NCBI GenBank assembly: GCA_017416765.1
Contig: JAFQBE010000003.1
Coordinates: 199-64,198 of the forward strand
Direction: 5' to 3'
Origin: Clostridia bacterium
GTDB lineage: Bacteria; Bacillota; Clostridia; Oscillospirales; Acutalibacteraceae
Length of the DNA: 64,000 nucleotides
Every line of letters starts with the position of its first letter. Within the stretch, counting starts at the first letter, position 1. The notes beneath the pieces were generated by a model. That model ran no database searches and was not told the origin of the DNA. It worked only from the letters and a program-made list of their open reading frames with translations. A program made the translations under genes and the position numbers. Below are positions 1 through 64,000 of the stretch, in pieces.

Positions 1-136
1 GCAAGACGGTCATACCGCCGGCATTACCTGAACAATGGAAAACATAGTTTACTCCGGTCTGCCTGTCAACCCATATTTCAATAACATTAATCGCTCCCTG
101 CGAATAAGTTTTTTCAAATCTTTTATTATCAGTCAT
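1..136 (-). CDS. small hypothetical protein, N-terminal 45 codons only (gene continues past the left edge)
   Basis: ATG at 136-134 preceded by AAAGGAAAAG; frame open to nt 1; MTDNKRFEKTYSQGAINVIEIWVDRQTGVNYVFHCSGNAGGMTVL resembles, from memory, small DUF6440-type Clostridial proteins (unverified). Confidence 0.4.
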   Translation of the reverse strand, partial: MTDNKRFEKTYSQGAINVIEIWVDRQTGVNYVFHCSGNAGGMTVL

Positions 137-159
137 TTTCTTTTCCTTTCTTTATCAGT

Positions 160-351
160 TTAATCAAAGACTTCTCCTATGTCAGATATTTCAGTTAAAA
201 TCAAAACCAAAATATTAATCACAATATTCGCAACTATTATGCCGCGGATTCTTTTTTTAATTGAAAAGCGGTGCATTCTATCTGTAACCCAAATCCAGGA
301 AAATGTAAAAAACACTGCAACGGCAAAACTCAACACCAAAACTGTTCTCAA
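160..351 (-). CDS. possible small membrane protein
   Basis: 63-codon ORF in the track with hydrophobic segments; the start is TTG and there is no clear RBS, so support is weak. Confidence 0.25.
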   Translation of the reverse strand: MRTVLVLSFAVAVFFTFSWIWVTDRMHRFSIKKRIRGIIVANIVINILVLILTEISDIGEVFD

Positions 352-360
352 AGCTTTCCC

Positions 361-531
361 TTAAGCCGAAATATCAACATCAGGAAAATTAGACCGCACA
401 AAAATGTATGCAAAAACAAGCAACATACATAAAAAACTGAACAATAAATTTACTACAGCTACTTTTTCATCAAAGAACAGAAGTTTTAATTTTCTCTGAT
501 TATTACCCTGCGACATTTTCAGCCTTTTCAT
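361..531 (-). CDS. possible 56-aa membrane peptide, translationally coupled to the upstream peptidase gene
   Basis: Below the ORF-track size cut-off; its ATG (531-529) overlaps the TGA (530-528) of the upstream gene as ATGA; MKRLKMSQGNNQRKLKLLFFDEKVAVVNLLFSFLCMLLVFAYIFVRSNFPDVDISA has one hydrophobic helix. Confidence 0.3.
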   Translation of the reverse strand: MKRLKMSQGNNQRKLKLLFFDEKVAVVNLLFSFLCMLLVFAYIFVRSNFPDVDISA

Positions 532-1205
532 TTCAACTCTTCCTCTTTGAAGCCGTTTGCTTTAGGCAGAAGCCACGCTCTTTTGCCATCTTCTACAGAA
601 AGAACATTTGCAATTTTGCCGTCAATAAAGGTTACGGCTACATCGTTATCTATTGCAAGACCGTCGTGACTGCCGAGCTTTTTTATTTCATGCTTAAAGT
701 TCTGCCAGCTGTTGCTTTCATAATGCGGGCAGTTACAAAATGGAAGCAGACCGACACACTCAACAAAGGTGAAAACGCCGCCTTCAAGGCAATCGTCCCA
801 GCCCCAATCAAACCAACACATTGCGCCCGAGCTTAAACCGGAAAGGATAATTCCCTTTTCGTAGGCTTCGCGGAAAATTTCGGTTGCTCCGGTTTTATTC
901 CATGTATCCATAAGGAATTTCAGGTTACCGCCGTCAACATAAACTATATCGCTGCCAAGAATTTTTTCGCGTATAACTTCATAAGTAAGGCTTTCATCGG
1001 TTAAGTAAAGAGCTTCACCAGTACCGCCAACCTCTTCAAAAGCTGACAGAAATATCGGCGTATCGCCTTTATCATCAAAGCTTGCTGTTGGCAGGAAAAG
1101 CCACTTCGGATTTTCTTTATCACACAAAGAGCGAATGTGACGAAGCAGCGGCCACATTTCGCCGTATTCAAAACTTCCGCCGCCAAGTGCTACAATTTTA
1201 CCCAT
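528..1205 (-). CDS. peptidase S51 (dipeptidase E-like) family protein
   Basis: GKIVALGGGSF N-terminus, nucleophile elbow GLSSGAMCW and CPHYES motif typical of PepE-type S51 enzymes; start set at ATG 1205 (AGGAG 9 nt upstream), which removes the overlap with the upstream gene. Confidence 0.75.
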   Translation of the reverse strand: MGKIVALGGGSFEYGEMWPLLRHIRSLCDKENPKWLFLPTASFDDKGDTPIFLSAFEEVGGTGEALYLTDESLTYEVIREKILGSDIVYVDGGNLKFLMDTWNKTGATEIFREAYEKGIILSGLSSGAMCWFDWGWDDCLEGGVFTFVECVGLLPFCNCPHYESNSWQNFKHEIKKLGSHDGLAIDNDVAVTFIDGKIANVLSVEDGKRAWLLPKANGFKEEELK

Positions 1206-1218
1206 AATTTTTATCTCC

Positions 1219-1716
1219 TTAATTGTTAATGATTTCGTTGACATCTTTTTTATTATAAAGCCAGACTACTTTTTCATTATATTTATTCAATATGGCTTTA
1301 ATTTCTTTCAGATTTTTATTTTGAAATGTATCCGTCCATTTTATAAGGGCTATTACTGATTTTAATGTTTCCTTTTTGCCCTTTGCAAATCCCAATTTCC
1401 TTTTTACAGAGCGGAATAAAATACGCGATTTATAAAGGTATTGAGGCATATCCAACACAAAAATTTTGTCCGCATCTTCAAAGCTCTGTCCTACCCAAGA
1501 ATAATAAACGCCCTCAATTATCCAACTATCGTTTTGCAATATCTGTTCCAACAGTGCATTTCGCTTTTCAACAGGCATTTTTACTCCGTAACTATCCGCA
1601 GAATTATACCATTGGATATCGTCCAAATCAAAGCAAGGAATTTTATATTTTCTCGAAAGCCCTTTGGCTAAATATGTTTTTCCCGAACCACTGCAACCGA
1701 TTATATGTATTTTCAT
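1219..1716 (-). CDS. small P-loop NTPase, adenylate-kinase-like (topology-modulation-protein type)
   Basis: Walker A GCSGSGKTYLAK at the N-terminus; 165 aa, layout of small AAA/adenylate-kinase-like kinases. Confidence 0.65.
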   Translation of the reverse strand: MKIHIIGCSGSGKTYLAKGLSRKYKIPCFDLDDIQWYNSADSYGVKMPVEKRNALLEQILQNDSWIIEGVYYSWVGQSFEDADKIFVLDMPQYLYKSRILFRSVKRKLGFAKGKKETLKSVIALIKWTDTFQNKNLKEIKAILNKYNEKVVWLYNKKDVNEIINN

Positions 1717-1854
1717 AATTCACCACTTCATTAAATCTACATTGTACTTTCAAAAAATGAATTTAGCTTTTTGTATATTGTAACATAAATGCCGTATAAC
1801 GGCAAATATTTTGACAATAATATCCTTAAAAGAATGAAAGGATATGATAAATTT

Positions 1855-2394
1855 ATGGAACTCAAAGGTTCAAAGACAATGAACAACCTGCTTGCCGCAT
1901 TTGCAGGTGAATCGCAGGCGCATACCAAATACCTTTACTATGCCGAAAAGGCAAAGCAGGATGGCTACGAACAAATAGCTGCAATTTTTGAAGAAACGGC
2001 AAACAACGAAAAGGAACACGCTGAAATATGGTTCAAGCTGATTAACGACAACACTATGCCTGAAACCACGCGCAACCTTACCGATGCGGCATCGGGCGAA
2101 AACTATGAATGGACCGAGATGTATAAAGGTTTTGCGCAGACAGCCAAGGAAGAGGGCTTTGAAAAAATCGCCTTCCTTTTTGAACATGTTGCAAACATTG
2201 AAAAAGAACACGAGGAGCGCTACAGAAAGCTGCTGGGCAACATTGAACAGGGAATTGTATTCAGCCGTGACGGTGACGCAATCTGGCAATGCCGCAACTG
2301 CGGACATATATTTATCGGCAAGGGTGCGCCGAATGTCTGCCCCGTTTGTTCACACGAACAGAGCTATTTCCAGATCAAACCCGAAAACTATTAA
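1855..2394 (+). CDS. rbr: rubrerythrin
   Basis: Ferritin-like di-iron motifs ([28 protein letters not shown]) plus C-terminal rubredoxin CRNCG...CPVCS; start set at ATG 1855 (MELKGSKT) after AAAGGA. Confidence 0.9.
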
Positions 2395-2405
2395 TAACGA
2401 TATAA

Positions 2406-2434
2406 AAGAGCCATCCCGAAAAAGGATGGCTCTT
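2406..2434. terminator. hairpin shared by convergent rubrerythrin and the last gene of the fibre locus
   Basis: AAGAGCCATCC-N7-GGATGGCTCTT, an 11-bp perfect stem between two convergent stop codons (2394 and 2439); flanking U-tracts are weak. Confidence 0.5.
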
Positions 2435-2438
2435 GAAG

Positions 2439-3023
2439 TCAGTTATCTAAAATTGTAAGTTCAACCGTGCATTTGTTTTCGCCGCAGTAAATACCATCTT
2501 CATTGTAGGCTTTTACAACGCAGATGCAGGTATAATGACCTTTTTTCAGGTTAATTCTGTTGGTCAGCTTATCGTTAAGCAAGCATTCACCCGGAGCTAA
2601 ACGCGGCGACTGATAAAACGGGTCTACCTGATTTTTCGGAAGGTAGAAAGAAAACTCAAGGTCATATTCGGAAACCTTAGGATTTTCAAGCATTATACTG
2701 CCACGGCAATACAGATTATCAAAAATAATATCGGTATTAAGTCGGTAGCGGATTTCACCTTCGGGGATTTCGGTAATCTGATGTTTTTCGTTAATAACAC
2801 CGTACTTAACCGCACCGCGCGGAATTGTAAAGCCGGCTATCATGTGGAAAAAGCCCAGTGCATTAAGTGCAAAAACCGCAATTGCAAGTACAACACAGCT
2901 GGCAAGCAGCATAATTGAAGCCTGCATAATTTTAGGATTATTTTTGGCATCGGCAAGAGTTATTTTTGCTTTTTTTTCTGTATTATCTTTCTTGTGTTTT
3001 TTCATCAGTTTCTTCCTCTTCAA
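2439..3023 (-). CDS. single-pass membrane protein, Lys-rich cytoplasmic N-terminus, extracellular beta-rich domain (paralog of 2983-3852)
   Basis: MKRKKLMKKHKKDNTEKK then TM IMLLASCVVLAIAVFALNALGFF; C-domain aligns by eye with the neighbouring gene (E-x-RY...T-x-I-x-F ... YQS-x-x-L-x-x-G ... AY); start overlaps the upstream stop. Confidence 0.6.
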   Translation of the reverse strand: MKRKKLMKKHKKDNTEKKAKITLADAKNNPKIMQASIMLLASCVVLAIAVFALNALGFFHMIAGFTIPRGAVKYGVINEKHQITEIPEGEIRYRLNTDIIFDNLYCRGSIMLENPKVSEYDLEFSFYLPKNQVDPFYQSPRLAPGECLLNDKLTNRINLKKGHYTCICVVKAYNEDGIYCGENKCTVELTILDN

Positions 3024-3852
3024 TTCCCACCTGAACGGTCAGGTCGGAATACTGAACTCCTATAAGCTTATAGCTTTCGGGATCATATGCCACAACGACA
3101 AGCTTTGTTTCGTGCGTACCGTAGGGCAATGAGTTAATTGTTATATCGGCAAGGCGCCTTCCTGCAGGCAGACCAAGCGACTGATAGACTACATTACCTG
3201 CTTCGTCAACAATTGAAGCGATAAGCACACATTCGTTATCAAAAACATTTACAAGGTTAAGCTTTGCCGGCAAATATTTTTCAACAAAGGTAATTTCAGT
3301 TTCTGCATAGTAACGGAATTCGTCCGTATCGCCTTTGCGCTTCATTCTGTCAGTAAATTCGTACTGCGTCGCCAGGTCATCCGTCACAACAAGGGCTTCG
3401 GAATCATCAACATTCACACCCATATACTTTACCTTTGCCTCACTCGGCACGGTAAAACGAAGCGACAGAATCAGCGCACCTACGCAGATTACAGCAATAA
3501 CTATACTGACTGCAAGTATTACAGCAGAACCTTTTTTAGGGTCAACAGAAGCAAACTTCTTTTTTATCTGAAACTTGATTTCTTTAAAGGTTTTCTGCTT
3601 TTTAACAGGCTTTTTCTTTTGCTGTTTTTTAGGCTTTGCGGTTTGCTGCTTTTCAACCTGCTGTTGTTTTACAGGCTGCGGTTTGGGTTGCGGTTTAGGT
3701 TCGGGCTTTTTTTCCGTAGCCTGAGCAGGTTTGGGCTGTTCCGGCTTTTTCACCGCAGCGGGCTTTGCAACAGCATTTTTACCCTTATATGCAGCGGCCG
3801 CCTGTTTTGCAGCCTGGCTGTTTTTTTTCTTCTTTTGTCTTTTATTTGCCAT
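2983..3852 (-). CDS. single-pass membrane protein with K/P/Q-rich cytoplasmic tail (paralog of 2439-3023)
   Basis: About 110 aa of low-complexity KKPEQPKPAQATEKKPEPKPQPKPQPVKQQQ, TM AVILAVSIVIAVICVGALILSL, then a ~150-aa extracellular domain; GGAG 9 nt upstream of the ATG. Confidence 0.65.
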   Translation of the reverse strand: MANKRQKKKKNSQAAKQAAAAYKGKNAVAKPAAVKKPEQPKPAQATEKKPEPKPQPKPQPVKQQQVEKQQTAKPKKQQKKKPVKKQKTFKEIKFQIKKKFASVDPKKGSAVILAVSIVIAVICVGALILSLRFTVPSEAKVKYMGVNVDDSEALVVTDDLATQYEFTDRMKRKGDTDEFRYYAETEITFVEKYLPAKLNLVNVFDNECVLIASIVDEAGNVVYQSLGLPAGRRLADITINSLPYGTHETKLVVVAYDPESYKLIGVQYSDLTVQVGIEEEETDEKTQER

Positions 3853-3879
3853 TGTAAATTACTCCGCAATTATTTTGGT

Positions 3880-4524
3880 TCAGCTTCTCCAAGGAAGAGT
3901 ATTCATACCCCACACCTGTCTGTAGCGGTTGAACTGAACCGCATCAACGGTAAAATCAATTTTAAGGGTTACGGATTGGTATGTTCCCGCATCAAGTGCG
4001 ACAGAAATAGCAGACATATCAAAGCTTGCTGTATCAAAGCCGCTGAACACTTCAACCTTTTCATCTTCACCCGTCGGGAAAGAGCCTGCATAATAGACAA
4101 AGCCGTCTGCTGATCTGTTATCGTAAAGTTTACCGTCTGTTCCAAGTTTGAACGGAAGGTTATATTCACCCTGCAAGCGTACTGTATCACCGTTCGCATC
4201 AACCGCAGTCCATTCGTGTGAAACGCGGAAGCGGACAAAGGGAACGCCGTTGCCGGTTTTTTCAACAGTAAAACTCAAACCTGAAAGCTGTGAAATATCA
4301 ACATTGTTTTTAGTAAAAGTATAGGTTAATACACCGTTACTGCTACTGGGAGTAACAGTAAAATGAAAATCGTCAAGCTGTGTAAGGTGCCAAGGATTAA
4401 TAGGTGCACCGCTTGTAATCCATGCGGTTGTGCCGCAATATACCGCAACCAAGGCGCAAAGCACCAACGCAACAATCGCCAACGGATTGAGCTTGAATTT
4501 TTTTGTAGTTTTAGTTTTGCTCAT
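3880..4524 (-). CDS. TasA-like protein with SipW-cognate-type signal peptide (minor subunit candidate)
   Basis: Signal MSKTKTTKKFKLNPLAIVALVLCALVAVYCGTTAWITSG; C-terminal TLKIDFTVDAVQFNRYRQVWG resembles the terminal strand plus A-x-Q motif of TasA/camelysin proteins. Confidence 0.6.
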   Translation of the reverse strand: MSKTKTTKKFKLNPLAIVALVLCALVAVYCGTTAWITSGAPINPWHLTQLDDFHFTVTPSSSNGVLTYTFTKNNVDISQLSGLSFTVEKTGNGVPFVRFRVSHEWTAVDANGDTVRLQGEYNLPFKLGTDGKLYDNRSADGFVYYAGSFPTGEDEKVEVFSGFDTASFDMSAISVALDAGTYQSVTLKIDFTVDAVQFNRYRQVWGMNTLPWRS

Positions 4525-4553
4525 TGTTTTATGCGCCCTTTCGGTAAAAATTA

Positions 4554-5366
4554 TTAAGCGTTAGCATCCAACTCACTGCCATCACACTGTTCGGCACTCA
4601 ATTTAACATCAACATTATAATTTACTGTACGGATATTATCATTATCAACATCATCAAGTTCAATAAACCTATCATACTCTACCCAGAAACAGATGCAATA
4701 GGTTTTAGAATTGCCTGGTTCAAGATGTTCAATCTGCTTGTTCGCTGTATTCAAAAATCTGAGCTCATCAAAGCTATTGTCAACGGTAACACCGACGAGC
4801 TTTTCACCAAGCTTTTCGCTGAGTTTTGAATCGAAATATTTACCTGCCGACTTAATAACACAGCTTTCATCCTGATTAACATAAACACCGTCAACAAGTT
4901 CGGTAACGCCTGTTGCGTCAGCAATTTCATCAGAATCGGACACTTCATAAATAAAATATCTCAAGCCCTTGTCAAACTCGGCTGATTCCTGAACATCACT
5001 GCCATTAACAGAATCGACAACTTCAATTCTAATCTGTGCGTTAAGTTCACTGTCACTCTGATTTTCAACTTCGAAAATATAATACTTTGCCGCATGCTCG
5101 AACATATTATTGCGTTCGTTTTCGTCAAGGAACTTGGTTGCGGCATCAAACTCCAAATCCAATGCTTTAATACTGCTGTCAATGGGATTACCTGCGGCAT
5201 CTTTAAAATTAACAAGGAGCTTTTTCATTGAGTAATCCTGCGACTTTTCATCCTTATCGGAAAAATACGAAGTTGTAGGCTCTGCCATTGTATAGAAGCC
5301 GACGCTGAAAACAAGCATAGCGCAAAGCACTACACTAAAAGCACTGCGGAAATTAAAATTTTTCAT
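4554..5366 (-). CDS. TasA/camelysin-like (Peptidase_M73-type) secreted protein with SipW-cognate signal
   Basis: Signal ending EPTTSYFSDKDEKS is very close to the camelysin/TasA GTFAYFSDKE box; ATG overlaps the stop of the upstream peptidase gene (ATGA at 5363-5366). Confidence 0.7.
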   Translation of the reverse strand: MKNFNFRSAFSVVLCAMLVFSVGFYTMAEPTTSYFSDKDEKSQDYSMKKLLVNFKDAAGNPIDSSIKALDLEFDAATKFLDENERNNMFEHAAKYYIFEVENQSDSELNAQIRIEVVDSVNGSDVQESAEFDKGLRYFIYEVSDSDEIADATGVTELVDGVYVNQDESCVIKSAGKYFDSKLSEKLGEKLVGVTVDNSFDELRFLNTANKQIEHLEPGNSKTYCICFWVEYDRFIELDDVDNDNIRTVNYNVDVKLSAEQCDGSELDANA

Positions 5367-5848
5367 ACAGCTTCAGCCTCCTTTTTATTTTTTAAACGAT
5401 AAACTATAAAACGTATTGCCATTAAAGCAACAAGAACAACCGCAAGCACAACCATAACTGAAACCGGCTCAAACTTCAAGGCTAAATTGCCAAGCATGGG
5501 TACACTGAACACCACTTTGCCAACGATATCATCAAAAGCTGTCGGCAGCGGGTCAGGCTGCGAATTATTATCGCCCATAGTATATACGAGTTTTTTTTCG
5601 TTATCTACCGAAACGATACGGTGAGTAAATGTGCCGCCCGAGGGTAGGTTCGCTGTAATTATATCGCCTTCAAGGTATTCCCCTGCTGCACGGACAAAAA
5701 CCATATCACCTTCAAAAAGCTCATCCTGCATACTGGGGGTTGCAACGGCATAAACCTTGGTATCTGTAATTTTCAGACCGAGGGTAAAAACAAACACCGC
5801 AACGATAACTATAGAAACAATATTGTAAATAATATTAAATATTCTCAT
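5363..5848 (-). CDS. signal peptidase I, archaeal/ER (SipW, S26B) type
   Basis: N-terminal TM, Ser box ATPSMQDELFEGDMVFV, His box FTHRIV, GDNNSQPDP box, C-terminal TM; start set at ATG 5848 (MRIFNII), 4 nt after the upstream stop; the track ORF extends to 5896. Confidence 0.8.
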   Translation of the reverse strand: MRIFNIIYNIVSIVIVAVFVFTLGLKITDTKVYAVATPSMQDELFEGDMVFVRAAGEYLEGDIITANLPSGGTFTHRIVSVDNEKKLVYTMGDNNSQPDPLPTAFDDIVGKVVFSVPMLGNLALKFEPVSVMVVLAVVLVALMAIRFIVYRLKNKKEAEAV

Positions 5849-5852
5849 AAAA

Positions 5853-6554
5853 TCAACTTGCCTGAACTGTAGTTGTCGGATCGGGAACCTGTTCAAAAGG
5901 ATGCTCAGCAGTACCCATTACTTCCCATTCAACATGCGCAGTCTGCTTGGCTTCAAAGGTTAATTTAACTGTAATAGTCTTACCTTCACCAAAACTGCCT
6001 GAAGGTAAAACAGAATTTTTGCCGCTGTAGTACATTGCGGAAAACAGCGGAATAATCTGCTGGGTTACATTTTCAGCAAGACCTTGTATTGTATCGTCTG
6101 TACCTTCGATAGCGGGGTCATCATAATAAAAATAACCGTCTGCATCGTTATATGACCAATAGGTTTTTGAATTACTGTCTGCTGCTGGTTCTGCAACAAA
6201 GGGTGCGCCTGTATCCGCTGCACTTACAAAAGAACTGAGTTCTTCAAGACGGTTTCCGGCAGCATCAAAATATGTATAAGAAACCTTAACTCTTACCTGA
6301 GTATCAATAGAAGAATTGTTGATAAGATAAAAACTTGCATCTTCTTTAATTAAGTTCTGCAAGGGTTCAATTGAAGCGGTATTATCTGCAAAATCGCCAA
6401 CCAGAGTATAACCCATATTACCTGATTGGAAATTGTGAAGCACGCCGCCTGCACCCTCGCCATAGCTGGGAAACCATGCATAAGTGCCGTTAACACCGAA
6501 CACACCCGCTATAAAAACAAGGGAAAGGACAAGACAGATTATTTTATTTTTCAT
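5853..6554 (-). CDS. TasA-like protein with SipW-cognate signal peptide
   Basis: MKNKIICLVLSLVFIAGVFGVNGTYAWF signal; INNSSIDTQVRVKV and KLTFEAKQ motifs as in the TasA/camelysin family; ATG overlaps the upstream stop (ATGA 6551-6554). Confidence 0.7.
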   Translation of the reverse strand: MKNKIICLVLSLVFIAGVFGVNGTYAWFPSYGEGAGGVLHNFQSGNMGYTLVGDFADNTASIEPLQNLIKEDASFYLINNSSIDTQVRVKVSYTYFDAAGNRLEELSSFVSAADTGAPFVAEPAADSNSKTYWSYNDADGYFYYDDPAIEGTDDTIQGLAENVTQQIIPLFSAMYYSGKNSVLPSGSFGEGKTITVKLTFEAKQTAHVEWEVMGTAEHPFEQVPDPTTTVQAS

Positions 6555-7069
6555 GCCTTCACCGCTTTCTTTTCAGATTTATATTTTTCGATTTCAACCG
6601 CAAGCCAGATTATATAAAACAAAGCTATTATAGCCTTACCCCACACGGTATTAAGAGCCTGAACTACATAGCCCCAATAAGGGAAGAAGAACAGCACCCT
6701 GCCCTTACAATTTGCAAAAGGGGTAGGCAGCGGGTCTGAAACCTTGCTTGCATCGCCCTTTGTAGCAACCGTTTCGTTTTCATAATCAACGCTCATAACG
6801 CGGTGGGTAAAGGATTTTGTTCCTGCCTCGTTTGAAAAAAGCAGAACATCTATACCCGGTTGAATATCGTTAATTTCAATTTTTTCAATATAGACCATGC
6901 TGCCCTTGGGTATATTGGGCTCCATACTGCCGGTTTTTACATAGTAGCTTTCCACACCTAAAAGTTTCGGAAACCACACGGCAACACATAGCAGGACCAG
7001 CACAGCCGAAAAAGCCGCAAAAAATTTATTGCTTTTTCTTTTTTTCTTCATCTTCATTGTTCTTTTCAT
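6551..7069 (-). CDS. signal peptidase I, SipW (S26B) type
   Basis: KTGSMEPNIPKGSMVYI, FTHRVMSV and KGDASKVSDPLP boxes, TM at both ends; exact start uncertain (three in-frame ATGs at 7069-7051, overlapping the upstream gene). Confidence 0.8.
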   Translation of the reverse strand: MKRTMKMKKKRKSNKFFAAFSAVLVLLCVAVWFPKLLGVESYYVKTGSMEPNIPKGSMVYIEKIEINDIQPGIDVLLFSNEAGTKSFTHRVMSVDYENETVATKGDASKVSDPLPTPFANCKGRVLFFFPYWGYVVQALNTVWGKAIIALFYIIWLAVEIEKYKSEKKAVKA

Positions 7070-7598
7070 TCATTTTTTTGCTGATATTAACCATTTCCAT
7101 AGTAATGATTATACACATGGGAAGCACAATCAGCACAAGGAAAAACGCAGGATTTTCGCGTATTTTCATCAGCTTTTGCATTAAATTACTTTTACCCACT
7201 ACCTTGCCGATAATTTTTTCACTTTCGGCAGAATATTCATCGGGGATTACATTTGCATCGCCCTGGGTAACAAAGCTGTAGGTTCCGTCACCGTCGTCGG
7301 TAACTTCCATAATTCTGTGGGTAACAATCATATTACCCAATGAGGGATTGCTCGAATAAAAGGTTATAACATCCTTTTCTTTAAGCTGAGAAGGGTCGGT
7401 TTCTTTAATAATAATAACCGTACCTATCGGATATTCGGGGGTCATACTGCCGGTTTGTACAGCCATAAAGCCGTAGCCGAAAACGGTAGTAGCCTCGCCC
7501 CTTTTGGCATTGTAGCCAACAAGAACAAGAACCGCTACAGCAAAAAGGATAAGCGCAACAAGAACAAAATTAATTATTTTACCTATAACTTTTTTCAT
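7026..7598 (-). CDS. signal peptidase I, SipW (S26B) type
   Basis: QTGSMTPEYPIGTVIII, VTHRIMEV and QGDANVIPDEY boxes, TM at both ends, short acidic/Lys tail; GGAAGGA upstream of the ATG. Confidence 0.8.
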   Translation of the reverse strand: MKKVIGKIINFVLVALILFAVAVLVLVGYNAKRGEATTVFGYGFMAVQTGSMTPEYPIGTVIIIKETDPSQLKEKDVITFYSSNPSLGNMIVTHRIMEVTDDGDGTYSFVTQGDANVIPDEYSAESEKIIGKVVGKSNLMQKLMKIRENPAFFLVLIVLPMCIIITMEMVNISKKMNEKNNEDEEKKKKQ

Positions 7599-7604
7599 TT
7601 TGCT

Positions 7605-8273
7605 TTATCCTTCCGCTTCTTCGCCGGATTCTTCTGTAATTAAGTCTGCTTCCAAAACAAAGGAAAGCACCTTATCCATATAAATATTTCTGGCTTTCTC
7701 GTCCATTTTTATTTCATATGTATATTCATATTGTGTAGCATTTTCAGGCTTTTCCCCTACAACACCATTGAAAATAAGAGCAGATGCACCGTCGCCGGCA
7801 AGTTCATCAATACTTTGAAATGCACCGCCGTTAACGCTTACAAGAAGTACCTTTGAAAGCATATTTTCCTCAACAACAGGGTTGTAAATATCAACAGGTG
7901 CAGCGGTTGTTTCTGTACCTTCTTGAACATCGCTTTCTGTTTGGGGTTCTCTGAGTTCAGCAGAAATCTGTGAAAGAGACATTTTCAAAGTGTCAGTTGG
8001 CTGCGCGGTAAAATACACTTTGAATCTCCATGTTTTACCGGGAACAAGCTCAAGATGCTGACCGTTATATGTAGACCAAAAATTAACGGACTGTTCGTAC
8101 TGAATTGAATTAAACTGTGAGGGGACTTTAGGGGAGCTGACAGACGCAAGAATCTGACCCACCGATGCGTGATTGCCGACTGCAAACCATGCAAAGGTAG
8201 CACAAACAAGCACAAGCACCAATACGCCGCCTGCGACTGCCAACTGAAAAGCATTTGTTTTCTGACTTTTCAT
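7605..8273 (-). CDS. secreted protein with SipW-cognate signal peptide (TasA-like minor subunit candidate)
   Basis: MKSQKTNAFQLAVAGGVLVLVLVCATFAWFAVGN signal; starts 31 nt downstream of the giant gene stop. Confidence 0.6.
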   Translation of the reverse strand: MKSQKTNAFQLAVAGGVLVLVLVCATFAWFAVGNHASVGQILASVSSPKVPSQFNSIQYEQSVNFWSTYNGQHLELVPGKTWRFKVYFTAQPTDTLKMSLSQISAELREPQTESDVQEGTETTAAPVDIYNPVVEENMLSKVLLVSVNGGAFQSIDELAGDGASALIFNGVVGEKPENATQYEYTYEIKMDEKARNIYMDKVLSFVLEADLITEESGEEAEG

Positions 8274-8304
8274 TCCTTAAAGTCCCCTTTTGATTTAATA
8301 AAAT

Positions 8305-11300
8305 TTAGAAAAAGCTTACAAGCTTGTGGACACCCCAAGCCTCTTCAACTGCGGTAATATCAATTGAAACCGTAGTGAAGTTTACAAGCTCTGTTGTTGC
8401 TTCTGAACCGATAACAACTGTAAATGAACCGTTCTGATTCTTGATGATGTCTGCTGATACATTTACATTATCAAACTTAACATCAATGTCCTCAGCTATC
8501 AGTTTTTCATCAAGCTGTGCCGTTACGGTGAAGGTATAAGCCTCAAGCTCTTCATCGTAAGCAAAAATCATGTTATTGCATATTGATTCGTAACTTTCGG
8601 CGTAGTTTGCAGTACTATCAAAGATTGTGGCTGCACTCTTACCTTCGCCCACACCGGTTACAACAGAAATAATTGCCTTTGATGAATCAGCAATTCCGCT
8701 ATCTTTCAGCTTATACTGTACAGCCTTAACGGTTTTACCGAGAGTGAAATCAATATATCTTACAAGGCTTGTATCTGCAAGAGTATAAGTGAATTCACCT
8801 TCTGCCGTTTCGCCCAGAGCAAGACTGCTTGTATCAGCTTTGAGGCTTGTGCCGGAAGTTGTTGCACCAAAGTATTTGACCGTATCACCTGAAACAGTCA
8901 TTATTGCGCCCCAATCATCAGCCGCAACACCGGTAAATACCTTTGAAGTACCTGCGCCCGTGCCGTTGACAAAGCTTATCTTTGCACTTGCAAGCTTAAC
9001 AGCATTCATGAAAGCATCGCCGTAATTTTCACCCGAGGCTATTGCAGCAGGTACGGGATAGCCGGAGAAGCTGTTTATTCTGCCCATTGTTGAAACAAAA
9101 TCTGAAACAAGAGCAGTAGTAAGGTAATGTGTAGAGGCTGCTGTTACTCCGTTTTCTTCTGCTGCTACCATTGAAAGCTGCTTATCGTAGTAGCTGTTTG
9201 TAACGGTAATATTTTTACCGTCACCTGCTATATTACCGACTGTTGCACCATTTACATTACCTGCAAATACTGTGTTTGAAACTGATACTGAATCTGTTGT
9301 ATTAGCAGGGCCGCTTCCGATAATACCGCCGACTGCGGAATTGCCGCCATCTACCAATACGGTTGAAAGGCTGTTTGTAACTGATACGCCGTTTTCAGCC
9401 TTACCGATTACACCGCCTGCACTGCCTTCGGAATTGACAACCTTACCGGAAACTACACAACCGTCTATAATTACAGGACCCTGTGCATCACCTATAAGAC
9501 CGCCGATATACTCGCTTGTTGCAGCTTTACCGTCAGGACCGGTAACTGTACCGACGACAACGCAGTTGGTAATTGTAGAGGTATTGTTCATGGCTTTTGC
9601 GGCAAGCATACCTGCCGCATCGGTATTACCTTCCGGAACGGTAATACTGATACCTGCTATACCGAGGTTGGAAATATTACCGCCATCAATTACACCGATA
9701 AGTGCGTTATCGCCTTCCGGCGGAATTGTTACATTGGAAAGTGTGTAACCTCTACCGTCGAGGTTTGCGCTGAACAAATCAATGTATGCGCCCCAATCGG
9801 TACCCGTCATATCAAGTGCGCCGTTTGTGATATCGTCAATATCGTTACCTTCGGCATCTGTGACTTCACCGATAATAAAGTAACTGTCGGGGTTTGAACC
9901 GTAGTAGGAAAGAGCAACAACCTGTTCCTTGGTAGCGATGATATACGGTGTTTCTTCTGTACCGTTACCGCCGCTGAAGTTCGGATTGGGATTGTTATTT
10001 ACCGTAATATGGAGATTGTAAGTATCATAAATCTTACTTTCTTCCTTAGTGTAGGAATGGTATTCTTCAATCTCAATACCCAAATCAGGCTTATTAGTAA
10101 TATCAGGATTTCGAACGCTGATAATTGTTGAGGCAGCTTTATTATTTGTTGTGAAATATTTGCCACCGCCTGCAAAGTCATCCATTTCAGCAACGGATTC
10201 ATCAGCCATTTTCCAGATAAATTTGCTGCTGATAACAGTATCGGTTCCGTAGGGCAGATAATCGATATAGTTATCGTTATTTACCATAGCACCTGCTGAA
10301 CTCAGATTAGAGTAGGAACGCAGAGTTCTGTACATAAGGCTCTGTTCTGTTTCTTCTTTAATCTTATTACCGTCTTTATCAGCTTCGCCGGTTTCCTCAA
10401 GCACTTTAGTATCAAGAATTGCTTTCAACTGCGGATATTCAATATCAACAACTGTTTCTACACCATCAATTACAGCAGTTTTACCTGCATTATCGGAAAC
10501 TACATAAGCACCCTTTACCATTATGTTCATATTGGAAAGAGTAGCTACTTCAAGCGTACGCTCTGCAAGATAGAAGTCATCGGCAAAGGATGAACCGCTC
10601 ATCTGCTTATCAAACATACTGTCATTAATCGAACCATCATTGTGGCCGACAAACACATGCGTTGTACCTGCATTATCAACGGTAAACAAACCTGCAGCAT
10701 AACAAGCGTTTATTGTGCCATTAGTTCCGTTGTTTGCAGCAAAGCTGCCTGCATTAAGTCCGGAATTTTCACCGCGCACAATAATATTGCAACGAGTATA
10801 GCAATTTGTGATTGCGCTGTTATTTGTGCCGACAAAGCCTGAAACAGAGCTTGTGGGAGAATCAAGAAGAATATCGCCCATTGTAAAGCAGGTTGAAATT
10901 GTGTTGTTGTTTTCGCCGACAAAGGCCGCTGCACTATTTGCTGAACCTGTTATATCGCCTACCGAAGCACTCATGGCAATTGTACCGTTATTGGTAAGAG
11001 CTATACCTGCAAATGAATCATTTGCTGTGCCTTCCCAATCAAGGTTGACAACGCAGCCTTCGATTATACCGTTTTTATTTACAGTCTGTGCAATACCTGC
11101 AACATTGTTGCCGCTGCTCTTGGTATGTGTATACTTCAAAGTGCCGTCGGTATTTTTCTCGTTGACGGGCATGCTGAATACATTTACGCCTCTGACAATA
11201 CCGTCAAGATTGCCTACAAGGCTTTCACCTTCGCTGAATACTGTATCCTTAAAGGTTACATTCGTGATAACAGAACTTTCGTTTACGGTATCTGCAAGAG

Positions 11301-14300
11301 TTTCGCGCAGACCGTGTACAAAGTAGCCGTTACCGTCGAATGAGTAGCCATGAGCGAGTGCGGCAAAACCTACAGGTCTTGTATATGTACCGTCAAGGTA
11401 AACATTACCCATCATACGGTAATAAACCTTTGTATCATTGCTGTCAGTATTGGCATCAAGCGGTTCGTTCCATTCAAGGTACAAGCTCTCCGGATCAGCC
11501 GCTGCAGTTGCGGTAAGTTCGTTTGAAGTCATGGCAACATGCTTCATATCCTCTTGTGATGCTACAAGGAAGGGATAATCATCTGTACCAAGCATCTGTG
11601 CGCAGATACGCGACAGCGGACGGCTTGCAACTGTGCTGTAAACTACACCGTCACTCGGGTCAACTTTCTGACCGCCAACAGTTTCAATCGTGATAATGAA
11701 GTTAGCCTGTTCTGCCTTATTGCTTGAACGCTGAACAGAAAGAGTATTTGTATTCGGGTCAACAATGGCTTTCGCTGAACCCTGCTGAGTATTATCTGCT
11801 TCAAAGCCGAAGGTATATGCTGTACCGTTATGTGTAACTTCGGTAGGTATATTCATTGCCATGGATATACCCTTACCTTCTGCCGCCATCTGATCAAGCG
11901 GGTTAAGTTCAATAGCAACTACACTCAAAAGAGCGTTGAACTGAATTGTTCTGGAAACATTTTCATTAAATAATGCTTTAAGATAAGGATACGCACCGGG
12001 GGTATAACCGAAAACACTTCCACCAAGTTCAGATTGCAAACTACTGCCATCAATAAACTGAGCAGTTGTTGCTTGGGCAGCATTATCGAATGAACCGCTG
12101 ATAACTTTACCCACAGAACCCTGTGAAGCATCTGTTTCAGCATCGTATTCTATAGCGGAAACATTAAGGTCATAACGAAGGTGTTTAGCAGATACTCCGC
12201 CGGCAATAACACCGATAACGCCGCCGACACCGTAATTGGCTGATGAATAATCCTTCATTCTGGGTTCAGCAAGAGTTGAACCGGATGAATAACCGTATTC
12301 TACACCGGCTTTAATTACGCCAAACAGACCGCCTGCACCTACAGCAGAAGCCGCAGATACATCACCGAATTTTGCTGCAACAGAAGCACTTGAATAAACA
12401 TTCAATGTTGAACTGCCAAGTACGCCGACAAGACCGCCGACACCAAGGGTGAGCGACTGACAAGACGGCAATTCAACTGAGCTGCCGGTTTCGTTATCAT
12501 CTTCGCTATCGCCATCGGAATATGAATATCTGACACCACCGCTGGAGAATACGCCGGAAAGCTGAGCACCGTCACCTACATGACCTACCAGACCGCCGAC
12601 ACCATATTCACTCGATGTAATGTAAGTCATGCCGTCATTGAGACCAACATCAACAGCACTGCTTGAGAACGAAGACGATATAACAGCAGCAGAGCCGTTT
12701 GATACACCTACAAGACCGCCGATACCGTGAGTACCGCTGTATGTGCCGGTAATTGAAGAGTTTACATCGCCTGTTGCGTAACTGTTATCAACAGCCATTT
12801 CATTGTAGCCTACAAGACCACCGACTACATTAGTACCGGAAACGGTAACTTGTGTAAACGAATGTGAAATAATTGAACCTGTTCCGCCCTTTGCGTAACC
12901 TACAAGACCGCCGACATTATTGCTGCCGATTACGCCGCTGCCAACCGGTTCTTTTTCAGCTGTTTCTCCATCTGCAGATTCTTTATCCTTCATCAGATGA
13001 GAAACAGAACAGTTGGTAATATTTACTGTTTTACCTTCTGCAGGCTGAATTGAACCAACAAGAGCACCAACATTATTACCGCCGCTAACAGTACCGATTT
13101 CAAGCACCATGTTACTTAGCGAACCGCCAAGCATAGTACCAATGAAGCCGGTATTATCGGATGCTTCAATATTAAGGTTGGAAAGCTTAAATCCGTTTCC
13201 TTCAAAGCGACCTGAATAATCCGGTATAGGATTAAACTTGTAATTACCGAGAACGATATCATCAGTAAATGTATAGCTTTTATCAGGTGTAAGAGCAACA
13301 AACTTGGTATCTATTACCTTGCCGTATTCGTCAGTTGCCTTAATACCTATAGAATTAAGCTGTCTTTCAGTTGAGATGGGATAAATCCTGCCGATACTGT
13401 CATTTCTGACTTGTACCGGATAAACAACCTTACGGTAAAGCTCAACCGAAGTATCATCGACAGTAACGGGAGCTGAATCCGTAACAACAAAATACGGAAC
13501 CCTGTCGTTATAGAACATTTCACCGTTTTTAAGAACTTCACCTGTATACTTTTCAGCATCTTCTTTGAAGATATTGATATATACCTTGATACCGCCCTGT
13601 ACATTTTCAAAGAGCAAATCCGTGTTCCTTATGCTCTTATCTTTACCGTCACCGTAAAGCTCGGTATCCATTTCGGACGGATAGTCATCAAGGTTATCAC
13701 TTGTATCAAAGCGTGAAGATGAAGCTATAATACCTTCACCCATCACGGTAACAGGATAAAACAGACCGTCTTTATAAAGGGTGTTATTCTGTCTGTCGGT
13801 AATTTCTTTAGCTGACGGGTCAACCTGCAGCTTTGCAAGCTCAACATAAGCTAAGGTATAAGCATCTGTACCGGCATTAGCAGCAAGATTTACACCGTTT
13901 AATGAGAAATCTTCACCCGAAGCAGGTGTTACACCCGATTCATCTGAAACAACAGTAACCCATTCAGTTACGACTTCATCATTCTCATCAACTATCGGGT
14001 TGCCTTGTTCATCAACTACAGCCTGCTCTGCAGCTATACCCATTAGGTCAGCATCATAAATAACCGAACCCTTTGCATCATCCGGCACGGTAACACCGCC
14101 CAAAACACCAAGAACAGGATTGATCTTATCCGTGTCGCCTACCTGTGTTGCGGCAACTGCTGCACTGATACGTACATTCTTTGCGGTAATATCAGACCTT
14201 TGTGTATTTGAGCCGCCGATAGTAAGACCCTTGTAGAAATTAATACCGTTAGAATCCGATACGCTGGCGCCTACAAAAACATCTGATATTTCAAGCTTGG

Positions 14301-17300
14301 CGTTTGTGCCGACATAGCCTGCGAGACCGCCGACTGCACCGTAAATTCTTTCATCATTACTTTCTTTTACACCAAGGCTTACATATCCGAAAGTAAAGCT
14401 GCCGGAAACTGATGTTGTGCCGGAAACAAAGCCGACCAAAGCACCTGCGTTCTTATTTTGTCCGCTGTATTCTTTACCGGTAAGCTTTGAATAAACGGTT
14501 GTGGAAATAAAGCAGGAATCAATTGTTGCACCTGCACTTTCGCCGATAAGACCACCCAAAGCAGTATCGCCTATTACATTGCCCTTAACAACAGAGCAGT
14601 TTGTAACTGTTGCATTGTTTACCCTGCCAGCAAGTCCGCCGACATAGCTGTTAGCGGTAATACCGCCGACCAAATCCGCTGTTATATTAAAGTTTTCGGG
14701 ATTTGTATTAACAGTCATCGGTCCAGCCAGTTCGATGTGAATATTTTTAAGTTCAGCACCTGAGCCGACACAACCGAACAGACCTGCATAATCGCTGCTG
14801 CGGTTAATATAAAGGTTAGTAATTAAGTATCCGCCGCCATCGTAGGAACCGATAAACGGAATCTGCTTTGTGCCGATAGGTTCAAAGCCCTGACCGTCTT
14901 TCCAGAGCGGACTTGTAACCGTTGTACTGTAGCCATACTGCGGAGCAAGGTCAATATTATTAACCTGCTTATAGTATGCGTCCGGCAAAGCACGCACAAC
15001 ATCAAAATGTTTAGGTGTGCTGATTAAGTACGGATCATCTTCTTCACCCATACCTTCAATTTCAACCGTAATAAGTCGAATACCTACTTCAAGACCGTAG
15101 GAATAAGTAAGGACAAGGTCACCGATAATATCCTCTTTTACTTGGCTGATAGTCAAAGTACCGTAAGGCTTTTCGTAATTATCAATTGAAATTACTGCAC
15201 TTGTTTCGCCTTCATTCAAAACAATATGTGCACCGTTTTCCTTATTATAGGAAATAACATCGCTGCTTGTATTATCTGATTTAAACTTAATATCATTATA
15301 TACAAGTCTGAAATGGCGGGACGCAGAAACACCTTCTTCGCCGATGTTTTCGGTATCAAGAGGAATAAGCGCACTTGAAGAATATTTATCATCAGCCGGA
15401 GAAATGCTGATATCTTCAGATGTACCTACCATGAATGACTTGCCGTTTTCAGTATAAGTAGTACCATCTTCCGTATAGGTATAGGTAGCTACATTGATAT
15501 CTGTATATGTTTCAGCGGTATTCTTCTGACCGTAGAAATCTTTACAGCCATAGGCAATAATATCCTGCGGATATGACGATACATAAATATTTTCAAAATA
15601 TGCAGTAAGATCTTCGGCAGATGTTGCAAAATTGTTACCCTCAATTGCAAAACCTAACAATTTACCGACATTTGTTGAAACACTCTGAGGATCTTTAACT
15701 GTAGCGTTTGTAGCGTCAACCATTGTACCGGTTGAATTGGTATAAAGATTAACTTCTGCAGACATTACACCGTGAGAAACGAGCGGAGTTTCACCTGCAT
15801 CACTTACAGTTGAACGGATTTTACCGATATAGCCGCCTGCTGCACCGAGATACGGCTCAAAAGCAGGTGCAGTTTTACCGCTGCGGAAGCCTGAAACCTC
15901 ACCCGAAACAGTTGTATCAACAACTGTTAAAGACGAAATATTTTCAAGCTGTTCGGAAATATAGCCGATTACACCGCCTGCAGTACAGTCCTTATTAAGG
16001 TTATCATAAGAATATGTACCTACATATCCGCTAAAACCGCTGCCGTTAATATTAAGAGAAGCCAGATTATCAACCTTACCTACAATACCGCCTGCTACAT
16101 TATAGAACTGACGAAGATTGCTTGTTGAAAGGTTAGATGAACTGAGAACTCTGATATCTGCATTGCTGCCGGCAACTGCGTAATCACCGACATTGCTGTT
16201 GGTGATATTGACAACTGCTTCATCATCGTTTTCAATTTCACCAATGATACCGCCTGCTGTATCAAACGCTGTAATTGAAACACCGTGAAGCTTTGCCGAA
16301 GCGATATTCACATTACCGTATGAGTGCGCAACAATACCGCCGATACGGTCAGCAACCAGCTCATGATCATCTGCATTGGCAACATAGCTGCCCGCAGCCG
16401 TTGTACCGGTTACATTTACGGAACATGTTGCATCGCGAAGCTGCGTATTATTAACTTCAGCGTTAGTTATATTACCTGTTGCCCATGCGGCAATACCGCC
16501 TGCATAGGAAACATAGGTATTACGGAATCTGTCATAGCGTTCTGCAAGGATGCGGGAATCCGAAACAGAAGCATCAACAATTTCTGCTGCGCTTGAACCT
16601 GCAATACCGCCGACTTTGACTGTATAGAGTTTTCCTGAAGTATTACCTGCAAGCGTTGCACCTATAACATCAAGACCGCTGACTGAACAGTTGTTAATTT
16701 TTGTTGCAGCATCTGCAGAACCGACAATGCCGCCGACATTTGTCGAAGCAGGAATCATCTGACGAAGGCTCATAACATAAGCTTCACCCTGAGTACCTAT
16801 GCGTTCTACACTTACATCGGTAATAGTTGCGCCAACAGCAGAACCTGCAAGAACACCGACAAAGTTTTCGGCATCGCGTGAACCGATTACTTCAATTTTC
16901 GGGTTTACAAAGGTAAGACCAGTTACAGTTGCGCCGTTGAGAGAATTGAAGAAGCCAGATTTTTCAGCATCCTCACCCTGTGCGGTAACATTTACATCGT
17001 CATGTGATTCAAAGCCGTAAATGGAGAAATAATCCCCTGCCTGTGTTAAGCCTGTGCTATTTATATTATCAACAGCAACAGCTGAAAGAACACGATAATC
17101 ACCGGCAAAGTCAAGATCAAAATGATCCGATGAATTTTCAGTATATGTACCGTACTGTGTTGCAGAAACACCGTCAACAAGCTTACTGAGCTTGACATTT
17201 GCCAAATCAGTAACACCGAGATATTCTTCAATGTCAATTTCAGTGCGTTCATCAACACCTGCCTCAAACTTGGGGTTTGGATGTACTGAAGCGGCAAGCA

Positions 17301-20300
17301 AAGCCAAATCTTCAGCACTCATAACCTGTGAAAGAGTAACATTTTCAGCATAGGTATCAGCTGATGTTATAAGTGGATTATTGTTTTCTATTGCACAGAA
17401 AATATCATAGCACTGAATAATTGTTGAAGAAGCATTTACCTTTTCAATTGTGGAATAGAGGTTTGATGCATTGAAAACAAAGTATGTGTTTTCATAACGA
17501 TAATAGTCATTGCCTGAAACTTCTACTACAAAGGCTGCAGCAAGCTCCATACCGTTGGAGTATGTAAAGACGAGGTTAAACTCAACGGTTTCTGTAAGCG
17601 TTACACCGTCAGCAGGAGCAAGAATATAGCCACCCTCTGCCGCTTTAACCGAAATCTTATTTGAATCGGTTTTTACAGATTCGGGCATCAAAACAGCTGT
17701 CTGTTCAAGAGCGGTATCTGTTCCCCCCTTATTGACAGCAGAAACGGTAAAGCCGTTAATCGAAGCCGCAGAATCAAAGATATAGTTTAAATCATTATCC
17801 GGCACATTTTGCGGCAAAGCATCAAAGCTGAAATCAGACATAGCAACAGGATATCCCGTTGCAAAAAGCAGAGAATTAATCGGAGTTATATTTTCTTCGT
17901 AATCATAATCCTTATGCTTTATACGGTACTGCTCACCAAATGTGAGAGCGCGCGTCTGTTCATTAATGGTATGATTCTTTATACCGGGTTCATTCTCTTT
18001 ATCTGCTTCGTAGCTGTTTATATCGTAGATGTAATCAGTAAGACCGGATTTTGTATTTGCAGAATTGTCATTACCCGACTGTACAGGCTTGAGAACACCG
18101 AAGAGATAAGCCGAGCCGGACTGATACTTATAGCCGGAATAATAGATATTAAAGAAAGGCTGATTGGTATATCCGCTGAATGATGAACCTGAAACCATTA
18201 CACCATTGGAAGGATTAGCTTCAAAATCATAAATGTAGCCGACAACGATACCTGTGGTAGTGGTTTTCTTTACAAATGAATCTTCACCCGCAAGGTTTTT
18301 AAAGCTTGCGGAAATTACACAGTTTTCTGCAAAGTGATGGTTCATCTCGTTAAACTTAGCTTCATCAACAATCATTCCGCTGGTCCAGATAGCACCAACA
18401 AGACCACCTACAGCAGAATCTCCGGAAATTGTTCCACCTACATGGCAATTGGAGATATGAATGCCGGAAAGGTATGTATCTTTTGACAATGAACCAATAA
18501 TACCACCAGCACCCATATTATAATAAAGATTTGATATTGTGTCGGTGATTTTTGTATTATCACTTTCGGTAGCAGTTACTGTTGCCGATGTGTTACAAGA
18601 ATCAATTACTATATTATAAACTCTTATTTTTGATGTATCTGTTGGTGCTTCAAAGCAACCAACGATACCACCTACACCATAGGGTGCTTTAACTGTTGTT
18701 TGCTCATCTAAAGTACAATCGGTAACTGTATGATTAACAGAAGGTGCATCAACACGAGCAATAATACCGGCTGAAGATATTGTTCTGTAAGAATACTTAT
18801 CTGCTGTGTGTATATGTGTTCCTTCAACTATTGTAGAAAAAATATCTACAGCATTGATTGACACTCTTTCAGCAACAACTGATGCATGATTTGTGTTGCT
18901 TGAAAAAGATGAAAACACATCATTTGCATTCGATGTATATGTGCGTACAACAGCACCTGCAGCAATTTCACCCTTGACAAGTGAATCTTTTACAGTATTG
19001 CGCTTGTTACCGTTAGCCGAAATATCACCGGAATATGCAAAAGCTATACCAGCAGCACCATTGTCAAAGTATGTTGAATCATCAGTATCGTTTTCCGTTC
19101 CCTGAATAATTGCACTACCGGAAACGGTAACACCCTTTATTGAAGCTGCGTTCTGATCAGTATGAACAACAATACCGGCAGATGCAAGATCGCCCTGAAT
19201 TGTTGTGGTATAACTGCTGTCAGCGGTTCTTTCACCTATTAACTTTGATTCGGAAATATTCCAAGAAATTGCGCCTTGACCTGCACTGAACAAGCCTCCA
19301 AATAAGCCTGCAGTATAATCTGCACCGCTTATATGAGCATTTTCTACTGTAACATTTGTAGCATTAAGCGAACCGGTTGCTACCGCTGCAACAGCTGCAG
19401 CGTATTTAACATCAGCCGTTGAAGTAACATCGGTTATTTTAAAATTATCAAAAGATGCATTTTGAGTGTAACCGAACAAACCGGCTACTTTATTTGTATC
19501 AGCAGACGCCGTTAACTGTAAACCGGAAATTTCAAACTGCTCATTTCCCGCATCCTTTCTTGAACCGAAAGTACCTGTAAACGGAGCACTTGATGTACCT
19601 ATAGGAGTAAAGCCGCCCTTATACATACCGTTGGTGGGATCAAACATATTTTCAGTAAATACGATATCATTTGCTAACCAATAGTTATAAGCAAGAGCTT
19701 CATCCTTGATTAGTTTAAAATCAATCGGATCTGTTATAAGGCGATATGTTGTTCCGTTATAGTTAACAGTCTGTAAAGGAACAAAAGCTGTTGAAGTAAA
19801 TTTAAATCCTACAGGAAGGCGCGCTTCATATGACCACCCTTCCCCGTCTGTAACTGAACCGATATAATCAATACTTACATCAATTGTTTCGGGGTTTTTA
19901 GGTGTAACGGTAAGTGAATTATATTCCGTATCGGAAACAATAGCGATACTGGGATTAGAACCGACCCAATGCGGTTTCTTACCGTTTTTATCCGCTGTAT
20001 CTAAACGGAATTCGCCACGGTTTACTTCCGGGAAAACATAACCTACAAATTCCGTACCGGAAGAATAATCAGTGAGCTGAGGCTCAACATTACCATTATC
20101 AAAGTCACTACCTTTAAGATTAACATCATAATAGCAATTAACTATTAAAGAAAAAGTTTCAAAATAAGTAGGTATATAATTTGACCAATTATTTGACTTA
20201 TCAGCACCGCAATAACCCATAAACGGGAATGTTGTTGTATCAATAGCAAATGATGAATAGTAAATGTTACTAAAGGTATAGGACATATCATCACCTATAA

Positions 20301-23300
20301 CCATTTCCAAGGCGAAACCAGATCCTGAGTATCCGCCTGCAATGTAGGAATCCGTATTAGCAACTATACTACCAATTGTAACACCGCCACGTATCATGGT
20401 ATTAGTTTCATTTGCTAATGTAGATTTAAGTGAACCGGATATTACAATATTTTTAAGTAGATCTTTGGGAAGATGAGTTTCTTCTGAGTACTCATAGCAA
20501 AAAGCAGATGTTATGGAACCAATTGCGCCACCAATACAATCTGTACCAATAATACTGCCGTCAAATACACTGTCAGTAATTGAGAGATATTGCGTATAAG
20601 CAACATATTCACTATAAAGATCAATGCCCCTGAAAAATCCAATAAAACCACCTGTACCGACACGCCAATACTCCTGATCGGTATGGTATGGCTCAGAAAC
20701 CACATTCATATCAGCCACTGAAGTAATCTGAGCTGATACAGTGTTATAAGAAAGTTTTAACTGCGTTCCAGTAGATTTATATTGAGTTGCTAAACCAACA
20801 ATACCGCCTGTTGCAGAAAAATATTTTAAAGTCTCATTATCGCATTCAATATAATTGGTGATTATTGTTTGAAAATCGACATCACAATACTTGATATTCA
20901 CATCTGATATGTAAGAATCTCTATATGAATTATAGTTTGCAGTATTAGTACCAAGTATGCCTCCTACACCGAAATCATAAGTTTCTAGTGAATATCCACA
21001 AGGAACACAATCTTTGACAGTAGTAATAACAGATAAAAAAACATCACAATTGTTAATATGCAACACATTACCGATATTAACATATAACATAATGTTAGCG
21101 CCAACTATACCGCCAACAACAACGCCTTCAACCAAACTGTTTTTAAGAACACAGTCAACAAGCGTATCACCTTCTGCCGGACCGTTAACAGCACCGACTA
21201 TGCCGCCAACAACAACATTACGATTCTTGACAGCAGTCGGTGAAGAAATATTGATATCTGTCGCTTTAATTTCTGCATTTTCAACAACTGCATTGCTTAT
21301 AAAACCATATATCTTGCTGACTGCTTCTATCGCATCAGCATTATCATAAGATCTGTATGGACCTACATAACCAGCTATACCACCGATATAAAGTTCGGTA
21401 GTACTGTGGATAGTTGTACCTTTTTCTGAATCTGCAGAAACCTTTACATTTTTTATTGTTGTTTTAGCGTTTGTAGCCGCAACGATACCGCCGGCATTAC
21501 CTGCCGACCTGACAGTAAGATTTGAAACCGTAATATCGAAGTCTGCTTCATCTTCCGGAACTTCTCGGCCAATATTAAGAGAAGATGCAGACATATTTGC
21601 TGCTGTTTCATAATATTTCTGATAAGTACCGATAAGGCCGCCGGCATTAACAGTGGCATAACCATAAACGTTGCCGATACTTGGACCTGCAACAACAATA
21701 TTGCTTGCTGCAACACCATAAACATTTATTGTATGTGCTTCAGTATCGCTTTCTTCAGCTGAACCTATAATAGCGCCGATACCGCCGATAACAACAGCAT
21801 TGTCCTTAAAGAATTTAGCACCATCGGTATATGACGTCTGTACCGTAACACCGTTAAGGGTAACATTATATATATCTGCATCACAGTCTTTCATGCTTGC
21901 TACAACAGCAGCAACACTTTTACCTGTACCGATTGCAGATGAGTCAATTATTTCTACATCATGGATATTGACTTTATCAATGCCTGTACCGACAAGCACA
22001 GCTGTACTGTCGCCGCCTGAAACAGCAAAATCCCTTATTTTCAAATTATATATACCGGAATCAGATGAAACACCGTTAACACTTACACCTTCAGAAAAAT
22101 CAACAGCAGCAAAAAGAGCAGAATTGTCATTGGTACTTGTGATTGTAAGTTCGCTGATTTCGTAATTGTTACCATCAAATATACCTGTGAAAGGATAAGC
22201 GTTAGAGCCTATGGGCGGAATTACAGTATCGCCCATGCGTATATTTGCGTCCAACTTATATGCTTTTGAAAGATAGGTTAAATCTTTATTTTCAGAATCA
22301 GGATTGACTTTGTTGGAAAGCATAACCAAATCTTCTTTGGTAGAAAGGATTATATAGCCGTCCTGTGTTACAAAATCGGAAGATTTTACAAGATATTTTA
22401 CATATGTCTGGAAGCCTGTTTCAAAGTTAACAACTTTAAGATAAACACTGTCACCTGCCTGCGCAGAGGTTGCTGCTTTGACAGTTACATTGAGTTTACC
22501 GTTTTCTACAGTAATACCTTCAATAGTAAATTTATCTGCCTCATATGCAGTTTCATTATTATTACTATCAATATTAATAAGAGAAACCGTAAAGTCGGAA
22601 ACAGAAGCACCTTCAAAGGCTGTGACATGCTGCGGAATATCAACAGTCCATACAAAGTCGCCGCCTGCCATCATGTTCTGAGTAGGTACACTTTCCCCAC
22701 CCCAAAGAGATACGCTTTCCTGCTCAACATTGGAAGCCTTATTGGTTGAAGCAAAGCTAAGCTTTGACCAAACTATATTTTTATAAGCTCTACTATATAC
22801 ACCGGCATGTTTACCAAATACCGCATAAACATATGTAGAACCAATAATACGGGAGCTGATAATACTGTTTGCTATAAGACCGCTGTTCTGTTCAGAATCT
22901 GCAATAAAGGCTGCACGGGAAATTTCGTTGCTGTCCCCAGATACATAAACACTTATTGCATTAACAAAACAATTATCAACAACTACTGCACCGCTGACAT
23001 AAGCAATAAAGCCTGCAACATAGTTTGTTGCACCGAATTTTACAGATACATCGGTTGAGCAGCCATAAATATAACTGTTACCTACTGCGCAATCAATAAA
23101 TGCAGCAGAATATGCAGGTGCTTTTGAAAGGTCTGCGATATAGCCTTCATATACAGTTTCGTCACCGTCATCCGGTGTGGGATCGCCGTCGGAAAGAGCA
23201 ACTTTTACAATTGTGGAATCATATACGGTACCCAAAACAGATTCGTCTATATCTGCTGAAAGCTCAAAATTAAGATTTGATATATAGCCGCCCTTTCTGT

Positions 23301-25659
23301 TGGCTGTATCCAAATTTGGGTCGCTGACTGCATCTTTATAGTACGGACCTTTATCGCGTGTACCGATAACTGCTGTAAATAGCTTTGTATCTGTTGCAAT
23401 AATATTATCGTCACCGTAAATTGAACCTGTAAAGATTGTTTTTGTCCAGGAAGACTCTGTAATAGCAATATCAGTTGTGATCTTATAATTACCGTACGGT
23501 GCAAGATGAATATACTGTGCCATTGCAGTCGACTTGATTTCAAACGGACTGCCTACACCTTTTGAAGGGTCGTAATCGGGATCACCTGTGGCATTGCTTG
23601 TGACAAAAATATCAAGAGCAAATGAAACCGGCAGATTCTGCATTGAAGATGCACCGGCACCTGTTCCCGCAAAATCAAAATCAGCCAAATATGATTTAGT
23701 TATAAGTGTGTTGTTGGAACCCGAACCCGTGTATGAAACATCGTCGCTTACTGTAACAATTGCCGCTGTAGTTCCTTCAATAACATTGAACGCATGTGTG
23801 TTATCTGCTGCATTGAGATTGCCTAAATCGCCACGTTCTACAACAACAGCTCTGTTTGAAGAAACAAGCTTACCGGCAGAAGTTTCAAGGATATAGGGGC
23901 GTCTTGAATCAACAGTATCAGTAAATACGTATGCAGTTGCACATTTACTTATTGCATCAGACCAATAGCAACCGGAAGCTTGGGCAGCATTGCCGCCAAA
24001 ACCGATTACCGCACCTATATACTCCCTTGCAGGATTAATAAGCCTTACAAGCGTATAGCAATTTGAAATTGCCCCGTCAGGTGTGTTACTGTCTGCAAAT
24101 GCAACAATACCGCCGGCATAACCATAGGTTTCGTTGTCTGACAAAAATGAACCTGTAGCAACACAGCCAGAAATTATACCACCGCTAACTATACCGGTAT
24201 TTTCATCTTTTTGTCCTATTGTAACAGCAGCAATACCGCCGTAATAGCCATTGTAAAGTGCTGACTTCATGTATGCACCGACATTATGAACTGTGGAAGA
24301 AACGATTTCGCCATTATTAACAGAAGTTATACCACCGTAATATGCAAAATTTTCACCGCAATCAACACCGCAATAAATATTGTATGATGATGCTGTTGCC
24401 GCCTGAGCTGATGTTACAGAGCCTGTTACGGTAGAGTTATAGACATAACCCTTATTGTAACCGACAAGACCGCCGACATAACCGCCGCCGGTTATATTAT
24501 TTTTGATATCAGCTGTACCTGCAAAATCAACAACACAGTTTTTAATACCATTCTCTGTTCCGCTTGTTTCATTATAACCGACAAGACCACCGATATAATG
24601 ATTGTTACTTGTTATGTTAAGTTTAATTTCGGAAACTGATGATGAATCAACTATGCCGCGGTTCTGTCCTACAAGACCTGCTACATAGTCGTTGCTTGAT
24701 TTTGTCGGGAGATTAACTGTAAAGTTATTTACCTTAACATTCTCGATCCTTGATCTGTTATCGGAAACAGCGGCAGCAATACCGTTGTAAAGAACATATG
24801 TATCAATTGTTACAGAAGAACCATCCGTATTTTCTGAACTGATGTCAGGAGAAACAAGTTCGATTTTACTGTCAACAATTTCACAGTTTGAAATTGTGCC
24901 GGCATTCATGTACGAAATAACAGCCATACGCTTGGGCTGGTCAGATGTTGCAGCAACATTAATGTCTTCAAATATAACATTGCTGATTTCAGATTTTTCA
25001 TTGAGATAACCGAACAGTGCGAAGTTTTCATGGGGTACGCTGATTCGTGTACCTTCACTGCAGCTGATAACATATTTTTTTACATCGCCGTTTTCTTCGT
25101 ACACAATGTTACCCTGCGTATCCCTTACAGTACCATCAAGAATAAAACGCACAACATCGGAAGTCGGCTGTCTGAAATTAGTTGAAACAAGATAGGCATT
25201 ACCGGCTTTTTCAGGGAAGGGCAATTCAACACCTTCTGCAAAAAGAGGTGAAAGATCAATATTAGCACCGAGTCTAAAGTATTTATTTGATGTATCATCA
25301 GCCTGAAGATTGGGGAACTGGGCATTGACAATTTTATTTGCTTCAAGGAAATCGGAAGCATCCATAATAATATAAGGATTCTGCTGTGTACCCTCACCTT
25401 CAAGTGTTATTTCTTCAGCCGCTTGAAGTTGTATTGAAACATCGGAATCAAGAGTAAGTTCACCGCCCTGAACCGAAATTTCAGGTTCGGAGGATTCGGC
25501 ATCAACAGAGGAACCGGAGGCAGATTCAATGGCAGAAAGAGAATTGGCAACGCTGTCCTGGTTTGCGTAAACCAAGAGATTGTATGCACCAGTAGACGAC
25601 AGCAGTAATGCCGTCGCCAAAAGTATTACAAATGAGCGGAATGCCAACCTTTTCTTCAT
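8305..25659 (-). CDS. giant (5,784 aa) secreted GLUG-repeat, beta-helix-type surface/adhesin-like protein
   Basis: Single uninterrupted 17,355-nt ORF; GGAGG 8 nt upstream; Sec-type signal MKKRLAFRSFVILLATALLLSSTGAYNLLVYA/NQ; dozens of GG(L/I)(V/A)G GLUG-type repeats; at least 8 module heads of the form PY-x-I...(N/D)IDL...PIG...PF-x-G-x-(F/Y)DG-x-G(Y/F)-x-I-x-x-L; no LPXTG, SLH, TM or choline-binding tail recognised. Confidence 0.9.
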   Translation of the reverse strand: MKKRLAFRSFVILLATALLLSSTGAYNLLVYANQDSVANSLSAIESASGSSVDAESSEPEISVQGGELTLDSDVSIQLQAAEEITLEGEGTQQNPYIIMDASDFLEANKIVNAQFPNLQADDTSNKYFRLGANIDLSPLFAEGVELPFPEKAGNAYLVSTNFRQPTSDVVRFILDGTVRDTQGNIVYEENGDVKKYVISCSEGTRISVPHENFALFGYLNEKSEISNVIFEDINVAATSDQPKRMAVISYMNAGTISNCEIVDSKIELVSPDISSENTDGSSVTIDTYVLYNGIAAAVSDNRSRIENVKVNNFTVNLPTKSSNDYVAGLVGQNRGIVDSSSVSEIKLNITSNNHYIGGLVGYNETSGTENGIKNCVVDFAGTADIKNNITGGGYVGGLVGYNKGYVYNSTVTGSVTSAQAATASSYNIYCGVDCGENFAYYGGITSVNNGEIVSSTVHNVGAYMKSALYNGYYGGIAAVTIGQKDENTGIVSGGIISGCVATGSFLSDNETYGYAGGIVAFADSNTPDGAISNCYTLVRLINPAREYIGAVIGFGGNAAQASGCYWSDAISKCATAYVFTDTVDSRRPYILETSAGKLVSSNRAVVVERGDLGNLNAADNTHAFNVIEGTTAAIVTVSDDVSYTGSGSNNTLITKSYLADFDFAGTGAGASSMQNLPVSFALDIFVTSNATGDPDYDPSKGVGSPFEIKSTAMAQYIHLAPYGNYKITTDIAITESSWTKTIFTGSIYGDDNIIATDTKLFTAVIGTRDKGPYYKDAVSDPNLDTANRKGGYISNLNFELSADIDESVLGTVYDSTIVKVALSDGDPTPDDGDETVYEGYIADLSKAPAYSAAFIDCAVGNSYIYGCSTDVSVKFGATNYVAGFIAYVSGAVVVDNCFVNAISVYVSGDSNEISRAAFIADSEQNSGLIANSIISSRIIGSTYVYAVFGKHAGVYSRAYKNIVWSKLSFASTNKASNVEQESVSLWGGESVPTQNMMAGGDFVWTVDIPQHVTAFEGASVSDFTVSLINIDSNNNETAYEADKFTIEGITVENGKLNVTVKAATSAQAGDSVYLKVVNFETGFQTYVKYLVKSSDFVTQDGYIILSTKEDLVMLSNKVNPDSENKDLTYLSKAYKLDANIRMGDTVIPPIGSNAYPFTGIFDGNNYEISELTITSTNDNSALFAAVDFSEGVSVNGVSSDSGIYNLKIRDFAVSGGDSTAVLVGTGIDKVNIHDVEIIDSSAIGTGKSVAAVVASMKDCDADIYNVTLNGVTVQTSYTDGAKFFKDNAVVIGGIGAIIGSAEESDTEAHTINVYGVAASNIVVAGPSIGNVYGYATVNAGGLIGTYQKYYETAANMSASSLNIGREVPEDEADFDITVSNLTVRSAGNAGGIVAATNAKTTIKNVKVSADSEKGTTIHSTTELYIGGIAGYVGPYRSYDNADAIEAVSKIYGFISNAVVENAEIKATDINISSPTAVKNRNVVVGGIVGAVNGPAEGDTLVDCVLKNSLVEGVVVGGIVGANIMLYVNIGNVLHINNCDVFLSVITTVKDCVPCGYSLETYDFGVGGILGTNTANYNSYRDSYISDVNIKYCDVDFQTIITNYIECDNETLKYFSATGGIVGLATQYKSTGTQLKLSYNTVSAQITSVADMNVVSEPYHTDQEYWRVGTGGFIGFFRGIDLYSEYVAYTQYLSITDSVFDGSIIGTDCIGGAIGSITSAFCYEYSEETHLPKDLLKNIVISGSLKSTLANETNTMIRGGVTIGSIVANTDSYIAGGYSGSGFALEMVIGDDMSYTFSNIYYSSFAIDTTTFPFMGYCGADKSNNWSNYIPTYFETFSLIVNCYYDVNLKGSDFDNGNVEPQLTDYSSGTEFVGYVFPEVNRGEFRLDTADKNGKKPHWVGSNPSIAIVSDTEYNSLTVTPKNPETIDVSIDYIGSVTDGEGWSYEARLPVGFKFTSTAFVPLQTVNYNGTTYRLITDPIDFKLIKDEALAYNYWLANDIVFTENMFDPTNGMYKGGFTPIGTSSAPFTGTFGSRKDAGNEQFEISGLQLTASADTNKVAGLFGYTQNASFDNFKITDVTSTADVKYAAAVAAVATGSLNATNVTVENAHISGADYTAGLFGGLFSAGQGAISWNISESKLIGERTADSSYTTTIQGDLASAGIVVHTDQNAASIKGVTVSGSAIIQGTENDTDDSTYFDNGAAGIAFAYSGDISANGNKRNTVKDSLVKGEIAAGAVVRTYTSNANDVFSSFSSNTNHASVVAERVSINAVDIFSTIVEGTHIHTADKYSYRTISSAGIIARVDAPSVNHTVTDCTLDEQTTVKAPYGVGGIVGCFEAPTDTSKIRVYNIVIDSCNTSATVTATESDNTKITDTISNLYYNMGAGGIIGSLSKDTYLSGIHISNCHVGGTISGDSAVGGLVGAIWTSGMIVDEAKFNEMNHHFAENCVISASFKNLAGEDSFVKKTTTTGIVVGYIYDFEANPSNGVMVSGSSFSGYTNQPFFNIYYSGYKYQSGSAYLFGVLKPVQSGNDNSANTKSGLTDYIYDINSYEADKENEPGIKNHTINEQTRALTFGEQYRIKHKDYDYEENITPINSLLFATGYPVAMSDFSFDALPQNVPDNDLNYIFDSAASINGFTVSAVNKGGTDTALEQTAVLMPESVKTDSNKISVKAAEGGYILAPADGVTLTETVEFNLVFTYSNGMELAAAFVVEVSGNDYYRYENTYFVFNASNLYSTIEKVNASSTIIQCYDIFCAIENNNPLITSADTYAENVTLSQVMSAEDLALLAASVHPNPKFEAGVDERTEIDIEEYLGVTDLANVKLSKLVDGVSATQYGTYTENSSDHFDLDFAGDYRVLSAVAVDNINSTGLTQAGDYFSIYGFESHDDVNVTAQGEDAEKSGFFNSLNGATVTGLTFVNPKIEVIGSRDAENFVGVLAGSAVGATITDVSVERIGTQGEAYVMSLRQMIPASTNVGGIVGSADAATKINNCSVSGLDVIGATLAGNTSGKLYTVKVGGIAGSSAAEIVDASVSDSRILAERYDRFRNTYVSYAGGIAAWATGNITNAEVNNTQLRDATCSVNVTGTTAAGSYVANADDHELVADRIGGIVAHSYGNVNIASAKLHGVSITAFDTAGGIIGEIENDDEAVVNITNSNVGDYAVAGSNADIRVLSSSNLSTSNLRQFYNVAGGIVGKVDNLASLNINGSGFSGYVGTYSYDNLNKDCTAGGVIGYISEQLENISSLTVVDTTVSGEVSGFRSGKTAPAFEPYLGAAGGYIGKIRSTVSDAGETPLVSHGVMSAEVNLYTNSTGTMVDATNATVKDPQSVSTNVGKLLGFAIEGNNFATSAEDLTAYFENIYVSSYPQDIIAYGCKDFYGQKNTAETYTDINVATYTYTEDGTTYTENGKSFMVGTSEDISISPADDKYSSSALIPLDTENIGEEGVSASRHFRLVYNDIKFKSDNTSSDVISYNKENGAHIVLNEGETSAVISIDNYEKPYGTLTISQVKEDIIGDLVLTYSYGLEVGIRLITVEIEGMGEEDDPYLISTPKHFDVVRALPDAYYKQVNNIDLAPQYGYSTTVTSPLWKDGQGFEPIGTKQIPFIGSYDGGGYLITNLYINRSSDYAGLFGCVGSGAELKNIHIELAGPMTVNTNPENFNITADLVGGITANSYVGGLAGRVNNATVTNCSVVKGNVIGDTALGGLIGESAGATIDSCFISTTVYSKLTGKEYSGQNKNAGALVGFVSGTTSVSGSFTFGYVSLGVKESNDERIYGAVGGLAGYVGTNAKLEISDVFVGASVSDSNGINFYKGLTIGGSNTQRSDITAKNVRISAAVAATQVGDTDKINPVLGVLGGVTVPDDAKGSVIYDADLMGIAAEQAVVDEQGNPIVDENDEVVTEWVTVVSDESGVTPASGEDFSLNGVNLAANAGTDAYTLAYVELAKLQVDPSAKEITDRQNNTLYKDGLFYPVTVMGEGIIASSSRFDTSDNLDDYPSEMDTELYGDGKDKSIRNTDLLFENVQGGIKVYINIFKEDAEKYTGEVLKNGEMFYNDRVPYFVVTDSAPVTVDDTSVELYRKVVYPVQVRNDSIGRIYPISTERQLNSIGIKATDEYGKVIDTKFVALTPDKSYTFTDDIVLGNYKFNPIPDYSGRFEGNGFKLSNLNIEASDNTGFIGTMLGGSLSNMVLEIGTVSGGNNVGALVGSIQPAEGKTVNITNCSVSHLMKDKESADGETAEKEPVGSGVIGSNNVGGLVGYAKGGTGSIISHSFTQVTVSGTNVVGGLVGYNEMAVDNSYATGDVNSSITGTYSGTHGIGGLVGVSNGSAAVISSSFSSSAVDVGLNDGMTYITSSEYGVGGLVGHVGDGAQLSGVFSSGGVRYSYSDGDSEDDNETGSSVELPSCQSLTLGVGGLVGVLGSSTLNVYSSASVAAKFGDVSAASAVGAGGLFGVIKAGVEYGYSSGSTLAEPRMKDYSSANYGVGGVIGVIAGGVSAKHLRYDLNVSAIEYDAETDASQGSVGKVISGSFDNAAQATTAQFIDGSSLQSELGGSVFGYTPGAYPYLKALFNENVSRTIQFNALLSVVAIELNPLDQMAAEGKGISMAMNIPTEVTHNGTAYTFGFEADNTQQGSAKAIVDPNTNTLSVQRSSNKAEQANFIITIETVGGQKVDPSDGVVYSTVASRPLSRICAQMLGTDDYPFLVASQEDMKHVAMTSNELTATAAADPESLYLEWNEPLDANTDSNDTKVYYRMMGNVYLDGTYTRPVGFAALAHGYSFDGNGYFVHGLRETLADTVNESSVITNVTFKDTVFSEGESLVGNLDGIVRGVNVFSMPVNEKNTDGTLKYTHTKSSGNNVAGIAQTVNKNGIIEGCVVNLDWEGTANDSFAGIALTNNGTIAMSASVGDITGSANSAAAFVGENNNTISTCFTMGDILLDSPTSSVSGFVGTNNSAITNCYTRCNIIVRGENSGLNAGSFAANNGTNGTINACYAAGLFTVDNAGTTHVFVGHNDGSINDSMFDKQMSGSSFADDFYLAERTLEVATLSNMNIMVKGAYVVSDNAGKTAVIDGVETVVDIEYPQLKAILDTKVLEETGEADKDGNKIKEETEQSLMYRTLRSYSNLSSAGAMVNNDNYIDYLPYGTDTVISSKFIWKMADESVAEMDDFAGGGKYFTTNNKAASTIISVRNPDITNKPDLGIEIEEYHSYTKEESKIYDTYNLHITVNNNPNPNFSGGNGTEETPYIIATKEQVVALSYYGSNPDSYFIIGEVTDAEGNDIDDITNGALDMTGTDWGAYIDLFSANLDGRGYTLSNVTIPPEGDNALIGVIDGGNISNLGIAGISITVPEGNTDAAGMLAAKAMNNTSTITNCVVVGTVTGPDGKAATSEYIGGLIGDAQGPVIIDGCVVSGKVVNSEGSAGGVIGKAENGVSVTNSLSTVLVDGGNSAVGGIIGSGPANTTDSVSVSNTVFAGNVNGATVGNIAGDGKNITVTNSYYDKQLSMVAAEENGVTAASTHYLTTALVSDFVSTMGRINSFSGYPVPAAIASGENYGDAFMNAVKLASAKISFVNGTGAGTSKVFTGVAADDWGAIMTVSGDTVKYFGATTSGTSLKADTSSLALGETAEGEFTYTLADTSLVRYIDFTLGKTVKAVQYKLKDSGIADSSKAIISVVTGVGEGKSAATIFDSTANYAESYESICNNMIFAYDEELEAYTFTVTAQLDEKLIAEDIDVKFDNVNVSADIIKNQNGSFTVVIGSEATTELVNFTTVSIDITAVEEAWGVHKLVSFF

Positions 25660-25750
25660 TTTTAAGAACCTCCAAAATATCCGGTAAAGTGTTCAGCTTT
25701 CGGTGTCTTTCTGCCGTTACACCGCAAGGCTTAATTTAATATTGCCTTTA

Positions 25751-27883
25751 TTAATCCTCGTTGTTTTTTAATGCCTTTGCTTTTTCAGCAGCCTTTTGCT
25801 TAGCTGCTCTTTCTTTTTCCTTTTGTTTTGCTTTTGCAGCTTTCTCTTTTTCAGCTTGTAAAGCTTTTTCCCTTGCAGCCTTTTCTTTTGCCTTCTGTTT
25901 TGCCTTGGCTGCCTTTTCTTTTTCAAGCTCTAAAGCGCGCTGTTTAGCCATTTTTTCTTTTTCCTTGGCTTTTTGAGCTGCGGCTTTTTCTTTTTCAGCC
26001 TGTAAAGCTTTTTCCTTTGCTGCCTTCTCTTTAGCCTTCTGCTTTTCAGCAGCTTCTTTTATTTTTTGAGCTTCAAGAGCTTTTTGCTTGGCTATTCTTT
26101 CTTTTTCTTTCTGTTTAGCCTTCGCAGCCTTTTCTTTTTCAGCTAAAAGTGCTTTTTCTTTAGCAGCTCTCTCTTTTGCCTTGAGCTTTTCAGCTGCTTC
26201 TTTAGCTCTTTGAGCTTCCAGAGCCTTTTGCTTTTCTATGCGCTCTTTTTCCTTTGACTTGAGTTTTGCTTTACGCTCCTTTTCAAGCTGTAAAGCTTTT
26301 TCCCTTGCCAGCTTTTCTTTTGCTTTTTGTTTAGCTGCACGCTCTTTTTCTTTAGCAGCCTGTTGTGCTGCAAGCTCTTTTTGTTTTTTCTGCTCTGCAA
26401 GAAGAGCTGCTTTTCTTGCTTTTTCTTCTTCAAGTGCTTTGAGCTTTTCCTGTCTTGCCTTTTCTTTGGCAATTCTTGCTTTTTCTTTTTCCTTAGCCTG
26501 TCTTTCAAGCTCCTGCTCACGCAGCTTTGCTTTTCTTGCGCGCTCTTTTTCTTTTGCCTTGCGCTCTTTTTCGAGTGCAAGTTCTTTTTCCTTCTTTGCT
26601 TTGAGTCTTGCCTTTTCTTTTGCTTTTCTTTCCTTTTCCAAAGCAAGCTCTTTTGCAATACGAGCCTTTTCGCGTTCCTTACGACGCTTTTCAATTTCTT
26701 TCTGACGCTGAATCTCAGCCTGAATCTTAGCTTCAATTTCAGCCTTACGCTCGTTTTCAGCCTTCAATGCGCGGTCGATAGCTTCATTAATCTTGGTTTC
26801 TCCCGCGGTCTTCTTCTTGTTGGCTCGTTTAAGCTCATCAACAAAAATTCTTCTTATCTCAACTTCTTCCATATCGTAGTTGAGAACAAGCTCTTCTGCA
26901 AGGCGCTTGAGAAGTTTCGGCTTAACCTTACGCTTTTTAAGCTTTGCTTCTTCAAGTTCCTGCTCACCTATATTCTTTTTAAGGAGCATATAGTTAACGC
27001 TTGCCAATTTGAACAAGTCGTTTTTATAATCGTCGGGAACCATTTCGTTGGACTCTTTGGCTGTAATTTCATAACCTACTTCATCATAGGAAGAAATAAA
27101 CTGCCAGAGATTAAGACAAGCACGGAAATTTGGGTCCTTCTGAATAACATTTGTACGCATAATCGGAGGACGGACCGGAGTACAGTGCTCAAGATCACGC
27201 ATAAAGGATGAACCACAGAAACCGTTTACAACTCGCTTGATTCTTTCAATTCTTGCAAGTGCGCTTACATTTTCGTCACCGGGTTTCATATCTTCAGCAC
27301 TCATTGTTGCAGTAGTTTGTGTTGCTACTTCCAATTTATAAGTAATTGTTTCATGACCGCGCTTTATTTCACTGTTCATGCTGAGCGATGATTTCTTTTC
27401 ATCCTGCTCCATATTGAAAAGAACATTATAACGCGTATCAATAAAGTGTCTGAGATTTCTGAGAAGTGTGAAGATAAAACGGTTTTCATAAATTTCAAAG
27501 CTTTCTTCACGGAAAACGTTAAGAATCTGGCTGGGAGTAACGCGGTCGCCGTCAACACGGGCAATCATACTGGTGTGCTGTGCAAGGTGACGGACAGATT
27601 CAGCTGTAATTTTTCTTGCACGCTCAATGGGAACGATTTCTTCTTCCTGAACGATGAACTTACGGGGGTTACGCACAATCGTATCGAGTGCAACTGTACA
27701 AGCTTCAATAGCTTCAACCCATTTAAGGTCAATCTTCTTTTCAAAGAAACGATTGAACATAGAAATTTCATGCTTGCCGCTTTCCATAGCTTCAAGCATA
27801 TCGCTGTAGTAATCATCACTGCCAAAAAGTGATAATGTACCTGCCTGATATTCGTTGTAAAGGTCTTCATATGAAGTTCCCAT
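25751..27883 (-). CDS. McrC-like (DUF2357-type N-domain) protein lacking a nuclease domain, fused to a ~340-aa K/E/A-rich helical tail
   Basis: Directly downstream of the McrB-like gene; motifs SFEIYENRFIFTLLRNLRHFI and TNVIQKDPNFRACLNLWQFI; C-terminal half is an uninterrupted KEKA-type repeat with no Pro or Gly; start set at ATG 27883 (AAGGAG 9 nt upstream; the track ORF begins at a TTG). Confidence 0.6.
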   Translation of the reverse strand: MGTSYEDLYNEYQAGTLSLFGSDDYYSDMLEAMESGKHEISMFNRFFEKKIDLKWVEAIEACTVALDTIVRNPRKFIVQEEEIVPIERARKITAESVRHLAQHTSMIARVDGDRVTPSQILNVFREESFEIYENRFIFTLLRNLRHFIDTRYNVLFNMEQDEKKSSLSMNSEIKRGHETITYKLEVATQTTATMSAEDMKPGDENVSALARIERIKRVVNGFCGSSFMRDLEHCTPVRPPIMRTNVIQKDPNFRACLNLWQFISSYDEVGYEITAKESNEMVPDDYKNDLFKLASVNYMLLKKNIGEQELEEAKLKKRKVKPKLLKRLAEELVLNYDMEEVEIRRIFVDELKRANKKKTAGETKINEAIDRALKAENERKAEIEAKIQAEIQRQKEIEKRRKEREKARIAKELALEKERKAKEKARLKAKKEKELALEKERKAKEKERARKAKLREQELERQAKEKEKARIAKEKARQEKLKALEEEKARKAALLAEQKKQKELAAQQAAKEKERAAKQKAKEKLAREKALQLEKERKAKLKSKEKERIEKQKALEAQRAKEAAEKLKAKERAAKEKALLAEKEKAAKAKQKEKERIAKQKALEAQKIKEAAEKQKAKEKAAKEKALQAEKEKAAAQKAKEKEKMAKQRALELEKEKAAKAKQKAKEKAAREKALQAEKEKAAKAKQKEKERAAKQKAAEKAKALKNNED
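25790..26380 (-). repeat. 144-nt (48-codon) imperfect tandem repeat inside the K/E-rich coding region
   Basis: The motif CAGC(C/T)TGTAAAGC and its variants recur at 25852, 25996, 26140 and 26284, exactly 144 nt apart; protein units look like KAKEKAAKEKALQAEKEKAAKAKQKEKERIAKQKALEAQKIKEAAEKQ. Confidence 0.75.
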
Positions 27884-27928
27884 ATTCAATCGCTCCTTAA
27901 TTCAGACTTTTGCTTTTTTCACAAGCCT

Positions 27929-27950
27929 CCGTCCCGTAAAAACGGGACGG
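27929..27950 (-). other. GC-rich intercistronic hairpin between the McrB-like and McrC-like genes
   Basis: CCGTCCCGT-N4-ACGGGACGG, a 9-bp perfect stem; not followed by a U-tract on the minus strand. Confidence 0.5.
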
Positions 27951-27982
27951 AATAACTTGCAAGAAATTAATATAGTAATAAA

Positions 27983-29578
27983 TTACATCATCTTCTGAAG
28001 TCTTTCGAGATATTCCTTAGATTCGCTCATGTTAGACTTACCGAAGTGTTTGTTCAGGTATGTGATAAGACCCTGGATTTCATCGCGGATGAAAGAAAGG
28101 TTGAGTGATTCAAACTTACGAAGAATCTTATGACAGAGAACGAAATCAAGACCGTCGATTTCTGTACCACCGCAGCCTACATACGCGGGAACAAAATCCT
28201 GCAGCTGCTTAACGATACGGTTACCGAATGCAAGACGGAAATGTTCAATAACATAGTCGTCAAGTTCTGCAAGCTTGCGAAGGCTTTCTTCGGAAACCTT
28301 ATATTTCTGCTTACATTCATCAAACATTGATTCGAGATGCTTGTAGCTGAGTGTAAGGTTATCGGTCCAGGGAGCCTCAAAGAACTTACCCTTTGTGTTA
28401 ATATCAATCGGGATAGCACGGTCATAAACCTTATCGGTAACGGCGAAGGTCGAGTCGTCGTTATTGATTGTGCCGATGTACCACATGTTGTCGGGAAGCT
28501 TGAGCTTACCGTCGAACAGATGCTTGGGGTCAGTAGGCCATACGGAGGGAACAAGAGAAACAATCCATTCGTCACGGCTGGGCATTTCGAGAATTGAAAG
28601 CATTTCAGCGAAATAGTACTCAACACGTGCGATATTCATTTCGTCGAGGATGGTAAGATAAATATCTTCTTTGTATGTAGCTTCATACATCTTTTTGAGA
28701 ACTTCAGTTTCGTTGAAGCGCTTGGTAAATTCGTTGAAGTAACCGAAAAGCTCGGTACGGTCACGCCATGACGGCTGAACGGAAGCGATAATAGCATCGT
28801 TCTGGAGGAACTTACCGAAAGAGTACGGAAGTGAAGTTTTACCTGTACCGGAAATACCCTGAAGGATAATCAGACGGGTTGAAGCAAATGCAGCAAGGAA
28901 AAGACGAAGGGTTCTGTGTTCATAGTAAAGACCCATACGGGAAGCTGCAAAGTTACGGTACATATCAATAATACCGGGAAGTGTGATTTCGTTATTATAT
29001 TCGGGCGGCTCATAGCCCTCCATTTCGATATCAACCTGCGTGAGTTTGTAGAAACGGCTATAGTCATCCGCTGTTCTTTCATCTACACCGTCAGCAGTGG
29101 TTGTTGTTTCGCCTTCTTCACCTTCAGCTGCAGCAACTGCCGCACCCGAAGAACCGTCTACAGCGGATTCGAGATAGGGGTTTTCGCCGGGACGAAGACC
29201 GAGCTGAGAAACCTTCATAGCAAGGATTTTATCCTTTTCAATTGAAAGCTTCATAATTTCGCGGTTGAGAGTGGCAACTTCATTGAGAAGCTCTTCCTGA
29301 TTAACAACCGTTTTACGGAAACGGATGTACTTCTTGATAAGAAGGGCAAGAAGTACAATAATGCCTGCAAGAAGTGCAAGCACAAGCAAGCAACAAAGTG
29401 CACCGAGGATAATACCGCCAACACCTAAAGTACCTGCATACTCTCTGAAAATTCTGACATATTTCGGAACATTGAAAATATTTGCAATGCCAAGACCGAA
29501 GCCTTTGATTATTCCCCAGAAGCCTTTAACAAAAAGCTGGTCAAGGAAATCACCGAGAAACTGGAAAATACCGCTCAT
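27983..29578 (-). CDS. membrane-anchored McrB-family AAA+ GTPase
   Basis: TM at aa 51-81 followed by KKYIRFRK; Walker A GISGTGKTS, Walker B LTILDEMN plus IARVEYYFAEMLSILE, and WYIGTINNDDS (NxxD box), as in McrB-type AAA_5 domains; AGGTGG 8 nt upstream of the ATG. Confidence 0.75.
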   Translation of the reverse strand: MSGIFQFLGDFLDQLFVKGFWGIIKGFGLGIANIFNVPKYVRIFREYAGTLGVGGIILGALCCLLVLALLAGIIVLLALLIKKYIRFRKTVVNQEELLNEVATLNREIMKLSIEKDKILAMKVSQLGLRPGENPYLESAVDGSSGAAVAAAEGEEGETTTTADGVDERTADDYSRFYKLTQVDIEMEGYEPPEYNNEITLPGIIDMYRNFAASRMGLYYEHRTLRLFLAAFASTRLIILQGISGTGKTSLPYSFGKFLQNDAIIASVQPSWRDRTELFGYFNEFTKRFNETEVLKKMYEATYKEDIYLTILDEMNIARVEYYFAEMLSILEMPSRDEWIVSLVPSVWPTDPKHLFDGKLKLPDNMWYIGTINNDDSTFAVTDKVYDRAIPIDINTKGKFFEAPWTDNLTLSYKHLESMFDECKQKYKVSEESLRKLAELDDYVIEHFRLAFGNRIVKQLQDFVPAYVGCGGTEIDGLDFVLCHKILRKFESLNLSFIRDEIQGLITYLNKHFGKSNMSESKEYLERLQKMM

Positions 29579-29611
29579 TTTGTAGCCACCTTTGCTGTAT
29601 TTTTTGAAAAA

Positions 29612-30481
29612 TTATTTATTTTCGCTGTCGTTTATTTCGTTTTGCTCTGTCTGCTGCTCTTCTGCAGCCTTTTGCTGTGCAAGGAACTCCGCGATAATTG
29701 CTTTTATCTTTGCTTCCTCTGCTTTTTCTTTTTCAGCCTGTTCAAGTTCTTTCTGCTTGGCTAAATATTCTTCGATAATCATTTGTTTTCGTGCTTCTTC
29801 TTCCTGCTGTTTTCTCAGGTATTCCTGAATAATAGCGTCTTTTTCGCTTTGAGCCGCAGGAGGGTAATACTGCGGCGGTACATTGTATGCCACAGCAGGC
29901 TGCTGATTGCCCTTTTTATCGAGGGCCAGCGAACGAAGATAGCCGAAAAGCTGCCATATAACTATTAATGCAGCGGGCAACACAATAAGGAGCATAACAC
30001 CTTGTGATGTTGCGGCAAAATCAAAGAATGCGCCAAGCTTTTCAACTCGTTTGCCTTGATACTGACCAAGAATTTTAGAGGAGGTAACATGTTTTTTATC
30101 GGGCTGGTCTGCATTATCGCCTTTTGTAACGTAGCTGACCGAACCGTTGCTTTCGATTACATCGTAAACCCTGTGGGTATTGATATACATTGAACCCGTT
30201 TTATCGTAAGCGAGGAAAGAAATTATATCGCCCACTTCATACCGATGGGTTTTAGGGTAGCGCTTAATGATAATCAAATCGTCGGGAAAGAATTCGTCTT
30301 CCATCGAATCACTCTGAACGGAAAGGAACGAATATCCGCCGAGATTTGCAACACCGGTTGACGATTTAACCGAAATTATAACCACCGCACAAATTACGAT
30401 TGAAAAAACTAATATCACAGATGAAACCACATTCATCGCGATATGAAATATTCTGTTGTCCAAAATATTGGCTTTTTTCAT
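29612..30481 (-). CDS. SipW-type (S26B) signal peptidase I with a ~105-aa charged C-terminal cytoplasmic tail
   Basis: VQSDSMEDEFFPDDLIIIK, NTHRVYDV and KGDNADQPD boxes; second TM GVMLLIVLPAALIVIWQLFGYL; tail carries three (A/M)II-x-E(Y/F)L-x-(K/Q)Q motifs. Confidence 0.8.
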   Translation of the reverse strand: MKKANILDNRIFHIAMNVVSSVILVFSIVICAVVIISVKSSTGVANLGGYSFLSVQSDSMEDEFFPDDLIIIKRYPKTHRYEVGDIISFLAYDKTGSMYINTHRVYDVIESNGSVSYVTKGDNADQPDKKHVTSSKILGQYQGKRVEKLGAFFDFAATSQGVMLLIVLPAALIVIWQLFGYLRSLALDKKGNQQPAVAYNVPPQYYPPAAQSEKDAIIQEYLRKQQEEEARKQMIIEEYLAKQKELEQAEKEKAEEAKIKAIIAEFLAQQKAAEEQQTEQNEINDSENK

Positions 30482-30527
30482 ATGCGTTTCCTTTGCGGGG
30501 TTAATATGTATTCAAGCGGCTTATAAA

Positions 30528-31400
30528 TTAAGCTGCGGGTTCTTCTTCACTTGATGAACCGAAGGAGATTTTAGCTGAAAGGTGCTTTGCGGAAAGCTTT
30601 TCACCTGTACAGTCAGCATCGTTACCTTCAATCCAGATGCGTACTATGATTTCATCAGAACCGGTATTACCGGAAATCTGCGGAAGCTCAAAAGTAGCTT
30701 CGTACTTGTTGATTTCTGCTTCGCTCGCTGTAAGCTGACCAACAATATTCTGAGTTGAAACATAAGAACCATTGAAGTTAGCATCTTCAGAATCAAGAAT
30801 GCTGTTGTTGTTTGAATCCTTAACAGTTGCAGCAGGAAGTTCGTTTGTAACAACTGCCTGTGCGCTGTCGCCTTCCATGGCGAATACTGTTGTCTGACCT
30901 TTATATGTAACTGAAACACGGGCTGCTTCAACAGCTGCGTTATCGCCATCGCGACCTGTAAGGGCGATGTTCATTCTGCCGTCAACAGTTTCTGTTGTTG
31001 TGGAACGGATTTTGATTGTAAGTTCGTTATAATCGCTGCCCTTTTCGGGTGTAAGGGAAGCGAAGTAGCCGCCTTCAAGACCGACCTTTGTGAAAGCTGC
31101 ACCGTCAGCGCTTGAAACAGGAGAATAGCTGCCGTCTTCTGCTATAAGCTCACCTTCTGCGAAACAGTCTCTCTGGAGATATGCGCCCCATTCAACTGTC
31201 TCTGTTTCTTCTGCGCCCATGTGAGCATGACCAGCGGAACCCTGAATTTCAATACCACCGCCGGCTTCAATAACATCGAAGCCCAGGTCGAACAGCTCTG
31301 CGAAGCCACCGACAAGGAACCAGGCGTATGTACCGGATACCATTGTTGTTGCGGCAACGATAAGAACGATGATAGACATTCCTAATTTGCGTTTTGCCAT
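30528..31400 (-). CDS. TasA-like fibre subunit candidate with SipW-cognate signal
   Basis: MAKRKLGMSIIVLIVAATTMVSGTYAWF signal; C-terminal VRIWIEGNDADC motif shared with 32909-33712 and 33845-34717. Confidence 0.7.
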   Translation of the reverse strand: MAKRKLGMSIIVLIVAATTMVSGTYAWFLVGGFAELFDLGFDVIEAGGGIEIQGSAGHAHMGAEETETVEWGAYLQRDCFAEGELIAEDGSYSPVSSADGAAFTKVGLEGGYFASLTPEKGSDYNELTIKIRSTTTETVDGRMNIALTGRDGDNAAVEAARVSVTYKGQTTVFAMEGDSAQAVVTNELPAATVKDSNNNSILDSEDANFNGSYVSTQNIVGQLTASEAEINKYEATFELPQISGNTGSDEIIVRIWIEGNDADCTGEKLSAKHLSAKISFGSSSEEEPAA

Positions 31401-31461
31401 TTTGTTTACCCTCTTTACTGAAATTTTTATTTAAGAGCAATGCGCTCTTGAATACTCTTTT

Positions 31462-31646
31462 GCGGACGGCCGATGGCCGCCCCTACGGTTTGGTTTGTTT
31501 CGGACAACCATAGGTCGCCCATAAGGTTTTGTTTTGCGGGCGATTCGTAAATCGCCCCTATGGTTTAATATTGTTATTAATATTATAAATATTTAGTTAA
31601 TACTATTCGGGATTTTTTCGCGGACGACCGAAGGCCGCCCCTACGA
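31462..31646 (-). repeat. four copies of a ~27-nt GC-rich hairpin repeat (consensus TTTGCGGACG-stem-loop-stem-CGCCCCTACGGTTT)
   Basis: Copies at 31462-31488, 31500-31527, 31536-31563 (about 37-nt spacing) and 31619-31646; 7-8 bp stems with 3-6 nt loops. Confidence 0.8.
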
Positions 31647-31648
31647 TT

Positions 31649-32617
31649 TTATTTATCAGATTCTTCGGCGGCTTTTTCGGCTTCCTGCTGTGCGAGGTAT
31701 TCAGCGATAGCCTGTTTTTTGAGTTCTTCCTCTTTAGCGGCCTTCTCAGCGGCAGCCTTTTCAGCCTCCTGCTGTTTGATATATTCTTCAACAGCCTTTT
31801 TCTTTATTTTCTCTTCTTCGGCTGCTTTTGCGGCGGCAGCTTTTTCAGCCTCCTGCTGCTTGATATATTCTTCAACAGCTTTTTTCTTTATTTCGTCTTC
31901 TGTTTCTTCCTTCTTTTCGGGTTCAGCCGGAGCCTGTGGCTTTTCTTCCGGCGCTTTTGCGGGAGCGGAATTGCTTTCAGCCTGATGTGCCTGAATTTCA
32001 GCCATCAAGCGCTGCTTGATTTCTTCTTCCGCATCCTTAACAGCAGCAACAGCTTTTTCTTTCTTTGCGTCCATAAGAGTTGAAATAAACTTGAACAGTT
32101 CAAAGAAGAAGAATATAGCGGTCGGAATAACTACGCAAAGCATGAAACCGAGCTGTGACTGGAGAAAATCCATTATTGTACCGAGTTTCGGAATTGCTAT
32201 ACCAGTCCAAACACCTATGATACTTTCACAGTTGATCGGGAACTCATCATGAGTAACGGTATTATCACCTTTAGTGGTATAATAGTTGTATGAACCATGC
32301 CATTCTTTTTCAATAATTCTATGGGTATCATAGTACATCTGCTGTTCATAATATGCAGTATATGTTACTACATCACCTACATTCAAATCATTAGCTTGGT
32401 CTCTATCCAATAATTCAATTACAATCAAAGAACCAACTGGAAAGCCTTCCGGTCCTTCCATTGAATCCGTTTGAACAGACATTATTGCCTTACCGAACAA
32501 ATTAGGAAGTTTTGCATCTCCTACCGTTGATGAAATAACTAATACAGTCATAACTATTGAAAATATTAAAATAATGGTTACAAAAACATTTCCAACAATT
32601 TTTCCTACTTTTTTCAC
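31649..32617 (-). CDS. SipW-type (S26B) signal peptidase I with a ~140-aa charged C-terminal cytoplasmic tail
   Basis: VQTDSMEGPEGFPVGSLIVI, DTHRIIEK and KGDNTVTHDEF boxes; second TM LGFMLCVVIPTAIFFFFELF; start set at GTG 32617 (GGAGG 9 nt upstream); the track ORF starts at a TTG at 32680. Confidence 0.8.
   Translation of the reverse strand: MKKVGKIVGNVFVTIILIFSIVMTVLVISSTVGDAKLPNLFGKAIMSVQTDSMEGPEGFPVGSLIVIELLDRDQANDLNVGDVVTYTAYYEQQMYYDTHRIIEKEWHGSYNYYTTKGDNTVTHDEFPINCESIIGVWTGIAIPKLGTIMDFLQSQLGFMLCVVIPTAIFFFFELFKFISTLMDAKKEKAVAAVKDAEEEIKQRLMAEIQAHQAESNSAPAKAPEEKPQAPAEPEKKEETEDEIKKKAVEEYIKQQEAEKAAAAKAAEEEKIKKKAVEEYIKQQEAEKAAAEKAAKEEELKKQAIAEYLAQQEAEKAAEESDK
31753..31894 (-). repeat. 84-nt tandem duplication within the peptidase tail coding region
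   Basis: 31753-31810 and 31837-31894 are near-identical (about 3 mismatches in 58 nt); they encode KKKAVEEYIKQQEAEKAAA twice. Confidence 0.8.
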
Positions 32618-32711
32618 TAAATTATTCCTCCGGATATTTAAAATTTGGGAGCAACTGTCATTTCGATTTTGATTATTCAATCAATATCCAAATCGCACCT
32701 GCTCAATCGGA

Positions 32712-32868
32712 GTCCGGTCGAATCGCGAAAACGACCGGACACCGTTTGTAGGGACTGCTAATCAGCAGCCAAAAGTACCTTTGTTAGCTAACAACTTAAT
32801 TTCGGGCGGTTCATTAGCCGCCCCTACGGGGGAGATATCGCATAGGGGTGAGTTGCCCACCCCTATGC
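32712..32868 (-). repeat. cluster of four hairpins in the spacer after the major subunit gene
   Basis: GTCCGGTCG-N11-CGACCGGAC (32712-32740); an inverted degenerate copy of the repeat family (32741-32775); a direct copy CGGGCGGTTCATTAGCCGCCCCTACGG (32803-32829); a perfect 11-bp palindrome GCATAGGGGTG-N7-CACCCCTATGC (32840-32868). Confidence 0.75.
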
Positions 32869-32908
32869 AAAAAGTAAACCTTTTAATTAAGAATAACTAA
32901 GTTATTGC

Positions 32909-33712
32909 TTATTTTGCAAGGTTAAGGCTAAGAGTGATGTTATCTGTATTTACAAGACCGAAACAGTCAGCATCCTGACCTTCTGCCCATACAAATACAT
33001 CGAAGGAAACCTTATTTGTTTCGCCTGTTGCACCTTCAGCAAATGTGTAGCTGATTGTCTGAGTAGCAGCTTCGCCAACTGTTACAGCTGTGCCAAGTGC
33101 AAGACCGTCGGTAGAAGCAGCAGCTTCTGATGCATCGATAATACCATTAGCGGGAATAGCGGAGTCAGCAGCTGTACCTGCAGCACCGATGGGTGTGTAG
33201 GTGTTGTCCTTAGCACCGAACAGTGTGTATGCACCGTTGTTAAGCATTGCACCGTAAACATAACCACTTGCAGATGTGAGAGTGGGAGTTACTGTAACTG
33301 TACAAGGAACTTCAGCATAAAGATAAACTGTGAACTTAATGTACTTGCCGTTAAGCTGGTCAGCAGATGCTTCAGAAGCATTGAGAACAGAGATTGCTGA
33401 ACCCTCAGCCTGAGCAAGGTTAGCGTTGAACCACTTCTTAGCAGTTACATCAAAAGAAACAGGAGTAAGGGCAGCGGGGAAGCTGTTGCCTGTAACAGCA
33501 CTGAGTGAAGTCTGTTCAAGGCTTGTGCCCCATGTGCCTGTTGCGCCTGTTGCTGAGATGTAGATAGAACCTGCATCGTTAGCTGTTGTTGCGGAAATGC
33601 CTGTAACAGAAGCTGTGTTAGCTGCTGCGAACCAAGCGTAGGTTGATGATGTGAGAACTATTGCAGATACCATGAGCATCGCAAGAGCTGCCACGAGTGA
33701 ACGTTTTTTCAT
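32909..33712 (-). CDS. TasA-like fibre subunit, candidate major subunit (SipW-cognate signal)
   Basis: MKKRSLVAALAMLMVSAIVLTSSTYAWF signal; mature part is very rich in A/T/S/G and poor in charge; C-terminal VFVWAEGQDADC motif; start set at ATG 33712 (GGAGG 8 nt upstream); structured spacers on both sides. Confidence 0.75.
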   Translation of the reverse strand: MKKRSLVAALAMLMVSAIVLTSSTYAWFAAANTASVTGISATTANDAGSIYISATGATGTWGTSLEQTSLSAVTGNSFPAALTPVSFDVTAKKWFNANLAQAEGSAISVLNASEASADQLNGKYIKFTVYLYAEVPCTVTVTPTLTSASGYVYGAMLNNGAYTLFGAKDNTYTPIGAAGTAADSAIPANGIIDASEAAASTDGLALGTAVTVGEAATQTISYTFAEGATGETNKVSFDVFVWAEGQDADCFGLVNTDNITLSLNLAK

Positions 33713-33844
33713 AGTTTTTTCCTCCATTTAAGAGTTAGTGTTTTTTTAGGGATTAGAAACACATTTTATCCAAAGTGTTTCGGACTTTATGCGGGGTTAA
33801 TCAAACGCTGTGACAAGGAAAAGCTTTATTAAGTCTCCCCCAAC

Positions 33845-34717
33845 TTATTGGGCTTCTTTGTCGAGAACCTCAAGGTTCATCTTGAGTTTGACTTCACCTC
33901 CCATAATGTCGTTAACACATTCAGGATCTTCGCCTTCCAGCCAGACGACGACAGTATATCTGTCACTTTCGTCTACCTTGAAGTTTCGGCGGATATGTTC
34001 CATGACTACCGTATCGGAGACAAAGTTTTTATCCGCTTCGAATGTTTCCTTTTTGTTTTCGGTACCTACCTGCGGTTTTGCGTAAACCGTAGGCTTACCG
34101 TTTATGAAAACCATGACGCGTATTGCTTCGTCAGCACCCTTGTAGGCTGTGACTACTTCAAGACTTGCCAGGTAATCAACCGTTGCATCCTCTCCGCCCG
34201 GAATTTCTTCGCCGGCGTTACGCACCGCAAAGGTATAGGCGAGGTAGTTGGTGCCGTTATGGTCACCGTAGACTTTATCAATTGCTTCGTAGCTTTCGTA
34301 AACCGGGTCATCACCAAGCTCACCGTTCTGGTTGAGTAGCCAATGCTTTGTTATGTTATCCATGTTTTCGATTGCCGAGCCGTAAAGCTGAAGCGTGGGA
34401 TTTTCAAACTTTTCGTTATCTGCAAGCTGGATACCGTAGAGGTTGCCCGCCATGCTGACCGTAAAACGGCCTGCGCTGTTGATAACCGAGGTACAGGCAT
34501 AGCCTATAGCAAGCAGTATCAACAAAATGCCGACGATAATAGCAAGAATACGGATTAACCAATTGCGCTTATAAACTTTTTCGGCAGAGGTATTAACATC
34601 GTACTTATCCATGCCGTCCGGACTGAGTGCCGGTATGTAAGGACCGCTGGCGCCGGGAACGAAGCCGTTGTTTACGGGCTGCTCGGCTGCGGCGGTTTCT
34701 TTTTTCTTTTTAGCCAT
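33845..34717 (-). CDS. membrane-anchored protein with a TasA-like extracellular domain (anchor/nucleator candidate)
   Basis: Cytoplasmic N-terminus MAKKKKETAAAEQPVNNGFVPGASGPYIP, TM WLIRILAIIVGILLILLAIGYA, C-terminal VVVWLEGEDPEC motif; start set at ATG 34717 (GGAG upstream); the longer track ORF reads into a hairpin repeat. Confidence 0.65.
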   Translation of the reverse strand: MAKKKKETAAAEQPVNNGFVPGASGPYIPALSPDGMDKYDVNTSAEKVYKRNWLIRILAIIVGILLILLAIGYACTSVINSAGRFTVSMAGNLYGIQLADNEKFENPTLQLYGSAIENMDNITKHWLLNQNGELGDDPVYESYEAIDKVYGDHNGTNYLAYTFAVRNAGEEIPGGEDATVDYLASLEVVTAYKGADEAIRVMVFINGKPTVYAKPQVGTENKKETFEADKNFVSDTVVMEHIRRNFKVDESDRYTVVVWLEGEDPECVNDIMGGEVKLKMNLEVLDKEAQ

Positions 34718-34750
34718 ATTTATCAACTCCGATGAATTAATTCGGGTTAT

Positions 34751-34777
34751 GCGGACGGCCATTGACCGCCCCTACGA
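34751..34777 (-). repeat. single copy of the GC-rich hairpin repeat
   Basis: GCGGACGGCCATTGACCGCCCCTACGA, between the EAL gene stop and the next start. Confidence 0.75.
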
Positions 34778-34785
34778 AAGGTAGA

Positions 34786-35583
34786 TTATTTGATTTTCTT
34801 TTCGTCCCAAAGCTCTTTGCAGTACTGTTTACCGCGAAGCCTGTCTGCACCCATTTTTGTAAGTAACGCTGCAAGCTCGGGAGTATCCACACCGCTTACC
34901 ATTGTTTTAACGCCGAGTTTTTTTGCAAAATCCATAACACCCTGAACGATTATTCTCGGTCTGTCCTCATCCTCGTAAAGCTCGGGGTTAATGGGTTCTA
35001 CCAGCTTGCTGTTGATGCCTATGTAATCAACCTCATACTGGGAAAGGTTTGACATTGAGGTATATTCAACGCCGACATCGTCAATTGAGAAGTAGCAGCC
35101 CTCTTCACGCAGAGCAACTATATTCTTTCTGACCTGCTCGCTGTCGCTTGCGTAGATGCTTTCGGAAATGTTGAAGCAGAACTTGTCAAACTCAACGCCC
35201 TTCTTTTCGAGAATCTTTTTAACCTGCGATACAAAGTAGGGCTTTGCAAGGTACTTGACAGAGATATCAAGAATAAAGCTGTTGATGCTTGCCTCTCTTG
35301 CTTCTGCACGGTTGAGCACATCGCAGCATTCTTCGATTGCCCAACGGTTAATTTCGCAGATGCGGTTGCTTTTTTCTGCAACGGGGATGTAGTATTCGGG
35401 AAGCATGACACCCATTTTTAAATCGTTTATGCGAACGCTTGTTGCATAGTCGAGAGCCATGTTGAGGTGATTGTCGAAAACGGGTTCAAACATGAGAACC
35501 ATCGGACGGTTGCGTCTGCCGCCGGTGTTTTTCTTTTGCTGAACCTCATTTTGTTCAGCGGAAAGATTTTTGTTTTCTGCCAT
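34786..35583 (-). CDS. stand-alone degenerate EAL-domain protein (likely inactive phosphodiesterase, possible c-di-GMP receptor)
   Basis: EAL-fold landmarks in the canonical order: FEPVFD, YIPVAEKSNRI, SIDDVGVEYTSMSNL, MVSGVDTPE. Catalytic positions are changed: EAL to TSV, N to D (LDIS), ExTE to NISE, KxD to GIN, EGVE to SGVD, QG to RG. Start set at ATG 35583; the track ORF begins at a TTG. Confidence 0.7.
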   Translation of the reverse strand: MAENKNLSAEQNEVQQKKNTGGRRNRPMVLMFEPVFDNHLNMALDYATSVRINDLKMGVMLPEYYIPVAEKSNRICEINRWAIEECCDVLNRAEAREASINSFILDISVKYLAKPYFVSQVKKILEKKGVEFDKFCFNISESIYASDSEQVRKNIVALREEGCYFSIDDVGVEYTSMSNLSQYEVDYIGINSKLVEPINPELYEDEDRPRIIVQGVMDFAKKLGVKTMVSGVDTPELAALLTKMGADRLRGKQYCKELWDEKKIK

Positions 35584-35656
35584 TGATGCCTGACCCCTTT
35601 GCAAATTAATTATTTATATATAATTATTATATATGAAGATAAAAATACACAGTAGA

Positions 35657-35685
35657 ATTGTAACACCGTAAAACTGATTTGTCAA
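35657..35685 (-). promoter_or_regulatory. sigma-A-type promoter of the fibre locus
   Basis: Minus strand TTGACA (35685-35680), 17 nt, TACAAT (35662-35657); sits ~70 nt upstream of the EAL start and just downstream of the neighbouring operon's terminator. Confidence 0.65.
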
Positions 35686-35782
35686 CCGAAACAGCTAATA
35701 AAGATTAATATAATTTATAATTTTATACATTGTCACAAAAAAGTAACAAAACTCTGTGAAATTTGCACAACGTGAAAAATAA

Positions 35783-35814
35783 ACCGATGAAAATTCATAC
35801 GAATAATCATCGGT
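35783..35814 (-). terminator. intrinsic terminator of the upstream sugar-related operon
   Basis: ACCGATGA-N16-TCATCGGT; on the minus strand it is followed by TTATTTTTCAC. Confidence 0.6.
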
Positions 35815-35837
35815 TTTTACAAACTGTTTTTATTTTT

Positions 35838-36668
35838 TCAATAAATGCCAAAGTATGAATCGAACGAGCTTTCATGCCACGAGGTAACAATTGCATCGGC
35901 AAAATCCGGCCGCGAAGAAACTATACCGTCCGCCCCGAATTTAAGGGCTCTTACCGTATCGTAAACATCTGCTCCGCAATCAACCCATATAGCCAAATCA
36001 AGCTCTTTTGCACTCTGAAAAAGGGCTTTGTTTATGCTTTCCGCATCAACAAAAATGCCCGCGGCACCCGCCTGCTTAATTTCTTCCAAGCTGCGCTCAC
36101 TGTTCTTTGAATAGTTACACATAACATGAAGTTTCGGGAAATAGCCCACTATATACTCAAGCGCATATTCATCCACACCCGTTATTATACAGCCCGTTTG
36201 AATAAAGCTGTTGGTAAGGACATAATTTATTGCGGAAAGTCTGCTGTATTCGCTCAAGTTTACAACCAGTTTTTCAGCACTGTCTTTTTCCATCTGCTCA
36301 ATAACGCGGCGAAGTTCAGCCGGATTTTCTCCTATTGAAGAATAAGAATCCGACAGTACGGCTGTATTTGAATCTGTTACGGCAACCTTTACTTCGATAC
36401 AGCCCGTACGGTAATCAAGCTGATTTCTTGCGCCTAAAAATTCGCCTGCGGAATAGCCGTCCGTCTGCGAAGCGACAGCAACCGGTACAAGAAGCGTCCT
36501 GCCCTCTTCATCGGTTGCAAAGGGAGATTTTGAAAGGTACTGATTGATATACTGCCGCTGAATAAAGGTGACTTCATCCCTGCCTTTATAAAGGCACAAA
36601 AAACAGCCACCGACAGCTACTGCCACGCAGACAAGCGCAATTATAACCTTTTTACGCAAGGAATTCAC
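35838..36668 (-). CDS. membrane-anchored glycerophosphodiester-phosphodiesterase-like (GDPD fold) protein, atypical
   Basis: N-terminal TM; C-terminal LKFGADGIVSSRPD resembles the GDPD end motif; the N-terminal HRG-type motif was not seen. Confidence 0.4.
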   Translation of the reverse strand: MNSLRKKVIIALVCVAVAVGGCFLCLYKGRDEVTFIQRQYINQYLSKSPFATDEEGRTLLVPVAVASQTDGYSAGEFLGARNQLDYRTGCIEVKVAVTDSNTAVLSDSYSSIGENPAELRRVIEQMEKDSAEKLVVNLSEYSRLSAINYVLTNSFIQTGCIITGVDEYALEYIVGYFPKLHVMCNYSKNSERSLEEIKQAGAAGIFVDAESINKALFQSAKELDLAIWVDCGADVYDTVRALKFGADGIVSSRPDFADAIVTSWHESSFDSYFGIY

Positions 36669-36676
36669 CCCCGTAA

Positions 36677-37795
36677 TTATTTTAATGCAGAATAAATTTC
36701 CTGCGTAATTGCCATGAGCTCATCGTACTTCTTTTCAATATCTGCAACAAGTGCAAACTGGGTACGGCAACGGTCCAGATTATGCTCCGGACGGCTGATT
36801 CTGAAATAAACATCGCCGTTGAGATAATCCGTAAGGAAGCGTATGCCGCATTCAAGCGTCATAATCTTACAGGAAAACGGAAGATAGTAAACCTCAGCGT
36901 CATTAAGACTTTCTGCAGCTGCTGAAAGATAGCCTTCGGTATAGCTGCGGTAAAAAGCTGTATTGAAGCTGACTTTGCTAAGATCCTTTTCATCTTCATC
37001 AGCGGTATTGCCTGTAAAACGAAGGCTGTCGCCAAAATCGTAAAGAGAAAGACCGGGCATGACCGTATCAAGGTCGATAATACATATACCTTCGCCTGTT
37101 TCCTTATCGAAAAGAACATTGTTAAGCTTGGTATCGTTATGGGTAACGCGCAGAGGAAGCTCGCCTTTTTCAAGCAAATCAAGCAAAACCGCACAATCAT
37201 CCTTGCGCATTTTTACGAATTCAATTTCAGCCTGAACTTCTGCTGCTCTGCCCATTTTATCAGCTGAAAGTGCAGCTTCAAAATCGGCATAGCGTGAAAC
37301 AGTATTGTGGAAATTGGGTATGGTTTCAAACAGCTTATCGGCAGGATAATCCTGAAGCAGCTGCTGAAAGCCGCCAAAAGCTTTGCCTGCTTTATAGCAT
37401 AGCTCGGTATTTTCCGGAAAATCGTAACTGACTGTATCGGTTATGAAATTGATTACGCGCCAATACTTACCCTCTTTATCAAGATAATAGGGCTTACCGC
37501 CGTTGGTATAATAAACCTTCAGCGCTTCTCTTTTTACATTGCCGCCCGCTTCCTTCACCTTCTGCTGAACAAATTCAGTAACACCGACATAGTTTTGCAT
37601 AAGTATATCGGGGTTTTTGAAAACATTCGTATTAATCTGCTGAAGAATATAGGTTTTTTCAGCACCATTATCGTTAAAAGTAAGGGCAAACGTGTTGTTG
37701 ATATGGCCATTGTTCATTACTACATAGCCCGTATATTCACCTTTGAATTTGTAATTTGAAAGTATTTCTTCAAGCGGAAACATAGCGGAGTTCAT
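36677..37795 (-). CDS. APH-family sugar kinase, N-acetylhexosamine 1-kinase (NahK)-like
   Basis: GHINNTF nucleotide-loop region, catalytic VTHNDTKLNNVLFD and IIDLDTVMPG motifs. Confidence 0.6.
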   Translation of the reverse strand: MNSAMFPLEEILSNYKFKGEYTGYVVMNNGHINNTFALTFNDNGAEKTYILQQINTNVFKNPDILMQNYVGVTEFVQQKVKEAGGNVKREALKVYYTNGGKPYYLDKEGKYWRVINFITDTVSYDFPENTELCYKAGKAFGGFQQLLQDYPADKLFETIPNFHNTVSRYADFEAALSADKMGRAAEVQAEIEFVKMRKDDCAVLLDLLEKGELPLRVTHNDTKLNNVLFDKETGEGICIIDLDTVMPGLSLYDFGDSLRFTGNTADEDEKDLSKVSFNTAFYRSYTEGYLSAAAESLNDAEVYYLPFSCKIMTLECGIRFLTDYLNGDVYFRISRPEHNLDRCRTQFALVADIEKKYDELMAITQEIYSALK

Positions 37796-38424
37796 TATAA
37801 AACTTCCCTTTCATCAATAAATTTTACACTACCGAAAAATTCGGGTCTGTGATAATCCGGCTTCGGTGTCGGAACAATAAATAACGAAGAATAATGAGGA
37901 TATTGCGTTTCATCACCGCACTTGTATGCGTTGAGTTTAAGCTGCTTTTGTGACGCAAATGAAAACGGCAATTTAAAACAATCCGCAATAAGCTCATCGG
38001 GTATAAATATTTCAACGCCCCAGCCCGAATCAGCCTGCAAAGCATTGGTTTTACAGGGAATATCGGAAACTGAGCTCAACAAAGCCCTGTCAGCGCGGCA
38101 GGTGCCGATTTCGCTCAGATATGCCGCATTGGGGTTGATTTCAAAATTGACATAGCGTTTATCGTCCGATACAGGCTGTATAAACAGCTCCATACAGCTG
38201 TCCCTATAAATCGGTTCGTCCCGCTTTGTATAAACCGCTTTAGGCTGCGGCTCTTCACTGAACAAGCGGACAAAAAGCCCTTTGCTCTTTACAGCGCAGA
38301 GCTTTATATACGATGCATAAAAGCAAGGATATTCTTCTGCCCAAAGGTGGTTGGACAAAGCAAGCCGCTCAACCTTTTCCCAATCGGGAGAATTATTGAA
38401 AACGGGTATTGTAATTTCTTTCAT
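37795..38424 (-). CDS. carbohydrate-binding family 9-like protein (no signal peptide)
   Basis: DSCMELFIQP and YVNFEINPNAAYL motifs resemble CBM9-like/DOMON-type proteins; its stop overlaps the kinase start (TAATG). Confidence 0.5.
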   Translation of the reverse strand: MKEITIPVFNNSPDWEKVERLALSNHLWAEEYPCFYASYIKLCAVKSKGLFVRLFSEEPQPKAVYTKRDEPIYRDSCMELFIQPVSDDKRYVNFEINPNAAYLSEIGTCRADRALLSSVSDIPCKTNALQADSGWGVEIFIPDELIADCFKLPFSFASQKQLKLNAYKCGDETQYPHYSSLFIVPTPKPDYHRPEFFGSVKFIDEREVL

Positions 38425-38427
38425 AGC

Positions 38428-39195
38428 TTATTTTTCCGTATAAAGGCTCCAGAGCTGACCGAAGGTAAGCCCTGTTTCGTCTGTCCAGAAGGATTCCTTA
38501 TAAGAGCCGTCAAGCAAGACTTTATTAAGACGGTAAATTATATCCTGTTCATTTCTGGCATCAATCCATTTAAGGAAAGCTGCACCGTAAATGCCGCCTT
38601 CTTCATATGACTTACCTGTATATGAACCGGGAAGCCCCCAGTTTTTATCTGCATACTGTGTTTTGAATTCCGAACGCAGATACGCCTGGATTGAAGACTT
38701 TATCCAATCCGGATATGTGCCCGAATACTCCTGCATGGTTTTAGCAATGGCAGAAAGAAGTGCATCGCAGTCATCGGGATGGTCAACAAACCAATTGGGG
38801 TTGATATATATTGTTTTGTCGCTGGCATGGCAGGCAGATTCGGCAGTATAGTTTACATCAATAACAAGGGTTATTTTCGGGCAGTTAAAGCCTTTACCGT
38901 ATCTGTTATACATGGTTGTATAGCGGCTGCGGACTATATTTTCAAGCTTGTCGAACACGCCTTCGGGAAGCAGGTTCGGATCGCCCGAAAATTCATAATA
39001 CTTATTTTTATTCTCGGTTGTTTCAATTTCAACAGCTATATCGCCCTTGGCAAGCTCATCGTAATACGATGCAAGTTCTTTAAAGCTTGTTGTGGTTTCG
39101 GGTTCACCGCCATTGGGCTTATTGCCTGCGCAGCCTGTAAACAGCAGCGTTACCGCCGCAAGCAATGCCGCAACAGACACAAGTGATTTTTTCAT
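38428..39195 (-). CDS. lipoprotein of unknown function
   Basis: Lipobox LLFTGC at the end of the signal MKKSLVSVAALLAAVTLLFTGCAG; start set at ATG 39195. Confidence 0.6.
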   Translation of the reverse strand: MKKSLVSVAALLAAVTLLFTGCAGNKPNGGEPETTTSFKELASYYDELAKGDIAVEIETTENKNKYYEFSGDPNLLPEGVFDKLENIVRSRYTTMYNRYGKGFNCPKITLVIDVNYTAESACHASDKTIYINPNWFVDHPDDCDALLSAIAKTMQEYSGTYPDWIKSSIQAYLRSEFKTQYADKNWGLPGSYTGKSYEEGGIYGAAFLKWIDARNEQDIIYRLNKVLLDGSYKESFWTDETGLTFGQLWSLYTEK

Positions 39196-39269
39196 ATTCT
39201 GTAACACACCTTTATGTATTTTGACTCAACAGTATCCGACACCGCTTTAAGTGATGCCGGATTGGATTT

Positions 39270-39986
39270 TTACATATTAGCTTCGGGAGATTCAACATGC
39301 GGGCAATCTATCTGCGGCAGAGTGTAAAGAGGAGCTGCCCAGCGGACCGCATTTGTGATTATGCGCTGAATTTCGGGGATATGATAGGTCGGGTTGCTTT
39401 CATGACCGGGCTGGAAATAGAACACCTTGCCCAATCCTCTGTACCATGTGCAGCCTGAACGGAAAACTTCGCCGCCCTTGAACCAGCCCATGAAAACGAG
39501 TTCATCGGGTGCAGGAATATCAAAGCGTTCGCCGTACATTTCTTCTGCCGGTATTTCAACATAATTACCTATACCCTGTGCAATGGGGTGAGAAGGCATA
39601 ATGTTCCAGAGGCGTTCTCTGTCGCCCTCGCGCCAGCAGAGCGAGCAGGTTGTTCCCATAAGCCTGCGGAAAGGCTTTGAGAAATGGGCTGAATGCAAAG
39701 CAATAAAGCCCATTCCGCACATTACTCTGTTGTAAACTCTTTCGGAGATTTCATCGGGCACTTTGTGGTGTGCCATATGACCCCACCAGAGAAGAACATC
39801 GGTATTATTAAGCAGTTCATCAGTAAGCTCTTCAACAGTTGAGAGAGTAACTGTTTTAACCTTCATATCTTCATTCTTGCCAAGGAAAGCGGCAATGCAG
39901 TTATGAATACCGTCGGGATATACGGCAGCAATTTCTTCGCTTTCAACTTCGTGCAGATATTCGTTGTATATTGTAACATTAATCAT
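39270..39986 (-). CDS. ThuA-domain (trehalose utilisation-like) protein
   Basis: MINVTIYNEY...DVLLWWGHMAHHKV...GFIALHSAHFSKPF pattern typical of the ThuA family. Confidence 0.75.
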   Translation of the reverse strand: MINVTIYNEYLHEVESEEIAAVYPDGIHNCIAAFLGKNEDMKVKTVTLSTVEELTDELLNNTDVLLWWGHMAHHKVPDEISERVYNRVMCGMGFIALHSAHFSKPFRRLMGTTCSLCWREGDRERLWNIMPSHPIAQGIGNYVEIPAEEMYGERFDIPAPDELVFMGWFKGGEVFRSGCTWYRGLGKVFYFQPGHESNPTYHIPEIQRIITNAVRWAAPLYTLPQIDCPHVESPEANM

Positions 39987-40019
39987 AAAAACAGCACTCC
40001 TTAAAACATAATTACTTAT

Positions 40020-40048
40020 ATTTTACTTTAAAGTGCTGTTTTAGTCAA
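40020..40048 (-). promoter_or_regulatory. sigma-A-type promoter of the ThuA operon, interleaved with the upstream terminator hairpin
   Basis: Minus strand TTGACT (40048-40043), 17 nt, TAAAAT (40025-40020); the spacer is the 5' arm of an 11-bp hairpin AAAACAGCACT-N33-AGTGCTGTTTT (40042-39987). Confidence 0.5.
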
Positions 40049-40077
40049 TATCTTTTATGCTAATCTGTTAATAAAAT

Positions 40078-41148
40078 TTACAGCGGTAATTCGGTGAGCG
40101 GTTTGAAAACATAGCCCTGCGCGAGCGCATAATCTATTATATCGCCCAAAGCTTCGGCATTGTCCTTCGAAACAGAGTGCAGAAGAATAATTGCACCGGG
40201 GTGCAGACGCGCCGTTACGGTGTCAAAAGCGTACTGCTTACCCTTCTGGTTTGATGTATCCCAATCGGAATAGGCAAGCGACCAGAATACGCTTTTATAG
40301 CCGAGAGAGCCGACAAGGTCAAGCGCATTTTCGCTGTACGCTCCTTCGGGGAATCTGAAAAACGGCGAAGTATAGCCGAAATTCGTGCGCAGATAATTAT
40401 CCGTAGTTTCAATTTCCTGTGCCATTCTTGTACGGCTTATTTTGCTGAAATTAGGGTGTTTATCGGAATGGTTGCCGACAATATGCCCTTCTTTTATCAT
40501 TCGTGAAATAAGCTCCGGCTCTGCCTTGATATGGTCAAGTGTACAAAAAAATGCCGCGCTGACATTCTTCTCTTTAAGTGTATCAAGCACCTTGAAGGTG
40601 TAACCGTTTTCATAGCCGCAATCGAAGGTAAGATACAACACTTTTTCCGTTGATTTTGTATCGTAAGTTACGGCGTTGTAGCCCTTGGTTTCAAAAAACT
40701 TCTGCGAATTTACGCTTATATCGTGCGGTTTTCCGTCCTTTGCTACACCGAAACTGTGGTTTATTGCAGCCGTAGGCAAGCCCCTTGAATTCTCGGGGTC
40801 ATTTACCGCAAAATTAACCGACGGCAGGGCGGCATAGCCCGTAAAAGTTTTTGCTGAAGAATCGGGCGCACCGGTGATATTTTCCGCTCTGTACGGTGGA
40901 TTTGTAACGGAAGGCTTATATTCCGTTGTCGGCTTTGTTACTGTTGTTTCAGCAGGTTTAATAGTAGTCGGCGTAACGGTATTTTTAACGGTTTCCTCAA
41001 CCTTATTTTCAGCATTCTGAACTGTCTGTTCTTCCGTTTTTTCCGTTACATCTTCGCCGCCGAAAAACATATCAATATTGCTTACAAAAGCAACTGCCGC
41101 AACCAGCAAAAGTGCTACACAGGCAACAATAAGTGTATTTTTTCTCAT
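40078..41148 (-). CDS. polysaccharide deacetylase (NodB homology, PdaA-like), membrane anchored
   Basis: LYLTFDCGYENGYTFKVLDTLKEKNVSAAFFCT and GNHSDKHPNF motifs; start set at ATG 41148 (GGAGG upstream). Confidence 0.8.
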   Translation of the reverse strand: MRKNTLIVACVALLLVAAVAFVSNIDMFFGGEDVTEKTEEQTVQNAENKVEETVKNTVTPTTIKPAETTVTKPTTEYKPSVTNPPYRAENITGAPDSSAKTFTGYAALPSVNFAVNDPENSRGLPTAAINHSFGVAKDGKPHDISVNSQKFFETKGYNAVTYDTKSTEKVLYLTFDCGYENGYTFKVLDTLKEKNVSAAFFCTLDHIKAEPELISRMIKEGHIVGNHSDKHPNFSKISRTRMAQEIETTDNYLRTNFGYTSPFFRFPEGAYSENALDLVGSLGYKSVFWSLAYSDWDTSNQKGKQYAFDTVTARLHPGAIILLHSVSKDNAEALGDIIDYALAQGYVFKPLTELPL

Positions 41149-41223
41149 TTTTCTTCCTCCTATGTTAAGGCAGTACGAAGCTGCCTTTAATTGATTATAC
41201 CGCAAATGCTGACAAAATAAAAG

Positions 41224-41406
41224 CTATTTCATCATGGAATTTACCGTATCCATCATATTGCCTACTGTTTTCATTGCCTTCATTGCGTTTTTTCTTGTCT
41301 GTTTTTTAAGGCTGGGGGTCATCATAGCTGTGCCGAGTGCGGCAGCACCGCCAAGCACAAGACCGACACCAAGGCTCTTTACCATTGTTGATGTGGTTGC
41401 TTTCAT
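41224..41406 (-). CDS. small (60 aa) membrane-associated hypothetical protein
   Basis: GAGGTG RBS before ATG 41406; Gly/Ala-rich hydrophobic helix followed by a Met/Lys-rich tail. Confidence 0.45.
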   Translation of the reverse strand: MKATTSTMVKSLGVGLVLGGAAALGTAMMTPSLKKQTRKNAMKAMKTVGNMMDTVNSMMK

Positions 41407-41491
41407 TTTTATTTCACCTCGCAAAATTCAAGTTGTTATTATTTTTGTCTGAACAGCGGCAAAAAATCGGTTGAATTTAATGGAATGAGGC

Positions 41492-41521
41492 TTGATATAC
41501 TGTTTCCTGTTGTGTTATAAT
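41492..41521 (+). promoter_or_regulatory. candidate sigma-A promoter for pdxK-trmL
   Basis: TTGATA (41492-41497), 18 nt, TATAAT (41516-41521), 33 nt upstream of the pdxK start. Confidence 0.5.
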
Positions 41522-41554
41522 TTTAATGTTATTTTTGTTTTGGCGGTGATACCT

Positions 41555-42412
41555 ATGCAAACGGCAAAGCGTGCCCTTGCAATACACGATATATCGGGCT
41601 TCGGCAAATGCTCACTAACTGTTGCTCTGCCAATTATTTCAGCCTGCGGCGTTGAAACAGCGGTTATGCCTACAGCCGTGCTTTCCACACACACAGGCGG
41701 CTTTACAGGCTACACCTGGCGCGATTTAACAAGCGATATGCGCCCGATGGCTGACCACTGGAAAAGTCTGGATTTGAAATTTGATGCAATTTATTCCGGC
41801 TATTTAGGCTCATTTGAGCAGATAGAAATTGTCAAAAGCATTGTTAAGGATTTTAAAACTGAGAATAATTTTTTCCTTTGTGACCCTGCAATGGCAGACC
41901 ACGGAAAAATGTATGCACTATTCAGCCCTGATTTTGCAAAAAAAATGGCTGAGCTTTGCGCTATGGCAGATATTATTGTACCCAATTTTACGGAAGCTGC
42001 ATTCATGACAGGTGAAGAATATATACCCGGACCATATAGTAAGGAATATGTTGAACATCTGCTTAAAAAGCTTGCTGAACTCGGTCCGAAAAAAATTGTT
42101 CTGACAGGCGTTTATTTTGATGAAAACGAGCTTGGCTGTGCCTGCCTTGACACAGTAAGCGGCGAAACGGATTACTGCCTGCGCCCGATATTACGTGGCG
42201 TTTACCACGGCACCGGCGACACCTTTGCAAGCGCACTTTGCGGTGCGCTGCTCAACGGATTGGAGCTTAAAGAAGCCGCAAAAATCGCAACAGAATTCAC
42301 CTGCGGCTGTATACGCAGAACACTTGAAATAACACCCGATGTACGCTACGGAGTTGCGTTTGAGGGCGAATTACCGCACCTTATGCAGGAGCTTGAAAAA
42401 TATGGAAAATAA
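41555..42412 (+). CDS. pdxK: pyridoxal/pyridoxamine kinase
   Basis: ALAIHDISGFGKCSLTVALPIISACGVETAVMPTAVLSTHTGGF and the ribokinase-fold C-terminal GTGDTFASAL anion hole; start set at ATG 41555. Confidence 0.8.
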   Translation: MQTAKRALAIHDISGFGKCSLTVALPIISACGVETAVMPTAVLSTHTGGFTGYTWRDLTSDMRPMADHWKSLDLKFDAIYSGYLGSFEQIEIVKSIVKDFKTENNFFLCDPAMADHGKMYALFSPDFAKKMAELCAMADIIVPNFTEAAFMTGEEYIPGPYSKEYVEHLLKKLAELGPKKIVLTGVYFDENELGCACLDTVSGETDYCLRPILRGVYHGTGDTFASALCGALLNGLELKEAAKIATEFTCGCIRRTLEITPDVRYGVAFEGELPHLMQELEKYGK

Positions 42413-42911
42413 AGTACTCAACATCGTTCTTATAGAGCCTGAAATACCGCAGAATACTGGCAATATAGCCCGCACCTGCGCCGCAACAGGAGCAAGGCTG
42501 CACCTTGTAGAGCCGATGGGTTTCAAGGTTGACGACAAAAAATTGAAGAGAGCAGGACTTGATTACTGGCATCTGCTTGACATTACATATTATAAGGACA
42601 CGCAGGACTTTTTTGAAAGAAATAAAGACGGTAACTTTTTCTATTTTTCAACAAAAGCGGTACACCGCCATACCGATGTTGAATATCCGGACAACACATA
42701 TCTTGTTTTCGGCAAGGAAACAAAAGGACTTCCCGAAGAATTACTGCTTGCAAACCCCGAAAAATGCGTGCGTATCCCTATGATTAACGATTCGGCAGCA
42801 AGAAGCCTTAACCTTTCAAATTCCGCCGCAATAGGCGTTTATGAGGTTTTAAGGCAATGGGATTTCCCTGAATTACTGTGCGAAGGCAAATTAACAAAAT
42901 ACGAGTGGTAA
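42402..42911 (+). CDS. trmL: tRNA (cytidine/uridine(34)-2'-O)-methyltransferase TrmL (SpoU/TrmH family)
   Basis: LNIVLIEPEIPQNTGNIARTCAATGARLHLV and LNLSNSAAIGVYE motifs; about 170 aa; start overlaps the pdxK end. Confidence 0.85.
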   Translation: MENKVLNIVLIEPEIPQNTGNIARTCAATGARLHLVEPMGFKVDDKKLKRAGLDYWHLLDITYYKDTQDFFERNKDGNFFYFSTKAVHRHTDVEYPDNTYLVFGKETKGLPEELLLANPEKCVRIPMINDSAARSLNLSNSAAIGVYEVLRQWDFPELLCEGKLTKYEW

Positions 42912-42929
42912 TAAACAAGGAACATATTT

Positions 42930-43343
42930 ATGTGCTTGAATTTAGAAAAATTAGATTACATATTTACCTATAAACCGTTATTAATTGGCGGCAAAGCAAT
43001 GGAATACTACGGGTTAAGAAAAGCCGGTAAAGACATTGATTTGGTTGTCCATCCTCAAGATCACGCAAATTTAGTAAACAAATATCCCGATAACATTAAG
43101 AATTTATACGGAGATATAGGTGTTTGTGAATTCGGGTTTGAGATATGGAATCAAATATGCACTTTTGATTATTCATATTTGAAAGCTGATGCTGTTGAAG
43201 AAGACAACTGTCTTATTATTTTTTTGGAAAAGCTGCTGTTTTTAAAAGCGTTAGCTATGGAAATACCCAAATACCACAAAGATTTAGAATTGGTGGTTAA
43301 AAAAGTTTTAGACAAAGCATATGAGAACTATAAATTAGATTAA
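42930..43343 (+). CDS. hypothetical protein, possible minimal nucleotidyltransferase fold
   Basis: The GGKAMEYYGLRKAGKDIDLVV pattern (G-G/S ... D-x-D) is suggestive only. Confidence 0.4.
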   Translation: MCLNLEKLDYIFTYKPLLIGGKAMEYYGLRKAGKDIDLVVHPQDHANLVNKYPDNIKNLYGDIGVCEFGFEIWNQICTFDYSYLKADAVEEDNCLIIFLEKLLFLKALAMEIPKYHKDLELVVKKVLDKAYENYKLD

Positions 43344-43358
43344 AACTAATCGGCTTTT

Positions 43359-43384
43359 GCGGCGGGGTCAAAACCCCGCCCTAC
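43359..43384. repeat. copy of the GC-rich hairpin repeat between convergent genes (may act as a terminator)
   Basis: TTTTGCGGCGGGGTCAAAACCCCGCCCTACTTT: 8-bp perfect stem with the same GCGG...CCCTAC flanks as the copies in the fibre locus. Confidence 0.7.
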
Positions 43385-43462
43385 TTTAAATAATCTCAAT
43401 ACTCATAAAATAATGACACCGCAAGTCTTTTTTCACAAGGTTTGCGGTGTTTTCTGTTTGAT

Positions 43463-45565
43463 TTATTTGATTTTAAGCTCTGTGCAGGTTGTACCTGTAA
43501 GGCGGTTGCTGACTTCATCAGGCTGATGTCCGCCGACAAAAAGTGTTATTTCACCGTCGGGTTCTGCTCTGCTGCCGTCATTAAGCACAGCCTTGAGCCA
43601 ATAGCGGTCAATTACTGCGGTAAGCGTTGCGGTTGCACCTGCTTCAAGCTCTGCCGTAGCTATACCGCAAAGCTGATAATTAGGTGTTGCAACTCTGCTG
43701 TCAGAATACTTTGCATATACCTGCATATGCTCGATACCTGCCGTTTTACCCGTGTTTGTAACATCGGCTGAAACAGTAATTTTTTCATCATTCACATCAA
43801 CAAGCTTTACATTATCATAGGCAAAGCTTGTGTAAGAAAGACCGAAGCCAAAGGGATACAAAGCCTCACCGTCAATATACCTGTAGGTTCTGCCAGCCAT
43901 TGAATAATCGCCGAAATCGGGCACATTGTGTGCACCGTCATAAATTGTTACGGGCAGCTTACCTGCAGGAGAAACTTCACCTGCAAGGATATTTGCAACA
44001 GCAAGTCCGCCGAGTGCGCCCGGATACCATGCATGAATAATAGCCTTTGCGTGATTTCTGACCTTTTCACCAAGGTCGATTGAGCTGCCGCACATAAGCA
44101 CAACAACAACATTTTCACAGACATCGCATACGCCTTCTGCCAGCTTCTGCTGTGTTTCGGGAAGATAGAGTGTTTTCTTATCACCTGCTGCGGTATACGG
44201 GTCATCAAAGCCCGTATCTTCACCTTCAACAGAGCAGTCAAGACCAAGAGCAAGCACCGTAACATCTGCTGCCGATGCAGCGGCAAGACCGTCGGAAAGC
44301 ATATTATTAAAGCCGCTCCAATGGTTCTTCTGTTCAAAGCAGTAGTTACAGCCGCGTTCGACATTGACCGTTGCATCAGAGAATACCCTGCGTACACCGT
44401 CAGCAACTGTTACATACTCGGAAGCGTATGCATTATAGTTACCCTCAAGCGCTGTAAGCGACTGGGCATTAGGACCGACAACAGCAATACGCATATCGGT
44501 ATTTTTATCAAGAGGAAGATAATTATCATTTTTGAGAAGTACGGGACACTGCTGTGCCGCTTTAAGGTTGAGCGCTTTATGTTCCTTACAATCGAGCTTA
44601 TCGTAGCCAATATGTGCAAAGGGATTTTCTTCTTCAAACTCACCGAGAAGGAAGCGGATAGTATAAATATTTTCTGCAGCAGCAGTAATATCTTCATCAG
44701 TAATCAAATCCTGCTCATATGCATCAACAAGAGCTGAATATGTATCGCCGCAGTTGAGGTCACAGCCTGCTTTAAGAGCAACGGCAGCAGCCTCTTCCTT
44801 GGTTGCTGTATAGGCATGGTCGCGGTAAATATCGCCTATAGCACCGCAGTCTGAAACAAAATAGCCGTCAAAGCCCCAATCGCCGCGCAAAACCTTCTGC
44901 ATGAGATACGGATGAGCACAGCATGGATCGCCGTTTGTACGGTTGTACGCACCCATAACACCTGCAACGCCGCCTTCTTTAACAGTCTTTTCAAATGCAG
45001 GGAGATAGGTTTCATACATATCGTGCAAATCAACCTTTGCATCGAAACCGTGGCGGGTTTTTTCGGGTCCTGAATGTACGGCATAGTGCTTGGAGCAAGC
45101 CGCACCCTTCATAAACTCGCCATCGCCCTGAATACCTTTTATAAAGGCTGTACCGAGGGTTGCGGTAAGGTACGGGTCTTCACCGAAGGTTTCCTGACCT
45201 CTGCCCCAACGGGGATCGCGGAAAATATTGATATTAGGGGCCCAGAAGGTAATACCCTTGAATATATCGTAATCGCCGAATTTTACGTGCTGATTGTACT
45301 TTGCACGGCCTTCGGTAGAAATTACATCTGCAATTTCATTGATAAGTTCAGGATTAAACGAAGCTGCCATAGCAATTGTATGGGGAAAAACGGTAGCAGT
45401 ACCTGCACGGGCTACACCGTGCGCACCCTCATTCCACCAGTTGTATTCGTTTATGCCAAGTCTTTCAATAGCAGGAGAATTGTAGAGAAGCTGACTCATT
45501 TTTTCTTCAGCTGTCATCTTTGAAACAAGCTCTTTTGCCCTTAATCTTGCAGTTGCTTTATCCAT
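43463..45565 (-). CDS. glycoside hydrolase family 3 (beta-glucosidase/beta-xylosidase type)
   Basis: FRDPRWGRGQETFGEDPYL, KHYAVHSGPE and GFDGYFVSDCGAI motifs; start set at ATG 45565 (GGAGG upstream). Confidence 0.85.
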   Translation of the reverse strand: MDKATARLRAKELVSKMTAEEKMSQLLYNSPAIERLGINEYNWWNEGAHGVARAGTATVFPHTIAMAASFNPELINEIADVISTEGRAKYNQHVKFGDYDIFKGITFWAPNINIFRDPRWGRGQETFGEDPYLTATLGTAFIKGIQGDGEFMKGAACSKHYAVHSGPEKTRHGFDAKVDLHDMYETYLPAFEKTVKEGGVAGVMGAYNRTNGDPCCAHPYLMQKVLRGDWGFDGYFVSDCGAIGDIYRDHAYTATKEEAAAVALKAGCDLNCGDTYSALVDAYEQDLITDEDITAAAENIYTIRFLLGEFEEENPFAHIGYDKLDCKEHKALNLKAAQQCPVLLKNDNYLPLDKNTDMRIAVVGPNAQSLTALEGNYNAYASEYVTVADGVRRVFSDATVNVERGCNYCFEQKNHWSGFNNMLSDGLAAASAADVTVLALGLDCSVEGEDTGFDDPYTAAGDKKTLYLPETQQKLAEGVCDVCENVVVVLMCGSSIDLGEKVRNHAKAIIHAWYPGALGGLAVANILAGEVSPAGKLPVTIYDGAHNVPDFGDYSMAGRTYRYIDGEALYPFGFGLSYTSFAYDNVKLVDVNDEKITVSADVTNTGKTAGIEHMQVYAKYSDSRVATPNYQLCGIATAELEAGATATLTAVIDRYWLKAVLNDGSRAEPDGEITLFVGGHQPDEVSNRLTGTTCTELKIK

Positions 45566-45580
45566 TTTACCTTCCTCCAA

Positions 45581-46879
45581 TTAAACATCGTTACGGATTA
45601 TATCTTCATAGGTTTCGCGTTTTACAACAACTCTTGCTTTACCGCCGCTTACCATTACAACGGGCGGCTTGGGTATACGGTTGTAGTTGGATGACATGGA
45701 ATAATTGTATGCGCCCGTTGAGAACACAGCTACGATATCGCCGGGTTCAACACGCTGAATCATAGCATTTTCCTGTATAAGGTCGCCGCTTTCGCAGCAG
45801 CGTCCCGCAAGGGTGATTTTATAGTCCTTCGCTTTATCAGCTTTGTTTGCGCACACCATTTCGTAGGTTGCCTGGTAAAGAATATAGCGGGGATTATCGC
45901 CCATTCCGCCGTCAATTGAAACATAATTTCTGACACCGGGAATTTCCTTTACCGCGCCAACGGTATAAAGAGTAATACCCGCAGAGCCTGCAATACTTCT
46001 GCCCGGCTCGATAATAACAAAAGGTGTTTTTACACCGTACTTTTCACAGGCAGATTTGAGTACACCTGCAACGGTAGCCATATATTCCGAATATTCAAGA
46101 GGCTTATCAGCATCGGAATACTTGATACCGAAACCGCCGCCAAGGTCGAGCTCATCAAGCTCTGCGCCCGTTTCAGCCTTAATATCCGCCATAAACTTAA
46201 CCATAACCTCTGCAGCATGCTCAAAGGGCATAACCTCAAAAATCTGCGAGCCGATATGGCAATGTACACCCTTGAGGCAGATATTTTCAGCCGCTATTGC
46301 CGCCTTTATGCCCTGCATTGCTTCGCCTGTTTCAAGTGCAAAGCCGAATTTACTGTCAATCTGACCGGTCATGATAAAAGAATGTGTGTGTGCGTCAATA
46401 CCCGGCTTTATGCGCAGGATTACATTAACCGTTTTGCCCTGCTTTTTGGCTTCTCTGTTGACATTTTCAAGCTCGTACATATTATCAACAACAATTCTGC
46501 CGACATTTTCGCGAACAGCAAATTCAAGCTCATCAAGCGTTTTGTTGTTGCCGTGGAAGAATATTTTATCAGTCGGGAAGCCTGCGCTGATTGCGGTATA
46601 AAGCTCACCGCCCGAAACAACATCAAGCCCCATTTTTTCTTCGTTCACAATTTTGCACATTGCCTTGCAGTTAAATGCCTTTGATGCGTAAATTGCAAGA
46701 CCGTTGCCTGCGTAATTATCTTCTATTGACTTTACATACGCGCGGCAGTTTTCTCTTATTTTATCTTCATCGACAACATAACACGGTGTACCGTAGGTTG
46801 CGGCAAGCTCAACCGTATCGACACCGCCTATTGTCAGATGACCTTTTTCATTTACCGACAAACAATCTGAAACAAACAT
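45581..46879 (-). CDS. lysA: diaminopimelate decarboxylase
   Basis: PLP-dependent group IV decarboxylase pattern: YASKAF, HCHIGSQ, LDLGGGFG, EPGRSIAG and CESGD motifs. Confidence 0.9.
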   Translation of the reverse strand: MFVSDCLSVNEKGHLTIGGVDTVELAATYGTPCYVVDEDKIRENCRAYVKSIEDNYAGNGLAIYASKAFNCKAMCKIVNEEKMGLDVVSGGELYTAISAGFPTDKIFFHGNNKTLDELEFAVRENVGRIVVDNMYELENVNREAKKQGKTVNVILRIKPGIDAHTHSFIMTGQIDSKFGFALETGEAMQGIKAAIAAENICLKGVHCHIGSQIFEVMPFEHAAEVMVKFMADIKAETGAELDELDLGGGFGIKYSDADKPLEYSEYMATVAGVLKSACEKYGVKTPFVIIEPGRSIAGSAGITLYTVGAVKEIPGVRNYVSIDGGMGDNPRYILYQATYEMVCANKADKAKDYKITLAGRCCESGDLIQENAMIQRVEPGDIVAVFSTGAYNYSMSSNYNRIPKPPVVMVSGGKARVVVKRETYEDIIRNDV

Positions 46880-46900
46880 ATTTTAACCTTCTTAATTATT

Positions 46901-47488
46901 TTAGTCGCAAGCCTTTTCGATTTCGGCTTTTACAGCTTCAACACCGTCACCCTTCACGGATGAACAGGGAATTTTTACTATATCGGTATAATCTGCAAGC
47001 TCGGTTTCAAGCGCTTCAAGCCTTGCATTATACTCGGTTTTGTTTAATTTATCGCACTTTGTAAGAGCAATAATAAACGGATAATTCATCTCTTTAAGGA
47101 AAGAGAGCATGGTCATATCGTCGGCTGTGGGCTTATGGCGCATATCAATAAGCTGAACAACCAGCCGGATATCGCGCTCAGTTTTGAAGTAACCTTCCAT
47201 AAGCTCTGCCCAGCGGCGCTTTTCACCGGGAGCTGCCTTTGCGTAGCCGTAGCCGGGCAGGTCAACAAGCCTTGCATTACCCACGCTGAAAAAGTTTACC
47301 GTTATGGTCTTGCCCGGTACGGAGCTGACGCGAGCAAGAGATTTGCGGTTGAATATTTTGTTAAGAAGCGAGCTTTTGCCGACATTTGAGCGACCTGCAA
47401 AAGCTACTTCGGGTACTGATGATTTGGGAAGCTGACGCAAAGTACCGAAAGCGGCTTCAAACTTTACGCTGTTATAGTTAATTTTCAC
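46901..47488 (-). CDS. engB: ribosome biogenesis GTP-binding protein YsxC/EngB
   Basis: FAGRSNVGKSSLLN (G1), DLPGYGYA (G3), TKCDK (G4); located immediately downstream of lon, as in many Firmicutes. Confidence 0.9.
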   Translation of the reverse strand: MKINYNSVKFEAAFGTLRQLPKSSVPEVAFAGRSNVGKSSLLNKIFNRKSLARVSSVPGKTITVNFFSVGNARLVDLPGYGYAKAAPGEKRRWAELMEGYFKTERDIRLVVQLIDMRHKPTADDMTMLSFLKEMNYPFIIALTKCDKLNKTEYNARLEALETELADYTDIVKIPCSSVKGDGVEAVKAEIEKACD

Positions 47489-47500
47489 GTCTTACACCTC

Positions 47501-49906
47501 TTACTGGGCATAGTCATGCACGGAAACTTTTTTATCGTCCACGGGAGTTTTTGCTTTTTTTGCCTTCTTATCCTTTTGGGGAAGTTGACAAAGTGCAGTT
47601 TCAAGCACAGTCATAACATCCGTAGCGGGAACAAACTCAACATTTTCCTTGACTATTGCTTCAACATCGTCGAGCGACGGAATATTGCGCTGCGGAATGA
47701 TAACCGTTTTAACACCTGCAAGGTAAGCCGCCATGGTTTTTTCTTTAAGACCACCTATGGGAAGCACTCTGCCGCGCAAAGTAACCTCACCCGTCATGGC
47801 GACACTTGATTTAACAGGAATACCTGTAAGCGCAGAAACCAAGGCAGTGGTAATTGTTATACCTGCGGAAGGACCGTCTTTTGGCACAGCACCTTCGGGG
47901 AAATGCAGGTGAATATCCTTGTGTTTATAGAAATCGGGCTGAATACCGAGCTTTTCGGCATTGGCGCGGATAAAGCTGATTGCCGCATGGGCAGACTCCT
48001 TCATAACATCGCCGAGTGAACCGGTAAGCTCAAGCTTGCCTGTACCGTCAAGCACAGCAGCTTCAACATCAAGCATTTCGCCGCCGACAGCAGTCCATGC
48101 AAGTCCGCGGGCAACACCAACCTCATCCCTGATAAATTTATCTTCACGCTCAAATCTGCGTGTTCCGAGTATATCCTTCAAGCCTTCGGGTTTTACCCCA
48201 AAGCTCTTTGCGCCGTTGGCAACTGCAACCGCACCCTTACGGCATACTGCAGCAAGCTCTCTTTCAAGCTGACGCACACCTGCTTCGCGCGTATAGCCAT
48301 CAATAATTTCGCGTATTGCGGAGTCACTTACGCGAAGAGTTCTGCCGTTGAGTCCGTGGCGCTTTGCCTGCTTGGGAAGAAGATGCTTTTTAGCTATATT
48401 GAACTTTTCTTCGGCTGTATAGCTGCCAAGCTCAATAAGCTCCATTCGGTCAAGCAAAGGCTGCGGAATTGCAGAACGGTCGTTAGCCGTTGTAACAAAA
48501 AGCACACGGCTTAAATCAAACGGCAGTTCAACATAATGGTCGCGGAAGGTGTCATTTTGCTCACCGTCCAGCACCTCAAGAAGTGCCGAGGACGGATCCC
48601 CCTTATAATCTGCACCGAGTTTATCTATTTCATCAAGCAGAATAAGCGGATTACAGCTGCCTGCCTGCGAAATTGCGTTGATAATTCTGCCGGGCATTGC
48701 ACCGATATAGGTTTTTCTGTGACCTCTGATTTCAGCCTCATCACGCACACCGCCAAGGGAAACGCGGGCATATTTTCTGCCCATTGCCGCGGCAACGGAA
48801 CGCGCAATTGAGGTTTTACCGACACCGGGAGGTCCGACAAGGCATATAATCTGCCCTTTTATATCGGGCGAAAGCTTACGCACGGCAAGCATTTCAATCA
48901 TGCGCTGTTTGACCTTTTCCATGCCGTAATGGTCATTATCAAGTACTTTTTTGGCTTTTTCAAGGTTAAGGTCATCGGTTGTGTATACATTCCACGGCAA
49001 AGCAAGACAGGTTTCAAGGTAAGTTCTGATAACCATAGCTTCGGGCGAAGACTTTGAGGTTTTATCAAGCCTTGAACATTCCTGCAAAAGCTTTGCTCTG
49101 CCGGCTTCATCAATATTGAGTGCTTCAATTTTCTCGCGGAAAACTGCGGCTTCGTCGGCTTCTTCACCGTCAAGCTCAACTGAAATTGCACGCATCTGCT
49201 CACGCAGATAGTATTCACGCTGATTCTGGTCCATCTGATCCTGAACCTTTATCTGAATCCCCTCTTCAAGTTCAAGAATCTGTGTTTCACTGCGAAGCAG
49301 GGCGCACAGCTTTTCAAGACGGACAAGCGGATTAAGTTCAGCAAGAATCGGCTGCTTTTTATCGGCTGAAATTGCCGAATTTGATATTATGAAATCAGCA
49401 AGCTCGCCCGGATTTTCCTGTGCGAGAACATCGAGAATGAATTCGGTAGGCATATTCGGTACAAATGCCGCATATTCCTGAAAATCATCCTTACATACGC
49501 GCACAAGTGCCTGGGCATATTCTCTGTCCTCAGATTTGATTCGCGTTGTGTTGCGCTGCTGAACAAGGGTTACAAGGTAGGGTGATGTGCGCTGGATTTC
49601 AACAACACTGCCTCTGTAAAGACCCTCTACCGCAACACGAAGGTTTTCATTGTTGGGCGAAGAAAGAATCTGCTGAACTGAGCAGATAACACCCATTGAA
49701 TAAAATTCGGAAGGCAAAGCAGGCTCTTCTGTACGAAGGTCCTTCTGCATTACCAGAAAAATTTCACGGTTGCCCGCCATAGCTGCTTTAAGTGCCGCTA
49801 TTGACTGCTTGCGACTGACTTCAAAGTGCAGCTGCATATTCGGAAATACCGCCATGCCGCGTATAGCGACGGTCGGCATTGAACGGATTATAACTTCTCT
49901 TGCCAT
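47501..49906 (-). CDS. lon: ATP-dependent Lon protease (LonA)
   Basis: LON N-domain, AAA+ core [13 protein letters not shown], protease Ser box [15 protein letters not shown]. Confidence 0.95.
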
Positions 49907-49991
49907 TTATTTAAACTTTTCCTTTCGCTTTCGCTATACAGACTTATGCTGTATGTACAAATGCTGTCGAAAGCTGATTTTATAGTTGTTT

Positions 49992-50020
49992 ATTTTAACA
50001 TAAAGATATTTTTTAGTCAA
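49992..50020 (-). promoter_or_regulatory. sigma-A-type promoter of lon
   Basis: Minus strand TTGACT (50020-50015), 17 nt, TAAAAT (49997-49992), about 85 nt upstream of the lon ATG. Confidence 0.6.
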
Positions 50021-50058
50021 CTTAATTAAATTAGTAATATATAGGTTTTCTTGAAAAC

Positions 50059-50090
50059 ATCTGTGTAAAGCAAGATATCTTTACACAGAT
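50059..50090. promoter_or_regulatory. 12-bp perfect inverted repeat upstream of the lon promoter
   Basis: ATCTGTGTAAAG-N8-CTTTACACAGAT, 39 nt upstream of the -35 box. Confidence 0.4.
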
Positions 50091-50202
50091 ATCGAATTGT
50101 AATAAAAGTGAAGAAATGTTTTGTTTTTCTTCTTCAAGGGATATTTCCGTTGATATATCACACTTTATTGAATCAGATATAAAAAACAGAAGCAATAAAT
50201 CA

Positions 50203-50246
50203 TATAAAAAATGGCACTATGTAAAGGTAGAAGCCATTACATAGTG
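50203..50246 (-). terminator. intrinsic terminator of serA
   Basis: Minus strand CACTATGTAA-N12-TTACATAGTG followed by CCATTTTTTAT, about 30 nt after the serA stop. Confidence 0.65.
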
Positions 50247-50278
50247 TCCAAGTAAGCAAATTAAGTTTTGTATTAATT

Positions 50279-51415
50279 TCAGCCGATTACGCGTACTCTG
50301 TATACGCCTTCAACCGCATTGAGCTTTTCGACAACACAGTCGCAGGACATATCTGCTACCGTATAGGAAACACCCTTTCTTGAAGCTGTGGTAACATTTG
50401 CTGTGCAGCCTTCCATAGCAGCCATAACTGCGGATATGCATGCATCTGTATGAAGAACACATACACGCTTACCGTTGAGCGCACCAAGACGCATTGCAGG
50501 AGCATTAACGGAGTTGATAATTTCGCCCTTTTCAAGGTAAGCTGTAAGCTCATCAGCAGCCATAACAGCACAGTTATCCTCCGATTCGGGAGTTGATGCA
50601 CCGAGGTGAGGCAGAGCAACAACACCGTCAACACCAATCTGTTCATCAGTCGGGAAATCGGTTACATAAGCCGCTGCCTTGCCGCTTGAAAGAGCTTCAA
50701 TAACGCTTGCGTTATCAACAAGCTCGCCGCGTGCAAAGTTGAGAATACGGACACCGTCCTTCATCTTTGCAAATGTATCTGCATTAATCATGCCTTTTGT
50801 GCTGTCATTACAGGGAAGGTGGAGAGAAATATAGTCAGCTGCGGCATAAACAGCTTCAAGGCTGTCAACAATCTTAATATCGGAATTGAGAGAAGCTGCT
50901 GCCTCTGCGCTGAGGAAAGCATCGAAGCCGACAACATCCATACCGAGTGCAACAGCGGCATTTGCAACCTTTGCACCGATAGCGCCAAGACCGATTACAC
51001 CGAGGGTTTTGCCCATGATTTCAGGACCGACAAACTGTGACTTGCCTTTTTCAACAAGCTTGGAAACATTTGCACCTTCGCCTTTAAGGGTTTTGCACCA
51101 ATCCATAGCAGCAGGAATTCTTCTGGAGGAAAGGAAAAGACCGCAGAGGACAAGCTCTTTAACCGCGTTTGCATTTGCGCCGGGTGTGTTGAAAACAACT
51201 ATACCCTGCTCTGTGCATTTGTCAAGCGGAATATTGTTAACACCTGCACCTGCGCGTGCAATAGCTACTGTATTTGCGGCAAATTCCATATCGTGCATTG
51301 CTGCGGAACGAACCATTATTGCATCGGGTGCTTCAACTGCATCTGCACAGGTATAGCCTGCGGGGAATCTGTCTGTACCGCACTTTGCAATTTTATTAAG
51401 AGTAAGAATATTCAT
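50279..51415 (-). CDS. serA: D-3-phosphoglycerate dehydrogenase
   Basis: 2-hydroxyacid dehydrogenase fold with NAD motif GVIGLGAIG, followed by a C-terminal regulatory-type domain; directly downstream of serC. Confidence 0.85.
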   Translation of the reverse strand: MNILTLNKIAKCGTDRFPAGYTCADAVEAPDAIMVRSAAMHDMEFAANTVAIARAGAGVNNIPLDKCTEQGIVVFNTPGANANAVKELVLCGLFLSSRRIPAAMDWCKTLKGEGANVSKLVEKGKSQFVGPEIMGKTLGVIGLGAIGAKVANAAVALGMDVVGFDAFLSAEAAASLNSDIKIVDSLEAVYAAADYISLHLPCNDSTKGMINADTFAKMKDGVRILNFARGELVDNASVIEALSSGKAAAYVTDFPTDEQIGVDGVVALPHLGASTPESEDNCAVMAADELTAYLEKGEIINSVNAPAMRLGALNGKRVCVLHTDACISAVMAAMEGCTANVTTASRKGVSYTVADMSCDCVVEKLNAVEGVYRVRVIG

Positions 51416-51429
51416 TGTAAAAGTTCACC

Positions 51430-52512
51430 TCAACCGTTGTTCTTTTCGAATTCAGTCATGAATTCAACAAGCTTTTCTACACCTTCATAGGGCATAGCAT
51501 TGTAGATGGAAGCACGCATGCCGCCGACTGAACGGTGACCCTTGAGGTTCACAAAGCCTGCTTCTGTAGCTTCCTTGACAAACTTTGCATCAAGGTCTGC
51601 ATCGCCTGTAACAAATGTTACATTCATCATTGAACGGTCTTCCTTATTGACACCGTTTTTGAAAAGCTTGCTGTTATCAAGGAAATCGTAAAGAACCTTT
51701 GCCTTTGCTGCATTGCGTTCCTTCATTGCTTCAAGACCGCCGATGCTCTTTATCCATTCAAGAACAAGCTTGCAAATATAGATGGAATAACAGGGAGGTG
51801 TGTTGTACATTGAACCGTTATCGGCCATCTCTTTGTAGTTGAGCATTGAGGGTGTGTAATCGCGTGCGTTGCCGAGCAAATCTTCACGAACAATTACAAC
51901 AGTAAGACCTGCGGGACCGATATTCTTCTGCGCGCCGCCATAGATAAGACCGAACTTTGTAACATCCATGGGTTCTGAAAGGAAGCAAGATGAAACATCG
52001 GCAATAAGCGGAACATCGCCTGTATCGGGAATGTACTTGTAGGTTGTACCGTAGATAGTGTTGTTGAAGCAGACATAGACATAGTCAGCTTCGGGGTCAA
52101 AATCAGACTTTTCAAGCTTGGGGATATACGAGAATGTATCTTCCTTGGAGCTTGCAACTACGCGTACATCGCCGTACTTGCATGCTTCCTTATATGCCTT
52201 GGTTGAAAACTGACCTGTGAGAACATAGTCTGCCTTTTTGCTGCCGTTCATAAAATTGAGCGGGATAGCTGCAAACTGTGTGGATGCGCCGCCCTGGAGG
52301 AAGAGGACTTTGTAGTTGTCGGGGATGCCCAGAACCTCACGGAAAAGTGCTTCAGCTTCTTTGATTATACCCTCGTAGATTTTGGAGCGGTGGGACATTT
52401 CCATAACGGACTGACCGCTGCCCTTGTAATCAAGCATTTCTGCCGCTGCTCTGTTGAGAACGGATTCAGGAAGCATTGAGGGACCTGCTGAAAAATTATA
52501 AACTCTTGCCAT
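51430..52512 (-). CDS. serC: phosphoserine aminotransferase
   Basis: YNFSAGPSMLPESVL N-terminus, GGAQKNIGPAG (PLP Lys region), HRS-x-GG-x-RAS-x-YNA C-terminal motif; start set at ATG 52512 (GGAGG upstream). Confidence 0.9.
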   Translation of the reverse strand: MARVYNFSAGPSMLPESVLNRAAAEMLDYKGSGQSVMEMSHRSKIYEGIIKEAEALFREVLGIPDNYKVLFLQGGASTQFAAIPLNFMNGSKKADYVLTGQFSTKAYKEACKYGDVRVVASSKEDTFSYIPKLEKSDFDPEADYVYVCFNNTIYGTTYKYIPDTGDVPLIADVSSCFLSEPMDVTKFGLIYGGAQKNIGPAGLTVVIVREDLLGNARDYTPSMLNYKEMADNGSMYNTPPCYSIYICKLVLEWIKSIGGLEAMKERNAAKAKVLYDFLDNSKLFKNGVNKEDRSMMNVTFVTGDADLDAKFVKEATEAGFVNLKGHRSVGGMRASIYNAMPYEGVEKLVEFMTEFEKNNG

Positions 52513-52561
52513 AAAAATTACCTCCTGCAAGAATAAGAATACAAATTAAAATATACTTGAC

Positions 52562-52591
52562 ATTATATGCTTTTTTATTCTTTATTGTCAA
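52562..52591 (-). promoter_or_regulatory. sigma-A-type promoter of serC-serA
   Basis: Minus strand TTGACA (52591-52586), 18 nt, TATAAT (52567-52562). Confidence 0.6.
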
Positions 52592-52686
52592 GCATTTTAA
52601 TGTTATTATTAATAGAAAGATTTGACTTTTAGCAAATTTACTAAAAAAAGGCGCAAACAGCGGTCAAATAACAGAAATTTCCATGA

Positions 52687-52715
52687 TTGAAAAGCACATA
52701 TTTTTGGTATAAAAT
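52687..52715 (+). promoter_or_regulatory. sigma-A-type promoter of pgk-tpiA-gpmI
   Basis: TTGAAA (52687-52692), 17 nt, TAAAAT (52710-52715). Confidence 0.55.
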
Positions 52716-52778
52716 AAGCAATGTAGGTTTTTACCGGTTTATAAAACAAATGATATAAATGAAAGGATGTACCGAAAA

Positions 52779-53969
52779 ATGAACGCACTCAACAAAAAGA
52801 CAGTTGAAGATATCGACGTAAGCGGCAAAAAAGTACTTGTCCGCTGCGACTTCAACGTACCGCTCAAAGACGGAGTAATCACAAGCGATAAGAGAATAGT
52901 TTCTTCTCTTCCCACAATCAAGTATCTTCTTGATAACAATGCAAGAGTTATCCTCTGCTCACACCTTGGCAGACCCAAGGGTGAGGTTATGCCCGAATTC
53001 TCACTTGCTCCCGTAGCAGCACGCCTTTCCGAGCTTCTCGGCAAGGAAGTAAAGATGGCTAAGGATGTTGTAGGCGAAAGCGCACAGGCACTTGCAGCTT
53101 CTCTCAACGACGGCGATGTAATGCTTCTTGAAAATGTACGCTTTGAAAAAGGCGAAACAAAGAACGATGCAGAACTCAGCAAGGCATTTGCTTCTCTTGC
53201 AGATATCTTTGTTAACGATGCATTCGGTTCAGCTCACAGAGCTCACTCCTCAACAACAGGTGTAGCAGACTACATTCCTGCTGTTTGCGGCTACCTTATC
53301 CAGAAGGAAATTTCCTTCATCGGCGGCGCACTTGAAAACCCGCAGCGTCCCTTCGTTGCAATCCTCGGCGGTGCAAAGGTTTCCGACAAAATCGGCGTTA
53401 TCACAAACCTTCTTGACAAGGTTGACACACTTATCGTCGGCGGCGGTATGGCATACACATTCATGAAGTACCTCGGCCACAACATCGGCACATCTCTCCT
53501 TGAAGCTGACAAGGTTGAGCTTGCAGGTGAAATGATGGCAAAGGCTAAGGAAAAGGGCGTAAACTTCCTTATCCCTGTAGACAACAAGGTTGGTAAGGAA
53601 TACGATCCCAACACAGAAGCACAGATTGTTGATTCAGACGATATCCCCGAAGGCTGGATGGGTCTTGACATCGGTCCCAAGTCACAGGAACTCTTTGCAA
53701 ACGCTATCAAAGGCGCAGGCACAGTTATCTGGAACGGTCCGATGGGCGTTTCCGAATGGGAAAACTTTGCAGCAGGTACAGTTGCAGTTGCTAATGCAGT
53801 TGCAGAAAGCGGCGCAATTTCCATCATCGGCGGCGGCGACAGCGCAGCAGCTGTTCAGAAGCTCGGCTTTGCTGACAAGATGAGCCACATCTCCACAGGC
53901 GGCGGTGCTTCCCTTGAATTTATGGAAGGCAAAGAGCTTCCCGGTATCGCAGCACTCAACGAGAAATAA
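52779..53969 (+). CDS. pgk: phosphoglycerate kinase
   Basis: [29 protein letters not shown] and GGGDSAAA motifs; start set at ATG 52779 (MNALNKKTV); ATG 52767 is also possible. Confidence 0.95.
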
Positions 53970-53983
53970 TTAATAAATGATTA

Positions 53984-54011
53984 TTGCCCGTGTAATTTTC
54001 TACACGGGCAA
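53984..54011 (+). terminator. hairpin between pgk and tpiA (partial terminator or processing site candidate)
   Basis: TTGCCCGTGTA-N6-TACACGGGCAA followed by GATTTTAG. Confidence 0.4.
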
Positions 54012-54035
54012 GATTTTAGAAAGGATGTCAATATA

Positions 54036-54803
54036 ATGGATAAGAATCTCCGTAAAGTAGTTATCGCAGGTAACTGGAAAATGAACAAGACTCCCGATGA
54101 GGCTGTTGCACTCATCAACGAAATCAAGCCCCTTGTTGCAGATGCTGGCTGTGACGTAGTTGCTTGCGTTCCCTATATCGACCTTTTTGCAGCTATGGAA
54201 GCAGCAAAGGGTTCCAACATCAAAATCGGTGCAGAAAACTGCCACTGGGCTGAAAGCGGCGCATTTACAGGCGAAGTTTCCGCAAAGATGCTCAAGACAA
54301 TCGGTGTAGAATATGTTGTAATCGGTCACAGCGAACGCAGACAGTTCTTCGGCGAAACAGACGTAACTGTTCAGAAGCGTGTAAGAGCAGCACTTGACAA
54401 CGGTCTTAAAGTTATCCTTTGCGTAGGCGAGCTTCTTGAAGAACGCGAGCAGAATATCACAATGGAAATTGTCCGTATGCAGACAAAAATTGCTCTTCTC
54501 GGTGTTTCCGAAGCAGAGCTTGAAAATATCATCATCGCTTACGAACCCGTATGGGCTATCGGCACAGGTAAAACAGCTACTGCTGAACAGGCTAACGAAG
54601 TTAACTGCGCTATCCGCGCTCTTATCGGCGAGCTTTACGGCAAGGCAGCAGCAGATAAAATTGTTGTTCAGTACGGCGGCAGCATGAACGCAGGCAACGC
54701 AGACGAGCTTCTTGCACAGTACGATGTTGACGGCGGTCTTATCGGCGGCGCATCACTCAAGGCTCCCGACTTTGCAGCTATCGTTAAGGCAGCAAGCAAA
54801 TAA
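54036..54803 (+). CDS. tpiA: triosephosphate isomerase
   Basis: [24 protein letters not shown] and GGASL motifs. Confidence 0.95.
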
Positions 54804-54829
54804 TTACTGATTATCACGAGGTAATACAA

Positions 54830-56341
54830 ATGAAAAAGCCTATTCTTCTTTGCATTATGGACGGCTTCGGCAAAAACCCGAGCGATTACGGCAACGCTAT
54901 TGTTTCCGCAAAGACTCCAAACCTTGACAACCTCTTTGCAAACTACCCCCTCACATACATTGGTGCATCAGGTCTTGATGTCGGTCTGCCCGACGGTCAG
55001 ATGGGTAACAGCGAAGTAGGTCACACCAACATCGGTGCAGGCCGCGTTGTTTATCAGGAACTTACCAGAATTTCAAAGTCAATTTCCGACGGTGATTTCT
55101 TTACAAACGAAGCATTTATGAACGCAGTTGAAAACTGCAAAAAGAACGGCTCTGCGCTTCACCTTATGGGTCTTGTATCCGATGGCGGTGTTCACAGCCA
55201 CAACACTCACCTTTACGCTCTGCTTGAGCTTGCAAAGCGCAACGGACTTGAAAAAGTTTTTGTTCACTGCTTCATGGACGGACGCGATGTTCCCCCCACA
55301 AGCGGCAAGGATTTCCTTGTTGAGCTTTACAAGAAGTGCGGCGAAATCGGCGTAGGCACAATTGCCAGCGTAATGGGCAGATACTACGTTATGGACCGCG
55401 AAAAGAAATGGGACCGTGTTGAAAAGGCATACCGTGCAATGACAGCACTTGATGCTCCCAAATTCACATGCGCTAAAGAAATGATGGAAAAATCCTATGC
55501 TGACGGCATAACAGATGAATTCATCGTACCCTGCGTAAACGAAAAGGCTGAAGCAGTAAAGAGCGGCGACAGCGTAATTTTCTTCAACTTCCGTCCCGAC
55601 CGTGCAAGAGAAATCACACGCGCATTTGTTGACGGCGAATTTGACGGCTTCAACCGCGAAGAAAAGCTTGACCTTTACTATGTCTGCATGACTCAGTACG
55701 ACGAAACCATGCCCAATGTTGAGGTTGCTTACAAGCCTGAGCGCATTACAATGCCCCTTGGCGAAGTAATCAGCAACGCCGGCATGAAGCAGTTGAGAAT
55801 TGCAGAATACACAAAATACGCACATGTTACCTTCTTCCTCAACGGCGGTGAAGAAACTGTTTACGAGGGTGAAGACAGAAGCCTTACCGATTCCCCCAAT
55901 GTTGCAACCTACGATATGCAGCCCGAAATGAGCGCATACATCGTAGCAGACAAGGTTGTTGACGCTGTTGAATCTGACAAGTATGATGCAATCATGCTCA
56001 ACTTTGCAAACTGCGATATGGTCGGTCACACAGGTGTATTTGACGCAGCAGTTGCAGCTGTTGAAGCTGTTGACGAATGTGTCGGCAAGGTTGTTGACGC
56101 TGTTATGGCAAAGGGTGGTATAGTCCTTATCACAGCTGACCACGGTAATGCAGACAAAATGTATGAAGATGACGGTTCTCCCTTTACCGCACATACAACC
56201 TTCCCCGTTCCCTTCTGCGTAGTCGGCTATGACTGCGAACTTAAAGAAGGCGGCAAGCTGTGCGATATTGCTCCCACAATGCTTCAGATTATGGGTCTTG
56301 AACAGCCCGCACAGATGACAGGCTCATCGCTTATTAAATAA
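54830..56341 (+). CDS. gpmI: 2,3-bisphosphoglycerate-independent phosphoglycerate mutase
   Basis: LCIMDGFG, GNSEVGHTNIGAGR, NFANCDMVGHTG and ITADHGNA motifs. Confidence 0.95.
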   Translation: MKKPILLCIMDGFGKNPSDYGNAIVSAKTPNLDNLFANYPLTYIGASGLDVGLPDGQMGNSEVGHTNIGAGRVVYQELTRISKSISDGDFFTNEAFMNAVENCKKNGSALHLMGLVSDGGVHSHNTHLYALLELAKRNGLEKVFVHCFMDGRDVPPTSGKDFLVELYKKCGEIGVGTIASVMGRYYVMDREKKWDRVEKAYRAMTALDAPKFTCAKEMMEKSYADGITDEFIVPCVNEKAEAVKSGDSVIFFNFRPDRAREITRAFVDGEFDGFNREEKLDLYYVCMTQYDETMPNVEVAYKPERITMPLGEVISNAGMKQLRIAEYTKYAHVTFFLNGGEETVYEGEDRSLTDSPNVATYDMQPEMSAYIVADKVVDAVESDKYDAIMLNFANCDMVGHTGVFDAAVAAVEAVDECVGKVVDAVMAKGGIVLITADHGNADKMYEDDGSPFTAHTTFPVPFCVVGYDCELKEGGKLCDIAPTMLQIMGLEQPAQMTGSSLIK

Positions 56342-56357
56342 AATATTTTTCATTAAT

Positions 56358-56397
56358 AACCCCGCTGTATTGATTACCAAACCATTACAGCGGGGTT
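56358..56397 (+). terminator. intrinsic terminator after gpmI
   Basis: AACCCCGCTGTA-N16-TACAGCGGGGTT followed by TATTAT. Confidence 0.6.
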
Positions 56398-56508
56398 TAT
56401 TATACACGCAGACTTTTCTTTTTTCACAAAATAATATTGATTAATTAAATAATATATGTTATAGTGCATAATACTTAAAAATAATAAAAAGAAAGGAAAT
56501 CCAAAACT

Positions 56509-58101
56509 ATGCTTGAAGCACTTTTTGCATCAAAAGTATTCATTAAGGTTCTCACTGTACTTTCAGCTTTTCTGATGCTGTTCCTCAGCCCCGGCGGTGC
56601 TATCCGTCAACCCGCAGCAGCAGATAAATGCCCCCCCTTCATGGGTGAAGTTGCAGTTGCAGACGAGATGGATGAAATCGTTATTCCGCAGAACCCCTAC
56701 CTTGCAAAAGAGGGTACAAACGGTATGCACGGTAACTCCTACAACACAGGCTCATATAACCACATGGGTCCCCTCGGCGTCAACCCCGTTGTAAAGAGCC
56801 GCTCATTAAATGTCTTTGGCGGTCTTGTTGCAACATGTATGTTCGACAGCAAGGGTAGAATCATGTGTATCAGCGGTAATGCTGTAGGCTTCCGCCTTCT
56901 TCTCCTTGATCCCGATACACTTGAAATTCTCGCTGAAACACGTCTCCCCCAGCGTCCTTCAACTATTGAAGCCATCAAGAGATTTGATTTCGGCTCAATC
57001 TCAAGCGATACTTCCGGCGGTGCTTATTGCCACCTTCTCGCAGGCGACAGACCGATTATCGGCAACTCTGAAAATATAATTCAGATTTACAGAATTGAAG
57101 AAGCCGACGGTACACCTGAATGGGTAGTTGAAAAGGAATACAACATCAGCAGCTACCTTCCCGAAGGTTCATACCTTACAGATGCTGTTCCCGACTACGA
57201 AGGCAACATCTGGTTCGTAACACGCCCCGGCGAAATCGGTTATATTGAGCCCGAATCAGGCAAAGTTCACCTGACAAAGCTTACATTTAACGGTCAGGGC
57301 GAAGAAATTCAGAACACCTTCGGTATTTCCGAAGACGGTGTTTATATTGTTTCCGACCACGCTATGTACCGCTTCGACATTAAGGAAAACGGCGATCCCT
57401 ACTATACCTGGAGAACATCTTATGATCGCGGCACAACACTCAAGCCCGGTGCAATTAACCAGGGCAGCGGTACAACACCGACACTTCTCGATGTTCCTTG
57501 CTCCGATGGCAGCGTTAAAAAGGTTGTTGCTATCACTGACAACGCTGACAAGCAGGTTCACGTTTGCATTTATGACCGCGAAAACGGTGACATCATTGCT
57601 GAAGTTCCCGTATTTACAGAGGGCAAGAGCGTAAGCGAAAACAGCCTTATTGCTCACGGCCGTTCCTTCATCGTTGAAAACAACTATTCCGAAAGCGGTT
57701 CAGGCTTCCTTGTAACAGACCCCACAAGTGAACCCGGCGTTGTAAGAATTGACCTCAACGAAGACTGTACAGACGCATTCATCGCATGGGAAAGCCAGGA
57801 AGCATCCTGCACAGTTGTTCCCAAGCTCTCCACAGAAAATGGTCTTGTTTATCTCTACACAAGAGAGTACGACGATGCAGCGGATAGCGATGACGATGGC
57901 ATCCCCGCTAACAAAGTTGCATGGTATCTCACAGCTGTTGATTTTGATACAGGCGAAACTGTATTCAAGGTGTTCACAGGTATCGGCAGAAACTGGAACA
58001 ACAGCTACGGTCCGATTACAATTGGTCCTAACAACACCCTTTATGTAGGTGTATTTAACGGTATTATTTCCGTTAAGGATACTCCGACAGCTGCAAACTA
58101 A
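56509..58101 (+). CDS. secreted/membrane-anchored protein of unknown function
   Basis: N-terminal hydrophobic signal/anchor VFIKVLTVLSAFLMLFLSPGGA; AGGAA RBS; flanked by terminators on both sides; I recognised no family motif. Confidence 0.6.
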   Translation: MLEALFASKVFIKVLTVLSAFLMLFLSPGGAIRQPAAADKCPPFMGEVAVADEMDEIVIPQNPYLAKEGTNGMHGNSYNTGSYNHMGPLGVNPVVKSRSLNVFGGLVATCMFDSKGRIMCISGNAVGFRLLLLDPDTLEILAETRLPQRPSTIEAIKRFDFGSISSDTSGGAYCHLLAGDRPIIGNSENIIQIYRIEEADGTPEWVVEKEYNISSYLPEGSYLTDAVPDYEGNIWFVTRPGEIGYIEPESGKVHLTKLTFNGQGEEIQNTFGISEDGVYIVSDHAMYRFDIKENGDPYYTWRTSYDRGTTLKPGAINQGSGTTPTLLDVPCSDGSVKKVVAITDNADKQVHVCIYDRENGDIIAEVPVFTEGKSVSENSLIAHGRSFIVENNYSESGSGFLVTDPTSEPGVVRIDLNEDCTDAFIAWESQEASCTVVPKLSTENGLVYLYTREYDDAADSDDDGIPANKVAWYLTAVDFDTGETVFKVFTGIGRNWNNSYGPITIGPNNTLYVGVFNGIISVKDTPTAAN

Positions 58102-58112
58102 GCTACATAACT

Positions 58113-58139
58113 ACAGCCCAACCTTTACGGTTGGGCTGT
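58113..58139. terminator. bidirectional terminator between convergent genes
   Basis: ACAGCCCAACC-N5-GGTTGGGCTGT followed by TACTTTTTTA on the plus strand. Confidence 0.65.
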
Positions 58140-58171
58140 TACTTTTTTATGGATAATTTATAAAACTGAAA

Positions 58172-59233
58172 TTACAGCAATACTTCCTTACCTGTTTTTG
58201 CAGATTCGTAAATTGCGCAAAGAATTTTAATCATATCAATACCCTGCTGAGGCTCAAAAATCGGTTTTGCTCCGTTAATTACAACATCGTAGAAATGGCG
58301 AAGATTGTACATATGACCATGCTTTTCCGTCATGTTTGCGGGAGCGATGTCAAGCAGCTGACCGTCTTCTTCCGTAAATATTTCAAGCACACCGTTGCGC
58401 CATTCAAGACCTGACTTTGTACCGCGAAGTTCAACAAAGCGGTTTTCGCGCTTGATATTGGATGCCCAGCTGAACTCAATCTGAAGCACTGCACCGTTAT
58501 CAAAGCGTATCATACCCATTGCAAGGTCTTCAACATCAAAGGTACCGTCTGCCATTTTATCGCCGAAATCGGAATTGACGGAATCGCTTGAATCGTTATC
58601 TGCAAACTTGCAGTATGTATTGCCGGAAACGGCTACCGGTGTGGGGTTACCCATAAGCCATATTGAAAGGTCGATAAGGTGAACACCGAGGTCAATCAGC
58701 GGACCGCCGCCTGACTGTTCTTTAGTTGTAAACCAGCCACCCTTTCCGGGGATACCGCGCCTTCTCTGCCAACCGCAGCGACCGCAGTAAATTTCGCCCA
58801 TTGCGCCCTTTTCAATATATTTCTTGGCATATTTTGAAGCATCAACAAAGCGGTTGTTTCTCATAATCATGAGCGTTTTGCCCGCCTTTTTAGCTGCTTC
58901 ATTCATGCGGACAGCTTCCTCAACGCTGACAGCATCTGGCTTTTCGCAGAAAACATGCTTGCCTGCCTCAAAAGCGGCAACAGCTATAATCGAATGAAGA
59001 TAGTTAGGTGTACAGATGTCAACGGAATCAATGGTTTCATCCTTTAAAAGTTCCTTATAATCCGTATAAACATCTGCATTAGGGAAATAGTTATCTTTAA
59101 GATACTGTGCCCTTTCTTCAATAATATCACAAAGGGCAACAACCTCTATTCTGTCATCATCAAGATATTCTTCAAGGTGTGCACCCTTACAGATGCCGCC
59201 GTTGCCTATAATACCTACACGCCATTTTGCCAT
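58172..59233 (-). CDS. Gfo/Idh/MocA family oxidoreductase
   Basis: Rossmann motif WRVGIIGNGGI and the EKP motif (FCEKPDA); start set at ATG 59233 (AAGGAGG upstream). Confidence 0.8.
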   Translation of the reverse strand: MAKWRVGIIGNGGICKGAHLEEYLDDDRIEVVALCDIIEERAQYLKDNYFPNADVYTDYKELLKDETIDSVDICTPNYLHSIIAVAAFEAGKHVFCEKPDAVSVEEAVRMNEAAKKAGKTLMIMRNNRFVDASKYAKKYIEKGAMGEIYCGRCGWQRRRGIPGKGGWFTTKEQSGGGPLIDLGVHLIDLSIWLMGNPTPVAVSGNTYCKFADNDSSDSVNSDFGDKMADGTFDVEDLAMGMIRFDNGAVLQIEFSWASNIKRENRFVELRGTKSGLEWRNGVLEIFTEEDGQLLDIAPANMTEKHGHMYNLRHFYDVVINGAKPIFEPQQGIDMIKILCAIYESAKTGKEVLL

Positions 59234-59302
59234 AATATATACCTCCTTATATTTTAACATTAAAATAACATTATTACAAACCGCTGTCAACAGTTGTTTT
59301 TA

Positions 59303-59884
59303 TTACAAATATTTTTCAATTACAAAATAATCATTATACGCTGTCCCGTCATGACCGATTAGCTTTTTCTCCGACAAAGCAAAGCCGATATCTTTAAGTG
59401 CCTTTATTCTTTCTGTAGCAGCCGGTACAGCTTTTGTGGCAATTTTTCTGCAATGAAACAATTTGAATGTTGGTGTAAAGATTAAAGACATTATATTGAT
59501 TATAAACTTTTGCTTTTCATAATCGCTTCTCAAATCAAGGCGTAGTAAACCGCAAGCATTAAAATAATCATCCGATTTTCTTTTAAAAAGTTCTATTGTG
59601 CCTACAGCTTCATTAGTAGTTTTATCAATAATTGACCAGCGCACAAAACCTTTTCTTTCATATTCCCACAGCCAATACGCTATAGCTTCTTTCATTCGTT
59701 CACAAGAAGTGTAATAAAAAGTATCACCGCCGCAATTATCACTGTTAAAAAAAGGTACGGCTTTTTCATCGGAATATACTTTGAGCAAATCGTCACAATC
59801 TTTCAGCTCAACTTTTCTCAATAAAAACATTTCATTTTCGAAGCTCGGACACGCTTTGTAAACATCATTATTTTTCAGACACAT
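59303..59884 (-). CDS. GNAT family N-acetyltransferase
   Basis: RimJ/RimL-like layout (FLLRKVELKDCDDL...WSIIDKTTNEAVGTIEL...); start set at ATG 59884 (AGGAG 7 nt upstream); the track ORF extends to 59926. Confidence 0.55.
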   Translation of the reverse strand: MCLKNNDVYKACPSFENEMFLLRKVELKDCDDLLKVYSDEKAVPFFNSDNCGGDTFYYTSCERMKEAIAYWLWEYERKGFVRWSIIDKTTNEAVGTIELFKRKSDDYFNACGLLRLDLRSDYEKQKFIINIMSLIFTPTFKLFHCRKIATKAVPAATERIKALKDIGFALSEKKLIGHDGTAYNDYFVIEKYL

Positions 59885-60047
59885 AAGTTTTCTCCTTTTG
59901 TCGAACATTTGTTCATAGTTTAACATTGTTTTTCTATCTTGTCAACAAAAATAACCTCTTTTTTATATGGAAGCTGACATATTGCGATAGGACCATATGT
60001 ATGGTATAATTCTATCAAGAAAAAATACAAGGAGATACATATAAATT

Positions 60048-61313
60048 ATGAAAGCAGCAAAAAAGGTTATTGCAATTTTTCTTTGTTTAACCTGTATAAT
60101 TTCCTGCACCTGTTTTTCGGGTACGGCAAAGGAAGATAATGCGACCGTAACAGGCTTTACCAATGAAGATTTTCTTAAAACTAAGGGGCAGAAGCTCGTT
60201 AACCAAAACGGCGAAGAAGTACGGCTTAAAGGTGTTAACCTTGGCGCATGGATGATTTGGGAGGACTGGCTTTGTCCCTATGACCCTGTTGAAGATAAGC
60301 TTGACCACTATACTGTACTTACCGAGCTTGAAGACCGTTTCGGCAGAGAAGGTGCATATAAGCTTTTCAACACATACATGGATAACTGGATTACAGAATA
60401 CGACCTCGACGAAATCAAAAAGCTTGGTTTTAATGCGGTGCGTGTCCCCTTCTGGTACAGAAATTTTTACTACGATGACAAGGGTACAAAAATCCTTGAT
60501 GAAAACGGCAAATGGGATTTCTCACGCCTTGAATGGATTGTCGGCGAATGTTCGGAGCGCGGTATATATGTTGTGCTTGACATGCACGGTGCCGTAGGCT
60601 ACCAAAGCGATGCACCACACAACGGTAAGGGAGATTCCTGCGGACTGTATGACGATACCGAACAGGGCGAAAAATACCGCAAGCTTACCGACGAGTTGTG
60701 GACAGAAATTGCAACCCGCTTTAAGGATGAGCCTGCCGTTGCAATGTACGATTTGCTCAATGAGCCCATGTGCGATGTTGACTGCGACGAATTTCAGCGC
60801 AGAAAAAACAACGAATTCATTTATACAAGGCTTTATGATACCGTCAGAAAAGTTGATGACCGACACATAATCACAATGGAAGCTATATGGACAGCGATTG
60901 CCCTGCCGCACGCATTCATGAAAGGTTGGGACAATGTTGTTTATCAAGTACATTTTTACAATAATTCAAACTTTATATTTACTGCCTTCGCTTTTTTGAC
61001 AAAAATTATTTTCTTTGATGTTCCGATGATGATGGGCGAATTCTTCCCACATGGTGACACAACCTGGGAAAACTGCTTCAACACAATGGATAACCTTAAT
61101 TACAGCTGGTTTTTGTGGACATACAAGGCATCCAACCATGGTATGTGGGAATCAGACTGGTGTTTACGCGGTGCAAAGGACGGCTTTAAAAGAGCTGACA
61201 TATACACCGACAGCTACGAAGAAATCGAGCAAAAGTGGGGCGAATGCTTACGCACAGAAATCGGATTTCAGGACAGCGGACACTATGAAAGAAATGTAAA
61301 AGACCATTTATAA
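60048..61313 (+). CDS. secreted glycoside hydrolase family 5
   Basis: Signal peptide; GVNLGAWM, FNAVRVPF, VVLDMHG, acid/base LLNEP and nucleophile region MMGEF. Confidence 0.8.
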   Translation: MKAAKKVIAIFLCLTCIISCTCFSGTAKEDNATVTGFTNEDFLKTKGQKLVNQNGEEVRLKGVNLGAWMIWEDWLCPYDPVEDKLDHYTVLTELEDRFGREGAYKLFNTYMDNWITEYDLDEIKKLGFNAVRVPFWYRNFYYDDKGTKILDENGKWDFSRLEWIVGECSERGIYVVLDMHGAVGYQSDAPHNGKGDSCGLYDDTEQGEKYRKLTDELWTEIATRFKDEPAVAMYDLLNEPMCDVDCDEFQRRKNNEFIYTRLYDTVRKVDDRHIITMEAIWTAIALPHAFMKGWDNVVYQVHFYNNSNFIFTAFAFLTKIIFFDVPMMMGEFFPHGDTTWENCFNTMDNLNYSWFLWTYKASNHGMWESDWCLRGAKDGFKRADIYTDSYEEIEQKWGECLRTEIGFQDSGHYERNVKDHL

Positions 61314-61338
61314 AATTTCCCAAGGAGGAATTTACATA

Positions 61339-63042
61339 ATGACCATTTTAAGAACAACAATCACACTTTTTACGGCAATTTTCATGTTCATATACAACGG
61401 TATCACTTCATTTTTGCCCGTAGCCATACCCGAAGCAAAAACGGAAGCAGAATTGAATGAGCTCCTTTATGATTTTGATGTAAAGCCGCTTGCAGATGAA
61501 ATAGTTGTTGTAAGCGGACTGAGCAAGGATGAACGCGCAGCTGTACAATGCCTTCAGGGTCTTGTAAGCAGAGATAAGCCATCAATTTTCATAAATTACG
61601 GTATGGATTCAGCTACCGAACTCAAAGAGCTTGAAGCAGCAGGCTACACCCTGCTGTACAAGGACGAAAGTGGCAACAACTGGGACCTTACAAGCCTTAT
61701 CAACCGCTATTCTTCACACATAAGCGATAAAGGCTATGTTCTTTATTCCGATTCAGACACACATTCTCAGATTAATCTTGCATTCAACTACGCTACGGTT
61801 AATGGCTGGCTTGCAGTACCCGTTTCGTCAGAAAGTAAAGCAATAGCCGCAGGGCTTGAAAAGAAAGAGGATTTAAGCACAACTGTGCTTGATTTTACAC
61901 ACGAAGAAACATTTTATGACCAATACAAGGACGAATTCCGCAAGGACTGCCTTGTTCACCTTTATGCCGATGCAAGCGGTCTGCGTGACCTTGCAGTACA
62001 GCAAAAAATATTTATAACCTTTGTTGAAGACGATGACTATGTTGCACGCGCTTTCCGCGATAAGATTTACGGCGACCTTGAACCCGCTTCGATGATACTC
62101 GGCTGGTGCAAATACGAAATAAAGCACACAGAATGCGCTGGCAGATTCGGACACTATGTTATTCCGTCAGACCACAGTTTCAACATGAGCCTGCTCACCT
62201 GCAACAGAATTGAAACAGGCAAAATCGGTGCAGAAAATGTAGTTGCACCTGAGCTTGACCCTTCAAAGCACTACATTGCAATTGTATGGAGTGACGGCGA
62301 CAATGCACAGTGGATTTCCAACGGATATAAGGAATTTCACACCTGGCAGAGCTATGATATAGACACACCCATCACATGGACCTTTGCCCCTCAGATGTAT
62401 AAATTTTCAACTATAGCTGTAAAAAAAGCACTTGATAACAAAGATAATGAGGATTCCTTCATTACGGGTCCTTCAGGTGCGGGTTACGCAAGAATTTCAA
62501 AAATGTCCCCTGAAGAGGTAAGAGCTTATTCTGACCTTACAGCAGCAACGATGCTTAAGAGCGGTATTTCAACAATGACCCTGCTTGATGAACTGAACAA
62601 CGAAATTGACTTTGCTTTATACGCCAACAAGCTTGGCTACTTTGCAAGATACGATAACATCAAAGGCGGTGTGCTTCAGATAGACCCTGATGAGTACACC
62701 GGCGGTTACGGCGGTGGCAGAGGCAGAGTTTTCTTTGCAAACGACAAGCCCTTTGTTTCAGTAAGATTTTCACTCTGGCATCCGAGCGGTGACGCAAGCC
62801 AGGTAACTCAGGAATGGCTCAAAGCACAGGCAGATATTATCAACACCTACCCTGCAGATATAAAAACAATCAACGGCTACAGCATAATCAATGTCCACCC
62901 GTGGACAGTAGGACCGGACGACCTTGCATATTTTGTAAGCCAGCTTGATGACGGAATTGAAGTAATTTCGGCAGATGAGCTTATTGCCGCAGTAACGGAA
63001 AACATACCGCACAAAGATGCCAAACCCGATACAGCTAAATAA
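61339..63042 (+). CDS. membrane-anchored/secreted protein, possibly a GxGYxYP-family putative glycoside hydrolase
   Basis: N-terminal TM; GPSGAGYARI partly matches the GxGYxYP signature; sits between GH5 and GH16 genes. Confidence 0.4.
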   Translation: MTILRTTITLFTAIFMFIYNGITSFLPVAIPEAKTEAELNELLYDFDVKPLADEIVVVSGLSKDERAAVQCLQGLVSRDKPSIFINYGMDSATELKELEAAGYTLLYKDESGNNWDLTSLINRYSSHISDKGYVLYSDSDTHSQINLAFNYATVNGWLAVPVSSESKAIAAGLEKKEDLSTTVLDFTHEETFYDQYKDEFRKDCLVHLYADASGLRDLAVQQKIFITFVEDDDYVARAFRDKIYGDLEPASMILGWCKYEIKHTECAGRFGHYVIPSDHSFNMSLLTCNRIETGKIGAENVVAPELDPSKHYIAIVWSDGDNAQWISNGYKEFHTWQSYDIDTPITWTFAPQMYKFSTIAVKKALDNKDNEDSFITGPSGAGYARISKMSPEEVRAYSDLTAATMLKSGISTMTLLDELNNEIDFALYANKLGYFARYDNIKGGVLQIDPDEYTGGYGGGRGRVFFANDKPFVSVRFSLWHPSGDASQVTQEWLKAQADIINTYPADIKTINGYSIINVHPWTVGPDDLAYFVSQLDDGIEVISADELIAAVTENIPHKDAKPDTAK

Positions 63043-63070
63043 AACAAATAACTAAAACGGAGGAACAAAA

Positions 63071-64000
63071 ATGTTTGAAAAATTTTTAACAGATGTACTT
63101 AAACTTGCTCCAAGGCAGATGTGGGGCGTTGAACAGCAGAAAATTTATGTAAAAAAGCTGTTTTCTGCAAAAAGCCTGAAAGCAGCAATTTCAATTATAC
63201 TTGTAATTATTGAGCTTTGCGGACTTACCATTCTTGATTACCCCACAACACCCCGCGGAGAAGAGCTTGACCTGACAGGCTACAGCCTTGTTTTTGAAGA
63301 CGAATTCAACGGCAATGCGCTTAACACAGATGTATGGAAATACTGCAACACAGGCGTACGCCGCGGCGGTTACCGCACACCAAGTCAGGTTGCAGTGAAA
63401 GACGGTAACCTTGTAATTACCGCAGAATACCTTAAAGACGGTCAGTTTGGTGAAGGCTGGTACGCAGGTGACCTTGCAATGCGTGAATGGTATAAGCAGG
63501 GCTATTACGAAATCCGCTGTAAGGTAAGCGACGGCGGCGGATTCTGGAGCGCATTCTGGATTATGGCAGCTCACCCGTACGAGGCAGAGTATTCCAAGGG
63601 CGGTATAGGCGGCGCTGAAATTGATATATTTGAAGCGCCCTACTACGGTAAAGGCATACAAGAAAACGCAGTTACACAAACAATTCACTGTGCAGGTGTT
63701 GACGGAGTAAAGGAAGGCTATCAGTCACGCATGCTCGGCGCATTCTACGGCAACGATATTTACAACGAATACAACACCTACGGTGTCAAATGGACAGAAA
63801 ACGAATACATTTTCTACATCAACGGTGTTGAAACCGCACGCTCCTCTTTCGGCAACGGCACATCACAGGTTGCGGAAGAAGTACGCGTTTCGCTTGAAGT
63901 ACCCGATGCAGAATTCCTTGCTCCCCTTGATAAAGAAACATATCACAGCGAATTTGTTGTTGACTATGTAAGAATTTATCAGCCCACACTCACACCGGTT
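63071..64000 (+). CDS. glycoside hydrolase family 16 (beta-glucanase/laminarinase type), 3' end outside the window
   Basis: Not in the ORF track because it is open at the right edge; GGAGG 8 nt upstream of ATG 63071; N-terminal TM; catalytic GAEIDIFE (ExDxxE) and YGVKWTENEYIFYINGVE motifs. Confidence 0.8.
   Translation, partial: MFEKFLTDVLKLAPRQMWGVEQQKIYVKKLFSAKSLKAAISIILVIIELCGLTILDYPTTPRGEELDLTGYSLVFEDEFNGNALNTDVWKYCNTGVRRGGYRTPSQVAVKDGNLVITAEYLKDGQFGEGWYAGDLAMREWYKQGYYEIRCKVSDGGGFWSAFWIMAAHPYEAEYSKGGIGGAEIDIFEAPYYGKGIQENAVTQTIHCAGVDGVKEGYQSRMLGAFYGNDIYNEYNTYGVKWTENEYIFYINGVETARSSFGNGTSQVAEEVRVSLEVPDAEFLAPLDKETYHSEFVVDYVRIYQPTLTPV

Follow-up and report, generated by a model that had tools for sequence, protein, structure and literature searches.

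Signal peptidases are usually viewed as stand-alone membrane enzymes, and those of subfamily S26B usually comprise 170-190 aa. SipW of Bacillus subtilis belongs to this subfamily and has two transmembrane (TM) segments and a cytoplasmic C-terminus. It is encoded beside secreted matrix and fibre proteins (genes tapA and tasA), and its C-terminal tail of ~20 aa has a reported peptidase-independent role; passages of two papers describe the last 20 residues, on the cis side, as needed for matrix gene activation (PMC8767453, PMC4238804), an effect exerted on solid surfaces. The closest described gene neighbourhood is that of CoCoPALM, an McrB clade linked to signal-peptidase-family proteins (Bell et al. 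2024; PMC11090510), which the paper names in one paragraph with the description deferred. In that account the McrB-like GTPase carries a TM/coiled-coil segment at its N-terminus and adjoins signal-peptidase-family genes, and an McrC (DUF2357) homologue has a coiled-coil-like tail. The role of the GTPase would be a cellular, non-defence one. A peptidase tail, its motif, McrC::S26B fusions and EAL or beta-sandwich partners find no mention in the main text of Bell et al. 2024, as far as its CoCoPALM passages go, and a literature search for 'CoCoPALM' gave the eLife paper and its preprint as the only relevant matches.

The locus described here lies in a 64-kb stretch of DNA, the whole of which was analysed and is called the window. 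Judged from its predicted genes, the cluster matches the CoCoPALM systems: an McrB-like GTPase gene with an adjoining DUF2357 gene is present, and an S26B gene lies directly upstream (Table 1). This McrBC-like setting differs from that of B. subtilis SipW beside tapA and tasA. The McrB-like protein consists of an N-terminal hydrophobic segment, a TM segment, a juxtamembrane helix, an acidic linker and the AAA+ GTPase. Its hydrophobic TM region (~residues 53-82) runs into a helix-prone segment, where a weak match to NCBIfam FtsL (E=0.009, residues 59-135) was the only family match. The signature reads I-N-N-D-D; an ungapped alignment to N-T-A-D of E. coli fits NxxD, and NxD followed by D, which a passage of PMC11090510 describes as common, fits equally. 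The tail of the McrC-like protein is KE-rich and repetitive here, though some related clusters lack it, and a nuclease domain was looked for in this protein with Pfam and not found. The EAL gene, the head of the cluster in most related loci, has the best promoter-like site of a promoter scan upstream of it (35685-35657).

Table 1. Features of the peptidase gene (paralogue 1) and of the surrounding cluster, in window positions.
Feature	Position	Strand	Basis
SipW-like S26B signal peptidase gene, paralogue 1	31649..32617	(-)	ORF, RBS, TIGR02228 match
TM1, residues 27-49, preceded by K-rich MKKVGK	32534..32602	(-)	AF2 helix 5-50; flank charges
Extracytoplasmic catalytic domain, residues 60-165	32186..32503	(-)	Invariant columns (121 sequences); AF2 beta-rich core, pLDDT >90
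TM2, residues 176-197	32090..32155	(-)	Column conservation 100% in 32 orthologues; AF2 helix 176-236
Juxtamembrane cytoplasmic helix (predicted), residues 198-236	31973..32089	(-)	AF2 helix; includes degenerate motif copy EEEIKQRLMAEIQAHQ
Pro/Glu-rich flexible linker, residues 238-261	31898..31969	(-)	AF2 pLDDT <50 at 238-260; least conserved part of tail
Repeat unit 1, residues 258-285, core IKKKAVEEYIKQQ	31826..31909	(-)	Repeat families 84 nt apart; in AF2 helix 262-342
Repeat unit 2, residues 286-313, core IKKKAVEEYIKQQ	31742..31825	(-)	70/84 nt same as unit 1
Repeat unit 3, residues 314-341, core LKKQAIAEYLAQQ	31658..31741	(-)	Unit-by-unit nt comparison
SipW-like S26B peptidase paralogue 2, 289 aa	29612..30481	(-)	Directly upstream of McrB-like gene; ORF, family model
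Membrane-anchored McrB-like GTPase	27983..29578	(-)	PDB McrB E=1.3e-6; NCBIfam McrB 2.8e-7; PADLOC PDC-M26A 1.3e-39
McrC-like protein, DUF2357 + KE-rich repetitive tail of ~360 aa	25751..27889	(-)	Pfam DUF2357 5.9e-12; 72/144-nt tandem repeats
Secreted beta-sandwich protein, candidate substrate	30528..31400	(-)	Invariant T-x-A-W-F after signal-anchor; AF2 pLDDT 88.6
Second secreted beta-sandwich paralogue, candidate substrate	32909..33727	(-)	ORF; synteny in related loci
Membrane-anchored beta-sandwich paralogue, N-terminal cytoplasmic segment + TM	33845..34762	(-)	ORF; synteny in related loci
EAL-domain (c-di-GMP phosphodiesterase-type) protein, cluster head	34786..35604	(-)	Pfam EAL 1.9e-38

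The maximal open reading frame of paralogue 1 (31649..32680, minus strand) encodes 343 aa, and residue numbers in this text refer to that version. Because GGAGGA lies 8 nt upstream of a GTG at 32617 and orthologues begin with MKKVGK, this GTG is probably the true start, which gives 322 aa and leaves the tail unchanged. The protein scored 69.6 bits against the S26B model TIGR02228 (sigpep_I_arch; cut-off 51.85) and, below threshold, 104.3 bits against the Bacillus SipW equivalog model NF046067 (cut-off 190). Its family profile matches SEC11C (E=2e-8) and SEC11A (E=7e-8), catalytic subunits of the eukaryotic/archaeal type of signal peptidase. This match reflects a homologous catalytic domain and covers the catalytic core only (profile positions 52-173), with no counterpart of the tail. 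S73-M74, H120-R121 and G138-D139 are invariant in an alignment of 121 sequences. The catalytic residues are intact; they are equated with Ser47/His87/Asp106 of B. subtilis SipW (given in a passage of PMC8767453) by motif context and not by direct alignment. The sole Pfam match on the protein was to DUF4884; it is sub-threshold and falls inside the catalytic domain (residues 126-145). In the tail, Pfam and NCBIfam gave nothing significant, and PADLOC reported nothing on the protein.

A first-pass annotation of this DNA had described a SipW-type reading frame with a second TM segment LGFMLCVVIPTAIFFFFELF followed by KFISTLMDAKKEKA, and the translation agrees with it. In the AF2 model, helices 5-50 and 176-236 flank a beta-rich core, and K-rich flanks precede TM1 and follow TM2. 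Since these flanks frame a catalytic domain that must face outwards, the tail is predicted to be cytoplasmic, the side to which it had first been assigned; the same topology is described for B. subtilis SipW in part of PMC8767453. The tail extends ~146 aa beyond TM2, in contrast to ~20 aa in B. subtilis SipW, and contains three 28-aa repeats. The Pro/Glu-rich linker APAKAPEEKPQAPAEPEKKEE and the repeats KKKAVEEYIKQQEAEKAAA, KKKAVEEYIKQQEAEKAAA and KKQAIAEYLAQQEAEKAAE of the first-pass annotation are borne out by the translation.

Each repeat carries a motif of 16 residues, EEEIKxKA[IV]xE[YF][LI]xxQ. A fourth, degenerate copy, EEEIKQRLMAEIQAHQ, which had been overlooked, lies close to the membrane (residues 218-233, 31982-32029) and corresponds in alignments to the canonical copy that short-tailed, single-copy relatives possess. 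In this proximal copy E228 is invariant and K222 and Q233 are near-invariant across the 121 sequences, and in relatives the distance between the end of TM2 and the first residue of the motif core is constant at +28. The tail of paralogue 2, likewise missed at first, carries the motif three times (IIQEYLRKQ, IIEEYLAKQ, IIAEFLAQQ). All six frames of the window together hold five instances of the strict motif, K..[AIV][IV].E[YF][LIM]..Q, each of them within the tail of one or the other SipW paralogue; a rough estimate from residue frequencies puts the chance expectation at ~0.01.

The tail is kept in orthologues and distant relatives. Among 32 orthologues, conservation was 0.93-0.96 in the motif cores, 0.86 in the catalytic domain and 0.76 in the linker. 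Over the alignment of 121 sequences, values were 0.64-0.74 for three of the four motif cores, 0.66 for the catalytic domain and 0.21-0.30 for linker and spacers. Variable copy number leaves most rows gapped at the core of unit 2, hence its score of 0.0 over all 121 sequences; a single copy is what most family members have. The motif columns thus match the catalytic domain, which indicates that the motif is under purifying selection as strong as that acting on the enzyme. The motif is also specific to this enzyme family. An exhaustive profile search of 1.84 billion (1.84e9) representative proteins at E<=1e-3 gave 119 matches, and all 54 of at least 208 aa carry the S26B domain, 208 aa being the length of the shortest complete S26B protein found. 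Shorter matches were fragments or chimeric short ORFs (for the representative match P0232 the contig measures only 1.9 kb). Apparent non-S26B matches were rejected as chimeric short ORFs in which a cytidylate-kinase-like or RNase HII-like N-terminus is abruptly joined to a tail fragment.

Motif-bearing peptidases are closely tied to McrBC-like genes. Where enough flanking sequence is available, 52 of 54 motif-bearing genes share a cluster with genes for a TM-anchored McrB-like GTPase and for an McrC-like protein of the DUF2357 type. The count of 54 leaves out L007, whose contig ends before the McrB-like position; of the 55 genes with it, 41 directly precede the McrB-like gene and another 11 have a different place within that cluster. 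The two exceptions, L045 and L046, count against docking. Synteny persists to ~36% SipW identity, and the McrB-like protein is 50-94% identical in all related clusters. In a 2x2 table of motif against McrB adjacency, Fisher's test gave p=3e-9, a value that overstates independence, as the loci are related and the motif was one of three search patterns. The Y/F form of the motif is not strictly required, since nine of the 50 S26B genes directly upstream of an McrB-like gene in related loci are without it (the other 41 are motif-bearing). Most of the nine have a looser hhAEhxxxQ, one (L049) has nothing recognisable and one (L047) is nearly tailless. Natural fusions of an McrC-like protein, a coiled coil, a TM segment and an S26B domain occur at three loci (L020, L021, L029), where the S26B domain is of the motif-less paralogue type, not the motif-bearing one.

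On the basis of gene neighbourhood and fusions, we put the probability at about 0.5 that the tail docks the peptidase to the McrBC-like complex and couples cleavage of fibre subunits to the NTPase. The near-constant adjacency and the existence of the fusions make a docking or regulatory role tied to the McrBC-like proteins a reasonable proposal, and to this extent the first-pass annotation stands. Its specific choice of partner, the charged KE-rich McrC-like helices, finds less favour: at three loci (L013, L016, L036) the McrC-like proteins lack these helices, yet the canonical motif persists. Tail length of SipW and length of the McrC-like protein were uncorrelated (rho 0.23, p 0.18), and no significant correlation was obtained between SipW tail length or motif number and the length of the McrC-like or the McrB-like protein. 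L047 is without peptidase tails and without an McrC tail.

According to the docking model, the tail would act as a cytoplasmic protein-protein docking rod, with a valency from one to several, that holds the peptidase against the McrBC-like GTPase complex at its cytoplasmic or juxtamembrane parts. The likeliest contact would be a part that is constant across clusters, namely the McrB-like protein or the DUF2357 domain, and not the variable KE-rich McrC tail. Beta-sandwich fibre or pilin-like subunits may thereby be cleaved and released in coupling with the NTPase or under its gating. A bolder version makes the motif a physical coupler: GTP hydrolysis would gate or drive the steps by which extracellular beta-sandwich fibres are cleaved and assembled, and the peptidase:motor stoichiometry would depend on how many motif copies are present. 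We put this forward tentatively and consider it rather doubtful. Type IV pilus and type II secretion systems are alike by analogy only, in that a dedicated membrane peptidase for fibre subunits works with a membrane-associated NTPase. The components are non-homologous: an aspartic prepilin peptidase and a PilB-type ATPase serve there, whereas an S26B serine peptidase and an McrB-type AAA+ GTPase, hypothetically coupled, are found here.

The tail could instead be a signalling or regulatory module as in B. subtilis SipW, acting on some regulator (e.g. an EAL-connected one) and not on the McrBC-like proteins. Apart from the precedent of the Bacillus C-terminus and the EAL gene that heads most clusters, the argument for this can draw on L045 and L046, which have near-identical SipW tails and probably represent one organism; both carry the motif without McrBC within ~8 kb and ~3.5 kb, respectively. 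The alignment to the Bacillus SipW model, however, ends at residue 211, upstream of the motif, and none of the 54 long motif matches, found among 1.84e9 proteins at E<=1e-3, has the usual 170-190-aa size. Together with the tight linkage of the motif to McrB-like adjacency, this makes a purely signalling tail unlikely.

In the DNA, repeat families 84 nt apart were found by a repeat search in the paralogue 1 gene, and its self-identity was highest, among the offsets tested, at offset 84 (0.53); Tandem Repeats Finder at a minimum score of 30 did not report the array. The near-identical pair of 58-nt segments already noted in units 1 and 2 (31753-31810 and 31837-31894) is identical at 54/58 positions, and over the full 84-nt unit, identity is 70/84 for units 1 and 2, 56/84 for 2 and 3 and 54/84 for 1 and 3. 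In orthologues at 64-78% identity the three units are already present, likewise spaced by 28 aa, and their units 1 and 2 share just 56-62/84 nt. These comparisons indicate that the triplication is old, whereas homogenisation of units 1 and 2 is a recent event of this lineage. The idea of a recent expansion therefore fails for the copy number, which orthologues share, and holds for the near-identity of units 1 and 2. In the AF2 model, the tail comprises helix 176-236, disorder at 238-260 and a second helix, 262-342, with block-mean pLDDT of ~80-93 past its first few residues. This distal helix of 81 residues is E/K/A-rich. A small hydrophobic patch (I, V/I, Y, I/L) occurs three times along it, at an exact interval of 28 residues, or four heptads, and in the same heptad phase.

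Such spacing and phasing, one long confident helix, and multiple motif copies in both paralogues of the source lineage (three each here) would suit self-association, with patches in heptad register clustering peptidases in the membrane as homo-oligomers or as hetero-oligomers of the two paralogues. Four sizeable hydrophobic residues per 28 would nevertheless make a weak coiled-coil core. The motif is single in most family members, and in paralogue 2 the copies are spaced by 18 and 27 residues instead of 28. We consider oligomerization through the tail distinctly unlikely.

Little credence is given to a tail that has no specific partner and is just a charged single-alpha-helix (SAH) spacer or a low-complexity extension, the motif then reflecting helix-forming composition alone. 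Indeed, E+K+A make up 73% of the distal helix, opposite-charge i/i+4 pairs occur at 0.21 per residue, and the same organism has other KE-rich tails, e.g. that of the McrC-like protein. ER/K SAH and coiled-coil tails are likewise long E/K/A-rich helices predicted as one continuous rod. The conserved, discrete hydrophobic patches in heptad register, however, set the tail apart both from a featureless SAH and from a canonical heptad coiled coil, and position-specific conservation (an invariant E, near-invariant K and Q, and Y/F at one position) stands against freely varying linkers and spacers. A compositional motif also sits badly with its confinement to one protein family among 1.84e9 representatives. 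It is very improbable that the tail is an amphipathic helix bound to the inner leaflet or that it lies outside the cell: by inspection of the sequence, I, A, I, Y and L share one face of the helical wheel, but the low hydrophobic moment (0.11-0.22), negative mean hydrophobicity and acidic net charge led us to reject membrane binding, and the positive-inside flanks and the known S26B topology point to the cytoplasm.

The neighbouring secreted beta-sandwich proteins are candidate substrates of the peptidase. The sequence T-Y-A-W-F after the signal-anchor, with TYA|WF as the predicted processing site, resembles G-T-W-A|A-F of TasA, whose signal is 27 aa long. Neither Pfam nor NCBIfam gave a relevant match to the beta-sandwich neighbours, N-termini included, and comparison with PDB sequences returned chance azurin matches only. 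A Foldseek search with the AF2 model (pLDDT 88.6) gave no significant match; the TasA fibre (8aur_A) ranked fourth with a non-significant E=9.7e-3 and TM 0.25-0.30. As these searches by sequence and fold gave no significant likeness to TasA, the proteins are treated as candidate substrates only.

The analysis identifies a cytoplasmic extension, by prediction, that is as conserved as the active site and specific to peptidases accompanying an McrBC-derived GTPase. If the bolder version of the docking reading is true, these clusters would represent a new kind of NTPase-coupled machine for fibre or pilus biogenesis in Gram-positive gut bacteria, built around a former restriction-enzyme motor. With its 16 residues, the motif is a small, mutable entry point to the question whether, and in what way, the assembly of surface fibres or biofilm matrix in abundant gut Clostridia has recruited a restriction-type AAA+ GTPase. 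It also offers a route back to the SipW tail of Bacillus and its unexplained role apart from peptidase activity.

The SipW-like S26B peptidase under study (paralogue 1) is encoded in a single minus-strand array. It runs from an EAL-domain gene through the genes of a membrane-anchored and a secreted beta-sandwich protein to paralogue 1, and continues with another secreted beta-sandwich protein, the paralogous SipW-like S26B peptidase (paralogue 2), a McrB-like GTPase, a McrC-like protein and a secreted protein of 5784 aa. This order is common to nine genomes (Acutalibacteraceae and other Clostridia MAGs) wherever the contig is long enough. More distant loci, with peptidases 36-45% identical, have the same order, and identity of their McrB-like protein stays at 50-90%.

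Features of the peptidase gene cluster and adjoining elements in the window
Feature	Coordinates	Strand	Remarks
5784-aa protein	8305-25659	-	ordinary Sec signal peptide; G/S/V/A/T/N-rich; directly downstream of McrC-like gene
McrC-like protein	25751-27889	-	712 aa; DUF2357 at residues 61-186 (Pfam)
McrB-like GTPase	27983-29578	-	531 aa; N-terminal amphipathic segment, then TM helix
SipW-like S26B peptidase, paralogue 2	29612-30481	-	289 aa; directly upstream of McrB-like gene
Secreted beta-sandwich proteins	30528-31400, 32909-33727	-	signal-anchor, then invariant T-x-A-W-F
SipW-like S26B peptidase, paralogue 1	31649..32680	-	ORF, 343 aa
Membrane-anchored beta-sandwich paralogue	33845-34762	-	cytoplasmic N-segment and TM
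Stand-alone EAL-domain protein	34786-35604	-	cluster head in most related loci
Repeat GCGGACGRCCGAWGGCCGCCCCTACG	31462-31487, 31620-31645, 34751-34776		three copies
Diverged copies of the repeat	31496-31534, 31538-31557		
Sigma-70-like promoter match	35657-35685		TTGACA-17-TACAAT with TG

Paralogue 1 matched TIGR02228, the ER/archaeal-type signal peptidase I model of NCBIfam, with 69.6 bits (cut-off 51.85). It is similar to Bacillus SipW, yet its score of 104 bits stays under the cut-off of 190 of the SipW equivalog NF046067. A profile of 121 homologues found human SEC11C and SEC11A at E=2e-8 and 7e-8, respectively. The Ser-Met, His-Arg and Gly-Asp motifs (S73, H120 and D139, 343-aa numbering) are invariant in the 121 sequences and are the counterparts of the Ser, His and Asp reported as essential in B. 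subtilis SipW (PMC8767453). Translation probably starts not at the annotated TTG but at a GTG at 32617, which is preceded at 8 nt by GGAGGA and where all orthologues begin with MKKVGK; this start gives a protein of 322 aa.

The distal tail of paralogue 1 consists of three 28-aa units with the motif EEEIKxKA[IV]xE[YF][LI]xxQ. All sequences quoted for this protein in the first-pass annotation are present in the window, and repeat and offset scans bore out the 84-nt period of the coding DNA. The two 58-nt stretches singled out there are identical at 54/58 positions, and whole 84-nt units are pairwise identical at 70/84, 56/84 and 54/84. Across six frames of the window the strict motif occurs five times, confined to the tails of the two paralogues. 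A degenerate fourth copy, EEEIKQRLMAEIQAHQ, adjoins the membrane (residues 218-233). In many relatives a canonical motif core (EEEIKKKAIAEYLAQQ) begins exactly 28 residues past the end of TM2, and relatives of 224-235 aa have a single copy, at +25 to +27. The membrane-proximal copy is thus probably ancestral, with the distal copies added later. The tandem duplication had been read as a recent expansion. Orthologues at 64-78% identity have the same three units at 28-aa spacing, with units 1 and 2 identical at only 56-62/84 nt; therefore the triplication is old. The recent change in this lineage is the homogenisation of units 1 and 2, by gene conversion or re-duplication.

The motif is conserved beyond these orthologues. 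The form [AIV][IV]xE[YF][LI]xxQ occurs once to three times in 118 of 120 homologues, a set biased by the search word index, so column conservation and an exhaustive profile search served as cross-checks. Among the 32 closest orthologues, column conservation is 0.93-0.96 in the motif cores, compared with 0.86 in the catalytic domain and 0.76 in the linker. Over all 121 sequences three of four cores, at 0.64-0.74, equal the catalytic domain (0.66), and linker and spacers score 0.21-0.30; the unit 2 core scores 0.0 since most rows are gapped there. From 57 diverse motif instances a profile of 30 columns was built; searching 1.84 billion representative proteins with it yielded 119 matches at E<=1e-3. 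The S26B catalytic domain is present in 54/54 matches of at least 208 aa and partially in 22 shorter ones. The other 43 are at most 207 aa long, and the 16 inspected were tail fragments or plainly chimeric short ORFs. No Pfam, NCBIfam or PADLOC model matched the tail significantly. Within reach of the exhaustive search, the motif is a module specific to the SipW-like peptidase family. The related sequences all come from uncultured gut Clostridia. In one 461-aa homologue (P0002, on an 82.6-kb ENA contig) a segment is duplicated internally; it starts at the end of the catalytic domain, includes TM2 and extends to the juxtamembrane helix. The duplication may be an artefact of assembly, or real, in which case it would alter topology.

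AlphaFold2 on the 121-sequence alignment (mean pLDDT 84.3) predicted an N-terminal TM helix, a beta-rich catalytic core (pLDDT above 90), a TM2 helix continuous through the juxtamembrane segment to residue 236, and a disordered Pro/Glu linker (238-260; pLDDT below 50). Residues 262-342 form a single unbroken helix, with block-mean pLDDT of about 80-93 past the first few residues. Lys-rich flanks lie before TM1 and after TM2, and the catalytic domain must face outward, so the predicted topology agrees with the cytoplasmic tail proposed at first reading. The distal helix is 73% Glu, Lys and Ala. A membrane-binding amphipathic helix is unlikely because the hydrophobic moment is low (0.11-0.22) and the net charge acidic.

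Linkage of the motif to McrB-like genes was assessed in 79 further metagenome loci. Among 55 motif-bearing S26B genes with sufficient flank, 41 lie immediately upstream of a McrB-like gene and 11 elsewhere within a McrB-like cluster. One contig (L007) stops short of the McrB-like position, and the remaining two (L045, L046) have no McrBC within about 8 kb and about 3.5 kb, respectively; their tails are near-identical, they probably represent one organism, and a transposase gene follows sipW in L045. The 51 S26B genes without the Y/F form of the motif comprise nine adjacent to McrB-like genes, 21 after a McrC-like gene and 21 unrelated to such clusters. Most of the nine have a looser form such as ILAELKAQQ; L049 has no recognisable version and L047 a 6-aa tail. 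The association (Fisher p 3e-9) is only indicative, because the loci are related and the motif itself was one of the search patterns.

Paralogue 2 has three copies of the motif (IIQEYLRKQ, IIEEYLAKQ, IIAEFLAQQ) spaced by 18 and 27 residues. Peptidases of this paralogue type have three copies in most two-peptidase clusters; in L001 and L009 a tail-limited scan found just one. Second peptidases after the McrC-like gene (e.g. L013 6794-7477, L018 9032-9910, L024 12578-13327, L030 5901-6668) are without the Y/F motif; four inspected post-McrC peptidases and the fused peptidase of L020 have a different conserved tail helix (~E[KR]L[IMF]REAIEKEKxRL).

No protein of the cluster is more conserved than the McrB-like GTPase, which keeps 50-94% identity in loci with a peptidase identity of 36-69%. 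It hardly varies in length (mostly about 497-535 aa), and its juxtamembrane helix has a conservation of 0.63. It matched McrB in the PDB at E=1.3e-6 and the PADLOC candidate PDC-M26A at 1.3e-39, with a weak FtsL-like match besides the TM. Tandem repeats of 72/144 nt encode the KE-rich C-terminal ~360 aa of the McrC-like protein. Since Pfam detected only DUF2357 in this protein, and no PD-(D/E)xK nuclease domain, the pair is probably not a restriction enzyme. In L020 (10459-13431), L021 (10517-13486) and L029 (10484-13441), single ORFs of about 940-990 aa encode a McrC-like DUF2357 domain fused, through a coiled-coil region rich in ER/K and a TM helix, to an entire S26B peptidase, which has a charged tail of its own. 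By Rosetta-stone logic, such natural fusions suggest that S26B peptidases act in one membrane complex with McrC-like proteins.

The cluster fits a large clade that Bell et al. 2024 (eLife, PMC11090510) treat in one paragraph of their McrBC survey; in it the GTPase carries a fused FtsB-like TM/coiled-coil domain. They gave the clade the name CoCoPALM and left its description for later. The McrB homologue, DUF2357 neighbour and adjacent peptidases agree with that account. The GTPase here has a TM with a weak FtsL-like match, and its signature INNDD is ambiguous, reading as either the NxD of CoCoPALM or NxxD. Among the relevant papers searched, CoCoPALM occurs only in that article and its preprint, and the passages of the article that were consulted do not mention the tail motif. 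Judged against those passages, what is new here is a tail motif of an S26B signal peptidase for which Pfam, NCBIfam and PADLOC have no matching model, inside a named, uncharacterised system.

Several neighbours were also examined. The three beta-sandwich paralogues share a C-terminal W-x-E-G-x-D-x-x-C, belong to no Pfam or NCBIfam family and are 'hypothetical' in public records. The AF2 model is confident (pLDDT 88.6), and no significant fold match was found in the PDB (TasA fibre, E=9.7e-3). The T-x-A-W-F of the two secreted paralogues resembles the TasA cleavage region; homology to TasA found no support in PDB, NCBIfam and fold searches. The GC-rich, hairpin-forming repeat, with 0 copies expected by chance, always lies at operon gene boundaries (two copies intergenic after the sipW stop of paralogue 1, one across the start of the membrane-anchored paralogue's gene). 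It could represent a REP-like element or a signal for mRNA processing or stability. L010 and L011 encode proteins of 5873 and 6077 aa, with a faint Peptidase_M26_N match, in the place of the 5784-aa protein. In L013, L016 and L054 an EAL-containing gene instead follows the second peptidase (GGDEF-EAL in L013, Pfam). The EAL gene heading the cluster, with the region's best sigma-70-like promoter match just upstream, suggests c-di-GMP-linked control.

The tail is likely a predicted cytoplasmic docking or regulatory module tied to the McrBC-like genes, as a conserved, family-specific tail and the gene clusters indicate. On this reading a stiff charged helix would present the motifs as binding sites for other proteins. 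One would lie near the membrane; this lineage has a further three, on a rod past the flexible linker. By binding the McrBC-like complex they would tether the peptidase to it, and processing of the secreted beta-sandwich proteins would thereby be coupled to the complex or gated by it. The first-pass annotation is partly supported; its choice of the charged McrC-like helices as partner is not the best guess, because L013, L016 and L036 keep the canonical motif with a McrC-like protein lacking the KE-rich tail, and SipW tail length does not track McrC-like length. In a single case, the complete cluster of L047 (6160-14750), the S26B peptidases, of 189 and 190 aa, both end in tails of 6-7 residues, and the short McrC-like protein (about 370 aa) has no charged tail; the tails may have been lost together in this one lineage. 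Across loci, the constant companions of the motif are the McrB-like protein and the DUF2357 domain, and the candidate partner probably differs from the one proposed earlier.

A signalling role as in Bacillus is the best of the alternatives, and an unlikely one. The C-terminal 20 cytoplasmic residues of B. subtilis SipW are reported to be needed for peptidase-independent matrix-gene activation on solid surfaces (PMC8767453, citing Terra et al. 2012), and that tail has the same location but is much shorter. However, no sequence link was found between it and the motif, the exhaustive search (E<=1e-3) returned no motif match of the usual 170-190-aa S26B size, and the Bacillus SipW model alignment to paralogue 1 ends by residue 211. 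Somewhat less probable still is self-association through heptad-registered patches. The distal helix has just 12 large hydrophobic residues, in three clusters of identical heptad phase because 28 = 4 x 7. A charged spacer without partner is improbable and contradicted by the position-specific conservation. If the motif does couple a signal peptidase to a McrBC-type GTPase, its importance would be raised.
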